A stretch of DNA of 64,000 bases from Candidatus Poseidoniales archaeon (lineage in GTDB: Archaea; Thermoplasmatota; Poseidoniia; Poseidoniales; Poseidoniaceae), in NCBI GenBank assembly GCA_038106355.1, contig JAYODQ010000005.1, positions 9,301 to 73,300 of the forward strand, given 5' to 3'. This document shows positions 1-64,000 of the stretch, piece by piece (position 1 is the first letter of the stretch; the number at the start of each line of letters is the position of its first letter). The translations under genes and the position numbers were made by a program. The notes under the pieces are model-generated. The model did not search any database and was not told the origin of the DNA. It was given only the letters and a program-made list of their open reading frames with translations.

Positions 1-555
1 GTTCATTGCATCCAATGCATGTCCATCGCCATCGAGGAGGTGTGGATGGAGGCGCCATTCGGGTTGCATTGAACCAATCCAACGCACACGTTCATCTTCA
101 AGCAGGATTTCGACAAATTGAGCGTTCGCTTCTGGGGCTCGAATTAACCAAACTTCATTTGAGACAAATTCAATGGGAGTGAACCCGAATTCATCCATAA
201 GGTCCAACAATAGGTCACCATTTTTTTCAGTTAACTGAAGCAAGAAAAGACCAGTCGATTCACCATCATCGTTTCGAGTAAAGGTTGAGCTTGATGACGG
301 CATACCATCAAGGGGGTCAAATGTTACAGTAGCCAGAGCGATAACTCCAGACGAAGGATGAAGTTCAGCCTCAGCCTGTATGGGTTCTGGAAACATCGAC
401 CAAGGGTGAGCAAATTCCGGTGTGGGTGATGATTCACCCTTCCATTCAAGCAATTGAGATTGATTGGATTCTTGTGCAGCAAATACAGAGAACGTCTGTA
501 ACAAAAACAAGGACGTGAAGAGCACGACATAGACTCTGGTTCGATGCATAATCAT
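1..555 (-). CDS. Secreted protein, N-terminal 185 codons only (gene runs off the left edge of the window)
   Basis: The minus-strand frame is open from ATG (553-555) down to position 1 with no stop. It is missing from the supplied track only because it is truncated. It starts MIMHRTRVYVVLFTSLFLLQTFSVFAAQES, which has a basic n-region, a hydrophobic core and an A-x-A-like site (signal peptide). The track ORF 324-530(-) is in another frame and looks non-coding. Confidence 0.5.
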   Translation of the reverse strand, partial: MIMHRTRVYVVLFTSLFLLQTFSVFAAQESNQSQLLEWKGESSPTPEFAHPWSMFPEPIQAEAELHPSSGVIALATVTFDPLDGMPSSSSTFTRNDDGESTGLFLLQLTEKNGDLLLDLMDEFGFTPIEFVSNEVWLIRAPEANAQFVEILLEDERVRWIGSMQPEWRLHPHLLDGDGHALDAMN

Positions 556-584
556 GGCGAATGAGAATCGACTTTTGAAAACAA

Positions 585-603
585 CCCTCGTTTGAATCGA
601 GGG
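585..603 (-). terminator. Hairpin plus T-rich tract just downstream of gap (candidate terminator)
   Basis: Inverted repeat ccctcg-N7-cgaggg lies 17 nt after the gap stop codon. On the minus strand it is followed by TTGTTTTC. Confidence 0.3.
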
Positions 604-619
604 ATGTAGAATTTTCAGA

Positions 620-1657
620 TTAAATTCCGTTGTATTTTGAAATGGCTGAGTCGGTTTTACTTACTGAAACTCTCCAATCACTTTCGAGGCCCATAAGTGC
701 TCGAATCGCATCAATATTTTCTGGTATTACATCGGATTCTTGATGTATCGCCTGGAAGTAATACAAGGTGTTTCCAGTCAATTTTACCCCATCTTTCCAA
801 ACAAAGATCTCATGCAAATCGCCCCACTTTCGACCGATATCCCTTGCGAATTCCATAACTTCAGCAGTCGAGGTGATGCCAGTTTCAACACCGCTCATGA
901 GAATGATTCGTGGTTGCGATGACCAAAGGTCAAGTACCGAATCAGTGGTCAAACCATGACCCTCTGGAAGCGTCACGACAATAGAATGACAATGCATGAT
1001 TGTTGTCGGCACAGCAACGGCCATTGAATTGATTTCAATTTCAGGTCGAACGGTCATGACATCAGGGCCGTGATGACTTGGTACTTTGAGCACTGGTGTA
1101 ATGGCATTGATTGGACCCTTTTTCGAATCGCCCGGGTCTGCAGCTCTTCGAATCATAGTACATTCTACTTTGAGTGAACCACAATGGTTGTACAGCGGAA
1201 CGAGTGTTCGTGATAGCCCAGTGGTGTTGCAAGAAACGACTCTTGTTCCTTCAGCGTTCAGGTTTTCTAGATGATTTGCTGATGAAGTATAGGATAATTC
1301 AGTCATCGAGTGCTTTTCACCCCCTTGAAAAATCCATTTCACACCAGCGGCCTGATACAACTCTTTGTTGGCTTGGCCTACCTTTCCCGGCGAGCAATCA
1401 ATCACAATATCAGCAACGGAGAGGAGGTCGGAAAGCCCTCCATGGCAAGTGTATCCAGCGGTCGCAAATGCAGCAATTTTCTCTGGTTCATCGTAGGTGC
1501 AATACAAGGGATAGCCCTTTCGAACTGCAAGGTCACATCCAAACGAAGGTCGAGTTTTGGTAACCCCAATGATGGTCATATCGTCTTGAGCATCAACTGC
1601 ATCAGCAACACGTTTTCCAATTGTTCCATATCCGTTGATGGCGACCTTGACAACCAT
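620..1657 (-). CDS. gap: Glyceraldehyde-3-phosphate dehydrogenase, archaeal type II
   Basis: 345 aa. N-terminal Rossmann motif VAINGYGTIGKRVA and catalytic-Cys segment VVSCNTTGL are typical of archaeal phosphorylating GAPDH. Confidence 0.9.
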   Translation of the reverse strand: MVVKVAINGYGTIGKRVADAVDAQDDMTIIGVTKTRPSFGCDLAVRKGYPLYCTYDEPEKIAAFATAGYTCHGGLSDLLSVADIVIDCSPGKVGQANKELYQAAGVKWIFQGGEKHSMTELSYTSSANHLENLNAEGTRVVSCNTTGLSRTLVPLYNHCGSLKVECTMIRRAADPGDSKKGPINAITPVLKVPSHHGPDVMTVRPEIEINSMAVAVPTTIMHCHSIVVTLPEGHGLTTDSVLDLWSSQPRIILMSGVETGITSTAEVMEFARDIGRKWGDLHEIFVWKDGVKLTGNTLYYFQAIHQESDVIPENIDAIRALMGLESDWRVSVSKTDSAISKYNGI

Positions 1658-1779
1658 AAGTCCTACCTAATCCAAACCCTATGAGTCATGTCAATAAACA
1701 ATTCCCTAACGATTCATTGTGGAAAGGCATGAATTTCAGAAGATTATTCATATTGTTAAGGAGAGTATTTGACTAAGAT

Positions 1780-3369
1780 GTGCAAGGGAATTGTATGGCG
1801 GATGTATCAGATGTGGTGCAACGTTCAATGAGTATTAACGAAAAACTGCATCCTCGGTTAGCAACGGCTGCGGAACAAAATGCAATTTTGCGCATTGGAT
1901 GGACCAATGCTGGTGACCCAGTGCCAAAGAACGGAGAACTCGGCCTATGCCCGGGTCTTCCGGATGGTGCACGAATACGTGCCTTAGGCAAACTTGGTTC
2001 TTGGGTCGCAGCATTTGGCCGCGGTGGCAGTTTCACCATTCAAGGGGACGCAGAGCATTTTTTGGGAGCGGGAAACCATGGTGTTTCAATCACGTGCGAA
2101 CAGTTTGCTGGAAATTTTGCAGGTTACATGATGTTTGATGGCGTCATCAAAATACTTGAGGGAGTAGGTCATGATGCAGGGTCCTCCATGCAGGGAGGAG
2201 TGTTGTTTATTCGAGGTTCTGCTGGAAAACGCTTAGGTGGTGGCATGAGTGGTGGAACAATCATTGTTCACGGCGATGTAGGTGATGAACCGGGGATTGG
2301 CATGACAGGGGGACAAATCATCATCAATGGTAGGTGTCCTCAACCGCCAGAAGGTGTCATGCTTCGACCACTCACCGACAAAGAAATCAAAGACATCAAC
2401 AAAGACCTTGATGAAGATATGGAAGTGCCAATTGATGCAGTATGTTTAGAGGTTGACGAGAATGGGGTGGAGCCCTCAGAAAACATACATTCCGCATCCG
2501 GAGATTTGAGCACGATAGGTTTGGTCCCGACAGAGAACAATCCTCTCCAATCTTATGCTTCAGTTGATACAGTGGCCCTTCTTGGTGATGAGGAGGGTGT
2601 TGAAACCATCGCCTTACCCCTCCCAATTCTGCCTCTTGTACAATCTGGAGAAGTGATGAAATCGACGGACGAACTTCCTTCGCGCCTGAGCAATGTACTC
2701 AATGGACAACCCGCTATCGTGTGTTCAAATCCTCGACCGATTGACTTGGCATACATTTCGTCGTACACCCTTGAAGGCATCGTTGATCTACTCAAGGATG
2801 TTGCTGGCTTCGTCATTGATTTTGATTCCTTTCCAAGTTTGACGGCAGAAGAAGTCGATGGGTTGGTCGTTGCATTGAGGGGACTCTCGAAACCCAACAT
2901 TCCAATGGTGTCAATTCAATCGTTGTCTCATGTACAACTTCAGCACCAGCGTTCTACCTATCATCAATTCCATCTCGCGCTCAGTCGCCTCGATGATGGC
3001 AGTGGTACACCCTATGTTGCATCCTTGCCCATCATAGGGCGGTCAGCGAAATCTCAGTTTGAGGGTTCAAATGCACAAGCAGGTATCATCAGTGAACTCG
3101 CATTACACGGTCATGACCTCGCCGTTCTCATAGCGAGTGGAATGACGATCGCATGTTGTCCTTGCCCTGTTGAACAAACTGACGACATTGCAATCTGGCT
3201 TTACGATATAAAAAGCGAATTGACTCGACACCTTCAAAGGATTGGAATTTCGACCATCGACGCCCTCTCACGGGCACATTTGAGAGCTCTTGACTACGAT
3301 ACTGCTGCAATGAGCGGACTGCGACTCAGTGGTTTTGAACGACCGTTACCTCACTGGTTTTCGAGTTGA
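1780..3369 (+). CDS. GXGXG-motif protein (glutamate synthase alpha-subunit C-terminal domain / FwdC-like) fused to a divergent GltB-domain-2-like C-terminal half
   Basis: aa ~85-195 carry the repeated G-x-G-x-G beta-helix pattern (GAGNHGVSI, GSSMQGGVLFIRGSAGKRLGGGMSGGTIIVHGDVGDEPGIGMTGGQIIING). The C-terminal part (ASGMTIACCPCP...ELTRHLQRIGISTIDAL) resembles the end of the GOGAT FMN/TIM-barrel domain. GTG start at 1780; ATG at 1795 is an alternative. Confidence 0.6.
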   Translation: MQGNCMADVSDVVQRSMSINEKLHPRLATAAEQNAILRIGWTNAGDPVPKNGELGLCPGLPDGARIRALGKLGSWVAAFGRGGSFTIQGDAEHFLGAGNHGVSITCEQFAGNFAGYMMFDGVIKILEGVGHDAGSSMQGGVLFIRGSAGKRLGGGMSGGTIIVHGDVGDEPGIGMTGGQIIINGRCPQPPEGVMLRPLTDKEIKDINKDLDEDMEVPIDAVCLEVDENGVEPSENIHSASGDLSTIGLVPTENNPLQSYASVDTVALLGDEEGVETIALPLPILPLVQSGEVMKSTDELPSRLSNVLNGQPAIVCSNPRPIDLAYISSYTLEGIVDLLKDVAGFVIDFDSFPSLTAEEVDGLVVALRGLSKPNIPMVSIQSLSHVQLQHQRSTYHQFHLALSRLDDGSGTPYVASLPIIGRSAKSQFEGSNAQAGIISELALHGHDLAVLIASGMTIACCPCPVEQTDDIAIWLYDIKSELTRHLQRIGISTIDALSRAHLRALDYDTAAMSGLRLSGFERPLPHWFSS

Positions 3370-3374
3370 TTGTT

Positions 3375-5066
3375 ATGCCAACCATCACCGTTCAACAAGC
3401 ACTCATGAACAAATTCTTGCGTTTGCAAGGTATTGACCTCGACAAGGAAAAAATCATGCAAGAACTTCCTTTGCTTGGAACAGATGTTGACCGATGTGAT
3501 GAAGAAGAACTTGTGATTGAAATTTTCCCAGACCGCCCTGATCTCCTTTCAGGCGAAACACTCTCCTATGCCATTGGACCGTTTTTGTACAACACCCCAT
3601 CAAAACCTTCTCTCAATATTTCACCATCCTCAATTTCAATGCATGTCGATGCATCCCTTGAGCACGTTCGTCCAGTAGTGTGTGGTGCAGTTGTCAAAGG
3701 TGTCAACATTCCAGAAGAGCAATCCGATGAATTCATCAAAGCGTTGATGGACCATCAAGAGAAACTTCATTTTGCAATCGGTCGAGGACGAAAGAGAGCA
3801 TCCATAGGCGTTCATGACCTTGATACTTTACAACCTCCATTTCGTGTCACAACCGTTGACCGTTCGTTTGCATTCGTCCCCCTTGGCCATACATCAGATA
3901 TGTCAATTGAAGAGATTCTGTCAACACATGCGAAGGGCATTGAATATGCACACTTACTTGAGGAGCATGAACTTGTACCGATGATTATCGATCATGCCGA
4001 CAGAGTTCTCTCATTCCCTCCCGTCATTAATGGTCGCCATACCACTGTGACTTCATCAACCAAGAATTTCTTCATCGATGTGACTGGTTGGGACCAAAAA
4101 GCGTGTGAGTGTTGTATTCTTCTCATCGCCTTACAACTGCAACAATGGGGCGGGAGCATTGAAAGTGTTGAACTCACAGATGTAAGAGGTCAAACAATGC
4201 ATTTTCCAGATGGGAATGCTCAAAACTACAACGTATCACAATCACTCATTCAATCATTTTTAGGTCGAAACTTTTCAGATGAAGAACTTCAAAAGGCAAT
4301 GAATCGAATGGGAGGGATATTTGTTGGAAGGGACACTTCAGATTCCATCACCGTTGCCATGCCAAGATGGAGGTACGACCTCCTCCATCCAGTTGATATC
4401 GTCGAAGAAATTGCGATTGGTCACGGTTACGAACATCTCGGCACTCAACAACCCACCATTGCCATGACCGGCCAACCACGCAAAGATGCTCATTTTCGAC
4501 GTCGCATACGAGAGTCAATGCAAGGCATGGGTTTCATGCAAGTTCAGTCACTCACGCTGTCCAATGAAGATGACCAGTTCAACAAAATGAGATGGAAACA
4601 AAACCATGAGGTAACAACTATTGCCAATCCAATCACTACAGAACACACAATTCTTCGTCAGTTTATATTGCCCAGTTTGATCAAATTGCTTGCATCCAAT
4701 AAGCATCACGAATTGCCACAGCATGTCTATGAACTTGGAACTGTGGTTCGAAACCATTCTAATTCAACACGATTATCGTTTTTGTCCGCTGAACGGAGTG
4801 GGGGATTTGCCGCCCTAAGGGGACGAATTCAAGCCTTTTGTAGAGACCTCGACATCAAAGATTGGAGTCTTGAGCCACTGGAAGAAGGCGATGGTCCATT
4901 TTTGTATGGTCGTTCTGCAAAGTGGATGGTTCAAGGAAATTGGGTTGGGTGCATTGGTGAACTTGACCCGAGTGTGTCATTATCTTATGATTTGAGGGTT
5001 CCGATTTCAGGGGCAGATATTGATGTTGACCTACTTGCATCACTCATTGAAGACCCCGTTGGATGA
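3375..5066 (+). CDS. pheT: Phenylalanine--tRNA ligase beta subunit (archaeal type)
   Basis: ~563 aa, the archaeal PheRS-beta size. B3/4-type segment LSFPPVINGRHTTVTSSTKNFFIDVTG, followed by a B5-like and a class-II-like C-terminal region. The ATG at 3375 is preferred over the track's TTG at 3366, which overlaps the upstream stop. Confidence 0.85.
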   Translation: MPTITVQQALMNKFLRLQGIDLDKEKIMQELPLLGTDVDRCDEEELVIEIFPDRPDLLSGETLSYAIGPFLYNTPSKPSLNISPSSISMHVDASLEHVRPVVCGAVVKGVNIPEEQSDEFIKALMDHQEKLHFAIGRGRKRASIGVHDLDTLQPPFRVTTVDRSFAFVPLGHTSDMSIEEILSTHAKGIEYAHLLEEHELVPMIIDHADRVLSFPPVINGRHTTVTSSTKNFFIDVTGWDQKACECCILLIALQLQQWGGSIESVELTDVRGQTMHFPDGNAQNYNVSQSLIQSFLGRNFSDEELQKAMNRMGGIFVGRDTSDSITVAMPRWRYDLLHPVDIVEEIAIGHGYEHLGTQQPTIAMTGQPRKDAHFRRRIRESMQGMGFMQVQSLTLSNEDDQFNKMRWKQNHEVTTIANPITTEHTILRQFILPSLIKLLASNKHHELPQHVYELGTVVRNHSNSTRLSFLSAERSGGFAALRGRIQAFCRDLDIKDWSLEPLEEGDGPFLYGRSAKWMVQGNWVGCIGELDPSVSLSYDLRVPISGADIDVDLLASLIEDPVG

Positions 5067-5072
5067 GAGAAC

Positions 5073-5744
5073 ATGTGTGGGCGCTTCGCACTCGCTCAAC
5101 AGTTAAGTGGACTAGCGATGCTTGTTGAGAATGAAGTTTCAACTCAACTCATTGAAGATTTTGAACCATCGTGGAATATTGCTCCAAAACATAAAATTCC
5201 CACGGTGACCTTTGATGTTAAAACACAAGTAAAACAATTGTGCTTAGCCACTTGGGGCTTGCGTCCCTCGTGGTCAAGTCCATCAAAAATTGAGCCCATC
5301 AATGCACAAATTGAAACTGCATCTTCAAAGCCTATGTTTCGCCAGTCTTGGAATTCAAGACGGTGTATCATTCCATTTGATGGTTGGTTCGAATGGAAGT
5401 CTACCCCGCTAGGAAAGCAGCCATTTTTTATTCATGTTGAATCAAAGCAGCCAGTGTTTTTTGCGGGATTGTGGGACCAATGGTTGGACAAGGAAGCAGA
5501 CACATCCATCATCTCGACGGTCATTTTAACGACTGAAGCGACTGAGTCACTCAAAGATGTTCATCACCGAATGCCAGTACTTGTTGGACTCAATCAACTG
5601 GATGCTTGGCTTGAATTTGGAGAATTCAAAAATCATGATTCAATCTCTTATGCATTTTATCCAGTATCGAAGAAAGTCAATTCTGTTGGGAACAATGGAC
5701 CTGACCTTGTCGACAGAGTGACTGGACTTGGCGATTACTGGTAA
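5073..5744 (+). CDS. SOS-response-associated peptidase (SRAP; YedK/HMCES family abasic-site sensor)
   Basis: The N-terminus MCGRFAL carries the Cys2 nucleophile. WNIAP, RRCIIPFDGWFEW and HHRMPV motifs occur in the canonical order. The gene starts 6 nt after the pheT stop. Confidence 0.85.
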   Translation: MCGRFALAQQLSGLAMLVENEVSTQLIEDFEPSWNIAPKHKIPTVTFDVKTQVKQLCLATWGLRPSWSSPSKIEPINAQIETASSKPMFRQSWNSRRCIIPFDGWFEWKSTPLGKQPFFIHVESKQPVFFAGLWDQWLDKEADTSIISTVILTTEATESLKDVHHRMPVLVGLNQLDAWLEFGEFKNHDSISYAFYPVSKKVNSVGNNGPDLVDRVTGLGDYW

Positions 5745-6181
5745 GGTCTGTAGGTTCCATCGGGATGTTTCACATACGGAGTGGATTCATACCCACCACC
5801 TTCTTTTTCTTTGTAATGATAGCCATCGGTATGGTGAAGATATTTCGCTTCCGATTGTCCTTGAGCGGTGGGTTCAGGCGTCGGCTCTGGGGATGATTCA
5901 ACTTGAGGAGCAACTGCAGGAACCGAGGCTTGCACTGCAGGTGATTCGATCGAATTCACCACTCCCTCGTATTGATCGCTTTGATTTTCTGACGCCACTA
6001 CATCAGTACTTCCACCACCAAACAATGCTAACGCATCTTTGTAGGCTTGTTGGTCAACATCTGTGTTTGAATTACGTGCAAAAGGGTCTTCGCCCTTGCT
6101 GTAGACGACCTTTTGAGGTTGCTCATCGGGCAATCTATCAATGGTTTCTTTAGATTTCTTGAACGGCCAAATTGGTGCCAT
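5735..6181 (-). CDS. Hypothetical low-complexity (probably disordered) protein
   Basis: The track ORF 5735-6364(-) overlaps the next gene's start. An internal ATG at 6181 (MAPIWPFKK...) avoids that overlap. P/E/Q/S-rich centre and a Tyr/Gly-rich C-terminus (DGYHYKEKEGGGYESTPYVKHPDGTYRPYQ). The opposing +ORF 5728-6153 is Cys/His/Arg-rich and looks non-coding. Confidence 0.4.
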   Translation of the reverse strand: MAPIWPFKKSKETIDRLPDEQPQKVVYSKGEDPFARNSNTDVDQQAYKDALALFGGGSTDVVASENQSDQYEGVVNSIESPAVQASVPAVAPQVESSPEPTPEPTAQGQSEAKYLHHTDGYHYKEKEGGGYESTPYVKHPDGTYRPYQ

Positions 6182-6274
6182 GCAACGTTGGAGAAATAAG
6201 GCATACATCAATTCTCCCCACATGAAGAAACAGGCATGGGTGGGCTTCAAATTCTTTGGTTGTATGGCTAAATC

Positions 6275-8725
6275 ATGCGGTGGGCTTTTGTCATCATTTT
6301 TATGTGCATGTTGACATCGAATTTTCCAATTCAAAGCATCGAGACCGTCGAGGCTGAAAATCAAGATTTTACAGTTGTTGGTCCCGAATCAATGGTGATT
6401 CATCAAGGTGAAGAAAAGTTCACCTATGTGACAATTCACAACACCATGGAAATTTTTCAAAATTTCACAATCGATGTATCTTCGATTGCTTCACCCCTTG
6501 AAGCCGTCAATTTACCTGTATCAGAAGTACTGGTGAACAACCATCTCCGGCAATTTCAAATTGGCTTCTTTGCACCATCGAATTCAACCTTCGGCACCTA
6601 CCCTGTTGTGTTAGAAATTTCAAGTGATATTGGGGGTGTAGCTCCCCAATTTTTTAACATGAACATCACTGTAGCTCCGTATTCGAATCTTGACTTTTGG
6701 GTTGGCGAATCATCAAACTTATTGGTTGATGGTGGAACACGTGCTACGGTTGCTGTCAACATTACGAACAATGCATCCCTCGAGGACCTTGTCAAATTTG
6801 ATGTTGTTTCAAATTCAAAGTGGAATTGGGGGTGGGTCATGAGTAATATCGAAAATGGTTCAGCATATATCTCAATGCAATCAGGTTCCTTACATTATGT
6901 GTATTTTTGGATTGATATTCCAAATGTAGAGGATGCGAAGCCACTTGCAGGGACGGGGCCAATGTTCACGCTCAGGGCAACATCTAGTTTGGACCTCGAA
7001 TTCACCGAATGGGATTTATATCTCAAAATGAATACGTATCGAAACGTTACGATAGATCGAAGTGATGGATTTGTTCAAATGCCCCCAGGTCAAGATGAAC
7101 GACTCGAAATCGATGTGAGAAACAATGGAAATATTGCAAATCGAATGAACATCACACTTCAAGCCATTGATTCAGATGGAATTCCTCTTGCAAATATGCC
7201 TGAAGCAGACCGCTTTTCCTCGGATGGTTGGACAATTGCATTGTTTGGTGGACTTGAGGATGTCGAGTTAGAACCTAACCAAACCAGAGTTCTTGAAATA
7301 GCATTTCAAGCACCCTATGAATTTGAAGGAAAGTTCTCAGTCCAATTGCGAATTTTTCCAAGTGGTGTTCCTGAGCGATTAAAAACCATCAATGTCTTTG
7401 GTGAAATCATTCGAAATAAAAGTGCTACAGCAACATATCAATCAACGGGATGTCTGAATATCCTGCCAGGCGAAACATGTGAAAATAGTATTGTGATCAC
7501 AAACAATGGAAATGCAAGGGACACATATTATCTTCGGCAAAGTGAGCCTGATGACCGCATCGATGTCACCTTACCATCAAACAGCCTGACCATTGAAAAT
7601 GGTTTCACAGATTCATTTGATGGAATTATTTTTCATGCAAAAAATGGGACTCTTGCATTTCTTCAAGGCGATATTGAAATCGAACTTCTTGATGATTCAT
7701 TTTCCCTTACGGGACTTGTAAAAATACCATATAAAATTGGACCAAAAATCATGTGGAATTTTTCCAACATTACTGAGAGTATCGATAGAAATGGATTGAT
7801 GGAAATTCAAATGAATGTTCGAAATGACGGAAATGCCATCGACGGACTTCTTGTTCAACTTCGATCTAGCCACAATACCGAGATGGCATTTATTCCACCG
7901 TTTATCGCTGAGGTAGAGGAAGGTGTTGAACAACCACGTTCCTTTGAAGTGAACGAGATTCCTCTTGGCTATAATTTTACCATCAAGTCGTGGGTTCAAC
8001 TCCCGATGGATCAGACCTCAAACGGAACAGTGTACATCAACACCTCCATTCGTTCAAAATTTGCACCGGAAATCGAATTTACGCACACGAGTCAAGGTGA
8101 CTACTTAGGAATCCCTTGGCAACCTGAGCCATATGTAGACCCAGGCATTACACTCCCTGAATTCGTGTCAACTTCCATTAAATACCTCAAGGCATGGTCA
8201 GGAGTTCTATTTGCTATTTTCATATCAGGCCTCATCATTTACAAAGCAATATCAGACAGGAACAAACGGTTGGAGGAACAGCAATTCCACGCTTCGGCCG
8301 AAGAGAAACCAACTGAAACAGAAGCAGATTGGCTCTCAAAATTCCAAAGGAAAGAACAAGAATTGGTCATAGACCAACAACGTGAGATTCCTAAGGAGGC
8401 CTTTGAAACAATGTTCAAATTGAGGGCACAACCTAAAGAGGTCATACAAGGAATTGACGATGACGTGAAAATACATTCGAGTTCAGTCTTGCAACAAGGC
8501 GACGTTCAACGAACACAAAGCCAAGCAAATCGCATCTTATCCACGATTCATGAATACGGAATAGCTCAACCTCATCCTGAGAATGAACGTTTACACTCAA
8601 AAGAACAGAGTGCTGAACGAACTGTGCGAAATGACAGTCAACACTTGCTTTCAAGCAACAAACATCATCAAGACAAAGACATCGAGTTCGAACTGCCTGA
8701 GATGATAGATTTAGATGATATTTGA
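6275..8725 (+). CDS. Single-pass surface glycoprotein candidate with CARDB/NEW3-like beta-sandwich modules
   Basis: 816 aa. Signal-like N-terminus MRWAFVIIFMCMLTSNFPIQS. Recurrent motifs (NITNNASLED, VRNNGNIANRMNITL, ITNNGNARDTYYL, VRNDGNAIDGLLVQL). At least 15 N-x-S/T sequons by eye. TM helix WSGVLFAIFISGLIIY followed by a ~170-aa charged tail. Confidence 0.6.
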   Translation: MRWAFVIIFMCMLTSNFPIQSIETVEAENQDFTVVGPESMVIHQGEEKFTYVTIHNTMEIFQNFTIDVSSIASPLEAVNLPVSEVLVNNHLRQFQIGFFAPSNSTFGTYPVVLEISSDIGGVAPQFFNMNITVAPYSNLDFWVGESSNLLVDGGTRATVAVNITNNASLEDLVKFDVVSNSKWNWGWVMSNIENGSAYISMQSGSLHYVYFWIDIPNVEDAKPLAGTGPMFTLRATSSLDLEFTEWDLYLKMNTYRNVTIDRSDGFVQMPPGQDERLEIDVRNNGNIANRMNITLQAIDSDGIPLANMPEADRFSSDGWTIALFGGLEDVELEPNQTRVLEIAFQAPYEFEGKFSVQLRIFPSGVPERLKTINVFGEIIRNKSATATYQSTGCLNILPGETCENSIVITNNGNARDTYYLRQSEPDDRIDVTLPSNSLTIENGFTDSFDGIIFHAKNGTLAFLQGDIEIELLDDSFSLTGLVKIPYKIGPKIMWNFSNITESIDRNGLMEIQMNVRNDGNAIDGLLVQLRSSHNTEMAFIPPFIAEVEEGVEQPRSFEVNEIPLGYNFTIKSWVQLPMDQTSNGTVYINTSIRSKFAPEIEFTHTSQGDYLGIPWQPEPYVDPGITLPEFVSTSIKYLKAWSGVLFAIFISGLIIYKAISDRNKRLEEQQFHASAEEKPTETEADWLSKFQRKEQELVIDQQREIPKEAFETMFKLRAQPKEVIQGIDDDVKIHSSSVLQQGDVQRTQSQANRILSTIHEYGIAQPHPENERLHSKEQSAERTVRNDSQHLLSSNKHHQDKDIEFELPEMIDLDDI

Positions 8726-9456
8726 ATGTGATTCCTGTGTGGATTTGTGGTATTGATGAAGCAGGTCGTGGTCCGGTGTTGGGCCCCCTTGTCGTCGCCC
8801 TATGTGGCATACCACAAGATGATATTCAATTATTGAGTGAACAAGCTATTGATGATTCGAAGGTTCTATCCAAACAAAAGAGAATGGAGATTGTTCATTG
8901 GTTTGAAGAAAAAAAGATAACGCATCAATGGCAAAGTTGCATTGTAGTTTGCGAGCCTGAAGAAATAGATTCCGCAGTGTATGAAAATAATCTCAATCTA
9001 CTCGAGGCTCAAGCATTTTCAAAGGTCATCCAAATGTTTGATGTTCAAGAACGTGCAGAAATTATTGCAGATGCTTGTGATACCAATCCCGAACGTTTCA
9101 CCCATCGAATCATCAATCATTTCAAAGATTGGTCGACTCGAAAATATACATTGAAAAGTGAGCATAAAGCAGATAGAAATCACCAAATTGTGAGTCTTGC
9201 CAGTATCATAGCGAAACATCATCGCGACCTTGCTATTGAGAATTTGAAAAATAATTTAGGTATCGACATTGGCTCAGGTTACCCAAGCGATCCGAAGACG
9301 CAACATGCACTTTCTCACCTTGTTTGTTTACCACAACCACATGATTCAGTTCGCTGGTCATGGAAAACAGTTCAAAATTTTTGGGCCGAACAATATGACA
9401 TGCCCCTCCCAGTTCGCTTACCTAACGGTTTGTCCCGTCAAACAACTTTGTTCTAA
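8722..9456 (+). CDS. rnhB: Ribonuclease HII
   Basis: Motifs ICGIDEAGRGPVLGPLVVA and DDSKVLS; ~240 aa. TTG (8722) or GTG (8728) start, overlapping the upstream stop. Confidence 0.9.
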   Translation: MNVIPVWICGIDEAGRGPVLGPLVVALCGIPQDDIQLLSEQAIDDSKVLSKQKRMEIVHWFEEKKITHQWQSCIVVCEPEEIDSAVYENNLNLLEAQAFSKVIQMFDVQERAEIIADACDTNPERFTHRIINHFKDWSTRKYTLKSEHKADRNHQIVSLASIIAKHHRDLAIENLKNNLGIDIGSGYPSDPKTQHALSHLVCLPQPHDSVRWSWKTVQNFWAEQYDMPLPVRLPNGLSRQTTLF

Positions 9457-9479
9457 CATTCTCAAACGATGGAACATTC

Positions 9480-11228
9480 ATGAACAAGTGCATTCAGGGT
9501 TGCATGAAGATGTCGTGGGAACCGGATGCAACGACCTTAGACGAATTGCGTCACTTCGCAATTCAAAATGCCATCGAATACAATGGGAAAGCGAATGCAA
9601 AGTCAGTCATTGGCCGAGTTCTATCAACTCGTGCTGACCTTCGAAATCATGCAAAAGAAATCACTTCGATTATCTCCGACGAGGTCGAAAAGGCGAATAG
9701 TTTGGCGTCATCATCGGGATTAGAGACGTTAACGAAAATCTTGGAAATAGAGGCACCTCACTTGCTTGAAGCACGTGAAAAACAAGAACGCCGAAGTGGC
9801 CTACCCGACCTACCAAACGCGACCAAAGGAAAGGTCGTGCTTCGATTTGCGCCGAACCCGAATGGTCCACTTTCTGTTGGGCACGCAAGAGGCTTGGTCA
9901 TCAACGGCACCTATCGTGACATGTATGAAGGCGAATTGATTTTACGATTTGATGATACAGACACCAGCGTCAAACCTCCAATGATTGAGGCTTATGCACA
10001 AATAGAACAAGAAACCAAATGGCTTACGGGCAAGGCTCCTGAACGAGTCATCATCGCTAGTGACCGGATGGAAACTTATTACCAGTATGCGGAAAAGATG
10101 CTTCTTCAAGGATTTGGATATGTTTGTTCATGTTCAGCTGAAACCTTCAAGGAATTTCGAGAGCAGCAGCAGAATTGTCCTTGTCGATCACGATTGCCAA
10201 CCGAGAACATCTTGTTGTGGCAACAAATGCTTCATGGCGAATTCAAACCCGGTGATGTCGTCGTACGAGTAAAAACCGAAATGGCGCTCAAGAATCCAGC
10301 CTTAAGGGACTGGCCAGCACTTCGGCTCCAAGATACAGATACTCACCCTCACCCGCGACCGGAAATAGGCTCGAGGTACAAGGTTTGGCCACTGCTCGAT
10401 TTTCAGAGTGCAATTGAAGACCACCTTCAAGGAGTAACTCATATCATTCGTGGAAAAGACCTCATGGATTCAACCCGAAAACAGACCCTTCTTTACGAGC
10501 ATTTTGGATGGAAGTATCCCGAAACATTGTATTGGGGACGTGTAAAAATTCACGAATGGGGCGGTTTTTCGACATCTGCGATTCGAACTTCGATTGAAGA
10601 AGGCCGATATTCTTCATGGGATGACGTTCGGTTACCAACAATTTCTGGAATCAAAAACCGTGGCATTACAGCAGAGGCACTCCGATTGTTTTGGCTCGAG
10701 CTTGGCATCACGCAAAAAGATATTTCAGTACCACTTGCAACACTTTTTGCTCACAACACAAAAACTGTGGATTACACTGCACCTCGTTTAACATTCGTTC
10801 GAAATCCAATGCAATTTTCATTTTCGGAACACATCGAGACACTCTCATTTCCACGTCACCCAAACAACAAAAATTTAGGCAAAAGAACTTGGCCAATGGT
10901 AAAGAAATCTGTGTTCATCGAAAAGGAAGATGCAGAAAAGCATTCCACATTGAGACTGAAAGAATGTGCAGATGTCAACATCAGTGGTGCGGAAATACGT
11001 TTTCTTGAAACCAATCATAATCACGAGAAATTGCCAATTGTCCATTGGTTGCCCGAGGATGTAAGTTGCGATTGCACCCTTCTCTATTCCAAAGACGATG
11101 AAATCCACGCCATCATGGGAAAGTCTGAGCGACACGAGTTCCCTTCGGGAACAATTGTACAACTTGAAAGGATTGGATATGCAAAAGTTGTGGATGATTC
11201 AACTTTCTTTTTATCGTATGAAGATTAG
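9480..11228 (+). CDS. gltX: Glutamate--tRNA ligase (archaeal/eukaryal-type GluRS)
   Basis: VLRFAPNPNGPLSVGHARG (HIGH-region equivalent), LRFDDTD, THIIRGKDL. ~570-580 aa. The true start may be M9 or M11 (9504/9510). Confidence 0.9.
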   Translation: MNKCIQGCMKMSWEPDATTLDELRHFAIQNAIEYNGKANAKSVIGRVLSTRADLRNHAKEITSIISDEVEKANSLASSSGLETLTKILEIEAPHLLEAREKQERRSGLPDLPNATKGKVVLRFAPNPNGPLSVGHARGLVINGTYRDMYEGELILRFDDTDTSVKPPMIEAYAQIEQETKWLTGKAPERVIIASDRMETYYQYAEKMLLQGFGYVCSCSAETFKEFREQQQNCPCRSRLPTENILLWQQMLHGEFKPGDVVVRVKTEMALKNPALRDWPALRLQDTDTHPHPRPEIGSRYKVWPLLDFQSAIEDHLQGVTHIIRGKDLMDSTRKQTLLYEHFGWKYPETLYWGRVKIHEWGGFSTSAIRTSIEEGRYSSWDDVRLPTISGIKNRGITAEALRLFWLELGITQKDISVPLATLFAHNTKTVDYTAPRLTFVRNPMQFSFSEHIETLSFPRHPNNKNLGKRTWPMVKKSVFIEKEDAEKHSTLRLKECADVNISGAEIRFLETNHNHEKLPIVHWLPEDVSCDCTLLYSKDDEIHAIMGKSERHEFPSGTIVQLERIGYAKVVDDSTFFLSYED

Positions 11229-11268
11229 GGGTATGAAACCTCATTAACAACAACGGATATCGCCTGCC

Positions 11269-11679
11269 ATGGTAAGCACGGTGGGTGACCTTAAACTCGA
11301 TGATGAACATTCAACCATTGGACTTGAAGATAGCCTTCAAGAAGGGGCGAAACGATTGATGTCAGTCCAAAATGGAATTTTAGTCGTATTAGACAACGAC
11401 AACCATGTCAAAGGCGTCCTTGGAACGAAACAGTTTCTCAAAGCATTCGCCGATGGAAAAAGTTCGACGAACGAAAAATGCATGAGCCACATGGAAATGG
11501 ATTTTCTCCTTGTTCATGTGTCCGAAAAACTCGATTCTGTTCTTGAAAAAATCAAGGCACGGAAGCCACAAGCCGTGGTAGCTGTGGATGATGATGATTC
11601 ATTTGTGGGGTATTTTTCACCTGGCGATTATCAAGAAGCTCAAAATTTGGTTTCAAATTTGAAGCATTTACGATTATAA
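11269..11679 (+). CDS. CBS-domain pair protein
   Basis: 136 aa with two CBS-like units (GILVVLDNDNHVKGVLG... and AVVAVDDDDSFVGYFSPGD). Confidence 0.65.
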   Translation: MVSTVGDLKLDDEHSTIGLEDSLQEGAKRLMSVQNGILVVLDNDNHVKGVLGTKQFLKAFADGKSSTNEKCMSHMEMDFLLVHVSEKLDSVLEKIKARKPQAVVAVDDDDSFVGYFSPGDYQEAQNLVSNLKHLRL

Positions 11680-11680
11680 T

Positions 11681-13696
11681 TCAAGCGACCAATTTGATTG
11701 TTTTTTGGCATCCGGAACAGGAAAAACGGTGTGGCCGTTCGTCAGTAGTAACTGCATTCAATGTTTGACATGCGGGGCATGGAATCTTTGGGAACGTAGC
11801 TGCCGCTTGAATCAGCGAAGGATCTCTGGGACTGAAAATTGCAGTGATCCACCAAATCAACACGATAAGGGCAACGCTGACCCCGATGAAAAGCGGAGGG
11901 TAAGCAAAAATATACACAAGTAATGCAAGTGGCATTAAAATGAGTTCAGCCATGAGTACGTTCTTTCGTCGATAGGCTGATATTTTGAGAGCGATGTAAA
12001 AAGCACCGACAAATGAAACAAGAAGTAAGAGCCCTAGGATAAACGGTGAATAACCGAGTGAGGTGGTAGGTATAGACGAGAGCGTAAAACTTTCATCCTG
12101 TTCAATTCCATTTCCCTTGAGGATGATGGTATCGTAAAATGGTGTCCGAATCGTTTGCAAATCGAAGGCATCAGATTGTGATAACTTTGTACTCGTTAAA
12201 CCGGTCATCATCGAGGTTGAAATTTCAAGTTGAAGGTCAAATCCACTCCAAATTTTTGCAGGCTGAACCACCACAAAGTCACGTATGAAATCGTATCGTT
12301 CTTGGTCTTGTACATGCTCCACAGTTGTGAACGTGAGTGTGACAGGATGTGGTTTCACCGCATTTTCGCCATGCAAATCCAACGAGATATCAATTGCATC
12401 AAAATCTTTGAAATCCCCAACCAACTCTTTTGAATCAAGACCTAATCCCTGTGTGAGGTACATCGTTCCTAAATTTACGAGTTGGCGCTCAAATTCACCT
12501 ATCTCGACAGGTTCGATAAACCGACTTACACGGTCATCCTCGGTTACCCCACCTGCGTTGAATGCACGTAGTGCAGAAGAATGAGCAGGGTTGTCGTCTC
12601 CGATGTGGTCAAGGCCCCAACGCATCCAAAATGCCATTTCATCGTAAATGGTTAATTCTGTCGATTTCTCTAAAACAATACCACTTGAATCAGAAGTAAT
12701 CTCTGTTCGAATATCTACATTCAAACGACTACCCACTCCGTTGGTTCGCAGTGGTTCATCTGGAGGGTAATATGTTCCAGTGCCACCTCCTGTGTCGGTC
12801 GTGGTCACTTCAATCGATGTTGAGCCTTGCATTGCTGGCCGCCCTTCTTGGAACACCAATCGTATTTCGACATTGATGATTTCAGTTCCGCCACTCGCCT
12901 CAGTCCAAGTCCATGTGACCCGGATGAGGTCACCGCTGCCTGTTTCGATTGGGTCACCCGTCACAATTGCTCCATTGACAAACAACTCAACTGAATCGGT
13001 CAATGCCAGGGTTGACATACCATACGGAGATTCCAGTGAAATCGGTATGTACACATCTTTACCCTCGATTTCAGGTTCGATGAGGTGAATATCGACAAGG
13101 GGTATCGTTGCTTCTAGGGAAGAGTCATACTCCTCCGTACCCCACTTGAAAACGAGTTCTGAATCACTAGTTGGCACTTGAAACACGATGGCTTGGGCTG
13201 CTAATTCAATTTCAATTGTATTTGACGCAGATACCAAAAAGGAGTCCACCTCGATTTCAAAATTGAGAACCCCCTCTCCTTGAGAAAGGAACGAGTTTCC
13301 CGGAGTTGTGGCAGCGCTAAAACTCTTCGAACCAATTCGAACGGTTGCAGTTGCATTGATTTGAGCTCCACCTGCTTCACTGAGTTCGTAATTGATACCG
13401 AAACTCCATGTAGAATCGGGTACAGTTCCTGCCCAAACGTTATCGAGAGTCCAAATTCCGATTGATTCTTGAGATGCAATCGTGGTAGAGATAGAGGTGG
13501 TCTGCACTTCATCACCCATCTCTTGAAAGAATGGAGTGAGTTTTTTACTGCTTTGACTTCCAATCAAATACAAATCAACGGTAGAAGCATCACAACAAAT
13601 GAGAATGTCATCCTCGCCTTGAGCAATCACGCTATTTTGGGATGGGATGGAGAGAAATATGAACAGCAAAACCATGAAGAGAGCCACTTTCTTCAT
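11681..13696 (-). CDS. Surface protein with signal peptide, three C-terminal TM helices and a cytoplasmic zinc ribbon
   Basis: The start MKKVALFMVLLFIFLSIPS (ATG 13696) is preferred over the track start at 13729. A large Thr/Ser-rich ectodomain is followed by 3 hydrophobic helices. The protein ends CPACQ-x16-CSGCQ. Confidence 0.6.
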   Translation of the reverse strand: MKKVALFMVLLFIFLSIPSQNSVIAQGEDDILICCDASTVDLYLIGSQSSKKLTPFFQEMGDEVQTTSISTTIASQESIGIWTLDNVWAGTVPDSTWSFGINYELSEAGGAQINATATVRIGSKSFSAATTPGNSFLSQGEGVLNFEIEVDSFLVSASNTIEIELAAQAIVFQVPTSDSELVFKWGTEEYDSSLEATIPLVDIHLIEPEIEGKDVYIPISLESPYGMSTLALTDSVELFVNGAIVTGDPIETGSGDLIRVTWTWTEASGGTEIINVEIRLVFQEGRPAMQGSTSIEVTTTDTGGGTGTYYPPDEPLRTNGVGSRLNVDIRTEITSDSSGIVLEKSTELTIYDEMAFWMRWGLDHIGDDNPAHSSALRAFNAGGVTEDDRVSRFIEPVEIGEFERQLVNLGTMYLTQGLGLDSKELVGDFKDFDAIDISLDLHGENAVKPHPVTLTFTTVEHVQDQERYDFIRDFVVVQPAKIWSGFDLQLEISTSMMTGLTSTKLSQSDAFDLQTIRTPFYDTIILKGNGIEQDESFTLSSIPTTSLGYSPFILGLLLLVSFVGAFYIALKISAYRRKNVLMAELILMPLALLVYIFAYPPLFIGVSVALIVLIWWITAIFSPRDPSLIQAAATFPKIPCPACQTLNAVTTDERPHRFSCSGCQKTIKLVA

Positions 13697-13766
13697 ATTT
13701 TTCCCGACCCACCGATGATACACTATCACTTAAGGGAAACTGTATAATGCATGTTCAACATTGACT

Positions 13767-14117
13767 TTAGAGTGCTTTTTCGAGCAATGCACCGAGTTCT
13801 TTTTCAAACAATGTGACAATGGCATCCCCAACTTCACCTTGCAATTCATCGGGCAACAATCGCAATCCAAGTCGAGTTGCAGCTCTCGTCGCTTTCAATT
13901 CTGCATAGATGCTTCTTGCTTTTGAATGGAAGTAATAAGCAACCGCTTCCTTGATTTCTTGCTTTAATTCTGGGTCGTCTTCAATTTTTGAACGCACATG
14001 AGCCTTTAATTCATCCTTCACAAGGTCGCGAAATGCCTCGATAACGAGGTCTTCTGTCGAAAGAAGATCTTTCAATTGGGATTGAATGCTTCCTGTGAGT
14101 AATCGTTCAATGGCCAT
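13767..14117 (-). CDS. Hypothetical small helical protein
   Basis: 116-aa ORF with charged, helical-looking composition. Co-directional with the upstream gene and 37 nt downstream of it. Confidence 0.45.
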   Translation of the reverse strand: MAIERLLTGSIQSQLKDLLSTEDLVIEAFRDLVKDELKAHVRSKIEDDPELKQEIKEAVAYYFHSKARSIYAELKATRAATRLGLRLLPDELQGEVGDAIVTLFEKELGALLEKAL

Positions 14118-14154
14118 GATGACCCGAAGAGTTCGATGGTTTCAAACCCTCGCA

Positions 14155-15075
14155 TTATGGATTCGGAAGTTTGGCATGGGTCAAAACTTCATCTGCGTAT
14201 TTCGACGCAAGCAATTTTGCAGAATTTTGGTCGCTTGGCCAACCACGTTTTATTCGGAATATGGAACTGGCTGTATCGATTTCATTTTCTCCAATCAGCA
14301 CTCTATGCCAAATTAACTCCTCAAATCGTGCCGTCGATACATGTTCATTCCCTATACCCAGAAGTGCAAATTCCGATAATGATTCACATCGTTGTTCATA
14401 GTTCATTTCGCTCCAACGTTCTGAAAGTCTTTTGAGCATTCGAGGTGATAGTTCGGGTAACATATCAATCACCGGGTTCTGCACTTCCGGTAATGGAACC
14501 ACACGGATTGAGCCTTCTTCTTGGAGATGATTCCGAACAAGTGTGTACATCCCATCAATGGTGTTGTCCATGACAGCCCTACTCCATAATCCCAATCCAC
14601 AGAATGGCCGAACGGCCCTCGTTTTCTTGCCATTCGGTGCAAGCAAAGATGCGAGGAGACTTGTTACAAAGACGATATCCAAGGATGAGGTTCGGTTTTT
14701 TTGTGAATTCTTGAATTCAAGTTCCAGTTCAACAGGTTGAAGATACACAACCTTGTTATCAAACTCGATATGCTCTACCCGAACGTGTTCAGACTCAACA
14801 TCCAAGACAATTGATAATCCCATAAATTCTGGAACAGTAATCCGTTGTTCATCCCTTGGTTGGTGAACTTTTGAATGGACAAATCTTCGGCTGAAGGATT
14901 TTTTGGTGTCAAGAAAAGCAGCCTCCAAAGGAACTGTTGAAAGAAGCCCTTCAAGGGTCGCTGGCACGAGGATACGAATGTTATCAGCAGTCTGTATATG
15001 CGATGCAAGTCCTTCGAACCAATCTTTTAGAGGATTGAGTGGTTCGATTTGAAAGAACGACTTCATATCTCTCAT
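14155..15075 (-). CDS. Hypothetical protein; possibly a degenerate DHH/DHHA1 (RecJ/Cdc45-like) protein
   Basis: 306 aa, starting 51 nt downstream of rps15 on the same strand. NIRILVPATLEGLLSTVPLEAAF sits where DHH motif I (H..D.DG..S) would be. LLGIGNEHVSTARF resembles a decayed DHHA1 GGGH..AAG motif. The functional assignment is speculative. Confidence 0.5.
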   Translation of the reverse strand: MRDMKSFFQIEPLNPLKDWFEGLASHIQTADNIRILVPATLEGLLSTVPLEAAFLDTKKSFSRRFVHSKVHQPRDEQRITVPEFMGLSIVLDVESEHVRVEHIEFDNKVVYLQPVELELEFKNSQKNRTSSLDIVFVTSLLASLLAPNGKKTRAVRPFCGLGLWSRAVMDNTIDGMYTLVRNHLQEEGSIRVVPLPEVQNPVIDMLPELSPRMLKRLSERWSEMNYEQRCESLSEFALLGIGNEHVSTARFEELIWHRVLIGENEIDTASSIFRIKRGWPSDQNSAKLLASKYADEVLTHAKLPNP

Positions 15076-15126
15076 TGATACCTAGAATCAACTCTACATG
15101 AAGTTGACTGTGTTCTAAGGTGAAAT

Positions 15127-15588
15127 CTATTCAACCATCAATCGAAGTTCGTCTCTCTTGTATCTCCAATCTTCAGGAAGGCGACCTGATTTCTTGTAAT
15201 AGTTTGCGAGTCGGCGGATTTTCCCTTCAGTCAACTCAAGTGCTCGCTTGTTGTGCAAATCTTTGTGATTGCGACCAGTTCCCAAATGGTTAATGATTCT
15301 GACAGCTTGTTTCATAAGATTCATCATATCTTCGGGGTACTTCTTTTGAGCCCCTTGTTCGAGCAAAATCTGACCGACGCGCTTACCTGTGACGAGACGA
15401 ACACTTGGAACCGCATATTGATCTCGTAGTATTGTGCCGATTTCTGCAGTTGAGTGACCCGACTTTGCCAAGTCAAGAATAGTGGACTCGATGGAAGCCT
15501 TGTCGGTATTTGACCACGAAGGCGCCTCAGATACTTGTGGTCGAGTGGAGCCACTCTTTCCTTTTCGAGAGGAGTACATTCGTGCCAT
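15127..15588 (-). CDS. rps15: 30S ribosomal protein uS15 (archaeal S15P / eukaryal S13e type)
   Basis: 153 aa. MARMYSSRKGKSGSTRP..., ...HLGTGRNHKDLHNKRALELTEGKIRRLANYYK... Confidence 0.95.
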   Translation of the reverse strand: MARMYSSRKGKSGSTRPQVSEAPSWSNTDKASIESTILDLAKSGHSTAEIGTILRDQYAVPSVRLVTGKRVGQILLEQGAQKKYPEDMMNLMKQAVRIINHLGTGRNHKDLHNKRALELTEGKIRRLANYYKKSGRLPEDWRYKRDELRLMVE

Positions 15589-15655
15589 TCACAGTCCCCG
15601 AGCAACTCTCCGAAAAAACACCCCTTCTTAATCACTTTGATAGTCTAGGTGGGTG

Positions 15656-17422
15656 CTATTTCTTCTGATGTAGTTTTGCAAGCACTCCAATTCCATTGTT
15701 CCATTCCCATCCTGGTGCAACAACACGGGCAATACCAATGGCAATATTTTCCTTGTACACAAGGACATCGTCGTTTTTCCTTAGGTCCACATCATAGGAT
15801 TCTACCATGTGTGGAAAAATATCGCCATTCCAGTTAACATTTGGTAGTAACTGGACACGTGGTAAGGCATTGTGTTGATGCAAAAGATCAATGGCGGCTT
15901 TTGAAAACGAGAACGCATTTCTATCAATGGACCAAATTGCAATCTGTTGACCATTATGCTCAATTCTCCAACGTGGTGGTTTGCCACGAATTACACAATC
16001 ATCTAACCAAGAGGAGGACTTCATGATTTTGTCTGCAATGGCTTGAAAGCGATTCATCAATGCCTTGCTAGCTTTTGTCCTACCTACACCAAATTCTTTG
16101 ATAGCGTTTTGGACCGCTTCATCCAAATGTTTCAATGCTTGTGATGATAATGCTCCAAATCCGTTTCTGGTCGAAATGACATGTTCATGAAGATGGTTGA
16201 TATCGATGGTGGAATGATTAATAATCATCTGAAACGAATGCCTTTCTAAAAAAGATTTCAATACGTTTTGAATTCGAAGAATTTCATCTTGAGTCCATGT
16301 GCCTGTGACCGGGATGTCGTAATGAGAGGCTGGCCAAACATCCTCTAAGGATCGAGGTACAATGCCAAGTGGAGAGGTGACCATGAGGTGCTCAATGTCA
16401 TAATGGCCCAAAATATCGAGAAATTTAGCATGAGATTTTGAAAGGCGATATGGTTTTCGCTCTGAACAAGGTAACAACACAAGGACCTTACTCAATTTTG
16501 GCTGACTCTTATATTGGCGCGAGATATAATCGACCCAATCGTGGATGAGTGGGTCTGAAAACGACTGAAATGAATAACAACGAAAGCGGTCTTCTGCATT
16601 CATGTGTCGCTCTAGAAATCCTGGCTCATCGAGTGTTATTTCTTTGTGAAATCTCAAATGTTCAACAAGTCGAGGGCTGTTCAATGCTTGCTGTTCTGCG
16701 AGTTCGCGCAAGGTTCCCAACTGAAACGCCGAATGAACTTCTTGTTTTGCTAATTGCCAATGCATGAGTTGCTGATCAAACGAATAATCTTGTGATGAAG
16801 CACATTGAAGAACTCCATTCATTGTCAAATACATCTTTTCAACTGCAGCTTCACGAGACCTTGCTAAATCAAAAAGGTCGACACCCAACCAAGTAAGTAC
16901 TGCAATATTGTCTGGGCCACCAATTGCTGGTGCCCAGAGCAAAGCACTTGGAAACGCTTTTTTTATCGCAAGAATTGCTCGAACGAGTTTATCGCCTTGT
17001 TGGGCAAGTTGCAGTGCATCGGTTAATACTACAATTTCAGGCGGCGATTCTAAATTTGTCAAACTTTGGTCATGGTGCAACCGTTGCCATGACACGGGTA
17101 AGAGAACCGATGTGCTTGCTTTTTCTCCTGCATCTGCGTTATCGAGTGAAGGTGGCAACACGTGACCGATATTTGCATGAAAATTTGGGCCAGCAACATC
17201 GAAATTTGGAGGTTCCAATGGAAGAAGTGACCGAATGGTCATTTCGCGTGGCAAGGTATTGCTTGTGGAGGATACAAATGGTGCAACATCGGATGGTAGG
17301 TCTTCAACATCGGTTTGAATGAGGCATGGTGTTGTCACAACGGGATTTCTCCTATCACCTAGGCCAAGACAACGTGCAAAGCGGTCTCGGTGTAGAACCA
17401 CTTTACCAATTCCACCAGCCAT
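15656..17422 (-). CDS. arcS: Archaeosine synthase (ArcS)
   Basis: 588 aa. LLPCSERKPYRLSKSH matches the ArcS PC-X3-KPY-X2-S-X2-H signature exactly. TGT-like N-terminal region and a PUA-like C-terminus (DDVLVYKENIAIGIARVV). Confidence 0.85.
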   Translation of the reverse strand: MAGGIGKVVLHRDRFARCLGLGDRRNPVVTTPCLIQTDVEDLPSDVAPFVSSTSNTLPREMTIRSLLPLEPPNFDVAGPNFHANIGHVLPPSLDNADAGEKASTSVLLPVSWQRLHHDQSLTNLESPPEIVVLTDALQLAQQGDKLVRAILAIKKAFPSALLWAPAIGGPDNIAVLTWLGVDLFDLARSREAAVEKMYLTMNGVLQCASSQDYSFDQQLMHWQLAKQEVHSAFQLGTLRELAEQQALNSPRLVEHLRFHKEITLDEPGFLERHMNAEDRFRCYSFQSFSDPLIHDWVDYISRQYKSQPKLSKVLVLLPCSERKPYRLSKSHAKFLDILGHYDIEHLMVTSPLGIVPRSLEDVWPASHYDIPVTGTWTQDEILRIQNVLKSFLERHSFQMIINHSTIDINHLHEHVISTRNGFGALSSQALKHLDEAVQNAIKEFGVGRTKASKALMNRFQAIADKIMKSSSWLDDCVIRGKPPRWRIEHNGQQIAIWSIDRNAFSFSKAAIDLLHQHNALPRVQLLPNVNWNGDIFPHMVESYDVDLRKNDDVLVYKENIAIGIARVVAPGWEWNNGIGVLAKLHQKK

Positions 17423-17505
17423 ACCTCGTCGGAAGCACTCGCCTTATTGAACAATTTGAACGATTTGAGGGCAGATTTTGAAAACCAGCATCACGAGGGC
17501 CCCCC

Positions 17506-19710
17506 ATGGAAGGAGAGGGCCATCGGTCAATCTTGATGGTTGGATTTCTTCTCAGTATGACGCTCTTCATCTATCACGCTGAAGCAGAAACTGTTGATAC
17601 ACTTGAGGGACATGCTCTCTTTGAAATCCAAGGATTGGAGGGGGTCGAATATCAATTTTCTTTCATACTCGAGCAAAACACTACAACAATTGTGGACATT
17701 GTTTGCATTTCTTGTGTGGTTCAGGTTGAAATCGATGGATTGACAACCCAAGGAACTTCTCAAATTCTTGAAATTTCTGAGGACTCTAGTGGTGACTTGA
17801 CCATACAATCCAATGAAAAACAGTCCATTCTTGTTCAAGTCTTAATCAATGTCCAGCATCACGGGTTCTCAATTCGACCAGCGCCAACAGAGGAAGTGCA
17901 ATATGAGACTTCAAGTGTATGTAATCTTCACGACGTATGCTTTCAATCTTTAGAGCAAACACTTCGAAATACGCAATACCTCAATCAAGAAGTTGTGACC
18001 ATATATGCTGGAAAAACTCTTGAAGATTTGAACGATTACTTAATTTTTGAAGTTCAAGAAGGGATGACAATTGAATGGAATTGGCATTTTTTAACCGGTG
18101 ATATCACAACCTCGGTTTTTTTCCAAGATGAATCAGAAACCCAAATTCTGTCTCCATTGCTTATCAAACCAAATCGTAATTTATCCCACATGGGTTTAGT
18201 TCACGAAACGATGTATATTCAAACTCAAGAACCAGGCAGGATCATCTTGAAATTTCAAGGAACAAATCCTATCGATTATTTTTCAATTTCATTGAGTATG
18301 TATACAAAAATGGAATCAACCACATTGCCTTCCGATTCTATGCAAATCAAACCTATCGTGGGACATGGGCATCATCAAATCGCATTTGATTGGCCATCAG
18401 CACATGCCTTTCGAATTCATAATGGGCCTCATGCATTCGAATTTGAAATGGCATTTTTCGCTGGCATTGAATTAAAGGACAATCGTAGATTGATTCAACC
18501 CTTCGAAACTCTCACAATTTTTCCATATCCAAACACGACTGCTGGGAGAATGAACATTGAAGCATTGAAAACTTTTTCATTCAACATTTCATTATTGGAT
18601 TTTACCGACGCAACAGGCGTCAGAGATGCTCAAGGCTACATTCCAACAACAAATCTGAGTTTGATGGCTTCAGATTGGATTGTCTTAGAGATCAACGAAT
18701 CGTATACCTGTCAATTGACACTCTCAGTTTTTGATACAAGTGACACATTTTTATTTTACATTGAAGGTTGGGAAGAATCAGTTCATTTTATTGAATTCAA
18801 AATCGAAGGAAACATTGGCCCACTAGTTGCTCAAATTTGGGATATCGACCAAACTACGTTTGAAACGATCAACACCCATAATGGAGTAAAAACATCTTCC
18901 GAAATAAAGGCTGGACAACAAGTAGGTCGAGGATATCATCTCTTGCAAATTCGCCATCAGGACCCACAGAATGCTACGCCTTCCGAATTTGGAGAAAGTT
19001 TTCCGTCGCTTCATTACACTATCACCTCAACATACAATCTCATCGATGAGGGTGAAGAGCCTTGGTTCCCCCCTGATGATAATGCTAAAATGTGGGGTGA
19101 AATCGTACGTTGGATTCTTGGTTTCGTGCTCATCGTTCCAGCCCTCATTCTTACAATTTCCTGGAGAAGAAATCAACGTCTAACAAATGAGATTTTGTCA
19201 AAAAAAGACCGGCTTATATGGATCAAATCTCAGCTTGATTCTGGAAAAACAAATCGAGTGTACACAAGGAAAACGCTTCTTCGGAGTTTGTCTGCACTCC
19301 AATCTGTAACATGGAAACAAGGAACTTCGTCATGGGGTAAACCATCCATTCAACACACGACCGATGGAGTGGAAATTATGGTTTGGAAATTGGACCAGCG
19401 ACTTTCAAAAGATGGTACAGGAATTCCACTTCTCATCGGAGTCCATGCTAAACAAGGAACGTGGGACCTTGCAGTTCTTCGTATTGAAGCACCGGAAGGA
19501 GCACCATATACAATTACAAATTGCACACCAAAATTCCTCTATCGAGGCGACGAAGTGTTCATCGATACATTAACGAAAGGTCAACTGACATATTTACAAG
19601 TTGACTTGCAAGGTACTGCGAAGAGAATTGAAGTTGAATTGAACGGAAGACTTGATAGTCAACCATTTGCTGCGAAAATACCCCATTCAATTGATTTGGA
19701 GGAAGAATGA
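17506..19710 (+). CDS. Single-pass membrane protein (large ectodomain, ~190-aa cytoplasmic domain)
   Basis: 734 aa. N-terminal hydrophobic signal (ILMVGFLLSMTLFIYHAEA). TM helix IVRWILGFVLIVPALILTISW at about aa 520-545, then RRNQR. No recognisable family. Confidence 0.55.
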   Translation: MEGEGHRSILMVGFLLSMTLFIYHAEAETVDTLEGHALFEIQGLEGVEYQFSFILEQNTTTIVDIVCISCVVQVEIDGLTTQGTSQILEISEDSSGDLTIQSNEKQSILVQVLINVQHHGFSIRPAPTEEVQYETSSVCNLHDVCFQSLEQTLRNTQYLNQEVVTIYAGKTLEDLNDYLIFEVQEGMTIEWNWHFLTGDITTSVFFQDESETQILSPLLIKPNRNLSHMGLVHETMYIQTQEPGRIILKFQGTNPIDYFSISLSMYTKMESTTLPSDSMQIKPIVGHGHHQIAFDWPSAHAFRIHNGPHAFEFEMAFFAGIELKDNRRLIQPFETLTIFPYPNTTAGRMNIEALKTFSFNISLLDFTDATGVRDAQGYIPTTNLSLMASDWIVLEINESYTCQLTLSVFDTSDTFLFYIEGWEESVHFIEFKIEGNIGPLVAQIWDIDQTTFETINTHNGVKTSSEIKAGQQVGRGYHLLQIRHQDPQNATPSEFGESFPSLHYTITSTYNLIDEGEEPWFPPDDNAKMWGEIVRWILGFVLIVPALILTISWRRNQRLTNEILSKKDRLIWIKSQLDSGKTNRVYTRKTLLRSLSALQSVTWKQGTSSWGKPSIQHTTDGVEIMVWKLDQRLSKDGTGIPLLIGVHAKQGTWDLAVLRIEAPEGAPYTITNCTPKFLYRGDEVFIDTLTKGQLTYLQVDLQGTAKRIEVELNGRLDSQPFAAKIPHSIDLEEE

Positions 19711-20832
19711 TCATTTTCCTCTTCGTTCTTCAGAATCTTCAAGAATTCTTTTGACCACATCTTCTGGACCGAGTTCATCTCGTAATGTGGTAAGAGTTTT
19801 CTTCGCTTCTTTACTCAATTTTGTCGGCATATGTAATTTTAACAACACAACCACATCTCCGTTTCGTCCTGTCCGATGATTGGGAAGACCACGTTGACGA
19901 ATGGTAATGGTATCACCAGAATTTGAAAATGGTGGGACACTGATTTCAAGGCTTTTCCCGTCAACGTGGTCCAAATCAATTTTCGTTCCAAGAACGAGGT
20001 CAGAATATCCAAGTGGTAGGGACATAATCAAATCTGAACCACTTCGCTCAAACCAAGGATGGGTTTCAACTTCAATTTCAATGAAAAGGTCTCCGGCCTC
20101 TCCATTTGGGAAACTAGAAGGTTCACCCCTCCCCTTCATTCTCAGCCGTGTTCCACTTTCAGCCCCTATGGGCACTTGAAACCGAAGTGTTGTTGATTCA
20201 AGATTGCTACCTTGTCCACGACATTCTTCGCAACTCTTGATTGGTGTTGACCCAACCCCTCCACAGTCTGAACACGTACGAACAGAGGATTGAACGAATG
20301 GACCAATTTGTTCTCGAACCTGAATTTGACCTTGACCACGACATGTGTCACAAGTATCGAGAGCACCATCCTTGGCCCCCGTGCCATCACACGAACCACA
20401 AGGAAGGGGTAAATCGAGGGTAATTTCTTCTTTGCTACCGTAATATACATCAGCAAAATCCACACTATGACGAACAAGAATATCCGAACCTCGACGTTGT
20501 CGGGACCTTCGTCTGCCGCCTCCAAAAATGCTTGAAAATAGGTCGCCTCCAAAGAGGTCCTCTAAATTAATGTTGAAGCCTCCCTCAAAACCTGAAAAAG
20601 GATTCCCTGATGGTCCAGAATGCCCAAATCGATCGTATTGTGCACGTTTTTGGGGGTCAGAAAGAACCGCATAGGCTTCTTGAATTTCTTTAAATTTCGA
20701 TTCAGCATCTTGTTCAGTACTTCGGTCAGGATGGTATTTTCGTGCTAACCTTCGAAAGGAATTTTTCAAGTCTTTATCGGTAGCATCTCGCTGAACTTCG
20801 AGGATTTCATAATAATCCCGCTTCTCGGCCAT
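19711..20832 (-). CDS. dnaJ: Chaperone DnaJ (type I Hsp40)
   Basis: J-domain DYYEILEV...KYHPD, a G/F-rich linker, and four CxxCxGxG zinc-finger repeats (CGSCDGTG, CDTCRGQG, CSDCGGVG, CEECRGQG). ATG at 20832 (MAEKRDYY) is preferred to the track start at 20883. Confidence 0.95.
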   Translation of the reverse strand: MAEKRDYYEILEVQRDATDKDLKNSFRRLARKYHPDRSTEQDAESKFKEIQEAYAVLSDPQKRAQYDRFGHSGPSGNPFSGFEGGFNINLEDLFGGDLFSSIFGGGRRRSRQRRGSDILVRHSVDFADVYYGSKEEITLDLPLPCGSCDGTGAKDGALDTCDTCRGQGQIQVREQIGPFVQSSVRTCSDCGGVGSTPIKSCEECRGQGSNLESTTLRFQVPIGAESGTRLRMKGRGEPSSFPNGEAGDLFIEIEVETHPWFERSGSDLIMSLPLGYSDLVLGTKIDLDHVDGKSLEISVPPFSNSGDTITIRQRGLPNHRTGRNGDVVVLLKLHMPTKLSKEAKKTLTTLRDELGPEDVVKRILEDSEERRGK

Positions 20833-20891
20833 GGTTGCTCCCCGTGATGAGACGAGAAAAGCCCCCCTTTGAACATCACGCATTCGAATGG

Positions 20892-21851
20892 CTACAAATC
20901 AATGCCACATGTTAGACAAAATCGTTCGCCGATTTGATTTGCTGAACCACATGCTCGACACATATTCCCACCTTGTGACTGTGGAGTGCTGATGCTTGCT
21001 TTTTGTCCTGTCATCATCGCCATAGATTCAATACTTTCAGAAGAAATTGGCACATCCACAACTTGAGATTTTTGGAGTCCTTCGATAGGAACTCCTGATG
21101 AGGAGATACTATCATCAATGCCACCAGTATCACTGTAACTCGTAATTCGAATATCTTCATCATCATTTTCTTGTAAGGATTTCAAAGGTGCCACAGGCCG
21201 CTGAGCAATCACTGGTTTCGCTGCAGCTTGGGATTCCAATGTAGTGATTCTTCGTTGCTGTCGTTCCTTCTTTGAATCTCGTCCGAAGAATGAGCCGATG
21301 AAATCTAAAAACCGGTCCATTGGAGAATCTACCCGAGTTGCGCCAACTGTTCCAACTTGTGAAGAATTTGAGGAAGTATTGCCTTCGTACAATCGTCCAG
21401 TTGCCTTCAGTACTGTTTTGGATTCAGAGAGCATGGAGACCTCCACTTTTTCTTCGCTATCTAATTCAATTTCTGCTACTTCATTTGAAAGTGTACCTAC
21501 TTTGTGGTACAGAGATTGTGATTCAATCGAAAGAGTTCCTCCCATATTCACCTCTTTGTCCCAAACACCTTCCTCTTCAGCCTTATACACCACTTTCATT
21601 TTCTGCATCGCTTTTGAGCGATGAAACTCATGGTCTCGAACGGTATTCAAGCGTCGTCGTATCACCAAAAAGATAGCTACTGCGATTGCATAATAGATGA
21701 CGACTCCAATCCAGGAATACTCGATGGTAGCCCTAAGTGGAGGGATGGTGAGATGCAAGGATGAAAATACAATCAGTGGCAGAAGACTTAGTAAGAAATT
21801 GGTCGGACCACCTCTCAAAAGACCACCCTCAATTGAACTTGTGGCATCCAT
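20892..21851 (-). CDS. Two-TM membrane protein with low-complexity cytoplasmic region and C-terminal zinc ribbon
   Basis: 319 aa. Two N-terminal hydrophobic helices. Ends CRACG-x10-CLTCG. Lies between the GT2 gene and dnaJ on the same strand. Confidence 0.55.
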   Translation of the reverse strand: MDATSSIEGGLLRGGPTNFLLSLLPLIVFSSLHLTIPPLRATIEYSWIGVVIYYAIAVAIFLVIRRRLNTVRDHEFHRSKAMQKMKVVYKAEEEGVWDKEVNMGGTLSIESQSLYHKVGTLSNEVAEIELDSEEKVEVSMLSESKTVLKATGRLYEGNTSSNSSQVGTVGATRVDSPMDRFLDFIGSFFGRDSKKERQQRRITTLESQAAAKPVIAQRPVAPLKSLQENDDEDIRITSYSDTGGIDDSISSSGVPIEGLQKSQVVDVPISSESIESMAMMTGQKASISTPQSQGGNMCRACGSANQIGERFCLTCGIDL

Positions 21852-21878
21852 TTTTATTCAAGGTATGCCTTGAATGTT

Positions 21879-22910
21879 TTATCGTCTATCGCTTGAAAGC
21901 CGCCCTTTGCGAAACAATCCATCGATGAGTCCCAATGAAAAGCTAGTGTGTAAAATGAACAAACAAAGAGGCCCCCCAAAAAGGGTCGACAAATTTCTTG
22001 TTCGAACAGCTTGTGAAACACCATCAGTGGCCATGACAAGTCCATACAGAAGTACTGGAATCACCCAAGATGATTGATGAAGAAGAAACAGGAATGATGT
22101 GGTTATTAGACCGAGAAGTGGTAACAACTCAACAAATTTTACTCTTGATGGATACTTTTTCAAAACTTTGGTCCGCCAAAATCCATACCTGTGCCCCATC
22201 TTCCACCATTGCAACAACGTGGATCGCTTTTTCATCATGACCGTCGGTGATGGACTTCTAGCAAGGATGTATCCCGAACGGAGAAGTCGCATGGATAATT
22301 CACTATCTTGGCTTGTGATAAACGACTCATCCCAACCCCCGATATTTTCCAAATATTCTCTTCGATGCATGACAAAAGCAGGCGTGTTTGTGATTTCAAC
22401 TTCAGAGAAACGAGCAAATTGTCCTCCGCTTTGACCTAGCCAAGATTGAAGGGCGGATTCAATCCATTGAGATCTTCGATTGACAACATCACCATCTGAA
22501 ATCACCTTCACCCCTACACCTGCAAGTTTGGGACCATATTTCTTTTCACATTCTATCCAACTCGCCAGTCGTTGCTCTAAATGTCTGTTCTCAACAAATC
22601 CGTGCCCTATGTGTTCAACAACAAATTGAACAGATTCCGGTAGGTGTTTGAGTGCGATATTTCTTGCGTGAGGAACCGACCTTTTTGGATTGTCAAGGAC
22701 CAGCACATGAGGCAAGGAATTTCCGTTTTTTTCGATTAATTCGTGTAAGAGGGTCTTGGTCTTGTCAGTCGACCCCCCATCAACAAAAAAAAGGGCGTAC
22801 TTACTCGAATCTAAAGTTTGATTGACGAGGGAGGTAAAACATCGTTCAATATTTGATTCTTCGTTGTAAAGGGGCACCACAACCGCTATTTCTGGCTGCC
22901 CTCCACCCAT
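21879..22910 (-). CDS. Family-2 glycosyltransferase with C-terminal TM helices
   Basis: IAVVVPLYNEESNIERCFTSLVNQT and FFVDGGSTD (GT-A DxD region), plus a hydrophobic C-terminus. ATG at 22910 (MGGGQPE) is more likely than 22982. Confidence 0.8.
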   Translation of the reverse strand: MGGGQPEIAVVVPLYNEESNIERCFTSLVNQTLDSSKYALFFVDGGSTDKTKTLLHELIEKNGNSLPHVLVLDNPKRSVPHARNIALKHLPESVQFVVEHIGHGFVENRHLEQRLASWIECEKKYGPKLAGVGVKVISDGDVVNRRSQWIESALQSWLGQSGGQFARFSEVEITNTPAFVMHRREYLENIGGWDESFITSQDSELSMRLLRSGYILARSPSPTVMMKKRSTLLQWWKMGHRYGFWRTKVLKKYPSRVKFVELLPLLGLITTSFLFLLHQSSWVIPVLLYGLVMATDGVSQAVRTRNLSTLFGGPLCLFILHTSFSLGLIDGLFRKGRLSSDRR

Positions 22911-23000
22911 ACCTCCTGATTTTTGTTGATGCTTTTGATTCTTATGACAAACAAAAGTGAACACAACAGATTCTTGAAGCATTTTGTTGTGGCCAAGACG

Positions 23001-23522
23001 ATGTCCGAACGTCGAATCATCCTATCAGGAATTGGCGAAGGCATCGAAGTTGAAATTAAAACGGATGCAAAAGGTGCGGAATCACCTCTCAAGATTCAAG
23101 AGGCGGTTCAGATGATTTTTCCTGATGCTGAAGTAATGGAAGCGAGTGAACCCCTTTTCGGAAAGAACAACTCACATCAGTTCACTTGGAGAAATCTATC
23201 AATGTCGGTTTTTCTTCAGAAAATACATGAACAACGCATCCTTGATACTGCATTGGATTGTATGACAAAGAATTTCAAAAACTCCTCGGTATCTTTTTCA
23301 ATCTCGAGGCAGGCTGCATTGATGGGTAAAATCTCCTTTCCAATTCCCAACGATTACCCTCTTGGGGGTTTGATTCAGATTCAGTTATCAGGCGAAAATG
23401 TCGTAGATTGGATTCAATCTGCAACTTGGCATGAAGGCAGAGAGCAGTTTCCTCGAGTTGCCTATGATGACATGAGCATGGCCAAAGATGGAGAATCAAG
23501 GATTTGGCATGATTCGAGATAA
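23001..23522 (+). CDS. UPF0201/COG1931-like predicted RNA-binding protein
   Basis: LQKIHEQRILDTALDCMTKNF...SFSISRQAALMGKISFPIPNDYPLGGLIQIQLSGENVVDWIQ matches my recollection of the UPF0201 family pattern. The ATG at 23001 (MSERR) is chosen. Confidence 0.5.
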   Translation: MSERRIILSGIGEGIEVEIKTDAKGAESPLKIQEAVQMIFPDAEVMEASEPLFGKNNSHQFTWRNLSMSVFLQKIHEQRILDTALDCMTKNFKNSSVSFSISRQAALMGKISFPIPNDYPLGGLIQIQLSGENVVDWIQSATWHEGREQFPRVAYDDMSMAKDGESRIWHDSR

Positions 23523-24476
23523 ATATCTCGCCATATCCTTGTCGTGTGGAAGCCAATCAATTTGATCGATTTCTTCTTGGGGCACCCAAATAACTTCGAG
23601 ATGCTCCCTCAATTCGATGCGAGTGAGAGCATTCTCATTGAGTAGGGACTCGACGAGATACAGTGAATACCACTTCCCTTTGATGAGATAATCCCAGCGT
23701 CCAAGAGTTTTTTGAGGTATTACCTCAAGATTGAGTTCTTCTTTACACTCTCTTTCAATGGCTTGAAGGATGGTCTCGCCTTTTTCGACTTTGCCTCCAG
23801 GAAATTCCCAACCAGCAATGGTGGCTTCGGTCCTATAGGCTGCAAAACATTCGCCTGAATTTGAGAGGAGGGCGAGAGCTGCTACTGGAATAGTTTTGAC
23901 ATTGAGTGCATCAACCAATGTCTTGATGATTTGAAACGTTCGAAAGGTGAGTTGTTCGACTGAGTGAACATGTTCAGAAGGAAGGTGGATAAATGCACAA
24001 TGTTTTTTCAAATCTTGCTGTTCAAAGCCAAGTAAGGTTTGTCGAAAAGTTTCATTGCACACAAACGAGCCTGCATCTATTGATTCAACGAGGTGTTGGT
24101 CTTGTTCAAGCACCCTATGAAGTGGCAAATCGGAATAAATCGTACCCTTTCCGTCAATGACATCATTCAAAATTTGGCGGCCTTCATTGTCAGGAATGCG
24201 CATCAGAAGGGAATCGGTCGCCCTAGTTTCAATCCGAATTTCATCACAGGTCTCACATAAACCCAAATGAAGAACAAGATCGAATTGTTCACCTTGTTCC
24301 ATTCTCAATCGTGTGCTTTTTGCACCATGTTGTGTCACAGGCAATATCTTGAATTCTAAATTCATCATGGATGGAAATTCAAGTTTTTCTAATTGTTCAA
24401 CAACCAACTGACTAGAATTTGTTTTGGATTGCCCGAACGGCTCAAAGCCAGTAACGAGTACTTGAAGTGGCTTCAC
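23496..24476 (-). CDS. Fusion protein: pyroglutamyl-peptidase I (Pcp, C15)-like N-terminal domain + NUDIX hydrolase C-terminal domain
   Basis: N-terminal half: VLVTGFEPFG, IRIETRATD (Glu), DAGSFVCNETF (Cys), AFIHLP (His). C-terminal half: NUDIX box GKVEKGETILQAIERECKEELNL (G-x5-E-x7-RE-x2-EE retained). Confidence 0.75.
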   Translation of the reverse strand: MKPLQVLVTGFEPFGQSKTNSSQLVVEQLEKLEFPSMMNLEFKILPVTQHGAKSTRLRMEQGEQFDLVLHLGLCETCDEIRIETRATDSLLMRIPDNEGRQILNDVIDGKGTIYSDLPLHRVLEQDQHLVESIDAGSFVCNETFRQTLLGFEQQDLKKHCAFIHLPSEHVHSVEQLTFRTFQIIKTLVDALNVKTIPVAALALLSNSGECFAAYRTEATIAGWEFPGGKVEKGETILQAIERECKEELNLEVIPQKTLGRWDYLIKGKWYSLYLVESLLNENALTRIELREHLEVIWVPQEEIDQIDWLPHDKDMARYLSRIMPNP

Positions 24477-24561
24477 AACATGAGTACAAAAGTTCGGATT
24501 TTGATTCCTTCGGTGTTATTTCATCGGTACATTCACAAAGAAGAAGGAATGTAAAACGAAT

Positions 24562-24906
24562 ATGAGCGACGACATCGTTGTTGACGAGATGGTCGTTCAA
24601 TTTCCAAGTTCGTCAAAGAAGAATATTTTTTTGCGAATGTTTGAAACGTTGAAATTGATTTTACGTGAAATTACCTTTGGAGTAGGAACGTGGGGGGCAA
24701 TGAGGCCGATGGCCTCTGCAGCAATTGCATGTATTCCATTTCTATTTCTCGGCCAACATTTTAACAAGGAACACGGCAAAGCACGAGATTGGACTCTTCT
24801 TCAAATTCCACTGGCACTTACCGTTGTGTTGTGGATTGGGTTGTGGCTCTTTTCAATCTTTGACGCTTGGAAAACTGCTACAGGAATCGTTGCTCATGCA
24901 AACTAA
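24562..24906 (+). CDS. Small membrane protein
   Basis: 114 aa with two or three hydrophobic helices (AAIACIPFLFLG, LALTVVLWIGLWLFSIF). Confidence 0.5.
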   Translation: MSDDIVVDEMVVQFPSSSKKNIFLRMFETLKLILREITFGVGTWGAMRPMASAAIACIPFLFLGQHFNKEHGKARDWTLLQIPLALTVVLWIGLWLFSIFDAWKTATGIVAHAN

Positions 24907-25697
24907 GGCATCCAAAGTTGGTCTGTGATCGTTATTTTTTCGTTTTTCAAATCATCGAGGTCTGCTAGATCATCATCATCGAATTCATTTGGCAAATTAC
25001 CAGTGATAAAATTCATGAGTGAAGTAGATTCAATGGCCCAAAACATGACCGAATCTTCATTGTTTGAATGACCAGGGTGCTCAGCATCTTCATGCGGCCT
25101 TGGTGATTGATACACGAGATTGACTAAGCCAAGTAAATGACCTACCTCATGAATAATGACGCTGTTTTCGACTTCTTCAGCGGACGGGCGTCCAAAAAAG
25201 CCCTCTGCTTCTTCTACGCTGTCTTTGAATATTGCAATGGTCGAGGCATCGACTGCCACGCCGAGCACTGAATCATCTTCGTAGGTTCCCGATGGAAACA
25301 AAATTTGCCATTGAAGTGTATTGGAACTGTGAGGATGGCCGTCCTTGATTGCCCATCCTTGTTCTCGAACATCATCAGCACTCCAAGTTTCCAAGTTTGA
25401 TGGGAATGTTGTTTCAATATAATCAAAGCGAATTCCCGATGGTTTCTCGCAGACCTCCGATATTCGTTCTTTCAATAGATTGATACTCGAAGTTTCAGGG
25501 CGATAACCGACTTCATACACAATCTCAAATTCGAGCGTTGTGTGCTTGTCTGACCTTAAGCACGCCATTGCTAATGAACCGGGTATGCCATGATTTTCTT
25601 CAAGAAGTACATCTTTAATTTTATCTGACAGGCAACCCGATATGAGTGAAGAAATGAGCAACAAAAGGACGAAGATCACCGACGCCTTGTGCTTCAT
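24903..25697 (-). CDS. Secreted/lipoprotein zinc metalloprotease (HExxH, metzincin-like)
   Basis: MKHKASVIFVLLLLISSLISGC carries a lipobox-like ISGC. Zinc site HEVGHLLGL, with downstream His/Asp candidates (PHEDAEHPGH) and a possible Met-turn (SVMFW). ATG at 25697 is preferred to TTG at 25724. Confidence 0.75.
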   Translation of the reverse strand: MKHKASVIFVLLLLISSLISGCLSDKIKDVLLEENHGIPGSLAMACLRSDKHTTLEFEIVYEVGYRPETSSINLLKERISEVCEKPSGIRFDYIETTFPSNLETWSADDVREQGWAIKDGHPHSSNTLQWQILFPSGTYEDDSVLGVAVDASTIAIFKDSVEEAEGFFGRPSAEEVENSVIIHEVGHLLGLVNLVYQSPRPHEDAEHPGHSNNEDSVMFWAIESTSLMNFITGNLPNEFDDDDLADLDDLKNEKITITDQLWMP

Positions 25698-25733
25698 GAG
25701 TGAATGTGATAATTTGACTTTCAAAAATCTTCG

Positions 25734-26180
25734 TTACCAATCGTCTGGTATGTCAAGCGGTGAAAACAACTGCCCAGGACTATGAACCTTCGATAATTGA
25801 GTCCGAATCAAATGCTCCCATTGTCTCAACATGAGGATAGCATTGTCCAACTCAATTTCAATTTCGACCAAAGTGACACGTATGAGTGTGTCGAGAATAT
25901 CCATTCGCTGATGGTCTGCCCTTTCAAGCAATTTATCCAAAGAAAACTGTTGCGGGGAGTGAACTGCTTCATCAACGAGTTCCCATGGTTTCGCAATGTT
26001 CGAAGGAATCTCTTGTCCCGATGTTGATGCAAAATCAATAAGAGAGGTCAACATTTGATTGATGTGTTTTTGGAACACTAAAGATACTTCAAACAAAGGC
26101 ATTTTCAATTGGTTCAACAAGTTGATAACTCGCTCTTGGAAGAGAACCATTCCATCAGACGAATCAATGACATGAACCAA
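25734..26180 (-). CDS. Hypothetical cytoplasmic helical protein
   Basis: 148 aa. TTG start preceded by GAGGGG. Starts 10 nt after the stop of the 1,790-aa gene. No TM helix or signal peptide. Confidence 0.5.
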   Translation of the reverse strand: MVHVIDSSDGMVLFQERVINLLNQLKMPLFEVSLVFQKHINQMLTSLIDFASTSGQEIPSNIAKPWELVDEAVHSPQQFSLDKLLERADHQRMDILDTLIRVTLVEIEIELDNAILMLRQWEHLIRTQLSKVHSPGQLFSPLDIPDDW

Positions 26181-26190
26181 GATGAGCCCC

Positions 26191-29100
26191 TCACTTCTTC
26201 AAGGAATTGAGGTATTGCCATCCATAAGCATTCCATTGTTCCATAGTCCAGCCTTCTGGTAAGCCAGATGGAGGTAAAGGAGGAGCGGCAGGAGTTGGCG
26301 GGGTTGGAGTTGGCAGTGTTGGTTTGGGTGGTGGTGGGCTTGCATTAGCTGGTGCAGAAATCACGATATCAGGAACAATTTTTTCTTCCTGTTGCATTGC
26401 CTGTTCAACATTTGCAGTTTGATCAGCATCATCCTCAAACGATTCAGCGATGAGCCTTCGACGCATGACCATCGACCATATTCCGAAAGAAATTGAACCA
26501 AGAGCGATAATAAATAGAACGATGCTAAAGGTACCTTCTGATGCTTGTTGAGACAATGCTTCACCATCTCGAACCGTTTGTTGTTTCACAATCAGTGGGT
26601 CCACTGTTTTTCTGTCCATTTCAACTCCATCCACGAGGACTAACACTCGATATTCAATGCTTTCACCTGCTTGGACATCGGCAATGTCCGAAAGTGTCGC
26701 AGTAAATTCTTGGTTTGATGTTACATCGAGTACTGTTGAATCTACTTCAGCCCAAAAACCACCTTCAATAAGTCTTTGCAATGAAAATTGAACTTGACCA
26801 GTGCCGCCTGTGTTGATACCTTTCACAATCATACTCGACATTTGATTTTGAATCGGGCTTGGGTTTGACCAACGCAAGATTGATGTTTCAGCATTCAAGT
26901 TAACTTGTGGCCCAGTAAGTGCAAGCGGCCAAGATGCAAATGGTTCCATCATTGAATTCCCGACTGTATCAAATGGATTCCCAGCTTCATCTGAGCCCGA
27001 AATCCAAACATCGACGGTGTAGGATTGCAATAGAGTAGTTGCGCCTGCGTCTGTCAAATCAAGGTGTCCAGTCCAGAAAAATTGTTGACCGAAGGGAGTA
27101 ATATCTGGTAAGAGGACACTGCCTCGAGAAATTTCTGCTTCCCCTGCCTTCACCCGGTAGTGAAGAACTGCAGGTTTCCCGAGATCAAATCCATTATCAT
27201 CTCTTGTTTCTAATTGGACAAGAAGATTATTTGCATTTCCAATGGGTAACGGCAAGGTGGGATCGACTCCACCGAGTGAAATGCTACCGATGGTTGGTCG
27301 AACACTATCGACTGCAAGGCGAACACGGGGAGAAAACGGTGTCTGGTCTTCAGCGAGACCTGGTAAATCTTCTAATTTCAATCGCAAATCAAGATGTCCA
27401 GAACGGACAGATGGTACGAGAAGGTCAAGAGTGAATTCACCCTCCACTCGAATGGATGTTTCCCATTTGAACTCAAAATCACCGAATGTGACATCAAATG
27501 CTCCAGCAGGAGCTGGAGTCTCATCTTCAGAGAAAAGGACACGCCCTGAAACTCGTAGTGCTTGACCTGCTCCAATGATTGTTTCAAAGTTTTCATCGTT
27601 GTAGTGATTTTCTCCATTTCGAAGTTCAACTGCACGAATGTGACCACTTTCAGTATCGAATCTGAAATCATTATCCAAACTCCACCAATCTTCACCAAGT
27701 CCGTATTCTCGCTCATAGCAAGGGACATCTTCTCCTTCGTTACAAGGCCTGTCGGTGACGAGGATTTTTGGAATGAAATGGGATTCGCCATTTGTGTCGT
27801 ACATCTCAGGGAACGTCCAAGTTAATTGGAATCTTGCTTGGATGAGAATCTTGCTTTCGTTTGTTGGGTCAATCTGTACTGCAGAGTAGATGTTTGAAAC
27901 CGCAATGTGCGTCGAGCCAGAAGTCATGACGGCCATTGGTAAACCAAACTCGTTTTCTTCCATACTAATGTAAATTGATGAATCATCGTCATCAAGGTCG
28001 CCACTTAAGGACAACTGAATGTATTGAATGTCCCTCCAAGTATTTCTGTCACTCACAACAAGTTGTGCTGTGTAAAGAATTCCAGGATGGAGTGGCTCAT
28101 AATCGTCATGACCAACTATCGTTGAATTTCCGATATCAACGCTTGGTTCAAATTCCTGTCGAATAGAATAGGTCACGAGATCAGCATCCCAGTCGGGTTG
28201 AGTTTCGCCGGGACGGAAACCACATGCTACGCTACTTTGTGGGCACACGGGACCTCCACCCATAGCCACTTGGTTGTTTTGACCATCTTTCCCTGAAACA
28301 AAGAATGACACTTTTTGGCCATGGAGCAACATCGAGTCATCGAGAATACCTTCGAAAATATTCAATCCACCTGGCTTGGTGTCAGGCGAACCGACACTCT
28401 TGAGTTCATACTCATCAGCGTTTGGCAATCCATCGAAGTTGTAATCTGTACACCCTATGGCTTCACTGGCTTTACATCCAATCCAGTAATGCAAGGATAT
28501 ACTCGTTGGGGGGTCAACAGAATCTTGTATTGTAATTGAAATTGGTTTTCCTCCACCTGTAGCAGCATGTTGTTCAGAGCCATCGAGAGGAGTTGCAAAT
28601 AAGACCATAGGAGAGTTACCATCGAGAACAAGTCGTATAGAATTGTACGATGGATTTGCAAAGGTCGAGCCATTTGCGAGGTCAACAGCTTGCACATAAA
28701 ACACCATACCGCCAGGTTGTGATTCCATTGGTGAGGTAAAGGTGAAATTGTATTCTCCAAACGCAGGATTGACTTCTTCAAGAAGTACAACAGGTTCACC
28801 AATTGGGTCCCCGTCGTAGGTGACATTTTGACCAATAATTCGAATCTTGAAAGAGCCTGCTTCTGGCATCAACTGAGAACCTTCGAAGTGAATGCCACCG
28901 GTAAACGTGAGATTATAGCCCCCACGAACCCAATCAAAAGAATACAATTCTCGACCAGTTTCCTCAAACACTCGCAAACCATCAAGTTGAATGTCATTCT
29001 CAATGACAAGATTCATCGTTGAGGTTTTCCATCCACTTACGGAGATACCGAGACTGTCCTCTACAGAAACGATTGCCTCAGCGTCGACTTCATCATCCCA

Positions 29101-31563
29101 TGACCAATTGACCTTTGTTGGAATGCGAATGACAAGTTCACCGTTTGCATTGATTGACGAAGTGCAGTTTGCGGTGTCGAAATGGATAATACCATCTGCA
29201 TCCGAAATCGTGGTGCATGAATCGCCAAGTTGCCATGAGAAGATGGGGTTTGAGCCGTGACTATTGACAATCCCAATGGAGGCTTTCGTCACCCTATCAA
29301 CATCATCTCCATGAGCAACAGTTGTGATTAAATTTCGATAAATTCCATCGGGTGCAGTTAAGCTTCCTTCAAACTCGACACCAACTGCCCTCGTTTGCAT
29401 TTTGTATGCGACATCAATGTTTGAAATTTTGACTCTGCCAGAAGTGGCTGCTTTGATGGCAATTGGGACATTCACAGTACCTTCACCGTTTTCAGGAATA
29501 AAGTCATTGAACGCATCGACAAGGGTCGGAGCATCTCGTACCACAGAACCCACTGCGGATCCATCATGAGCAACGATGGCTGATTCATTGAGGAATAATA
29601 GTGAACGCCAATCCCAGGTTCCATCGTTCCCAACATCAATTTCTGGTCGGTCAGGATAACCTTCTTCGAAATTGAGGGTAAACTTGTCAATCTTAGGGGT
29701 TACTTTTGCATCGTTGGAGGTCAAGAAAACAGCCCATTTGAGTGTATTGCCTGCACCTTCGGTGGAAAAACTCGTTTCTTGGTTGTTGGGAGCTTGCACC
29801 CAATTTGAACCATTATCGTTTGAGACCATGACGGAAATCGAAGTCCCTGAAGGCTCAGAACCTATCCAAACAGGACGGACTTTTCCGACTTTTGTTCCGG
29901 TATTGAAATGTGGACTCGTCCAATCGCCAGATGTTTGATATTTTGTGGCATATTCTATTTCGACCCACCACGAAACCGCAGTTGAACCAATCAATTGGGC
30001 TTTCCAAACAAGTTCTTTTCCTGGATATGAGAAATGGATGGTCTCGTTACTCACCACCGGTTCCCAATGTGTCCCATTGTCGGCTGAAATCCAATAATCA
30101 ACTCGGTCACCAATCGAAGTGGCCGACCAATACGATTTCATGTTGGCTGAAAGAATGTTCTCCCCACTCTTTACGACAGGGCCGTACCAAGTTGTGGTCC
30201 CGGGTGCAGGAGTTGTTTCATACATCCAGCCCGTACCTAACTCTCTGTAATATAGGGTGGAACCCGACCATGTTGAGTATCCAGAATCAACGGTTACAAA
30301 TCGTCGTCCATCAAATTGCAGTCCATACCCCAACGGAGAGATTTGACGAACGCCTTGTTGGGGAACAAGAGAGGACGATTGACCGGAAATGGACCATGCC
30401 TCAAGTTGGTCTCGGTCATTGTAGTACTGATCTTTTTGGCATCGCATAAAGAAAGTGGTTTCATTGACTTCAAGACCACGAACCAATTGACCCGTTCGAC
30501 CACAATCCCAAGAGGAACCTGAAGATGAAGAAAATGTGTAAATGGTGTCACCTCGTTGATATTGACCTGTACCATCACCGCTGAAGGTGTAAGGAACGAT
30601 CGAACGGGCAGAGTTGTGAACAATCCATACAACATCACGAGAGTGGTCGTAAGCAATGGCTACGTAATCCTGCAATTGCGGTGACACATCATACGAATCG
30701 ATACAGGTCCAAACATCGTCTCTCGAAACATCCATTTCGATGACTCGATGGTACATTACAGGTGCAGTTGAGCCGTATGGGTATTTGTATCCAGATAAAA
30801 TTCCAAACAATCGTTCATCATCGGTGATGGTCCAATCCCTAAATCCATACATCCCATAGTAAGAACTAGAGTGCTTTTGTGGCAGGGTACACTGTGCTTT
30901 ATCGAGGGTGATTGTCGACTCTATTGTTGCATTGTTAGGATACAATCTTTTGACCACATTGTGGAACGATGAGGAAGACCACGTCGATAAGAATAACCAA
31001 TCGTGATGCTTGAGGATCGCACCTTGACCTTGAGCCATGAACGTTGTTGAGGTTTTACTGACCTGCTGTGAAAATCGAGATTCGGTTGCGTTGGAGGTGT
31101 GTGGTTGACGAAGTGAAAATGTTCCGTTATCCAACCATGCATTTGAATTGACATTTTCAATGGCATCGTTGCCGTGTGGGTCGAACAAAATGCTACGGTT
31201 ATCCATCGCCAATGTCAAATCTCCACTTCGGTCATCGACAAATGACTCTTGGCCCTTCACCCAATCTTTTCTCAAGTCTTTGACAATTTGAGACCAACCA
31301 GTAGCAGAGGCACCTGATAAGGTGAGGCTAACATCGGTGACGAGTGCACCTTTTGGGATCTCAATTTCTGCGCCTGAATCGGGATTGCCACCCTGATAGA
31401 GGGCAATATATTCAGATGAGCCATCTTTGAACTCATAGATGTGTCGAGCAACTCCTGCTGCCTCTACATCTTCTACTGCCTTTGAAAATAGAGGTGACCA
31501 AGGGGTGAAAACCATGATGAAGACAAGGAAAAATGCAATTCGGCCCGGCTGGATTTTACTCAT
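26191..31563 (-). CDS. Giant (1,790 aa) membrane-anchored surface protein with Asp-box (BNR-like) motifs
   Basis: Signal peptide MSKIQPGRIAFFLVFIMVFTPWSPLFSKA. Asp-boxes SADNGTHW and SNDNGSNW. Many beta-sandwich-like stretches. TM helix FSIVLFIIALGSISFGIWSMVM, then an acidic and Pro-rich tail ending LPEGWTMEQWNAYGWQYLNSLKK. SD-like GAGGGG upstream. Confidence 0.8.
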   Translation of the reverse strand: MSKIQPGRIAFFLVFIMVFTPWSPLFSKAVEDVEAAGVARHIYEFKDGSSEYIALYQGGNPDSGAEIEIPKGALVTDVSLTLSGASATGWSQIVKDLRKDWVKGQESFVDDRSGDLTLAMDNRSILFDPHGNDAIENVNSNAWLDNGTFSLRQPHTSNATESRFSQQVSKTSTTFMAQGQGAILKHHDWLFLSTWSSSSFHNVVKRLYPNNATIESTITLDKAQCTLPQKHSSSYYGMYGFRDWTITDDERLFGILSGYKYPYGSTAPVMYHRVIEMDVSRDDVWTCIDSYDVSPQLQDYVAIAYDHSRDVVWIVHNSARSIVPYTFSGDGTGQYQRGDTIYTFSSSSGSSWDCGRTGQLVRGLEVNETTFFMRCQKDQYYNDRDQLEAWSISGQSSSLVPQQGVRQISPLGYGLQFDGRRFVTVDSGYSTWSGSTLYYRELGTGWMYETTPAPGTTTWYGPVVKSGENILSANMKSYWSATSIGDRVDYWISADNGTHWEPVVSNETIHFSYPGKELVWKAQLIGSTAVSWWVEIEYATKYQTSGDWTSPHFNTGTKVGKVRPVWIGSEPSGTSISVMVSNDNGSNWVQAPNNQETSFSTEGAGNTLKWAVFLTSNDAKVTPKIDKFTLNFEEGYPDRPEIDVGNDGTWDWRSLLFLNESAIVAHDGSAVGSVVRDAPTLVDAFNDFIPENGEGTVNVPIAIKAATSGRVKISNIDVAYKMQTRAVGVEFEGSLTAPDGIYRNLITTVAHGDDVDRVTKASIGIVNSHGSNPIFSWQLGDSCTTISDADGIIHFDTANCTSSINANGELVIRIPTKVNWSWDDEVDAEAIVSVEDSLGISVSGWKTSTMNLVIENDIQLDGLRVFEETGRELYSFDWVRGGYNLTFTGGIHFEGSQLMPEAGSFKIRIIGQNVTYDGDPIGEPVVLLEEVNPAFGEYNFTFTSPMESQPGGMVFYVQAVDLANGSTFANPSYNSIRLVLDGNSPMVLFATPLDGSEQHAATGGGKPISITIQDSVDPPTSISLHYWIGCKASEAIGCTDYNFDGLPNADEYELKSVGSPDTKPGGLNIFEGILDDSMLLHGQKVSFFVSGKDGQNNQVAMGGGPVCPQSSVACGFRPGETQPDWDADLVTYSIRQEFEPSVDIGNSTIVGHDDYEPLHPGILYTAQLVVSDRNTWRDIQYIQLSLSGDLDDDDSSIYISMEENEFGLPMAVMTSGSTHIAVSNIYSAVQIDPTNESKILIQARFQLTWTFPEMYDTNGESHFIPKILVTDRPCNEGEDVPCYEREYGLGEDWWSLDNDFRFDTESGHIRAVELRNGENHYNDENFETIIGAGQALRVSGRVLFSEDETPAPAGAFDVTFGDFEFKWETSIRVEGEFTLDLLVPSVRSGHLDLRLKLEDLPGLAEDQTPFSPRVRLAVDSVRPTIGSISLGGVDPTLPLPIGNANNLLVQLETRDDNGFDLGKPAVLHYRVKAGEAEISRGSVLLPDITPFGQQFFWTGHLDLTDAGATTLLQSYTVDVWISGSDEAGNPFDTVGNSMMEPFASWPLALTGPQVNLNAETSILRWSNPSPIQNQMSSMIVKGINTGGTGQVQFSLQRLIEGGFWAEVDSTVLDVTSNQEFTATLSDIADVQAGESIEYRVLVLVDGVEMDRKTVDPLIVKQQTVRDGEALSQQASEGTFSIVLFIIALGSISFGIWSMVMRRRLIAESFEDDADQTANVEQAMQQEEKIVPDIVISAPANASPPPPKPTLPTPTPPTPAAPPLPPSGLPEGWTMEQWNAYGWQYLNSLKK

Positions 31564-31637
31564 GGCATAGCCCCTCTTAGCAATGCACTCAACTCATAGC
31601 CTTTGAAGAATACGGTATCATGTCACTTTTCAAACAA

Positions 31638-34600
31638 TCAAGTTTGACGCGAATCATATCGAATTGGGGATGATTGACCACGAACTCCATCTTCTTCATC
31701 ATCTCGAACTTCAAACCAATCGACAAGCCAATCGCCATCTGTATCCCAATTCATAGGACTGCTACCTTCAGCCAAATGGTCATCATCGAAATCAAGGATG
31801 TACCAGCCAAACTCATGCTCACCAACATTTCGGTCAGGTGCTGTGTTTGGTGAAAATTGATAATAAATTTCCCAAGCATCCGTACGATTTCCAGCAAGCA
31901 AAATGATATCGTCTGATGAATTCAATGCAAAGAAATGAGCATCATTGTCATTTACAATGTATCCATACTGGAAATCTTGACCAGCATATTTATCCATTTT
32001 CAAATAATTCAAAATAAGTTCATTGGATTGTCCAATACCCAAAACTGCTTTCCTTAATTGCCACCATTCGGTAACTAAATTTCCATCGATTGTGAGCCCG
32101 GATAACCTAACAGCGTTCGGTGATGAATACTCTTGGAGGGTGAAGGCATAGAACTCTTGGAAATTCGTATATGGCTCATAGGTACAACCAGCTCCGCTAC
32201 AATCCCAGTTACCATCTTGGTCAGGGTCTTGATTGGCATCATTCGGGTCAGCAGGATTCAAGGTGAACCATGTGTAATTGAGTTCTGGACGTCGAAGTTC
32301 ACCAGATTGACTATCGAGAGATAATGGTAAACATGAATTTGTGGCTGTGGTACATGCACCACCAGTTGCAGGGTCAATCCATTGAACCTCAATTTGATAA
32401 TACGAACTGAAGTTATCGTTCGATTCATTCCATCCCAATTTATATTCGTGCCAATCGGGCAACATATCACCATCTGAGTCATTATCGCTTGGATTGCTAC
32501 CGTACTTGAAGACCTCGCGACCATCCGAGTAATTGTAATCTCGGACATGGGAGACCACGACACCATTCACAACTGTTGTAATGAACGTCACGCTATCTCC
32601 ATCAGAATCATTCAAGTCTGGCCTGGTTTGATTCTTCCATTCCATCATGTTGGTAAATGGCAAATTTCCAATGCCTGGTTGAATTTGTTGGGAAATTGGC
32701 GTAAAGACTCTATTTGACCACTGTCCTTGAACTGCAGGTTGGTCGAATGTGGTTCTGTTGTACCAGCCGTCGTGATCCCCATCATAATTTACATCAAATG
32801 GGTTGAGTGGATTTGAAGACCAATGATTGATTGTTGTGGCGTCATCCATACCAAAAATTGCATAGCAGAATTCCCACCCATCGGGAATGCCGTCGCTATC
32901 TGAATCAGGATGCGTGGGGTCCGCTACACCTCGAAGTGAACGGTTGAAATTACCTTCATCAAGCGAGTTTATTTTTGCCATGCGTTCAACTGAATCAGGG
33001 CCCTTTGCGATGAAATCTTGATACAATGCTAACTGTGCTTGGATTCCTGAATATCCAAGTTCTTCTTGATATGCAAGAATAGCATCCTCACCAAAGTCAA
33101 TGATTCCAAGTTCCAATGGGACAGTGTCTCGCCGGTCAAATTTACCCCACGTTCGGGATTCCCATTCACGCAAATTCGAAAAACGTTCATCCAAGGAGAT
33201 ATCCCCGTCACCATTGCAATCAAAACTGTCATCATCCGAATCGAGATACACATCTCCATCAATGAGTGGATTCATGCTCCATCGGTTTTCGTCCAAGTCC
33301 CAAGAGGTGAACCAATATTCAAATCCGTCAAACATTCCATCGCCGTCGGTATCACTCGAAGTTGGGTCAGTCATACCTTGCAACACCGAGATGAATGCGT
33401 TTGGAGGTTCTCCAGATTGCCAAGCATTGAAATCATCGAGGAGTCGCTTACCTCGGGTATTTTTCGAAATGAGTATGTTGAAGATTCTTTGTGCTTTTTC
33501 AGTTGGTTGTTGCAAATCACCATCAATATGCAACAAGGGGGCGTCGCTGGGATGTTCAATACCGTTATCCGGTTGTAAGGTTGCTAGGGCAAATTCTTGC
33601 TTGTCGATCAAACCATCTTCATCTCCGTCAAAATTTCCATCATCTGGAACGAGGGGATTGAGCGTCCACACTTCAGCCGATGTATTCCAAGCTGTGAAAA
33701 GTAATTCCAAACCATCGAGCATACCATCTCCATCGGTATCGATGTTATTCGGGTCTGTGGTCAGTCCAGATGAATTTCGTATGCTTTCATCGATAAAACT
33801 ACCAAATGATGCTGAGGTAGGGATGCCCGGCCACTGTTGAAGTGCATATGCAGCACCCACCGTTGTGACAAACCATTGAGGTGAACTTCGGTTGTTTTGA
33901 ATTTCAGAATACAATGGGTCAATTGAATTGTATTCTTCCCAATTGGTCATGCCATCATCATCTGCATCCTGCCATTTGTCCTTGGAGTCAAGTGGGTTGA
34001 GCGTCCACGCATCGTCCAATAAATTCCATCTTGCAAACCAAATCTCCCAGCCATCTGGCATCCCGTCGGTATCTGAATCGGCACTCCACGGATTTGCGGC
34101 ACCGATACTGTAGGTGGTTTGTGAATTGTATAACTCACTAAATGCCCTCTCAGCAAAGGTATCTTCTGGCTCTCCATAATCATAAATGAAATCAAACAAA
34201 CCTGTTTCAAATTCGAATGGAAACTCTTCACCATCGAGTGTTCCATTTGCGACAAATAAATCACTCCTCAAATGATATTCAAGGTAATTCACAAATTGTT
34301 CATCGATGGTAAGTACACCATCATGATTGATATCATAACCATCACCGTCTGGATTGCTAAGCACATCGCTACCGTTGAGTGGGTTGACTCCATTGTATTC
34401 TGGTGACCATGTACATCGACCATCCGACTCCCATCCGTCTGGTAATGAATCTCCGTCAGAATCAATTGAGTTTGGATCTGCAACACTCCATGTGAGAACT
34501 GATTCTGGAACTTCACCAAAGTTCTCTATCAATTCACCTTCTAAACCCGCAAGGCGAACCAGTGACCATTGATATTCGCACAAATTTGCTAGACCATCAC

Positions 34601-37382
34601 TATCCGCATCCCAATTCGCATCTTCGGGCCGATGAGGGTCCAAAGTCCAATTATTCCCACCTGTGAAGGATGACCCAATCCACCTTCGATGTTCGATTTC
34701 CCACCCATCTGGCATACCATCTCCGTCTGAATCGACGTTGGTCGGGTCAGTTCCGTAATCGATGTTCATTTGATTGAGATACGTAGCATTTGCCTGTTGG
34801 CCAATTTGACTATTGCATTGATAGACCATTTGTATAGTATAGTAACACCACAACGTTGACTCTTTGAAGAAGAATCCGTAATACTCTGCTCCATCTGATA
34901 ATCCATCGCCATCTGTATCACCATTCTGTGGATTGGTTGAATTGAATCCACCTAATGTTCTTTGAACATACCTGTATTCATCTAAGTTCACCCACAATCG
35001 TTCGAGGACACCGTCACCAGAAGCGTCAAGGTCGATACCATCGCCGTCAAAATCAAATTGAGCATCCCATGGGTCAGTTGGGTCAAGTCCATTTTCATAC
35101 TCCCATCCATCTGGAATACCATCTGCATCGGAGTCATTTGATAAAGGATTAATGAGTTTGAGATTTGAGTATTGACCAGGGGATGCTGCCGCAAAGACCG
35201 ATGTCATTCCATCCATTGTTACCGGTGCGATGGATACGATTTCACCGGGTATTCTGGTTTGGTCTTGCAGACCATAGACTGCGGCATAATCACCTGCAAT
35301 AGCCCATAGCCCCCATTCCGAACCGATAAGAAGTTCATCTCCCGTAGGAAAAATTGAGTAAATGCTATTTGTCTCACGAACAGTTTTTCCTTCGATACCA
35401 GGATGAGCTAGCAATCCACTGTGAGTGAGTTGTCCGGATTGAGTATCCAATCGGTGTACACCGGCAGGTGTTCCGAACCAAAGGACCCGATGGTTGAATT
35501 CAGAAGGTCCGTCAAAGACAACCGTTCGTATTTCCGCTGGGTTGCCTTGTGTTCCAATAATCATGGGCCTTAATGCATCAACTTGAGGTCCAAATGTTGA
35601 TTGCGTGGGGTCATAATACGCTATCCAATCACCTGTCGATTCATCGCGGCCAGTGGAGGTCTCAAAAATCACCAATCCGACATTTGTTCCAACTGCAAGC
35701 ATAGACTCCCCGTTTGAATTTATACCATGAGCAACATCGTTAACCGTTGCATTGCGTTCAAATAATTCAGTAACGATTCCGGTACCAATGGAGTAGGTGG
35801 CATCGATTTCAAAACCTGAGGAAAGCCCCACAATAATTCCATCTCCGCGTGTGCCCAACGCAAGAATATGAGGCGACCCATCCTGCGATGCGAGTAAGGT
35901 TAAGGCGTTCATTTCCTGTGTTGAAATATGAGTCCATAAATCGAGGGAGGCAAATGTTCCATCAGCTAGGAGGGGAACAATGGAAACACCATAACTGGTC
36001 GCCATTGCGATTGCAAAAATCACACCTTCATCGGAAACATACACTCCTTCGTTAGCTTTCAGACCTTGAGGGAACCATTGATGTTCAGATTCATTGGTAT
36101 CAAGATTGACCGACGTGAGACCATAGGTTGTGATGATGTGGAGTGTATTCTCATAAACAAGTAACGATTTGATATCGTGATGAATTGTTTCAATTCCTCC
36201 AACATCCTCCAACATCAACGGATAGCGGTGGACAACTGATTCATTTCGTAACATTGTGGATTTAAGGCCCGGATAGATGGTGTTTCCATTATCAAAATGA
36301 ATATTGTACTCTTGTATGTTCGACAAAGCCTCTCCTACAGCAAGAGCCGTTTGAGTTCGTGAAAGATCACTTGTTATGATTCCATCCCTATTTCTGTCCC
36401 ACCCATCGTTATCATCATCCGATAGAGCATTGGTCCGATTGAGTGGGTCGAGACCGAAATGGACTTCCCAACCATCGGTCATACCGTCCCCAAACGAAGG
36501 GAACAATGGCCGAATTGCAAAACCATCCCAATGGTATCGGTCCGAATCATCAAGCAAAGGGTCTGTACCCAACCACATATCATCACCAATTTTTCCCGTT
36601 GCGTTGGTGGTGCATGCATCAAGAATATTGACAAAGGTAGCATTTGCACCATTACCTATGTATGGCCACGAACGTATACTAGCACCATCTGGAAGACTTG
36701 CTTTACACCAAAGGCCATCAAGTTCCGTCACAAAAGTATTGGTTGCTCCATAGATATATTCCTCGGGTGAAGTAAATCGTTCGGTAACCGACAATTCACC
36801 ATCCCTATTGATATCAAAACCATCATCATCAGGGTCATCGGTCAAATCACTTGCGTTGAGTGGGTCGAATCGCAAACAATTGTACCGCATTTGAATGATG
36901 TTGTAGCCTCCAATTCGCTGACACATGTAGGCTTCAAAACCATCTGGAAGTCCGTCACCATCTGTATCTGCTTTCCTTGGGTCCAAGTACATGCGATCTC
37001 CGCTTTCATCTGTTTTTCCAGTGAGGCCTCGTGGAAAACCAGGGGCTGTACAATTTGCTGGATATGGCCAACAAAATTCCTCTGTGCTGTTTAAACCATC
37101 TCTATCAAGGTCAAGAAGAGCGTCTGTCGCATCGTTTTTATCTAATCCTTTGATAGATATTTCGCGACCATCAACATTAGTCCAATTCAGCCACTCCTCA
37201 AACAACGATTCGTGGACATCAGGAATCATATCACCATCGGTATCTGTGTTTGGGGGAGGGAGTTGAGTTGTATCTTCAGGGTGGACATTCGCAACTGGAG
37301 AAATTGCAGGGAATTGGGACATGAAAAGGAGACTCGCAACAACGGCGAGGGTGGTCAAGATCGTTGTCTGACTTCGTCTCAT
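31638..37382 (-). CDS. Giant (~1,914 aa) secreted protein with >=20 thrombospondin-type-3-like Ca-binding repeats and a central propeller-like region
   Basis: Signal-like MRRSQTTILTTLAVVASLLFMSQFPAISPVANV (ATG 37382, SD-like GGGTGA upstream; the track start is 37421). Repeats include DTDGDGLPDGFE, DSDADGIPDGWE, DSDGDGMPDGWE, DSDTDGMPDGWE and DTDGDGMFDGFE. No C-terminal TM helix. Confidence 0.8.
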   Translation of the reverse strand: MRRSQTTILTTLAVVASLLFMSQFPAISPVANVHPEDTTQLPPPNTDTDGDMIPDVHESLFEEWLNWTNVDGREISIKGLDKNDATDALLDLDRDGLNSTEEFCWPYPANCTAPGFPRGLTGKTDESGDRMYLDPRKADTDGDGLPDGFEAYMCQRIGGYNIIQMRYNCLRFDPLNASDLTDDPDDDGFDINRDGELSVTERFTSPEEYIYGATNTFVTELDGLWCKASLPDGASIRSWPYIGNGANATFVNILDACTTNATGKIGDDMWLGTDPLLDDSDRYHWDGFAIRPLFPSFGDGMTDGWEVHFGLDPLNRTNALSDDDNDGWDRNRDGIITSDLSRTQTALAVGEALSNIQEYNIHFDNGNTIYPGLKSTMLRNESVVHRYPLMLEDVGGIETIHHDIKSLLVYENTLHIITTYGLTSVNLDTNESEHQWFPQGLKANEGVYVSDEGVIFAIAMATSYGVSIVPLLADGTFASLDLWTHISTQEMNALTLLASQDGSPHILALGTRGDGIIVGLSSGFEIDATYSIGTGIVTELFERNATVNDVAHGINSNGESMLAVGTNVGLVIFETSTGRDESTGDWIAYYDPTQSTFGPQVDALRPMIIGTQGNPAEIRTVVFDGPSEFNHRVLWFGTPAGVHRLDTQSGQLTHSGLLAHPGIEGKTVRETNSIYSIFPTGDELLIGSEWGLWAIAGDYAAVYGLQDQTRIPGEIVSIAPVTMDGMTSVFAAASPGQYSNLKLINPLSNDSDADGIPDGWEYENGLDPTDPWDAQFDFDGDGIDLDASGDGVLERLWVNLDEYRYVQRTLGGFNSTNPQNGDTDGDGLSDGAEYYGFFFKESTLWCYYTIQMVYQCNSQIGQQANATYLNQMNIDYGTDPTNVDSDGDGMPDGWEIEHRRWIGSSFTGGNNWTLDPHRPEDANWDADSDGLANLCEYQWSLVRLAGLEGELIENFGEVPESVLTWSVADPNSIDSDGDSLPDGWESDGRCTWSPEYNGVNPLNGSDVLSNPDGDGYDINHDGVLTIDEQFVNYLEYHLRSDLFVANGTLDGEEFPFEFETGLFDFIYDYGEPEDTFAERAFSELYNSQTTYSIGAANPWSADSDTDGMPDGWEIWFARWNLLDDAWTLNPLDSKDKWQDADDDGMTNWEEYNSIDPLYSEIQNNRSSPQWFVTTVGAAYALQQWPGIPTSASFGSFIDESIRNSSGLTTDPNNIDTDGDGMLDGLELLFTAWNTSAEVWTLNPLVPDDGNFDGDEDGLIDKQEFALATLQPDNGIEHPSDAPLLHIDGDLQQPTEKAQRIFNILISKNTRGKRLLDDFNAWQSGEPPNAFISVLQGMTDPTSSDTDGDGMFDGFEYWFTSWDLDENRWSMNPLIDGDVYLDSDDDSFDCNGDGDISLDERFSNLREWESRTWGKFDRRDTVPLELGIIDFGEDAILAYQEELGYSGIQAQLALYQDFIAKGPDSVERMAKINSLDEGNFNRSLRGVADPTHPDSDSDGIPDGWEFCYAIFGMDDATTINHWSSNPLNPFDVNYDGDHDGWYNRTTFDQPAVQGQWSNRVFTPISQQIQPGIGNLPFTNMMEWKNQTRPDLNDSDGDSVTFITTVVNGVVVSHVRDYNYSDGREVFKYGSNPSDNDSDGDMLPDWHEYKLGWNESNDNFSSYYQIEVQWIDPATGGACTTATNSCLPLSLDSQSGELRRPELNYTWFTLNPADPNDANQDPDQDGNWDCSGAGCTYEPYTNFQEFYAFTLQEYSSPNAVRLSGLTIDGNLVTEWWQLRKAVLGIGQSNELILNYLKMDKYAGQDFQYGYIVNDNDAHFFALNSSDDIILLAGNRTDAWEIYYQFSPNTAPDRNVGEHEFGWYILDFDDDHLAEGSSPMNWDTDGDWLVDWFEVRDDEEDGVRGQSSPIRYDSRQT
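31740..37250 (-). repeat. Array of TSP3-like DxDxDGxxDxxE coding repeats (approximate bounds), interrupted by a ~350-aa repeat-free central region
   Basis: I counted about 24 D-x-D-x-D-G-type motifs by eye along the protein. The GAT/GAC-rich periodicity also generates long antisense shadow ORFs. Confidence 0.7.
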
Positions 37383-37581
37383 GGTATCACCCGCGACATG
37401 GTACCACCTGCCGCTAACCAAAACTCCATCTGTTTACCTTATGAGGGTGATGGAACATTGTTCCGACACATTTCAAATTGATTTCATTCTCAATGAGGCA
37501 TTACGAAAGAAAAAATGAAGGTTTTTTAGATTCCGCAGCGGTGTATTCAAAGTCCTTACGCGATTGGAAAGATTTGTTCCT

Positions 37582-38406
37582 ATGTCAATGAGTATCACCC
37601 ACCTCGGAACAGGTAGCAGTGGTAACTCTACCCTTCTTGCTACCGAGGGCAAGCGACTTCTCATCGACCAAGGATTTAGTGGCAGGAAACTTACAAAAAA
37701 ACTTGCACAAGTTGGACTGACCCCCACGGACATTGATGCAATACTCATCACACACCACCATGGTGATCACGGTGGAGGGGCAAAATTATGTCAAACAAAG
37801 TGGGGCATTCCTGTATATGCAAATGAGCGAACTGCCTTAGAACTCGACCTCCTCCCCGAATGTACAACATATTTTGAGAATCTTGAATTGCTTGAATTTG
37901 GTTCCGCTGTCCGAATTTTACCAGTCCCAGTACCGCACGATGGTGCAGACAATGTTGCTTTCATCGTAAGTTACCAAAATGAAAGGGCCGCCATCATCAC
38001 TGATTTGGGCTCATGGACTGATGAATTGGTTCAACACGTGCAGGGTTGTGAACACATTGCCATCGAAGCAAATTACGATGACAAGCGTTTGCGATTTGGA
38101 CCATACAACAGAAAACTGAAAGATCGGATTATTGGTCGTGGCGGTCACCTTTCAAACGAACAAACAGGTATGTTCTTGGCACAAGTATGTACTGAAACAA
38201 CTCGTAGTATCACGTTACTTCACTTGAGTAGAGAAAACAATCGTCCTCATCTCGCTGAATCGACAGTTTTGTACTATATCGATGACATATTCACTGGAGA
38301 TTTGCGTATATCATATCAAGATGGCCCTGAATTTTCAACATATCTTGGACAGCAACCCGATGAGGTACAACGAAACAAATTCCAATTATTCAAGGTCAAT
38401 GCATAA
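37582..38406 (+). CDS. Metallo-beta-lactamase-fold hydrolase (YycJ/PhnP-like)
   Basis: ITHLGTGSSGNS, ILITHHHGDHGGG (HxHxDH) and a C-terminal LLHLSRENN. ATG at 37582 is preferred to the track's TTG at 37564. Confidence 0.8.
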   Translation: MSMSITHLGTGSSGNSTLLATEGKRLLIDQGFSGRKLTKKLAQVGLTPTDIDAILITHHHGDHGGGAKLCQTKWGIPVYANERTALELDLLPECTTYFENLELLEFGSAVRILPVPVPHDGADNVAFIVSYQNERAAIITDLGSWTDELVQHVQGCEHIAIEANYDDKRLRFGPYNRKLKDRIIGRGGHLSNEQTGMFLAQVCTETTRSITLLHLSRENNRPHLAESTVLYYIDDIFTGDLRISYQDGPEFSTYLGQQPDEVQRNKFQLFKVNA

Positions 38407-38424
38407 ATCCAACGAAGGATTGGA

Positions 38425-39492
38425 ATGAATATGGAAGCCAAATCCCCCCAGCAAGTCTCGGCTTCCTCTTGTAGAGATGAGAGGGCTGTTAGTGAGGTGT
38501 TGGGGGTCATTATGCTGCTTGCCATGGTCATCACCATCATGGGGGGCGTCTGGATATTTCTCAATCCTTACATGAGTGATTTTGAAGACAACACAAACTG
38601 GAAATCTGCTACTGGAATTACCGAGAGAATCGATGACCGTATTCGTGTAGCAGGAAACTCACCAAATGGAACTGGTTTCAAAAACTCGATATCTCTAGTT
38701 TCAACCTCGGTTCAAACCATGAAGGCCATAGAATATTGGACTGTTGCAGCCGATTTGACGACCCGTGATGTGATTCAAATTCGGCATCATAATGATTCGA
38801 CCATCGAAATCAAATCCTATAACGAACGAGTCGCAGTCGTTGAACTTCAGAACCATGAATCCCTGCAAACCATCGATGTGGATGACGGGGAGGATGAGTA
38901 TCGAATTCAACATAACCTTTCAAGGCAAAAATGGATCATGGTCACGGCCTATGATGCGAATGGAAATGCTTTGCATCGTCATGTTGACATCATTTTGTCA
39001 GGATTAAAAGTGACAACAAGTCTTGGATTGGGAGAACACCAAATGGCATTGATCAATAATGCTGTCATCGAACGATTTCCAAACGAGCCTTGGACAATAT
39101 CAACAATGCCTTCGCTCTCCTTTAACCATTTAGCGAATGGGGAGGTGAGGCTTGCCATTCTACTGACGGACGCTCATGCTGTCAAATCCTTTGGTGGAGC
39201 TGGAAAAACGAGCATTGAGTTTGTTTCGCTGGGCCCACTTCAATTGTTTTCCGGCCCTGCATACAACATTCACTTTTCTTCCTATAACGAATTACATCCT
39301 GTTGTCAGCCCCCAGTATCACGAGAATTGGTTGCAAGATTACTACATTCACAGGTCCTCTGCAACACTCACGACATACGATGGCATAGCACCATTTGAAC
39401 GTGCGAGTGGAGCTGATGGATTTACCGTTATGACGACGAGCGATGTTGTGTTCTTTGAAGTCGACCTTCAGCGTGTTGAGGTGAGTTCATGA
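38425..39492 (+). CDS. Archaeal type IV pilin-like protein (class III signal peptide) with ~330-aa globular domain
   Basis: The N-terminus ...CRDERA|VSEVLGVIMLLAMVITIMGGVWIF fits the archaeal pilin N-terminal domain pattern: charged residues, then A/G, then a cleavage site, then a long hydrophobic helix. Confidence 0.65.
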   Translation: MNMEAKSPQQVSASSCRDERAVSEVLGVIMLLAMVITIMGGVWIFLNPYMSDFEDNTNWKSATGITERIDDRIRVAGNSPNGTGFKNSISLVSTSVQTMKAIEYWTVAADLTTRDVIQIRHHNDSTIEIKSYNERVAVVELQNHESLQTIDVDDGEDEYRIQHNLSRQKWIMVTAYDANGNALHRHVDIILSGLKVTTSLGLGEHQMALINNAVIERFPNEPWTISTMPSLSFNHLANGEVRLAILLTDAHAVKSFGGAGKTSIEFVSLGPLQLFSGPAYNIHFSSYNELHPVVSPQYHENWLQDYYIHRSSATLTTYDGIAPFERASGADGFTVMTTSDVVFFEVDLQRVEVSS

Positions 39493-41738
39493 ACAGCATC
39501 GAGAATTTCTCGAGAGATGAAGATGCTGTTTCAGCCGCAGTAGCCACAGTCCTCCTCTTTGGTGGAGTGCTTTCCATCATTGGATTAATGATGGTTTCAA
39601 TGATTCCAGTTATCGAAGAACTTGAAGGGTCGGTTGAGCGACATGACATGTCTGCACAAATGGCGTTACTTGCCCACAAGACCGCCCTTTTGAGCGAAAC
39701 TGGAATGCCCGGCGATTCAACCTCTGCGGAACTCATACCAGTCGATGGAAATCTCGTTTGGGATCGATTGCGTGGGGGCATGTGGTATTCGGCAACATGG
39801 GGTGAAGGCATGAGTTTACGAGCAAGAAACGTCGTTGACTTTGATGATGAATTTGAAATTCGACACCCTGAAACTGAAACTGCAGTCGTCTGCACGACTG
39901 ATTTACGCCTTGGCATCAACAGGCCATTTTATTATGATATCCCGCCATATGCAGACCAAATCCTTCTCACTGCGAAACCAGGTCTTGCATTACCACTGGG
40001 TCCAATCGAGGTGTCGCTCTTTGGAGACAATGGATACGAATACTCTACCGAACTACTTGTCGACGATGCCTTCTCGGTGCAATACCTTAGTTCAGTGGCT
40101 AATCTTACTGTTGAGTCCACACATGAACTCAATGTTCTTGCATTGGCGGGAAGCGATGGAGCAACGTACATTCCTCCAAATCAACCCGATGCAGCATCAA
40201 AGATGGGTCGGTCTTGGTCTATCCCATTACCAGTTGGTAAGTCCACTGTGTACGTGACAAGCACTGAAGCAAACCAAGTAACCAAGATGATTGGTAATGA
40301 AACCTCGATATTTTATGGTCTTCCAGACAATATTGCTCGAACAGGAACGGCTGTTCAAATTGATTTTAATCAATCTCGGTCTGAAGTAGTGCATCTCTTT
40401 TCGAGTTCGGATTCTCAGGTTGTTTTCCGATACGGCTCACCTACAAGTCAAGGGTTAACCTACCTTCCATCAACATCAGGCTCTTACTTTGGCCAACAAT
40501 TCATTCCCCCACAAACAAACAGCACGCTTCGGCTTGCAAACCCCGGAGACACTTCGATAACCGTTTCATGGAGAGGGGGTGGAGTGACTGTTGCTGCTCA
40601 AGATTTTGAAGAAGTCTCGTGGCCGCCTTCAACAACCTACTCGAATCCACTCATCCTTGAATCAGATACTCCCTTTTCACTACTTTGGAGTTCATACGAT
40701 GCATCAAATTCAGTAGATACAAGGAGTGGAATGCTTCAACTCATTGCAGAAGACACTGGCTTTTGGACTGGAAGTCATTTCAATTACACTTCGAGTATAG
40801 ATTTGAACCAAAATCTTGAGGTGTCATTACGAGGATACAGATCTCAATTTCAATGGCAGCAAGGTGCAGGAAATGGCTCTAGCATCTTCATTCAAGATGG
40901 AACCTCAATGAAAGAATTTGAACTTGGCAGCGAGTCCCTGGACATCCAAGTCAACAATACCCATCCAATCTCAGTTCTGCGGCAATCAGGTACTTCAGGT
41001 GCACTTTTCATTCCTCATTCGGGCATAGAACGTTGCCAATCAGTCGGAACATTAGCCAGTGGATGGATGCCTCTCAAATTGCCTTGGGAAGCCATGGGTG
41101 GCCGAAGTGATAGTGATGTAGAACATGCATGGATTGATGGTCGACATCCATCAAGTGTGCAAATCGATGTGTTTGGAACTTTGGAAACAGACTTTAACGC
41201 AAATATAGGTACGATTTGGGCCTTTCATTTGTCAAGACTTTCCTATCAATTCAAGACCTCAGTTCAAGGCATGGAGGTCGCATATTCAGGTGGTGCTGTT
41301 ATGACAAATCATCCAGAATTTAATCCATACATTGTGATCCCTCCATCAGATCGAGGCGGTCCCGGTCCAAGATTCGCCGCAACCATTCCGGCACTTCATC
41401 CAACCTCGGATAGCGTCATTGGTGGAGGGAAATTATCCATCGACGTTGAACTGAATTTGCGAACCTCACTTGCATCAACGAATGCTTACGAAATTCGAAG
41501 GGGTTGGAATGAGCCTTATGGAAAAGCGATCGCTGAACATGCTGGAGAAGGCCTTGGTGGGAGCGAAGATTGGACGGTCTATCCCGGTAGACTGGACTTG
41601 CTCACCGATTACGTCGGCTGGGTTCCTGACCCTAGTTTTGGCACGAGTGAAACCGTGTGGCACACCAATGGTGAAGTCATCAAATTTAGTTTGCAATTGG
41701 CTGCACTTGAAGTCACCCTAAGGGAGGCAAATCGATGA
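39489..41738 (+). CDS. Large (749 aa) pilin-like protein with class III signal-like N-terminus
   Basis: The N-terminus SRDEDAVSAAVATVLLFGGVLSIIGLMMVSMIP is pilin-like. ATGA start/stop overlap with the upstream gene, and GAGGTGA lies 6-12 nt upstream. Confidence 0.55.
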   Translation: MNSIENFSRDEDAVSAAVATVLLFGGVLSIIGLMMVSMIPVIEELEGSVERHDMSAQMALLAHKTALLSETGMPGDSTSAELIPVDGNLVWDRLRGGMWYSATWGEGMSLRARNVVDFDDEFEIRHPETETAVVCTTDLRLGINRPFYYDIPPYADQILLTAKPGLALPLGPIEVSLFGDNGYEYSTELLVDDAFSVQYLSSVANLTVESTHELNVLALAGSDGATYIPPNQPDAASKMGRSWSIPLPVGKSTVYVTSTEANQVTKMIGNETSIFYGLPDNIARTGTAVQIDFNQSRSEVVHLFSSSDSQVVFRYGSPTSQGLTYLPSTSGSYFGQQFIPPQTNSTLRLANPGDTSITVSWRGGGVTVAAQDFEEVSWPPSTTYSNPLILESDTPFSLLWSSYDASNSVDTRSGMLQLIAEDTGFWTGSHFNYTSSIDLNQNLEVSLRGYRSQFQWQQGAGNGSSIFIQDGTSMKEFELGSESLDIQVNNTHPISVLRQSGTSGALFIPHSGIERCQSVGTLASGWMPLKLPWEAMGGRSDSDVEHAWIDGRHPSSVQIDVFGTLETDFNANIGTIWAFHLSRLSYQFKTSVQGMEVAYSGGAVMTNHPEFNPYIVIPPSDRGGPGPRFAATIPALHPTSDSVIGGGKLSIDVELNLRTSLASTNAYEIRRGWNEPYGKAIAEHAGEGLGGSEDWTVYPGRLDLLTDYVGWVPDPSFGTSETVWHTNGEVIKFSLQLAALEVTLREANR

Positions 41739-42211
41739 TGTCAACCAACACGCTACGTAGAGATACATCTGCAGCAGCCACTGAACTCGGATATATCTTC
41801 ACCTTTTTGCTCGGTGTTTTGCTCATGACCATGTTTAGTATTTGGGCATGGGGAATTGAAACCTCAACAAGAGAACGCTGGAACGATGAGGCCATTGTTG
41901 CAAATATGGATGACCTCGTCGAAGCGGTCGAGCGAGCAAACCAAGCCAGCAGAATCGACAATGCAACCTATGCTGAATGGGTGACATGGCGTCCTACCGA
42001 AGCTGATGAATCACTCATGAGTTTAGAATTGCATCTCGATTCCTTAGAGTTAATTGATGAGTCTTCCCGAGAGGGGTATTTCGCCCCTCATTCCGGTACT
42101 GGGAAAGCAATTCATGATGGAACGCTATCACTTGCCGGGATTTCGACAATTTGGATTGTCCTTGAGGATGGACAAATATACCTTTCAGCGGATAGGCCTC
42201 AGTTTGATTAA
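41735..42211 (+). CDS. Small (158 aa) pilin-like protein
   Basis: The N-terminus LRRDTSAAATELGYIFTFLLGVLLMTMFSIW is pilin-like. ATGA overlap with the upstream gene, and AGGGAGG lies 8 nt upstream. Confidence 0.5.
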   Translation: MMSTNTLRRDTSAAATELGYIFTFLLGVLLMTMFSIWAWGIETSTRERWNDEAIVANMDDLVEAVERANQASRIDNATYAEWVTWRPTEADESLMSLELHLDSLELIDESSREGYFAPHSGTGKAIHDGTLSLAGISTIWIVLEDGQIYLSADRPQFD

Positions 42212-44727
42212 CGGCCCATGACAGCACGGTGAACAAGGGCTTGGACCTCTTTCATTTTGGAACTTGCACCAAGTTCTCTGTACACTGAGAGTGCCCGTTG
42301 TAGATATTCCATACGTCGTTGTCTGTCGGGGGTCACCCCACCCAATCGCGTAAGTAACTCACCGATTTGCATCCTTAGATCGTTTGCTTCAGCAACAACA
42401 AGAGCCTCCCTGTAGCGCTCCATTGCCTCTTCTTTTCTACCTGCATCCTGCAAAACTTCACCAAGCAAGATTGTGATATCAACAAGCGTGACGACATCAC
42501 CTGTATCATTCATCGTCTCTAGTGATGATGTGTAATGGTGCAAAGCTAACTTTGAATCTCCTATTTTGGCGTAATATCGACCAAGAACAGATTGTGCCCT
42601 TGCATGTAATTTCTCATCATCAAGTTCTTGTGTTTTTTCAAAGCAATTCAACGCGTGATCTCTCGCTCTCTCGATTTCATCCAAATCAATGAGGGCACGA
42701 GTAAGGGTGAGTCGATGAGACAACAAGGTTTCATCATCTGAATCTGCAACAATCTTCTCAACTTCTGCGTAAGCTTCGAGTGCAGTTGCTTTGTCATTCT
42801 TTCTTCGATATAAATATCCAAGATTGTTATATGTCCTTGCTGCAAGTTTGTTGTTTTTGAGTTTGATGTAATGTTGTAAAGCTTCAGTATGCCGCTCCAT
42901 TGCAAGGTCAATGTTTCCTTGTTTCCTTGCTACATCTGCTAATGAGGAGAGAATATTAGCTTTGACTTCAACACTCTTTGAATCGCACATTGAAATCGCA
43001 TAATCAAAGGCTGCCTCTGCTTCGTTGAGTCGACCTAATAAGGAGAACAGGTCCCCTTGAAGTTGAAGAATCTGAATTCGAGAACCTATGTCGATGCTGT
43101 CGAATTCAATCTTGTTAATATGTGCATGCAATTCCATATATCCTTGTGATATGAGTCCTTTTCCATGGTCAATAATGTGCTGAGATGCCTCTTCATGCTG
43201 GTCTGAATGAATAGCGTGATAGATGGTTTCAATGACATTGTGCAATTCATCGGATTGTGTTCTGTACCACTCGAGGCATTTTAGATGATATTCCTTCTTG
43301 AGGGTCATTGGCATACTTTGAAGCAAAAACTCTCGAATCAAATCATGAACATCGTAGAGTTCAATGTCGACTTGTCGAGCTAATCCTGAGTCAACGAGTG
43401 AATCTAGTTCATCTGTGTTTAGACCTTGTTGAGCCAATTGGTCAAGCGTTGCTGGATTTCGGTAAATTGCAATGGCGGAAAGCACTCGTTTTTGTTCTGC
43501 ACTTAACTTTGAAAAAATTTCTACTGTGACGTAATTTTCGAGCGTCTCGTGAAATGTTCCGGCCGAAGCACCACGATTAATCAATTCAAGGACAAGTGGG
43601 TGACCTCTCGATAAGCCATGAATGTACAACCATTGGTCGTCCGCCATTTTCTCATAACTGCTCAAGAGTTTGCGGCCAGAATCGGAGTCCAATCCCTCAA
43701 GGGGCAGAAATAAACTTGCAATTCGACCCTCGGCGTCTTTTGCGGGAACCACGGGCTTGAATGAACGCGAAAACAACACTAAGCCAATCTTTTCCTCAGA
43801 CTCAAGAAGTGCGAGTGTGAAGGCTTGCAATGTTTGGTGCAGCAAAATATCCGAAACTTTGTGTAAATCATCGATGACAATGAGAGACGGTGCACCTTCT
43901 ATGCCATCAATGATCATTCGAGCAGCATCTGCAGGTGTAGGATGAGGATTGGTCATTAAAAAATCGGAAAATGAAGAGTCACCGATTGAAGATAACCAAT
44001 CCGCCACAGACTCAAAAAACGGACGTGAACCCTCCCATTCTTGACAACGATGATATAACAGATTTCTCCTGTGCATAAATCGTTCAATAAGTTTGGCTGC
44101 AATCGAAGTTTTTCCAATTCCAGCAATACCTGGAACCAAGAGGGTCGTTGCTCTCGCTTCAAGCATACTTTCCATGTTATCCAATTCTCGACTTCTTCCA
44201 AAGAAATGACGAACACGAGGTAAGTCTGTGAGTGATGTCACCAACTGCTTTTCGACATGCTTCGAAAGGTCTCGCTCAATAAGGTCTGGCGATAATGTTC
44301 TTGTATCCAATATTCCATTGTCATCGAGGTATCGAATGACATCGACAGGCCTCATTTCAAAAGGCAAAGAAGACTTGATGGTTCCAAGGGTCGTTGTAAC
44401 TGACTTACCGTCGTTTAAAATGCAACGAAGCTGATATGTTTGTAACCGCACCCATGTTTCACCCGCTAATTTGATACCGATATCGGTGAGGAAGTAGGCC
44501 TTTCTTTTCCTTGAAACGCCTTTCACGTGAGCTTGTCGCTCTATCAACAATCCGTCATCTTTCAAGCCTGCAATTGCTCTCGGGACATTTGACCGAGCAA
44601 TGGCTACAGCGTTTGCAATACCCATTTGGGATAAAGCAAATGGCACTTCAATACTCGATTTAAAATCTGCATAATCAAACAAGTGTAGCAAAATACGCTC
44701 TTGGACACTAGGCTTGACAATGCTCAT
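42208..44727 (-). CDS. wHTH - STAND/Arch_ATPase-type P-loop NTPase - TPR signal-transduction regulator
   Basis: 839 aa. N-terminal winged-helix region (IANAVAIARSNVPRAIAGLKDDGLLIERQ...KRKAYFLTDIG). FFGRSRELD, Walker A LLVPGIAGIGKTS, Walker B LIVIDDLHKV. The C-terminal ~350 aa are TPR repeats (NNLGYLYRRKNDKATALEAYAE etc.). SD-like GGTGAG lies 22 nt after the adhesin stop. Confidence 0.75.
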   Translation of the reverse strand: MSIVKPSVQERILLHLFDYADFKSSIEVPFALSQMGIANAVAIARSNVPRAIAGLKDDGLLIERQAHVKGVSRKRKAYFLTDIGIKLAGETWVRLQTYQLRCILNDGKSVTTTLGTIKSSLPFEMRPVDVIRYLDDNGILDTRTLSPDLIERDLSKHVEKQLVTSLTDLPRVRHFFGRSRELDNMESMLEARATTLLVPGIAGIGKTSIAAKLIERFMHRRNLLYHRCQEWEGSRPFFESVADWLSSIGDSSFSDFLMTNPHPTPADAARMIIDGIEGAPSLIVIDDLHKVSDILLHQTLQAFTLALLESEEKIGLVLFSRSFKPVVPAKDAEGRIASLFLPLEGLDSDSGRKLLSSYEKMADDQWLYIHGLSRGHPLVLELINRGASAGTFHETLENYVTVEIFSKLSAEQKRVLSAIAIYRNPATLDQLAQQGLNTDELDSLVDSGLARQVDIELYDVHDLIREFLLQSMPMTLKKEYHLKCLEWYRTQSDELHNVIETIYHAIHSDQHEEASQHIIDHGKGLISQGYMELHAHINKIEFDSIDIGSRIQILQLQGDLFSLLGRLNEAEAAFDYAISMCDSKSVEVKANILSSLADVARKQGNIDLAMERHTEALQHYIKLKNNKLAARTYNNLGYLYRRKNDKATALEAYAEVEKIVADSDDETLLSHRLTLTRALIDLDEIERARDHALNCFEKTQELDDEKLHARAQSVLGRYYAKIGDSKLALHHYTSSLETMNDTGDVVTLVDITILLGEVLQDAGRKEEAMERYREALVVAEANDLRMQIGELLTRLGGVTPDRQRRMEYLQRALSVYRELGASSKMKEVQALVHRAVMGR

Positions 44728-44749
44728 TTAGGCTCACCGGATGCTCTGT

Positions 44750-47700
44750 TCACTGCTGTTGTTGTTGGTAATTTGGGTCTGGAACCCATTGGTTGTTTGC
44801 AGCGTCCCAAAGCCAACCTGGATGCTGGGAAACTTGTTGTGGTTGAGCAACTTGTTGAACTTCGGCAGTCTGTTGAACTGCTTGTGCGGCAGGAATCGAG
44901 ACTTCGTCATACTGTTTTTGCTTGGCCCATGCATACGGATCTTCTTCGACTTGTTGTTCATGTTGTTCTAATTCAGCATCAAATTCTTCTTCGAATTCGA
45001 TAAAGAAGTACGCACCAATGCCAAGCAGAACAATCGCTCCAAGGACGATGAATACAATCGTCAACACAGAGGAGCCCGCAGAATCATCAGTAGCGACACT
45101 CAAAACGAAATCTGCTGCTTGCGATTCACCCTCAAAACTAAATTTCTGGTCATTCATTTCGAAGAAAATTGAACGTTTACCGTCCACACCTAATTGCTGA
45201 CTTGATATTTCCATTCGCCAGGTTCCATCGGGTCCAACAACCGTAGCGTTTACACGTGCTTCTCCATTGGTGAAACGTGCAACAACAGTACTACCAGGAA
45301 GACCTTCGCCAACGAATATCGCATTGTCCGTCTGAGTGACTAAACCGCTGTCTTCTCGTTCAACTTTGAAGGAGATTGCTCGCACGAGAAAATCAACTCG
45401 ACTCGAATAGACTTTAGCTTCATTTTTGTCCTCTGCCACGAAGATGACAGAATCAAGTGACCATTCGGATATGACAGATGTTGTTTGAGCCATTGATGAT
45501 GCTGGGTTGTATGTGGCTACACCATTTGCGTCGATGATCACATATGCGAAGTACAAATCATCCTCTGAGGTCGATGCATCATCGTACACGTCAAACTCGA
45601 GGGCGTCGTTCGAAGACCCGATACCATCAGGGTCACTGAAGAACTTCGTCAAATCAATACTCGCTCCTCCACCACATCGATCAAAACTCTTCGAATTTTC
45701 ATCACAGAAAATTGTAATCGTATTTTTCCAACCTGTTTCGTTGAAAATCGGGTCGATGTTATCTGCATCAGCAGGGTTGTTGATGATGATACGAAGCCTT
45801 TCCTCTTTGGAATATTTGTCGCTATCGTAGGCTTTGACCACCACTTCATATTGTTGGTCGTGGATGAGGTTGGATGTATCCCAATTTGCAGACCATGCAC
45901 CATTGGGTGCGAAGGTGGTCACAGGGAGAGGACCGTTGTTCATCGGGAATGAACTACCACTCGCAAGGTCATAAATTTCAATGTCAACACGAGAAACGGT
46001 TCCGTCATTGTCTACTGCTACACCTTGAATCACTGTATTCGCACTGGCACGGACGACACCCATGTTCAGGCCTCCAGTCGACATATCAGCGGCTCCAATC
46101 CATGTGACTTGAACAAACGGTGCTTGATTTTCGTTAATGATGTTCAATGTTCGTGTTTCAGGAACACAAGGTTCAGGGTCATCGATACAAAAGTCTGAAT
46201 CAGCAGCCCACACTCGGAAGTCATACGATCCACTCGGGAGTTCGTTGAAATCCCAGTCGTATTCCCAACTTGGGCCTCCTTCGGTGTAGAAATGGCTTTG
46301 ATATCCATTTGGTCCAGATATGTCAAACCAAATCTGTTGGATATCATTGCCTTGCACACCAGAATATGGGTCGAACGAAGTTCCAGAGAATGTGACCTTT
46401 CCCTTGTCGTGAGTGGACCCATCATTTGGAGTTTCAACAAGAATAGTTGGAGGAACTAAGTTTAGTTTGTACACACGAACCTCGACAGGAGAGTAATCCA
46501 AGCCATCAAATGAGCGAATTCTAAAGGTCACGTCTTCTTCACCTTCTGGATGGGCAGACATATCCCATTCGAAGTACCATGTTTTGAATGGGTGATTTTC
46601 TTGGGTGATTTCGTCTACACCAGAGGTATCGAGAGCGGAATACCAATCGGTAGAATCAGGTGGTTGAATTTCGATGTCGTGAATTAAACCAAACTGCTTG
46701 TCGTATGCTGTGTTGTCGTTTGCATATGGCCACTTGACGCCATCCCATGATTCACCATTGATTTTGACCGTGGTTGCAAATGATGTACCATCGGCTTGAT
46801 CCACAGTCACACCTGGTCTCAAATTATCGAGGTTGATGATATCGTCAACTGGGCCGGATAAAATGTAATTGAAACTCTTTCGACCCTTTTCAAATTTGAA
46901 TGCCTCAACAGAGTAAAACGGCTTTTCTCTGCCGTTGAGACAATCGGGGTCAACTTCGTCGACCAAGGTATCTCCATCGTTATCAATTCCATCAGCGCAT
47001 GAATTTTCAGCGTCTCCAGTCTTTGGTGGACTTGTACCAGGAATGACATAGTTTACATCACCCACAACATGGTTCCAGTTTCGGTCGAGAAGGAAATCAG
47101 AGGGCAATGATACTTGTTGTGTGAACCCAAAGACATCGGTTCGTAGATTGAAAATCGGCAACCCTGTTGCATCCTTGATGATGACGGTCGCGTTGTAGAC
47201 ATTGCTGTTCTTTGCCTTCACTTGATACCTGACGAGTTCACCTTTTTGGATTTGAGTACCCCACTCAGTGTTTTGATTTTGCACGTGAATCATGGTTTCA
47301 TCGAAGTTTTGAACATCGGCAAAAGAAAACACGGATGCATTGTTGAGTAACTCCAAGGCAAGTGGCATTCCATTTGGCGGCATATTTGCGGTGAGTGGAA
47401 CTTGAAGACATTCATTTTGAACATATGGACATTCGGCACCCATCCATCTCACCATGACAGGATATTGAGCACCAAATCCTGGGGTGGGCATTTGTTCCGA
47501 TTGCACTGTGACTCTTGATTCGGTCACATTGTACACTTGCGATACGTTGGACCATGAATTCGATGAGAAATATGCTATTGAACCATATTTGTTACCATTG
47601 TTGTCGTCATAATTCGATATGTTTCCGGCATAACCACCGCTTGATGTTCCAGTGTTATCTTGAACATTCACAATTCCACCACGTACACGGAGAATATCGC

Positions 47701-49132
47701 CGTTACTGTTACTGATCGTGTTTCCAAGCACTGTTGCCGATGACATAAAGACGTGGACTGCGGGACAAGCAAAGTCACCACCATATTGCACGGAATTGCA
47801 CGTTCCGGTGTTGTTTGAAATGATGTTGTTTGCAAGATGTAATCTTGCTTGTGTAGGGCGGGGGACACTCCAGCCTTGGTCGTTAAAATGGTATTCACCA
47901 ATGAGCACTGGCTCCTTGGTTGTGTCTTGGATGGTGTTGTTTTCAGCAATAACGTCAGATTCACCGTAGATCCATATGCCGTTCCAACCACCAATCGGAC
48001 CAATTGTGTTTCGGTGAAGGGCAACTTCAGAAGAACGGATACCTACACCCGAGCCCTGTTCTGCTCCAGAGATGATGTTGTTGACCGCCATGACATTTGC
48101 ACCATCGTATGCCGTAATACCTGCACCTTCGTTGGTCGTGATGACGTTGTCGTACACTCGGAGAAGGTGTCGTACATTGCCAGTCATTTTGACATCGTTT
48201 GTATCAACTGCGTTACATTTGGTAACGATAGATGTATTGGTTAGCCATCCTGATGTCCTCTTCAGGAAGACGCCATAGGTATTTGACCCAATATCCAAAT
48301 TATCCATGCTGATGTACGAATCTTCAACGAAAATGAGGGAACGACCTCCTCCTTGAGTGCCGCAATCTTTTGATGCATCTCCTGAAAATTGAGAGTTGAA
48401 AACATTGAAGGTGCTTTGAATACCAATGCCTGCTGAGTATGCCCGGACTGCTGCTGCATCGTAACCTCGACCATCGATACCCAATGTAAATTCTGAGTTA
48501 TCAAGTGTAGGTGCAGCCCCATTGACTGCTAAGACATTGGAGGTATTGATGTCAGTGAACGAGAGTCCAGATGCAGTCACCCTTGAACCATCAAAAACAA
48601 GAACACCATACTGTAGTGATTGAAGAGTCTGAATGTAAATCGGATATCCATATGCTTTCTCGAAATGTGCGTTTCGGATGGAGGTGATAGCCTCATCTAT
48701 GGTGTTGCGAATGATCATTCCTGAACCGCATGCTGTATCTCCATTGTTAAGCGGACTCCCGGTTTGGTTTGAATAACATCGGCCAAGTTTGGTGTAATCT
48801 GTTGGAGTTTGCCAAATAAATCGAGCCTTGCTGGTTCCTGCAGAAGCACCACAATTGCTGTCTCCAATGCAAATTGCACCGCGAACATCGATGAATTTAC
48901 CATAAGGAATGTTGATTGTTGTACCGGAGTTAATGATGAGTTTTGAACCCTCAGCGACTTCAACGTCGCCAACGAGATTCATTGTTCCAGTCCAAGTCTC
49001 TGTCCCCGTCACAGTACCAGCAGTCGTTTCGTTTACAGCCATTGCCGATGGGATGCTCACAATACCCAACATGGTGGATGCCACCATGATGAAAACGAGC
49101 ATCAGACTTTTTGTTGTTGTTTTTGAATGCAT
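44750..49132 (-). CDS. Giant (~1,460 aa) membrane-anchored adhesin with right-handed parallel beta-helix (PbH1/NosD-like) region and Ig-like modules
   Basis: Signal MHSKTTTKSLMLVFIMVASTMLGIVSIPSAMA (ATG 49132). Beta-helix repeats (NNIISGAEQGSGVGIRS, ENNTIQDT, ANNIISNNTG, LGNTISNSNGD). CADGIDNDGDTLVDEVDPDC metal-binding-type motif. TM helix LTIVFIVLGAIVLLGIGAYFFI, then an acidic/Q-rich tail. Confidence 0.8.
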   Translation of the reverse strand: MHSKTTTKSLMLVFIMVASTMLGIVSIPSAMAVNETTAGTVTGTETWTGTMNLVGDVEVAEGSKLIINSGTTINIPYGKFIDVRGAICIGDSNCGASAGTSKARFIWQTPTDYTKLGRCYSNQTGSPLNNGDTACGSGMIIRNTIDEAITSIRNAHFEKAYGYPIYIQTLQSLQYGVLVFDGSRVTASGLSFTDINTSNVLAVNGAAPTLDNSEFTLGIDGRGYDAAAVRAYSAGIGIQSTFNVFNSQFSGDASKDCGTQGGGRSLIFVEDSYISMDNLDIGSNTYGVFLKRTSGWLTNTSIVTKCNAVDTNDVKMTGNVRHLLRVYDNVITTNEGAGITAYDGANVMAVNNIISGAEQGSGVGIRSSEVALHRNTIGPIGGWNGIWIYGESDVIAENNTIQDTTKEPVLIGEYHFNDQGWSVPRPTQARLHLANNIISNNTGTCNSVQYGGDFACPAVHVFMSSATVLGNTISNSNGDILRVRGGIVNVQDNTGTSSGGYAGNISNYDDNNGNKYGSIAYFSSNSWSNVSQVYNVTESRVTVQSEQMPTPGFGAQYPVMVRWMGAECPYVQNECLQVPLTANMPPNGMPLALELLNNASVFSFADVQNFDETMIHVQNQNTEWGTQIQKGELVRYQVKAKNSNVYNATVIIKDATGLPIFNLRTDVFGFTQQVSLPSDFLLDRNWNHVVGDVNYVIPGTSPPKTGDAENSCADGIDNDGDTLVDEVDPDCLNGREKPFYSVEAFKFEKGRKSFNYILSGPVDDIINLDNLRPGVTVDQADGTSFATTVKINGESWDGVKWPYANDNTAYDKQFGLIHDIEIQPPDSTDWYSALDTSGVDEITQENHPFKTWYFEWDMSAHPEGEEDVTFRIRSFDGLDYSPVEVRVYKLNLVPPTILVETPNDGSTHDKGKVTFSGTSFDPYSGVQGNDIQQIWFDISGPNGYQSHFYTEGGPSWEYDWDFNELPSGSYDFRVWAADSDFCIDDPEPCVPETRTLNIINENQAPFVQVTWIGAADMSTGGLNMGVVRASANTVIQGVAVDNDGTVSRVDIEIYDLASGSSFPMNNGPLPVTTFAPNGAWSANWDTSNLIHDQQYEVVVKAYDSDKYSKEERLRIIINNPADADNIDPIFNETGWKNTITIFCDENSKSFDRCGGGASIDLTKFFSDPDGIGSSNDALEFDVYDDASTSEDDLYFAYVIIDANGVATYNPASSMAQTTSVISEWSLDSVIFVAEDKNEAKVYSSRVDFLVRAISFKVEREDSGLVTQTDNAIFVGEGLPGSTVVARFTNGEARVNATVVGPDGTWRMEISSQQLGVDGKRSIFFEMNDQKFSFEGESQAADFVLSVATDDSAGSSVLTIVFIVLGAIVLLGIGAYFFIEFEEEFDAELEQHEQQVEEDPYAWAKQKQYDEVSIPAAQAVQQTAEVQQVAQPQQVSQHPGWLWDAANNQWVPDPNYQQQQQ

Positions 49133-49162
49133 ACCTACACCTAAATTTTGCCACAACAATTG

Positions 49163-49173
49163 AGAATATAATA
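49163..49173 (-). promoter_or_regulatory. TATA-like element upstream of the beta-helix adhesin gene
   Basis: The minus strand reads GTATTATATTC about 36 nt upstream of the ATG at 49132, inside a 167-nt AT-rich spacer. AGGTG lies at -10 to -6. Confidence 0.3.
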
Positions 49174-49254
49174 CTGCTCATCAATTGTTAAATTAATAGT
49201 ATCAATATTCGATAAGAATATCAATAAAATAGGCGGAATTCGAAGGTTTTTTTC

Positions 49255-49276
49255 CATAAAACAAGCAATAAAATGG
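49255..49276 (-). terminator. Oligo-T tract downstream of the subtilase gene (candidate archaeal terminator)
   Basis: The minus strand reads CCATTTTATTGCTTGTTTTATG, 24-45 nt after the stop at 49300. Confidence 0.3.
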
Positions 49277-49299
49277 TTGATATTGTCGTATTTTATTGA

Positions 49300-50517
49300 T
49301 CAACACGAACTTATTTTACCCACTTCTTCAAGCCATTTCGCTGCATTGAGGACTCCATAGCCACTTTTTGAATCGTGTTGGGGTGCAACTTCATCGTTCG
49401 CGGTTGACCTCATCAACGCCATTTTTACAGCATCAATACACTGGCCATTTGATGTGCTTGTATGTTTGAATTGTGGATGCTCTTGGAGGATGAGAGCAAG
49501 TACACCGGTAACAAACACCGTTGAATCGGAGGTGCCACTGCTTGAATACCACGCATTCTGTTCCCCGGTGCTTACAATTTGAACGCCTGGTGCAATGATT
49601 TCTGGTTTCAAGTGAGGATGCTCACGGGAGGACCCATCGCTCAAGGTTTGATTTCCAATGGATGAATTGACCCAAACATTTCCTAATCTGTCATGAGCTC
49701 CTACGGTGATGACTCGCGGTACATTTCCTGGAGATGACACATCGCCGTCATCATCCACTCCACCATCATTCCCTGCAGCAGCAACAACATAGACTCCCTG
49801 ATCGGTAACTTGACGTGTAGCAGAAACAGAGCGACTTTCAACTTCCTGTTCATTTTGATGCATGCCACCAAGAGATAATGAAATAATATCTGCATCAAAG
49901 ACTTCATTGCACCAACGTATTGCATCTGCAACGATGGATTCTTCACCAGTATTCATGCCGTTTGCATCTTCGTTCAAAGCAGCAACCATTGCGAAATTTA
50001 CTGATGGTGCTGCTCCGAGTTGATGGTTTTGTCCAAGTAAAATCCCGGCCATGAGCGTTCCATGTGCTATCGCACCATACTCGACTGGGGAACTGCTGCC
50101 ACCTACAAAGTCTTTGAAAACGATGGTTAATCCTTCGAATGCGTCATGTGTAAAATCAATACCTGTATCAACCATACAAACGTTGACTCCACTACCATCG
50201 AGACCCATTTCTTGCAATTCACGAATCCCTGTATCGTCAAACGCCCACTCAGATTTGGGTGGAGGTAGTTCAATAATGAGCCACTCAAACCTCCACACAA
50301 TCACCAAGAGTGAGGCGAAAAGGGCCAAGGCAAAGGCACGAGAAAAAATGGCAAACGGCCGATATGTTTGGCCGATGGGCCTTACAATGGATGGAAGCCA
50401 TCCTGTTACTCCCGAGCGCCATTCATCTTCGTAACCTGCAATTGACGGATCGACTGCTGAAACTACCCGAGGTTCATTTGGCTCTGGTAAATACTCAACA
50501 TTTCGAAGTTCATCCAT
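49300..50517 (-). CDS. Membrane-anchored subtilisin-like serine protease (S8)
   Basis: D-H-S triad in subtilase order: VCMVDTGID, AHGTLMAGIL, AAAGNDGG (oxyanion Asn), SGTSDSTVFVTGVLAL. N-terminal signal-anchor FALALFASLLVIVW. ATG at 50517 (MDELRN) lies 20 nt after the aglB stop; the track start 50631 would overlap aglB. Confidence 0.85.
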   Translation of the reverse strand: MDELRNVEYLPEPNEPRVVSAVDPSIAGYEDEWRSGVTGWLPSIVRPIGQTYRPFAIFSRAFALALFASLLVIVWRFEWLIIELPPPKSEWAFDDTGIRELQEMGLDGSGVNVCMVDTGIDFTHDAFEGLTIVFKDFVGGSSSPVEYGAIAHGTLMAGILLGQNHQLGAAPSVNFAMVAALNEDANGMNTGEESIVADAIRWCNEVFDADIISLSLGGMHQNEQEVESRSVSATRQVTDQGVYVVAAAGNDGGVDDDGDVSSPGNVPRVITVGAHDRLGNVWVNSSIGNQTLSDGSSREHPHLKPEIIAPGVQIVSTGEQNAWYSSSGTSDSTVFVTGVLALILQEHPQFKHTSTSNGQCIDAVKMALMRSTANDEVAPQHDSKSGYGVLNAAKWLEEVGKISSC

Positions 50518-50537
50518 GAACTTCGACCCCGAAGTAC

Positions 50538-53500
50538 TCAGAATCGAGAACCCGATTTGCCGCTTCGGATAGCCTTGAATCCAGCAAAGATGACAAGACA
50601 CATCAAGACAAATATCGTTAATGTCACCCAAATCGAATTGCCTTCACCAGTACTGCTAGCATAGTAATCAACAGAGAAGTCGAAATCTTCAACTTGTTTG
50701 TCAACATAATCAGCGTCTTCACCAATGACATCGACTCGAACATCGTATCTATGATTTCCAGCATCTGTTGCATTCATGGTGAAATCTGCATTGACAATAC
50801 TCTCTGCTGGAATCGAAATCGTTTTCTGCAGTGTTTCTCCATCTGAGGTGGTCAAGTATACAATGACGCTGCTTGCATCAAGTTTCCCATAGTTTTCAAC
50901 AGGAATACTGAGCACGGTTTCGACTTCTGCATCCGCAGTCTTTGAAATACTATTTTGGTTGACTCTCAGACTAATTCTTGCAGCAGATACCGTAACGTCG
51001 ATGGTCTCTGATTCAAGTTCCTCACCTTCGCTTGATACAATGACTGACAACTCCTTCGTTCCTTCGGTGAAGTTTTGGCCAGCAAAAATTGTGAAGGACA
51101 TCTCTCGAGAATCTCCCTTTGAAATGGTCACTGTTGTGGTCATTGGAGTCACGGACCAACCTTCAGGAATGTTATCCACAACTTCAAGGCGGAATGTGTC
51201 ATCACCATTTCCATGATTTTCGATGGTCAGTGACATTGATCTTGAAATCGAAGGCGAGATACCAACTTCTTCAGTCACATCATGAATGTGGAAGTCATAT
51301 ATTTGTGGAACAAAGACATCGATTGCAACTTCGCTTGTTTCGGAAAGTTGCGTTCTCATGTTAAGAATGACTCTGTGTCCTTGGTCAAGATGCCATGTTG
51401 TGTTTTGGGCTGGCAGTGTAATTCTTACTTGAACAGTGCTTGTTTGAGTCACACTTGAATCGGTTCCATTCTCCCCAATACCAAGTTGAATTTGCATTTC
51501 ATCAACAAATGAAGTTCCATTGTAAAATTCAACAATCCAATCTGTGGAATCAGGTGCAGCGTTGACCGAGCCGGTAAGAGTGAACACGTCGTTGATTTCA
51601 GTTCCATTGTAGGTCAACTCAATATCGAATGTAATCTGTTCGTATTCCGTTCCTGAGGTTATCGCATCCATGCGTGGAGTTGATGTACCGTCGAAAGTAG
51701 CACCTTCGATGCTCGATTCGACAATTTCCATGCTCGTGTCGGAGTTAATTCGTCGATTAAATTCCAAGGTTAACGGCTGAGAACCACTTGTTGGTACTGT
51801 TCCAGCTGCTCCTCCTGTGTACTTCATTTCAAGTTCAAAGTCGTGTTGAATTGTTGTAAATTCAGAATCGAAACTGATGGCACCGGCAGGGGCGAGGATG
51901 AAGAATGTACCATTTGCTGGAGCAAATTGAATCATTTCCATGCCATCACCGAAGTTAACTTCTACTTCGACATCTTCAGTGATCAATTCAGTTCCTTCAT
52001 CATCACTTCCGATGTGGTGTGAGTTTCCTTGAATATCAGTCCATGACGTACTGAGGATAATGTACCCTCCGTTCCTCATCTCCAACTCGATGGAGCCTCC
52101 GGTTGATACCGTTGCATCAAGCAATCCAACGGCGACATCTCCACCATTTTCATCAAGATTTTGTGATTGAACATACACAATCCATTCGCCAGGCTGTACA
52201 TCTGCACTCCACTCTAACGTTGAACCATTCATGACGCCAGTCACTTCAATTGGGTCACGGTCAAACTTCGAATGTGGATAAAGAATGATAATTGCATTTT
52301 CGTGGTCACTTCCAACGGAATCAATGACGGTTCCGCTCACGGATACTGTAATGGCTTCAACTTCGATATCTACTGATTCTGAGTTGTTGTTCACGACAAA
52401 ACCTTGTGAGTCATTTGTGGTTTCATAATAAACGGTGCCATACCCTTCTTTTTCCACCGTGACATTGTACTGGTCTTGGATTGGAACGAAAAGACGCCAT
52501 GTACCACTTGCATCGGTTTCAACTGTTTGATTTACAGTCATTTCATCCGAACTTAAAACAGTCACATTCATCCCTTGAATACCTTGTTTCACCTCAGAAC
52601 TGATTTGCCAGTAGACCATACCCCCAATTTGTACCTCAAGATCTGCTTCTTGTGGACCCAAGTCAAGGTTGAATTCTTCATCATGGTCATCGGTATTGAA
52701 CGGAGATTCTGATGTGTCCAGCATCCAGTGCTTTGTTGAGGTTGAGTAATTGAGGAGCAAGCTCCATTCACCCGGCATCAATAATTCAGTGACAAAGCCA
52801 GTTTGATTTGTCTTTTCAAATGTAATATTTCCTAAGCCTTCATGACTGATGGCTTTCACTCTCATATCGGAGAGATTGGCTCCAGTGATGGATTCAACGA
52901 GTTGGAGACTTACGTTGACACCTTGCATCGTTTGTAATTCAAGACCAATTCGTGCATCGGCATTTGAATCAATGCTGAGAGGTTGTCTCAACACTTCGGT
53001 TATCTCTCCAGATGAATACGGGGCAACGATGAACAACCAGTCGCCTGTTGGAACATAAGCTGCAAATGAGCCATTTTCATCGGATGCGATGTTGAACCAA
53101 TCATCTTTAACTTCATTGTACAGAAGGAAATCATTTTGAATTCCGTCGCCTGATGCATTGGACAATGTTCCGTTGACTCGGTATGACTCCTTGAATACCA
53201 ATTCAACGACATCTTCTGGACCTGCTAAACCGATGTCGATCATGTCGAAAAATGAGAGAGCGACGAGGTCGTAATCTGATGCATTCTCATCTGAAGCAGC
53301 CGTACGATTGAGGACGATTTGATAACTTCCCGGTGTTAGTGTAACAATGAGTTCACCATTCGATTGATAATCTTCTTCGGTAATGTTCACTTGAGTACCA
53401 ATGCCCATCGGTTGCAAAATGAAACTTGGAGATACCTTTGTTCCATCTGTGAAGTTCACATCAGCGTTGCTGGCCATGTATACATTCAGGTTCACCTCAA

Positions 53501-56500
53501 TTGCTTCTGGATGAACGTAAAATTCCAACATGGAATTTTGACGTGTCGTTTGTGTGTCAACAATCACATCTTGTGCTGTCGTTGCATTGAGCAAATCATT
53601 CTCGAATTCAAAGTCGTATGTTCCATCAGGAATTTGAATGAAGAATCGCCCTTGTTCGGAAACACTTGTGTTCCACTTGAGTCCATCCCCATCGGTTACA
53701 TAGAGTTGTTCGGATTCCCACCCTGGAACTGATGAATCCCAGAAGGTGGTGTTATCGTAAAGATAGACAAATCCTTCAATGGTTGAGGTAGGTTCGAGAT
53801 ACAAAATTCCCAAGTCGATATTCTCGTCTCCAGTTACAGACAAAAGTTCACCATAAGCCATCGCATTGGTAATGGAGGAGGTAGTAAAATGATAATCTAG
53901 TCCACTTGGAACGCGAATCGAGAAATTACCAGTGTCCTGTGTTGTCACTGCGGTGAATTCAAGATCACCTGCGACCAATGTGATTCCGAGGCTTCTCGCT
54001 GGCTCTGTTTCTCTTGTCAGCAGTTCAGGGTTTGTCTCAGTTTCTTGTAACCATTGATGATACAAGTTAAGATCACCATTGTATGAACGAATTGAACCGT
54101 TGAGGACAACTGAAATCGCATAACTGAATTCAACATCGATTTCATAACCATGCTCAATCGAAATTTTCTCATACAAAACCATGGATTCATCAACATCGTC
54201 GCTAATGGTATATTCTCCTGCGAGGAGTTCGACATACACGATTCCATTCTCATCCGATGTCGCTTGGACAGGTTTCATGAATCCTAAACCGTCATTAAAG
54301 GTCAACGTTCTGTTTGACACATCGATAAGTGGTTCATTGGTTTCTTCATCAAGCGGTGAAACGAGTTGAATGGTGAGGTCACCGGTCGGCGGTACATTAA
54401 ACGCAAGATTCAGTTCTTGAGGTTCATCGCCGACAAGAAGGGTTTGGTTCATATCGTACCATCCATCACCATCGACGTCAACTCGGTAGTAATATTCACC
54501 ATAGGTAACAGGTCCGTACCCAAACGAACCATTTTCATCGGTCATAATTTCGACCTTCGATTCTTCGCCAAGCACGACATCAATGAGTTCAAGGGTCATG
54601 TTCGATAGTGGATTGTTATCAATGTCAACCAATGTGTCCGTGAAATACGAACCTGGAATCGTCATGCCAACATCGTAGGAAGGAGAGATACCAATAACCA
54701 CTGGATTCGGGAGGAGGACTTCCTTTCCATTTTCCAATTGTGCAATCATGTTGTATGTTCCGGGAAGTAATCCGGTTTTGTAAAACGAACCGGGTTCAAC
54801 CATTGGACCAGAAAAGGTACCATTTCCGATGAACAAACCTGTACCGTTAAAGATACCAGTTCCATAGAAATTACCAATGCCTTCGAAAGTGACGCCATCA
54901 TCGTATTCTTGAATGAACGTTGTGACGCCATCTGAGGTCAGCATACCCTTTCCAACAAATTCGCCATCGAACATGTATTCATTGGTGTCTTCACCCATTT
55001 CACAAATGGTTTGGTTTTCTGGCATTGCAAATTCTGTGGTGTTTTCAACGATTTCACATTGTGCCATATCCGTTGTATTTTCAAGCCATGAAGCCCTAAA
55101 GGTACCCTTACCATTCCATGTACCGTTTCCAAAGTACATCACTTTGTCTGTAATTTCACGGGTGTAGGTTCCTTTGAATTCTTTGACGAATGCAACACCC
55201 TCACTTTCGAATGTTCCATTGTATGTGAATTCGACTTCTCCAGTACCCTGCAAGATTCGTGTCTCTTCTGAAGTGAAAGTACCACTGGTTGTTGTGACCG
55301 TGTAGTTGTCGGTCATTGACCAAATATTTCTCAAAATGAATGTCGTTTCTTCAACAGGCTCACCTTCAAAACTCTCATGGCCAGTCCACTGAATCGTTCC
55401 AGAAACACCGCTTGAACCAATTTGGATGTCCAAAGAATCGCTAATTGCAACGCGTCGATTTGCTTGGTCACCAGTGATGTTGACCTCTGACTCTCCGAGC
55501 CATGTCATGTTGGAAACATGACCCAAAATCGCAGTTAACTCATTCACAGTTCTGTTTTCATTTGAGATTTGAAGCAAGTCTTGAATGTTGCTTACGTACG
55601 AACCGTCTCGAATGTTGTCTTGATCGAAGACTGGATTATATGTTCCTGCGAATGCCGAAACACGGATTCTTCCTGCCGGCACATCAAAGGAATATCTTCC
55701 GTTTTCATCTGCATCGACATATCCGATAGGAATCCAATATGTGTCACCATCATCATCTTCGAGGCCTTCACCAGAAAACGCATCTCTTTCGATGAGAACA
55801 CGAACATTTGGAATGCCAATTCCATCATCTTCTGTCATCACTTGTCCATTGAGCTTACCGCCTGGATAATATTTCAAAATCTTCACAAGCGTATTCGCAT
55901 TTGCCAAACTTGATTCTGGATCATCACTGTACCAATTTGCAAGAACAAAGTGGTTCATCATTGCACCAGGGAGCGGTACTGCTTGTTGCAGAATACTTCC
56001 AGGTGAACCAGATTGACCGAAGTGTTGCGACGGTTGTGGGTTTGAAGAGTCGGTGTCCAATCCGAGTGATGATGCACCATATCCTACGTATGTTCTTGCA
56101 ACCATCGTGTCAAAGAACGCAGGCTGGTGGGTGATTCGCACATCTTCGAGCGAGATGAAGTCGATATCTGCACCTGCTTGGTTGTTCAAGAAATCTTTCT
56201 TGACCGCTTCTTCATATTCAGCAGCGGTCATTTCATCTTTGAACTCACCGCGAATCGTTTCATAAGTTTCAGACATAAATGTTTGAATATCCTGTCCGGA
56301 CAAGATGGTTGGCGCACCAAAGATTCCCATTGGCTGACCTGAATTGTATTGACTATCTGCAGTATATCGTCCTGCACGGGGGTACAATCTGTTGTCAACA
56401 GCGAAATATCGAATCTCGTGGTCACGGTCAATGGTTTCTCCTGGTGCTGCATCGTAATCTTGAACAGTGTAATATCCTTCCATGTTGATGATGTCGTTGT

Positions 56501-59500
56501 ACAAATCATGGATGGTTGCTGTGGGGTGAGCGTCGAAGACCGCATCAAGCAGTTGCACAGTGAGTGCCAATCGCGCGTTCTGACGGTGGATATTGGTCGA
56601 GACCGACAAATATTCGTCAATCAAATCTGAGGTGTACCAGTAATCTCCAATGATGTAATGTGTGGTTTCAAACACGGTGTCTTGACCACTTCGAATATTG
56701 TTGGTAAATGTGATATTTGCTTGACTTTCATCAAGCCAATCGCCGTTATGACACAAAGTTCCAGAAGTTTCTTCACAGAAAAGACGTTCTCCATCTTTCC
56801 AAATTCGGTAAATCTGTTGACTTGAATCATCAAAAACACCGTTCGAATGCGTGTATCCTTCAGCCATCACTACATCTCTGTTCGTTTTCATGACAGTGAA
56901 TGCACGCTTTGAGACAAAGTCGACCATCTCTTCATCAAATTGAGTTTCCATGGTCAAAAATTCTTCAAGTTGTTCATCGGTAAGATATTTGTCCATCTTG
57001 TTGGTAAAGCCTTGGCTAAGGTCAATCTTATCGAAGTTGGATTCCATGTACGACCTATCGCCCTCAGCGAGTTGCCAAATGAACATAGCTGTGAGGTCAT
57101 CTTGATTTCGTGCAAGCAACATGTTACCAGTTGCAGGAATACCCGACTGGAAGTTATCCGAAACGGATGGATGCTCTCCAGTGTTGAGTGCTTGAAAACC
57201 ATAGTCCCACCAAGAGACGAAAGCAGGTCGCTCTGAATATGCAACTTCTGTATCTTGGCTCGCTAACCATTGGTACGCGAGGTTCCATCCGTTGTCGTTG
57301 AATGAAGAGCCAAACGAACCGAGATACCAATTTCCAGTATACAGGGAACTGTCGAGCAATGAAAATCCAAGGACCTCGAAGCGGAATATGTCTGGCATGA
57401 TGTTGTAAATGTCTTCATCCAATTCTCTCTCGGATGTTGATGAGCCAGGAATGGCTGAATCTAGACCGTACGTTGCTTGTTGGCTAAAGATGAGGATCAT
57501 GACAATCATAATTGCAGAAAACGATGGTGTTTTCCATACGGCTTTGCGAGCACCAGTAATACGATCCGCAGGCGTTCGAATACCAAACTTTTGCCACTTT
57601 AATTTCAAGCCTTTCCAATCAGCTTTGCTCCAAAGGGAAACGACACCGGCTGCACCCATAACCGCCATAACGGGTGATGCGTTGAACATGAAACGAGCGG
57701 CGTTCCATGCCATGAAGGAAGCAGCAAACACCCAAACACCGAACACAAGTTGTGTTTGTTTTCTCTTTCGGATTCCTTCGGACAACAACAAAACGCCCAT
57801 CACCAAAGCAAGGACAAAGGTGATTGGTCCAAACGAGGCAAAGAGTTGTGCTCTGTTCGGTGCATTTGCTTCAGCAACAGTTCCGAAAATCTTGGTTTTG
57901 GTGAAATATCCACTACCGGTGAGAAGAACATCCCAAGCATTCGAAACGTCGAGTTGCTGTAGAATATACAAGATGCCGAAGAATACTGCACTTGAGACTG
58001 TTAATGTTCCAAGGACGAGCAACCAAGGCTTGTCTCTAAATCCGGTGGTAATAAATGTCAATGCAAGCGTGAACCCTAACACAAAGAGGAAAGGTTGCAA
58101 TCCTGTTGGATCGAGCATCAGATTGAATTGTGGGTGAGCGTAGAATGGAAGAGCCATGAGTAAATTCACAACGAGCATCACAAGGAACAAACTGCTGAGA
58201 ATGGTTGAGTCTCTTCGCCTAAACAAGTTGAGTGCGACTTGAAGTGCATACGCCAAGAAGAGAATCGACGGACCAACAACGAAACCTTTCCATCCAAGGG
58301 ATGCTACACCGAAAGAGGCACCCGCGAGAGCAGCATAAGCCACCGATGCTCTGCGGTTGTGAACAACATCTTTGAATGCCTTCACGAAACTACCAAATTT
58401 TGGAGAGGTTGATTTTGAAAGTCGTGCGGACCCTGCATATCGAACCGCTTTCATCCAGTACATGAAACCAAGACTGATGAATAACATCACGAATGCGTCG
58501 TGGTCAGCAAGTGCCCATGTTGAATGGGTGACGTGAGCAGGCATGAAGGCAATGAGCCATGCAGCAATGACACCTGCACCCTTGCCGAATTGGTCTCGAG
58601 CAATGACAGCGATTGGAAGAATGGTCAATGCACCATAGAGTGCTGGCAGACCAAGCATGCTCCACCATACTGCATTTTCCGCTTGACTTCCGAGGAAAGG
58701 CTCGATAAGTATTGCACCGAGAGCCATTGACCAGGAGAATAACGGTGGACGTGGGTTGATACCGCCAATCGGGTATGATCGGTCTGCATCGAAGACAAGA
58801 TGGGCATTTTGAGCCAAGATGTAGTCCACGACTCGCTTCATGTACCAAGGGTCTGAACCCCCAGTCATGTCCCATCCACCGGTTCCAAATGCGTTCATAG
58901 ATGGTACGACGTACCATTGTACACGAATCGCCAATCCGATGATGAATGCAAGCCAAATCAATGTTGAACTCCAATGTTGGCTCCAGAACTTTCGTGCACC
59001 AGAACCTTCATGAGGTTCAAGATTAGACCATCCTCCGTATTTTTCATGACTTCCAATGTAATAGATGGCGACACCGATGAAGAAGGTGAAAGCAAGCCAA
59101 ATCAATGCTGCCCAATTTCCTTCGAGTTGAGTCGAGGTCCAAATCCCCTTTTCATACCATGAAGAAACTAGGTAAAGGGCCCACATTGAACCTGCGACCA
59201 TTGAACGTGTAAACCATCGTTCGGCAAACATACCCGCGACGATAAGTGCGACAATGCCTGTCAACGTTGCAGTCCAAAACCCTACATAGCCTGTGTAATT
59301 TTCGACGGTGGTTACGCCAAGTTTGTTGCCGAGGCTCACTGAATCGTAGTGCCACAAGGAACCAGCGTATGCAAGTACCCAAACATACAATGCAACGATG
59401 AGTGGGAGTGCATTCCTTTGAAATCCGCTAACAGGGGTGATGTAACCAAACCATCCTTCAGTTCCCGCTTCATTGAGGAGTCCACGAGTGGTCACGCCAA

Positions 59501-60050
59501 TAGCAAGACCGAGTATTGTGAACATCATGAGATTTGTAAAAAAGAGGTAAGCAATTGTTTCTCGAGAAAGATTGAGCGTAGCCACCAATTGTCCGTTGTC
59601 GAGTTCAAATGTGGATGGCAAATTCGACGATTGTGCGACGTGGAGAGCCATCCAGTAACCAACCGAAAAGAAAGTGAGCATCGCTTGCCATTCATGTTTC
59701 GACTTCAAATTCAGACGATGACCAAAGACGAAGAGAATGAAGAAGAGCAAACCTGCTACTGCATCAATGTACATGTAGACGACATCTGCAAGGATGAAAC
59801 CAATGACCAACACAGCGAGGGAGATTTGTGTTTCATTGGAACGGCCAGAGCGGAGAATCATTCTTGGCACGGTGGCAAGAATGGCTGCAACGCCCATCAC
59901 GAAGAAGGGCGTCAAGTTCTCTGTGGTTAAGTCGAAGTCAATGCCTGCGACTTTCATTGTTGCAATCGCCAGCACAATTGCCAAGGCTGGAATAATCCAA
60001 CCAAGGAATGAACTTGGGCGATGTTGCACGCTTTTGTTTTCGTTTTCCAT
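50538..60050 (-). CDS. aglB: Giant (3,170 aa) AglB/STT3 oligosaccharyltransferase fused to an N-terminal extra polytopic module and a C-terminal ~1,750-aa beta-sandwich array with terminal TM anchor
   Basis: GGSD(400)PWYMKR (EL1 acidic motif), ALAD(516)HD(518), GT(724)VAE (TIXE-type) and WWDYG (aa 947-951; nt 57198-57212, verified on the DNA). At least 10 CarboxypepD_reg-like modules (for example TDENGSFGYGPVTYGEYYY and TDASGTWRLFVPIQDQYNVTVEKEGYG), plus CARDB-like ENHGNGDDTFRLEV. C-terminal helix IWVTLTIFVLMCLVIFAGFKAI. SD-like GAGGGA upstream. Confidence 0.9.
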   Translation of the reverse strand: MENENKSVQHRPSSFLGWIIPALAIVLAIATMKVAGIDFDLTTENLTPFFVMGVAAILATVPRMILRSGRSNETQISLAVLVIGFILADVVYMYIDAVAGLLFFILFVFGHRLNLKSKHEWQAMLTFFSVGYWMALHVAQSSNLPSTFELDNGQLVATLNLSRETIAYLFFTNLMMFTILGLAIGVTTRGLLNEAGTEGWFGYITPVSGFQRNALPLIVALYVWVLAYAGSLWHYDSVSLGNKLGVTTVENYTGYVGFWTATLTGIVALIVAGMFAERWFTRSMVAGSMWALYLVSSWYEKGIWTSTQLEGNWAALIWLAFTFFIGVAIYYIGSHEKYGGWSNLEPHEGSGARKFWSQHWSSTLIWLAFIIGLAIRVQWYVVPSMNAFGTGGWDMTGGSDPWYMKRVVDYILAQNAHLVFDADRSYPIGGINPRPPLFSWSMALGAILIEPFLGSQAENAVWWSMLGLPALYGALTILPIAVIARDQFGKGAGVIAAWLIAFMPAHVTHSTWALADHDAFVMLFISLGFMYWMKAVRYAGSARLSKSTSPKFGSFVKAFKDVVHNRRASVAYAALAGASFGVASLGWKGFVVGPSILFLAYALQVALNLFRRRDSTILSSLFLVMLVVNLLMALPFYAHPQFNLMLDPTGLQPFLFVLGFTLALTFITTGFRDKPWLLVLGTLTVSSAVFFGILYILQQLDVSNAWDVLLTGSGYFTKTKIFGTVAEANAPNRAQLFASFGPITFVLALVMGVLLLSEGIRKRKQTQLVFGVWVFAASFMAWNAARFMFNASPVMAVMGAAGVVSLWSKADWKGLKLKWQKFGIRTPADRITGARKAVWKTPSFSAIMIVMILIFSQQATYGLDSAIPGSSTSERELDEDIYNIMPDIFRFEVLGFSLLDSSLYTGNWYLGSFGSSFNDNGWNLAYQWLASQDTEVAYSERPAFVSWWDYGFQALNTGEHPSVSDNFQSGIPATGNMLLARNQDDLTAMFIWQLAEGDRSYMESNFDKIDLSQGFTNKMDKYLTDEQLEEFLTMETQFDEEMVDFVSKRAFTVMKTNRDVVMAEGYTHSNGVFDDSSQQIYRIWKDGERLFCEETSGTLCHNGDWLDESQANITFTNNIRSGQDTVFETTHYIIGDYWYTSDLIDEYLSVSTNIHRQNARLALTVQLLDAVFDAHPTATIHDLYNDIINMEGYYTVQDYDAAPGETIDRDHEIRYFAVDNRLYPRAGRYTADSQYNSGQPMGIFGAPTILSGQDIQTFMSETYETIRGEFKDEMTAAEYEEAVKKDFLNNQAGADIDFISLEDVRITHQPAFFDTMVARTYVGYGASSLGLDTDSSNPQPSQHFGQSGSPGSILQQAVPLPGAMMNHFVLANWYSDDPESSLANANTLVKILKYYPGGKLNGQVMTEDDGIGIPNVRVLIERDAFSGEGLEDDDGDTYWIPIGYVDADENGRYSFDVPAGRIRVSAFAGTYNPVFDQDNIRDGSYVSNIQDLLQISNENRTVNELTAILGHVSNMTWLGESEVNITGDQANRRVAISDSLDIQIGSSGVSGTIQWTGHESFEGEPVEETTFILRNIWSMTDNYTVTTTSGTFTSEETRILQGTGEVEFTYNGTFESEGVAFVKEFKGTYTREITDKVMYFGNGTWNGKGTFRASWLENTTDMAQCEIVENTTEFAMPENQTICEMGEDTNEYMFDGEFVGKGMLTSDGVTTFIQEYDDGVTFEGIGNFYGTGIFNGTGLFIGNGTFSGPMVEPGSFYKTGLLPGTYNMIAQLENGKEVLLPNPVVIGISPSYDVGMTIPGSYFTDTLVDIDNNPLSNMTLELIDVVLGEESKVEIMTDENGSFGYGPVTYGEYYYRVDVDGDGWYDMNQTLLVGDEPQELNLAFNVPPTGDLTIQLVSPLDEETNEPLIDVSNRTLTFNDGLGFMKPVQATSDENGIVYVELLAGEYTISDDVDESMVLYEKISIEHGYEIDVEFSYAISVVLNGSIRSYNGDLNLYHQWLQETETNPELLTRETEPARSLGITLVAGDLEFTAVTTQDTGNFSIRVPSGLDYHFTTSSITNAMAYGELLSVTGDENIDLGILYLEPTSTIEGFVYLYDNTTFWDSSVPGWESEQLYVTDGDGLKWNTSVSEQGRFFIQIPDGTYDFEFENDLLNATTAQDVIVDTQTTRQNSMLEFYVHPEAIEVNLNVYMASNADVNFTDGTKVSPSFILQPMGIGTQVNITEEDYQSNGELIVTLTPGSYQIVLNRTAASDENASDYDLVALSFFDMIDIGLAGPEDVVELVFKESYRVNGTLSNASGDGIQNDFLLYNEVKDDWFNIASDENGSFAAYVPTGDWLFIVAPYSSGEITEVLRQPLSIDSNADARIGLELQTMQGVNVSLQLVESITGANLSDMRVKAISHEGLGNITFEKTNQTGFVTELLMPGEWSLLLNYSTSTKHWMLDTSESPFNTDDHDEEFNLDLGPQEADLEVQIGGMVYWQISSEVKQGIQGMNVTVLSSDEMTVNQTVETDASGTWRLFVPIQDQYNVTVEKEGYGTVYYETTNDSQGFVVNNNSESVDIEVEAITVSVSGTVIDSVGSDHENAIIILYPHSKFDRDPIEVTGVMNGSTLEWSADVQPGEWIVYVQSQNLDENGGDVAVGLLDATVSTGGSIELEMRNGGYIILSTSWTDIQGNSHHIGSDDEGTELITEDVEVEVNFGDGMEMIQFAPANGTFFILAPAGAISFDSEFTTIQHDFELEMKYTGGAAGTVPTSGSQPLTLEFNRRINSDTSMEIVESSIEGATFDGTSTPRMDAITSGTEYEQITFDIELTYNGTEINDVFTLTGSVNAAPDSTDWIVEFYNGTSFVDEMQIQLGIGENGTDSSVTQTSTVQVRITLPAQNTTWHLDQGHRVILNMRTQLSETSEVAIDVFVPQIYDFHIHDVTEEVGISPSISRSMSLTIENHGNGDDTFRLEVVDNIPEGWSVTPMTTTVTISKGDSREMSFTIFAGQNFTEGTKELSVIVSSEGEELESETIDVTVSAARISLRVNQNSISKTADAEVETVLSIPVENYGKLDASSVIVYLTTSDGETLQKTISIPAESIVNADFTMNATDAGNHRYDVRVDVIGEDADYVDKQVEDFDFSVDYYASSTGEGNSIWVTLTIFVLMCLVIFAGFKAIRSGKSGSRF
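50640..55862 (-). repeat. Tandem array of prealbumin/carboxypeptidase-regulatory-like and CARDB-like beta-sandwich modules within aglB (approximate bounds)
   Basis: A recurring pattern 'short beta segment - (T/S)DxxG - F/Y - x5-8 - PG/AG-x-Y/W' appears at least 10 times between aa ~1397 and ~3137. Confidence 0.65.
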
Positions 60051-60165
60051 TTTTATCCCTCAATTCACTCCAACAGCAAGGCTGGAGCGACCCTACCCAC
60101 CTGAGAACCCCTTTTCAAGATGACGCAGAGAGATGTGATGATAAACAGAACACAGCACCTAATTT

Positions 60166-61455
60166 TTACTTCGAATCAATAGCTTTCCTTCCGATGTCGG
60201 TTCGGAAGTGTCCACCGTCCAAACGAAGACAAGTCATGGCTTCATATGCTTTGGAATAGCTTTCCTCGAGCGTCGGCTCCATCGCGGTCATGGAGAGTAC
60301 TCGTCCTCCTGATGACACGAATTGGCCCTCCATATTCAACTTCGTAGCTGCATGGTCAATCCAGAGCGAATCCGTTTCTCGTTCGCGTTCGAATGTCCCC
60401 AATCCGTGAATGAGTCGACCTGTTTCGGCACGAGAAGGATAACCTTCAGATGCAAGAACGATGGTTATGGCGTGTTGGTTATGGTAATCAACATTGTAAG
60501 TTTCTAAACGATCAGTTGCTGCTGCATGAAGCATTTCAAGCACATCACTTTTGATAAGAGGAAGGGTTACTTGGCACTCAGGGTCGCCAAATCGAACATT
60601 GAATTCGACGACATATGGGTCGTTCATTTCATCGATCATCAACCCAACATAGAGCACTCCACGATATGGCTGTTCCAACGAAGAAAGATGTTGATGCATC
60701 GGTTGAACGATACGCTCAATGACTTTGGCATGAACATCTTTGGTCACAATCGGGGCGGGACAATATGCTCCCATCCCACCTGTGTTTGGGCCTTCATCGC
60801 CATCGAATGCTCTTTTGTGATCTTGACTGCATGGTAAAGGGATATAGGTGTGCTTGTCCATCACAACAAGCATGCTCGCCTCCTGCCCAGGAAGAAAATC
60901 TTCGAGCAAAACATAACCATCCGTTCGAATTGATTCTCGGATAAATTCCGTGGCTTCATTTATGTTCGAAGTCACCACCACGCCCTTACCACCAGCAAGC
61001 ACATCTCGTTTGATGACAAATGGAGCGGCTGATTTTCGGTTCAATGCTTGCTCAATGTTTGATGTTTCGTCGAGAATATCAAAGGAGGCGGTCGGAACAC
61101 CTGCCTGATTCATCATTTCCTTTGCAAATTTCTTGGAACCCTCAAGGTGAGCGAGCGCTGCGATTGGGCCGAAACAAGGTACATGATGTTCAGTGAGCCT
61201 ATCTGTGAGGCCATCGCACAACGGGGCTTCTGGTCCTGCGACAACCAAGTCACATGAGAGGGATAATGCTAAGTTAACGAGGCCATCAATATCCGATGCT
61301 TGCACATCATGGTTTGTAGCGAATCTTGAGGTCCCAGCGTTTCCGGGTGTGCAGTGCAATTCAACCAATGCATTCGACTTTGCAATGGCTTTGCACAGTG
61401 CGTGCTCTCGACCGCCTCCACCAACAACGAGAACTCGATGAAGACTCATGGTCAT
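60166..61455 (-). CDS. purD: Phosphoribosylamine--glycine ligase
   Basis: VLVVGGGGREHAL, an ATP-grasp core (VIKRDVLAGGKGVVV) and a C-terminal GGRVL. ATG at 61455 or 61449 is more likely than 61482. Confidence 0.95.
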   Translation of the reverse strand: MTMSLHRVLVVGGGGREHALCKAIAKSNALVELHCTPGNAGTSRFATNHDVQASDIDGLVNLALSLSCDLVVAGPEAPLCDGLTDRLTEHHVPCFGPIAALAHLEGSKKFAKEMMNQAGVPTASFDILDETSNIEQALNRKSAAPFVIKRDVLAGGKGVVVTSNINEATEFIRESIRTDGYVLLEDFLPGQEASMLVVMDKHTYIPLPCSQDHKRAFDGDEGPNTGGMGAYCPAPIVTKDVHAKVIERIVQPMHQHLSSLEQPYRGVLYVGLMIDEMNDPYVVEFNVRFGDPECQVTLPLIKSDVLEMLHAAATDRLETYNVDYHNQHAITIVLASEGYPSRAETGRLIHGLGTFERERETDSLWIDHAATKLNMEGQFVSSGGRVLSMTAMEPTLEESYSKAYEAMTCLRLDGGHFRTDIGRKAIDSK

Positions 61456-61554
61456 CTTGAAATGAATCCGTCTCATGAACATAACCCAAGGAATTGATGT
61501 AGGAAGGAAGGGGAAACATCAAACACTTCATTGAGCACGAAGAACACGATATCA

Positions 61555-62253
61555 ATGACTACGGTTGTGGGATTTGCATCAGATGCTGCATCCTTCGTCG
61601 AAGAATCTTCATTTTTTGCCGCTGTGGTTATGACGTTATGGCTGTACCTCTCGGGGTTTCTAGCAAACACTTTTGCAATGATGTGGGGGAAATGGTTGCC
61701 AAAAACAGGGTATGGGCCATGGCCAATCGATGGTGGCAAAGTCTGGAAGGACGGCGAACGACTGCTTGGCGACGGTAAAACTTGGAACGGGCTTATCGGT
61801 GGTTCGCTCACAAGCGGATTGATGTGCATGCTCATCTCGATTTCAATGGGAACGCCATCGTCATACAGCTTCATTGATGCAACAATCTTTGTCCATCCCC
61901 TCACTGGATATGAGGACACATGGTGGAACGTTGGATCTGTTGCTGGAAGTGCATTTCTTTTGGGTACGATGCTCGGATTCTTTTGTCTTCTCGGCGACAT
62001 GACCGGTTCCTTTTTCAAGCGACGAAGAGGCTTGAAAAGAGAGGGTAACGTATCTTCAAAAGCACCATTACTTGACACTCTCCCTTTTGCTATCATGCTG
62101 TTTATTTTTGGGCAATTGGTGCTCGGAAATGCATTACTATCGTCGACTGCCTTAATTCCTGCCATGATTGCACTCATTGTAGCAACACCCATATTGCACC
62201 GAAGTTTCAATCTGATTGGCTACGCAATTGGTTGGAAAGATGTCCCATACTAA
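61555..62253 (+). CDS. carS: CDP-archaeol synthase (CDP-2,3-bis-O-geranylgeranyl-sn-glycerol synthase, DUF46 family)
   Basis: A polytopic ~230-aa protein with PIDGGKVWKDGERLLGDGKTWNGLIGG and GDMTGSFFKRRRGL...APLLDTLPF, characteristic of CarS. The antisense 245-aa ORF (61473-62210) is rejected. Confidence 0.8.
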   Translation: MTTVVGFASDAASFVEESSFFAAVVMTLWLYLSGFLANTFAMMWGKWLPKTGYGPWPIDGGKVWKDGERLLGDGKTWNGLIGGSLTSGLMCMLISISMGTPSSYSFIDATIFVHPLTGYEDTWWNVGSVAGSAFLLGTMLGFFCLLGDMTGSFFKRRRGLKREGNVSSKAPLLDTLPFAIMLFIFGQLVLGNALLSSTALIPAMIALIVATPILHRSFNLIGYAIGWKDVPY

Positions 62254-62272
62254 TCATTTCAACGAAGCCTTC

Positions 62273-63967
62273 ATGAAAAAAGAACAATCACTTTTACTCA
62301 TGCGAACGCAAATTCTCCTGCTCGCCCTGCTCATTGTAGCCCTTATTTCACCAACAATTCATGCTGAACCTCCTTCGAACGGCGACAATGTTTCAGTTTC
62401 CGAGTCCGAAATGTGGTCCAGTGGTGGCGTTCTTGATGGAACAGTCACCATAGAATCTGGTGTTTCGGTGGAAGTCACTGCAACATACAACGTCGTCACA
62501 GGTAGTTCAATTCTTGTGGAAGAGGGTGCGACACTCCAAATTTCAAACGGTGCGAGTTTAGAAAGCAACGATGTATCTGCTGGACGATTTCTCACCCTTG
62601 GCTCACAACTTCATCTAAATTTTGGTGACATTGCCGATACAGGACTTCTCCAGATTCACCTCGATGCCATCGTTCCCTCAACATCTCAGTTTAATGCAAC
62701 ATTCTTAGACACAACCATCGATGTTGCAGAATTAAATTCTCAAATCATTGAGTTTGATGACGTACCACTTGATGGTCGAACCCTTGATGTCAATTTTTCC
62801 ATCTTTACATTCTCTGACGTGAAGGTCACAGAAGCAAGGGTCATCTACAACGGTGGCCAACAATCGAGGTTACTGGCTGAAGACATCGAGGCAACGAACT
62901 CGAATCTGTGGTGGTACAATGCTGGCTTCGATCTTGTCGTCTATGGAGAACTCTCGGTGGTTGGATCACACATTCGAGGGGCAAATATCACCTGTTTCGG
63001 CACCTGTCATATCGATGGCTCCACACTCATCGGGAGTGCACCTCTCGATGTGCCAAGTACAGGTTCATTGTCTGTCTCCGACTCAACCATTTTTGGCTCA
63101 CGAGGTGATGAGGATATCATTCTTCATGATGATGCTGAAATCACATATCTCAATTCACAAGGTACGGGAGGATTCACTGATGCTTGGGTTCGACTCCTCA
63201 CATCAAGAACCATTTACACAAACATCCCAAACGGTAGCGTGGACATTTATGGTTTGGGCTATGGGGCAACGAATTGGAACGACCTCACCAATGACCAAGG
63301 CGTTCTCATCCTCGTTGAGGAAGATGGAAATGAACACCGACGTATGATTGAATGGATGGATGGCAATGGTGCAATACATCAAGAAGAGGCATCAATCACC
63401 TTGAGTATCTCAAGTAACTGGGGTACTTTTTCAACGACCATTGACGCACCGAGCACACCTGTGGGTTACCTCAATTTGTCTTTGCCATACATCACCGTTG
63501 ATTCAGTTGAAGCGTCCGAAGTGACGGGAACCGTCAACCAAAGCATTGGCCTCATGATGACGGTATCCAATGCTGGTGATGTTGACGCCACAGCAAATTT
63601 CCGATGCTATGTCGATGGTATGGACGCCGATACCGCACCATCAACAATCACCGTTTCGATTCCAAAGGGCGAATCGGTGAAAGTACCAATTTCTTGGTGG
63701 TCGAATACGGATGGTGCACAAGAGTTGAATTGTAAACCATTCCTACCATCCGTTCTTGAAGCTATTTCTGGCCTCGTTGTTGATGAAAATGGAGCCTCTT
63801 CTCAGGAGGTGTCATGGACTTACGCCGAAGAAAGTCAGGAAACACCATTGTTGATCTATCTCTTTGTTCTTGCCGCATTCATCTTGGGTGGCTTTTTCCT
63901 CACCAGGAAGAAATCATCACTGGTTGAAAAAGAATATGTCGATACACAAGAACCTTCATCTGAGTAA
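62273..63967 (+). CDS. Single-pass surface protein (beta-helix-like N-terminal part, CARDB-like module, C-terminal TM anchor)
   Basis: Signal MKKEQSLLLMRTQILLLALLIVALISPTIHA (ATG 62273). CARDB-like MMTVSNAGDVDATANFRCYVDG. TM helix LLIYLFVLAAFILGGFFL followed by RKK. Confidence 0.65.
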   Translation: MKKEQSLLLMRTQILLLALLIVALISPTIHAEPPSNGDNVSVSESEMWSSGGVLDGTVTIESGVSVEVTATYNVVTGSSILVEEGATLQISNGASLESNDVSAGRFLTLGSQLHLNFGDIADTGLLQIHLDAIVPSTSQFNATFLDTTIDVAELNSQIIEFDDVPLDGRTLDVNFSIFTFSDVKVTEARVIYNGGQQSRLLAEDIEATNSNLWWYNAGFDLVVYGELSVVGSHIRGANITCFGTCHIDGSTLIGSAPLDVPSTGSLSVSDSTIFGSRGDEDIILHDDAEITYLNSQGTGGFTDAWVRLLTSRTIYTNIPNGSVDIYGLGYGATNWNDLTNDQGVLILVEEDGNEHRRMIEWMDGNGAIHQEEASITLSISSNWGTFSTTIDAPSTPVGYLNLSLPYITVDSVEASEVTGTVNQSIGLMMTVSNAGDVDATANFRCYVDGMDADTAPSTITVSIPKGESVKVPISWWSNTDGAQELNCKPFLPSVLEAISGLVVDENGASSQEVSWTYAEESQETPLLIYLFVLAAFILGGFFLTRKKSSLVEKEYVDTQEPSSE

Positions 63968-64000
63968 GGTTGAATCGAAATGGATTACGACGAGGGTGTT

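Follow-up and report, generated by a model that had tools for sequence, protein, structure and literature searches.

The window analysed here, a 64-kb (64,000-nt) stretch of DNA from a marine group II archaeon (Ca. Poseidoniales), carries on its minus strand a 9.5-kb gene encoding a giant protein of the AglB/STT3 type. ORF calling and translation give a frame of 3,170 codons with an ATG start and no interruption, in agreement with the single uninterrupted ORF described in an earlier, sequence-only reading of this DNA. Characterised catalytic subunits of oligosaccharyltransferases (OSTs) are typically 600-1,100 aa long, with a soluble domain at the C-terminal end. The features of the giant protein and of two neighbouring genes are the following.

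50538..60050 (-): whole ORF of the giant AglB/STT3, 3,170 aa and stop; full-length homologues, frame intact in 55 species genomes
59001..60050 (-): N-terminal extension, aa 1-350, about 10 predicted TM helices (hydropathy: 8 strong, 2 weak)
57471..59000 (-): STT3/AglB membrane domain (GT-C fold), aa 351-860 (Pfam STT3, TIGR04154, phmmer to 3WAJ, Foldseek)
58851..58853 (-): D400 in the GGSDPWY motif of external loop 1, the first of the catalytic acidic residues; aligns with AfAglB-L D47
58497..58505 (-): D516-H-D518, second acidic motif (DxD/DxH type); aligns with AfAglB-L D161-H-H163
57870..57881 (-): T724-V-A-E727, TIXE-type motif; T and E invariant across all size classes
57198..57212 (-): WWDYG, aa 947-951 (alignment; coordinates recomputed on the DNA)
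55866..57470 (-): AglB C-terminal external domain, aa 861-1395, enlarged, acidic and sequon-poor (weak AglB_core-like match; 3VGP and 3VU0 matches)
50634..55865 (-): putative extracellular rod, aa 1396-3139, diverged CnaB/prealbumin-like and CARDB-like β domains (Pfam on pieces, AF2, Foldseek, sequon count)
50568..50633 (-): predicted C-terminal TM helix, aa 3140-3161 (hydropathy 2.6)
50541..50567 (-): basic, putatively cytoplasmic tail RSGKSGSRF, aa 3162-3170 (sequence and alignment)
49300..50517 (-): S8 subtilase with an N-terminal TM anchor (Pfam Peptidase_S8, E 3e-34); its ATG lies 20 nt past the stop codon of the giant gene
44750..49132 (-): secreted β-helix/Big_7 protein (about 1,460 aa), preceded by an AT-rich region of its own; conserved neighbour

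The giant ORF is confirmed as genuine and not an assembly artefact, because its full-length homologues (47-82% identity, 3,125-3,230 aa) fall into more than 100 protein clusters and because 55 independent species genomes keep the frame unbroken. These come from a genome scan from which the best 80 loci were taken, all giants and one per species: a frame of 3,166-3,261 codons is intact in 55 of the 80, truncated by contig ends in 22 and interrupted in three (L053, L058 and L065). Further copies are present in Tara, JGI, ENA, NCBI and Logan data. The length is fixed at 3,125-3,230 aa and the alignment stays collinear across 47-82% identity. A split between the OST and the array at nt 55.8-56.2 kb, which the sequence-only reading had named as a ground for refutation, was not seen; all homologues share this junction, and conservation does not fall off there along the alignment. 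The composition of the locus looks native, with a GC content of 0.43-0.475 compared with 0.40-0.475 over the window. Neither tRNA nor Rfam features were found in the 64 kb.

In Poseidoniales the gene sits among conserved housekeeping genes (CarS, purD) and not in a variable island. The S8 subtilase follows it in 64 of the 64 loci that reach that far among the best 80, and also in L001-L003, whereas two examined loci of the 2,100-2,450-aa class have not retained the S8/β-helix neighbourhood. Several giant surface proteins cluster in the window. The adjacent β-helix protein, with 13 sequons against 16 expected, is not enriched; for this gene, the earlier proposal of an enzyme that could hold the sequon-rich adhesins of its neighbourhood at the active site is not supported, and it is the enzyme's own rod that is rich in sequons (45 against 19 expected).

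Catalytic core and N-terminal extension

At the level of sequence, the protein is confirmed as an AglB/STT3-type oligosaccharyltransferase with intact catalytic motifs. Pfam STT3 (PF02516) matches aa 398-639 (E 1e-11) and NCBIfam TIGR04154 matches aa 364-984 (E 7e-52). The latter scores 176.8 bits, below the curated cutoff of 450 bits for this archaeosortase A system-associated STT3 subfamily, and by this profile the giant protein is a relative of the subfamily and not a member. A phmmer search against the PDB aligned aa 352-807 to Archaeoglobus fulgidus AglB-L (AfAglB-L; E 6e-10); in the phmmer alignment D400 is paired with D47, D516 and D518 with D161 and H163, and WWDYG with WWDYG, and GGSD400PWY has GGND47PWY as its counterpart. 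The motifs GGSD400PWYMKR, ALAD516HD518, GT724VAE727 and WWDYG (947-951) were found at the residues that the sequence-only reading had quoted, and its placement of WWDYG at nt 57198-57212 held on recomputed coordinates.

All four motifs are invariant in 59 aligned giant homologues. In a cross-class alignment, D400, E727 and WWDYG are invariant also in more distant size classes, D518 is at least 90% conserved, and the TIXE-type motif, with its T and E invariant, has the consensus TIAEAQAP. Pairwise phmmer set the TIAE of AfAglB 7 residues upstream of T724-V-A-E727, a loop ambiguity. WWDYG could be aligned to AfAglB-L, 3VGP and 3VU0, while the position of the DxxK (DK) motif of 3VGP falls on a conserved A-T-G-N976, where the AF2 model is unreliable. 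This model, of aa 340-1420, is mediocre (pLDDT 61, and about 30-45 around WWDYG), enough for fold assignment and not for the active site or the DK motif. Foldseek of the core model returned AfAglB 7E9S at the top (E 4e-12), followed by human STT3A/B, yeast Stt3 and PglB, and a cross-class profile matched AfAglB-L at E 3e-28. By hydropathy, the stretch from aa 361 to aa 860 could hold about 13 helices. The external domain that follows (aa 861-1395) contains 1 sequon against 4.5 expected.

AfAglB-L (PDB 3WAJ/3WAK/5GMY/7E9S) is thus the best match of the giant protein in both sequence and fold. Together with other long archaeal AglBs it shares the GT-C/STT3 domain and the order of the motifs, and it also carries an external C-terminal domain followed by β-rich peripheral domains. 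However, it has 875 aa as compared with 3,170 aa, differs at the DK-motif position and lacks the 350-aa N-terminal multi-TM extension, the Ig-like array of about 1,750 aa and the second membrane anchor.

The N-terminal extension is kept in all proteins of the class of at least 3,100 aa and is absent from the 2,000-2,800-aa class. It gave no Pfam match at E<=1 and one meaningless match in PHROG, and neither similarity to the STT3 membrane domain nor internal duplication was detected in it. Its loops can be read as an inside N-terminus with an even number of predicted helices. The extension had been missed by the sequence-only reading, as had the sequon enrichment of the rod, the S8 partner and the wide spread of the design.

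The rod, its anchor and their relatives

Beyond the external domain, the chain continues into a predicted rod of roughly 1,750 aa, estimated to hold about 16 diverged Ig-like β domains (CnaB/prealbumin, CARDB) in total. Profile searches of the array in pieces with Pfam recognise only four CarboxypepD_reg-like and two CARDB-like stretches. In contrast, the AlphaFold model of aa 1380-2579 is all-β (pLDDT 87), with about 11-12 β units as counted by eye on the DSSP string. Hence, the earlier claim of at least ten carboxypeptidase-regulatory/prealbumin and CARDB modules stands as a statement about fold, as seen by AF2 and Foldseek, and not by HMM alone. The array had no match in the PDB by sequence search; by structure, Foldseek placed the model with tandem CnaB/prealbumin-type Ig arrays (BaTIE, SdrD, Gram-positive pilins; E 2e-12 to 1e-5). 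When three array modules were compared with the full array by hhalign, the matches were weak (best E 2e-4, the majority 0.02-0.1); this is not a recent tandem-repeat protein. A choice-of-anchor T match at aa 2897-3016 lies below its NCBIfam cutoff, and no ligand-binding domain was recognisable by Pfam profile searches.

The rod has a net charge of -220 and carries 45 N-X-S/T sequons where 19±3.8 are expected (z 6.8), which makes it the most sequon-enriched ORF tested; 20 of the 45 positions recur in 11 or more of 15 homologues, and the conserved sequons include N1514, N1524, N1642, N1679, N1735 and N2844. The linker that precedes NTLVKILKYY (aa ~1375-1392) varies in length among aligned giants. 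At its other end the protein closes with IWVTLTIFVLMCLVIFAGFKAI and then RSGKSGSRF. The C-terminal TM helix, with YGG at its inner end, is conserved in all giants, and the second membrane anchor with basic tail described in the sequence-only reading is borne out by hydropathy and conservation alike. The tail ends in [R/K/P]-F in 10 of the 10 proteins of at least 3,100 aa among the 150 nearest cluster representatives, and in K-L in one aligned giant (P0119). PGF is absent from the helix start of the giant (...GNSIWVTL...AGFKAIRSGKSGSRF), which also gave no NCBIfam PGF-CTERM match.

Several known surface and luminal proteins resemble the rod. The stalk and pilin arrays of Gram-positive bacteria (Bacillus anthracis TIE 6FWV, SdrD B domains, SpaA, BcpA, RrgB and the Cna B repeats) are likewise tandem and CnaB/prealbumin-like. 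They are sortase-anchored to peptidoglycan, bear ligand-binding tips and often vary in repeat number, whereas the domains of the giant's array are mutually diverged and its chain would be membrane-anchored at both ends. Archaeal S-layer glycoproteins, such as that of Haloferax volcanii, are acidic, heavily N-glycosylated strings of Ig-like domains whose C-terminal anchor is a TM helix or of the PGF-CTERM type; unlike the rod, they are separate proteins with a signal peptide, and no sequence similarity of the rod to them was detected. NOMO, a subunit of the BOS complex (PDB 9C7V), also consists of a string of prealbumin/CarboxypepD_reg-type β domains with a single C-terminal TM helix, although it is eukaryotic, ER-luminal, anchored at one end and without a fused enzyme. 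It has been described as a type-I TM spacer of about 27 nm, a length-defining 'beads on a string' (PMC8327139). The giant protein contains a NOMO1-like_9th domain match (PF22902; 31.6 bits, cutoff 27), and the cross-class profile matches the NOMO2 rod at E 9e-31; a profile built from Poseidoniales only gave no match to NOMO2.

The closest likeness is to other STT3 proteins. In a survey of architecture among the 150 nearest cluster representatives, 98 are at least 2,000 aa long and 96 of these 98 end in one TM helix and a basic tail; the source names, given for few, are Thermoplasmatota. The Thermoplasmatota STT3s of 2,000-2,800 aa have the core in common with the giant, and likewise the junction with the first β-sandwich, an array that is collinear and rich in sequons, and the C-terminal TM helix with basic tail. 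They differ in having no N-terminal extension, in arrays that are shorter and more NOMO/CarboxypepD_reg-like, in PGF-CTERM-like ends (PGF[EGD]) in seven of them and, at the two loci examined, in having no adjacent S8 protease. They are auto-annotated as 'STT3 domain-containing', 'GT39 family' or 'carboxypeptidase regulatory-like domain-containing', and relatives of about 1,100-1,200 aa are labelled 'Thermoplasmatota/Euryarchaeota archaeon'. Because the junction and first β-sandwich are homologous in STT3 proteins of 2,100-2,700 aa and even in one of 1,154 aa (the named examples being Thermoplasmatota), and because the design recurs in 96 of the 150 representatives, the giant is, as judged from these comparisons, not a recent one-off fusion of two genes. 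The STT3-array fusion of the sequence-only reading is thus a real single protein and not an isolated case, and the combination of STT3, array and C-terminal TM helix appears, from the named examples, to be common in Thermoplasmatota.

In the literature searched, no description of an AglB/STT3 of such size or architecture in MGII or Thermoplasmatota was found. The gene itself is already listed in a published MAG table, and in databases, under an automatic aglB/STT3 annotation. Where the earlier reading spoke of a candidate for an undescribed system, the gene is therefore undescribed rather than undetected.

Interpretation of the giant protein

With somewhat better than even confidence, the giant is read here as a working OST built into a self-glycosylated structural rod of the cell surface. 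Its single chain of ~350 kDa would comprise four parts: a lineage-specific bundle of some 10 TM helices at the N-terminus, the STT3 domain with the WWDYG domain, the Ig-like rod, and the final TM helix with its basic tail. The enzyme would most likely act as an ordinary STT3, which on the outside of the membrane transfers a lipid-linked glycan to the Asn of N-X-S/T. Because the STT3 fold places everything after the last STT3 helix outside, the rod is predicted to be extracellular and pinned to the membrane at both ends; an arch of ~16 domains would have an estimated half-length of about 25-30 nm. The rod may serve as a densely N-glycosylated structural component of the surface (coat, spacer or stalk) and be glycosylated by its own enzyme part, whereby glycosylation capacity would be coupled stoichiometrically to one major surface glycoprotein. 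The sequon excess of the rod, set against the sequon-poor catalytic external domain, suggests a substrate in cis. The fixed length and collinear architecture, unlike those of repeat-variable adhesins, also speak for the surface-rod reading, as does the presence of the design in 96 of the 150 nearest representatives, seven of them with PGF-CTERM-like anchors typical of surface proteins. However, the DK/MI motif, part of the Ser/Thr pocket, is not recognised, with a conserved A-G-N at the aligned position; a coat would need a high copy number, for which a 24-TM protein is costly; and the always-adjacent protease hints at a polypeptide that does not stay whole. A bolder and tentative proposal is that the main surface glycoprotein of Poseidoniales, an S-layer-like coat or stalk found in shorter form across much of Thermoplasmatota, is made as the C-terminal part of an OST, with its ~45 sequons glycosylated in cis as the chain emerges and the rod then either staying anchored at both ends or being freed by the presumably co-transcribed membrane subtilase.

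The protease is central to the rather unlikely alternative of a polyprotein, in which, after export and glycosylation in cis, the presumably co-transcribed S8 enzyme would cut near the linker at aa ~1375-1392 and release an AglB of normal size and a type-I-anchored, S-layer-like glycoprotein. The S8 gene lies 20 nt past the stop codon and downstream in 64 of 64 Poseidoniales loci that extend so far, its product has an N-terminal TM anchor that would leave the catalytic domain outside, and the linker that precedes NTLVKILKYY is of variable length. The array shows the hallmarks of archaeal surface glycoproteins, being acidic and sequon-bearing, built of Ig-like domains and anchored at its C-terminus, and some relatives have PGF-CTERM-like ends. 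Nevertheless, no cleavage motif was found, the adjacent S8 gene is absent at the two loci of other Thermoplasmatota giants examined, and the segment after the linker, first β-sandwich included, ranks with the most strongly conserved parts and has homologous counterparts even in 1,154-aa STT3s; it therefore looks like an integrated domain rather than a cleavable joint. Alternatively, the rod and terminal TM helix could serve the enzyme, by capturing, holding or spacing nascent secreted substrates at the active site as a single-chain analogue of ribophorins and OST48, the β-sandwich, single-TM accessory subunits of eukaryotic OST, or as a NOMO-like rod that sets a fixed luminal distance. The spacer role of NOMO and the cross-class and NOMO1-like_9th matches favour such an accessory module, and the conserved YGG and terminal F suggest a specific contact over a generic anchor, but the Poseidoniales-only profile does not reach NOMO2, and the likeness is that of a widespread domain fold. 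Dense conserved sequons would not be required for this role and no binding domain was found; the module is an improbable explanation.

The Foldseek matches to stalks of Gram-positive adhesins and pilins, the particle attachment proposed for MGII (PMC6461757) and the clustering of giant surface proteins in the window would suit an adhesin, in which the array forms a stalk for particles, algae or cells and the STT3 part is a mere anchor and source of glycosylation. This is very unlikely: with both ends in the membrane there would be no distal tip, neither length nor domain order varies across the order, no ligand-binding domain is recognised, and the gene occupies a conserved housekeeping neighbourhood (CarS, purD), not a variable island. 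That the fusion stems from faulty assembly or gene calling, or that the protein is an STT3 relic devoid of catalysis, has hardly any probability left. The three interrupted frames among the 80 species loci are the evidence on its side, as opposed to 55 intact independent frames, the copies in five further data collections, invariant motifs and a transcribed orthologue.

A globally dominant, uncultured plankton lineage has here an AglB/STT3-type protein three times as large as usual, equipped with its own sequon-rich Ig-like rod and predicted to be fixed in the membrane at both ends. If the rod is an element of the surface coat, N-glycosylation would be physically tied to envelope construction, and the protein would be a concrete candidate for what makes up the cell surface of Marine Group II archaea. 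That surface bears on how viruses attach, on association with particles and on the dissolved glycoprotein of the sea. If, furthermore, the coat is made as the C-terminal part of the OST, it would represent a self-glycosylating envelope module without a described counterpart, which could explain how the most abundant archaea of the surface ocean are covered. The giant also offers a natural single-chain combination of OST, accessory luminal domains and extra TM helices for comparison with the multi-subunit eukaryotic OST. Among the rows listed in the published MAG table, GT66 is represented by a single significant gene. Published data also record in situ transcription of a 9.5-kb MGIIb orthologue that has purD on its upstream side and S8 on its downstream side.

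Organization of the giant oligosaccharyltransferase

The AglB/STT3 oligosaccharyltransferase of the window (hereafter the giant) is divided as follows:

50538..60050 (-): giant AglB/STT3 ORF, a single unbroken frame of 3,170 codons with an ATG start
aa 1-350 (-): N-terminal extension with hydrophobic helices (8 strong, 2 weak), conserved throughout the class of at least 3,100 aa
aa ~351-860 (-): STT3 membrane domain
aa 861-1395 (-): enlarged external domain with WWDYG, acidic and sequon-poor (1 sequon vs 4.5 expected)
aa 1396-3139 (-): array
aa 3140-3161 (-): hydrophobic helix that precedes a basic tail

A sequence-only reading had described an uninterrupted 9.5-kb ORF carrying the motifs GGSD400PWYMKR, ALAD516HD518, GT724VAE727 and WWDYG947-951; the frame and all four motifs were recovered, with WWDYG recomputed at nt 57198-57212. 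The Pfam STT3 model matches aa 398-639 (E 1e-11) and the archaeal STT3 model TIGR04154 of NCBIfam matches aa 364-984 (E 7e-52), at 177 bits, under the 450-bit cutoff for subfamily membership. In a phmmer search of all PDB sequences, aa 352-807 were aligned with residues 4-447 of Archaeoglobus fulgidus AglB-L (3WAJ, E 6e-10). The pairing of D400 with D47, of D516-H-D518 with D161-H-H163 and of WWDYG with WWDYG supports the proposed correspondence with STT3 catalytic positions. The TIXE motif was put seven residues off, in a loop, by this alignment; T724 and E727 are invariant (consensus TIAEAQAP) in a 22-sequence alignment of all size classes. At aa ~973-976 (window 57120-57135, -), a conserved A-T-G-N, of which G975 is invariant in all size classes, aligns with the DxxK of the short AfAglB (3VGP), and the Ser/Thr-pocket residue of the giant may be of neither the DK nor the MI type.

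AlphaFold modelled aa 340-1420 with mediocre confidence (pLDDT 61), yet the membrane domain sufficed for Foldseek to retrieve AfAglB first (7E9S, E 4e-12), then human STT3A/B, yeast Stt3 and PglB. The N-terminal extension, absent from the sequence-only reading, matched nothing in Pfam or PHROG; it is neither similar to the STT3 membrane domain nor internally duplicated. The positive-inside rule and the placement of sequons in its loops suggest an inside N-terminus and an even number of helices, which matches the requirement of STT3 helix 1. Because the STT3 fold puts the C-terminal domain outside, the array is presumably extracellular. The last helix and its basic tail, present as claimed (IWVTLTIFVLMCLVIFAGFKAI, then RSGKSGSRF), would bring the chain back to the cytoplasm, the K/R tail being in agreement with the positive-inside rule. 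In this helix (window 50541-50633, -), a YGG at the cytoplasmic end is kept in aligned giants, and a [R/K/P]-F C-terminus is found in 10/10 proteins of at least 3,100 aa among the nearest representatives, while P0119, one of the aligned giants, ends in K-L. The conserved YGG and terminal Phe hint at a specific contact, beyond the needs of a generic membrane anchor.

Conservation of the gene and its wider family

Searching 5.8 billion clustered proteins returned 474 matches, the best 120 of which are nearly all 3,125-3,230 aa long, with 47-82% identity and about 100% coverage, and originate from assemblies of ENA, NCBI, JGI, Tara and Logan. Scanning GTDB with one genome for each species detected at least 580 relatives, of which the best 80 all belong to MAGs labelled Ca. 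Poseidoniales, Poseidoniaceae, Poseidonia or Thalassarchaeaceae, or carrying generic archaeal labels, the closest showing 93% identity over the core. The stop-to-stop frame is intact, at 3,166-3,261 codons, in 55 of these 80 loci; in 22 a contig end cuts it off, and in three it is interrupted (L053, L058 and L065, with longest frames of 2,002, 1,447 and 572 codons). Conservation does not drop at the proposed joint (aa ~1395), directly after which NTLVKILKYY...ERDAFSGE ranks among the best conserved segments. Given the intact frames and the absence of a dip, the objection of an assembly join or frameshift fails, and that the giant is an artefact or a pseudo-enzyme is scarcely credible.

In a published MAG table, an MGIIb (Marine Group II) orthologue appears as a 9,538-nt gene automatically annotated aglB, between purD upstream and a 'halolysin' S8 gene downstream. 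Field metatranscriptomes contain its transcripts, with enrichment when the genus is active (log2FC 2.05), and its size passes there without comment (PMC9723583). No description of AglBs of such size or architecture was found by full-text searches, in the main MGII genomics papers or in a 2024 review of archaeal N-glycosylation; such sequences are present in databases under generic names.

An exhaustive phmmer search with aa 1-1200 against 1.84 billion cluster representatives identified 809 relatives, named, where a source is given, 'Thermoplasmata archaeon' or 'Ca. Thermoplasmatota archaeon'. Of the top 150, 10 reach at least 3,100 aa, all with the N-terminal extension, and 88 are 2,000-3,099 aa long, mostly without it, a few of them being longer-class proteins truncated at the N-terminus. 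In 96 of these 98 proteins the chain ends in a single hydrophobic helix and a basic tail, and seven proteins carry PGF[EGD], an archaeosortase A signal, at the helix start. By BLAST, aa ~1150-1550 of the giant (junction and first β-sandwich) have homologues in proteins of 2,000-3,099 aa and even in a 1,154-aa STT3, and two proteins of the shorter class also run collinear with the distal array, at about 20% identity. The STT3-array architecture is hence old and widespread among these relatives, to which the Poseidoniales form adds an N-terminal extension and a longer rod.

A proposed glycosylated surface rod and its alternatives

The sequence-only reading counted at least 10 modules in the array. 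Profile searches alone recognize CarboxypepD_reg-like stretches at four places (near aa 1400-1475, 1807-1861, 2033-2062 and 2486-2544) and CARDB-like ones at two, with a choice-of-anchor T match under threshold, and internal similarity is weak (hhalign). At the level of fold, however, the count stands: AlphaFold predicts an all-β chain for aa 1380-2579 (pLDDT 87), with ~11-12 units when the DSSP string is read by eye, and in Foldseek it matches Ig arrays of the tandem CnaB/prealbumin type (B. anthracis TIE, E 2e-12; SdrD; the pilins SpaA, BcpA and RrgB). Counting the 560 aa outside the model, the whole array is estimated at ~16 domains. Its most conserved part, aa ~1590-1747 (window ~54810-55280, -), has β strands of 14-26 residues, G-x-G-x-F repeats (FEGIGNFYGTGIFNGTGLFIGNGTFSG) and the two invariant cysteines of the array (aa 1665 and 1683), and looks unlike an ordinary Ig module.

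The array has a net charge of -220 and 45 N-X-S/T sequons; shuffles that preserve its composition give 19.0±3.8 (z 6.8), and no other ORF tested in the window is as strongly enriched. Twenty of the 45 positions are retained in at least 11 of 15 homologues, and arrays of the 2,000-3,099-aa class are just as dense in sequons (median 2.6 per 100 aa). The likely substrate of the predicted oligosaccharyltransferase activity is the rod itself. We lean, at somewhat better than even odds, towards an active AglB built in one chain with a surface rod, which would be anchored at both ends, glycosylated in cis by its own enzyme part and serve as a structural element of the envelope.

The main rival, appreciably less probable, is a polyprotein that a co-transcribed subtilase would cut into an oligosaccharyltransferase and a C-terminally anchored surface glycoprotein. 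The protease gene concerned is:

49300-50517 (-): S8 subtilase anchored by an N-terminal TM helix, its ATG 20 nt past the TGA of the giant

It lies immediately downstream in 64/64 Poseidoniales loci reaching that far, and in its product a single TM helix (aa 57-76) is predicted to separate an N-terminus in the cytoplasm from a catalytic domain outside; the closest NCBIfam resemblance is mycosin-like, under cutoff. This invariable synteny and a variable linker at aa ~1375-1392 favour cleavage, but the segment after the linker, strongly conserved and deeply homologous, argues against it. At the two loci of the shorter Thermoplasmatota class looked at, the S8 neighbour is absent.

It is unlikely that the array is an accessory or spacer module in the service of the enzyme. 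A cross-class profile matches human NOMO2 (9C7V, E 9e-31) over array columns, a match not found with a Poseidoniales-only profile. Like the array and last helix of the giant, the Ig-like domains of NOMO2 form a rod, in the ER lumen, that ends in a C-terminal TM helix. NOMO, a 'beads on a string' spacer of ~27 nm, determines the width of ER sheets by its length (PMC8327139). For the array, NOMO offers a useful analogy rather than an established kinship. An adhesin is more doubtful still: the length and domain order of the giant are constant across the order, in contrast to repeat-variable adhesins.

Neighbouring genes

The gene order CarS - purD - giant STT3 - S8 subtilase - β-helix/Big_7 protein - AAA16/TPR regulator - small ORF - DUF7289 pilin-like genes is conserved, with protein identities of 48-53%. 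An AT-rich stretch of about 170 nt precedes the gene that follows the subtilase:

44750-49159 (-): β-helix/Big_7 protein, 1,469 aa, with a signal peptide, an 'acidic double-disulfide repeat' match and a Q-rich C-terminus

The giant had been proposed to hold adjacent sequon-rich adhesins at its active site. The β-helix protein is not enriched in sequons (13 vs 16.3 expected), thus the proposal is unsupported for the adjacent gene. This protein has no membrane anchor, and it might act as a secreted partner for the rod.

Three consecutive ORFs at 38425-42211 (+) and 42208-44727 (-), assigned to DUF7289 in relatives, have archaeal class-III (type IV pilin-like) N-terminal signals and adjoin an HTH/AAA16/TPR MalT-like regulator, in a block syntenic in relatives (48-53% identity). 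On the other flank, long ORFs overlap on opposite strands: the one at 61531-62253 (+) encodes the CDP-archaeol synthase CarS (NCBIfam E 2e-36, 125 bits, under the 148-bit cutoff), and 61473-62210 (-), with no family match, is probably spurious. Two more giant secreted proteins (1,790 and 1,927 aa), neither with a C-terminal TM helix, are encoded at 26191-37421 (-); the 1,927-aa protein has a weak, sub-cutoff match to the bacterial thrombospondin type-3 repeat and is enriched in sequons (30 vs 16.7, z 3.6).
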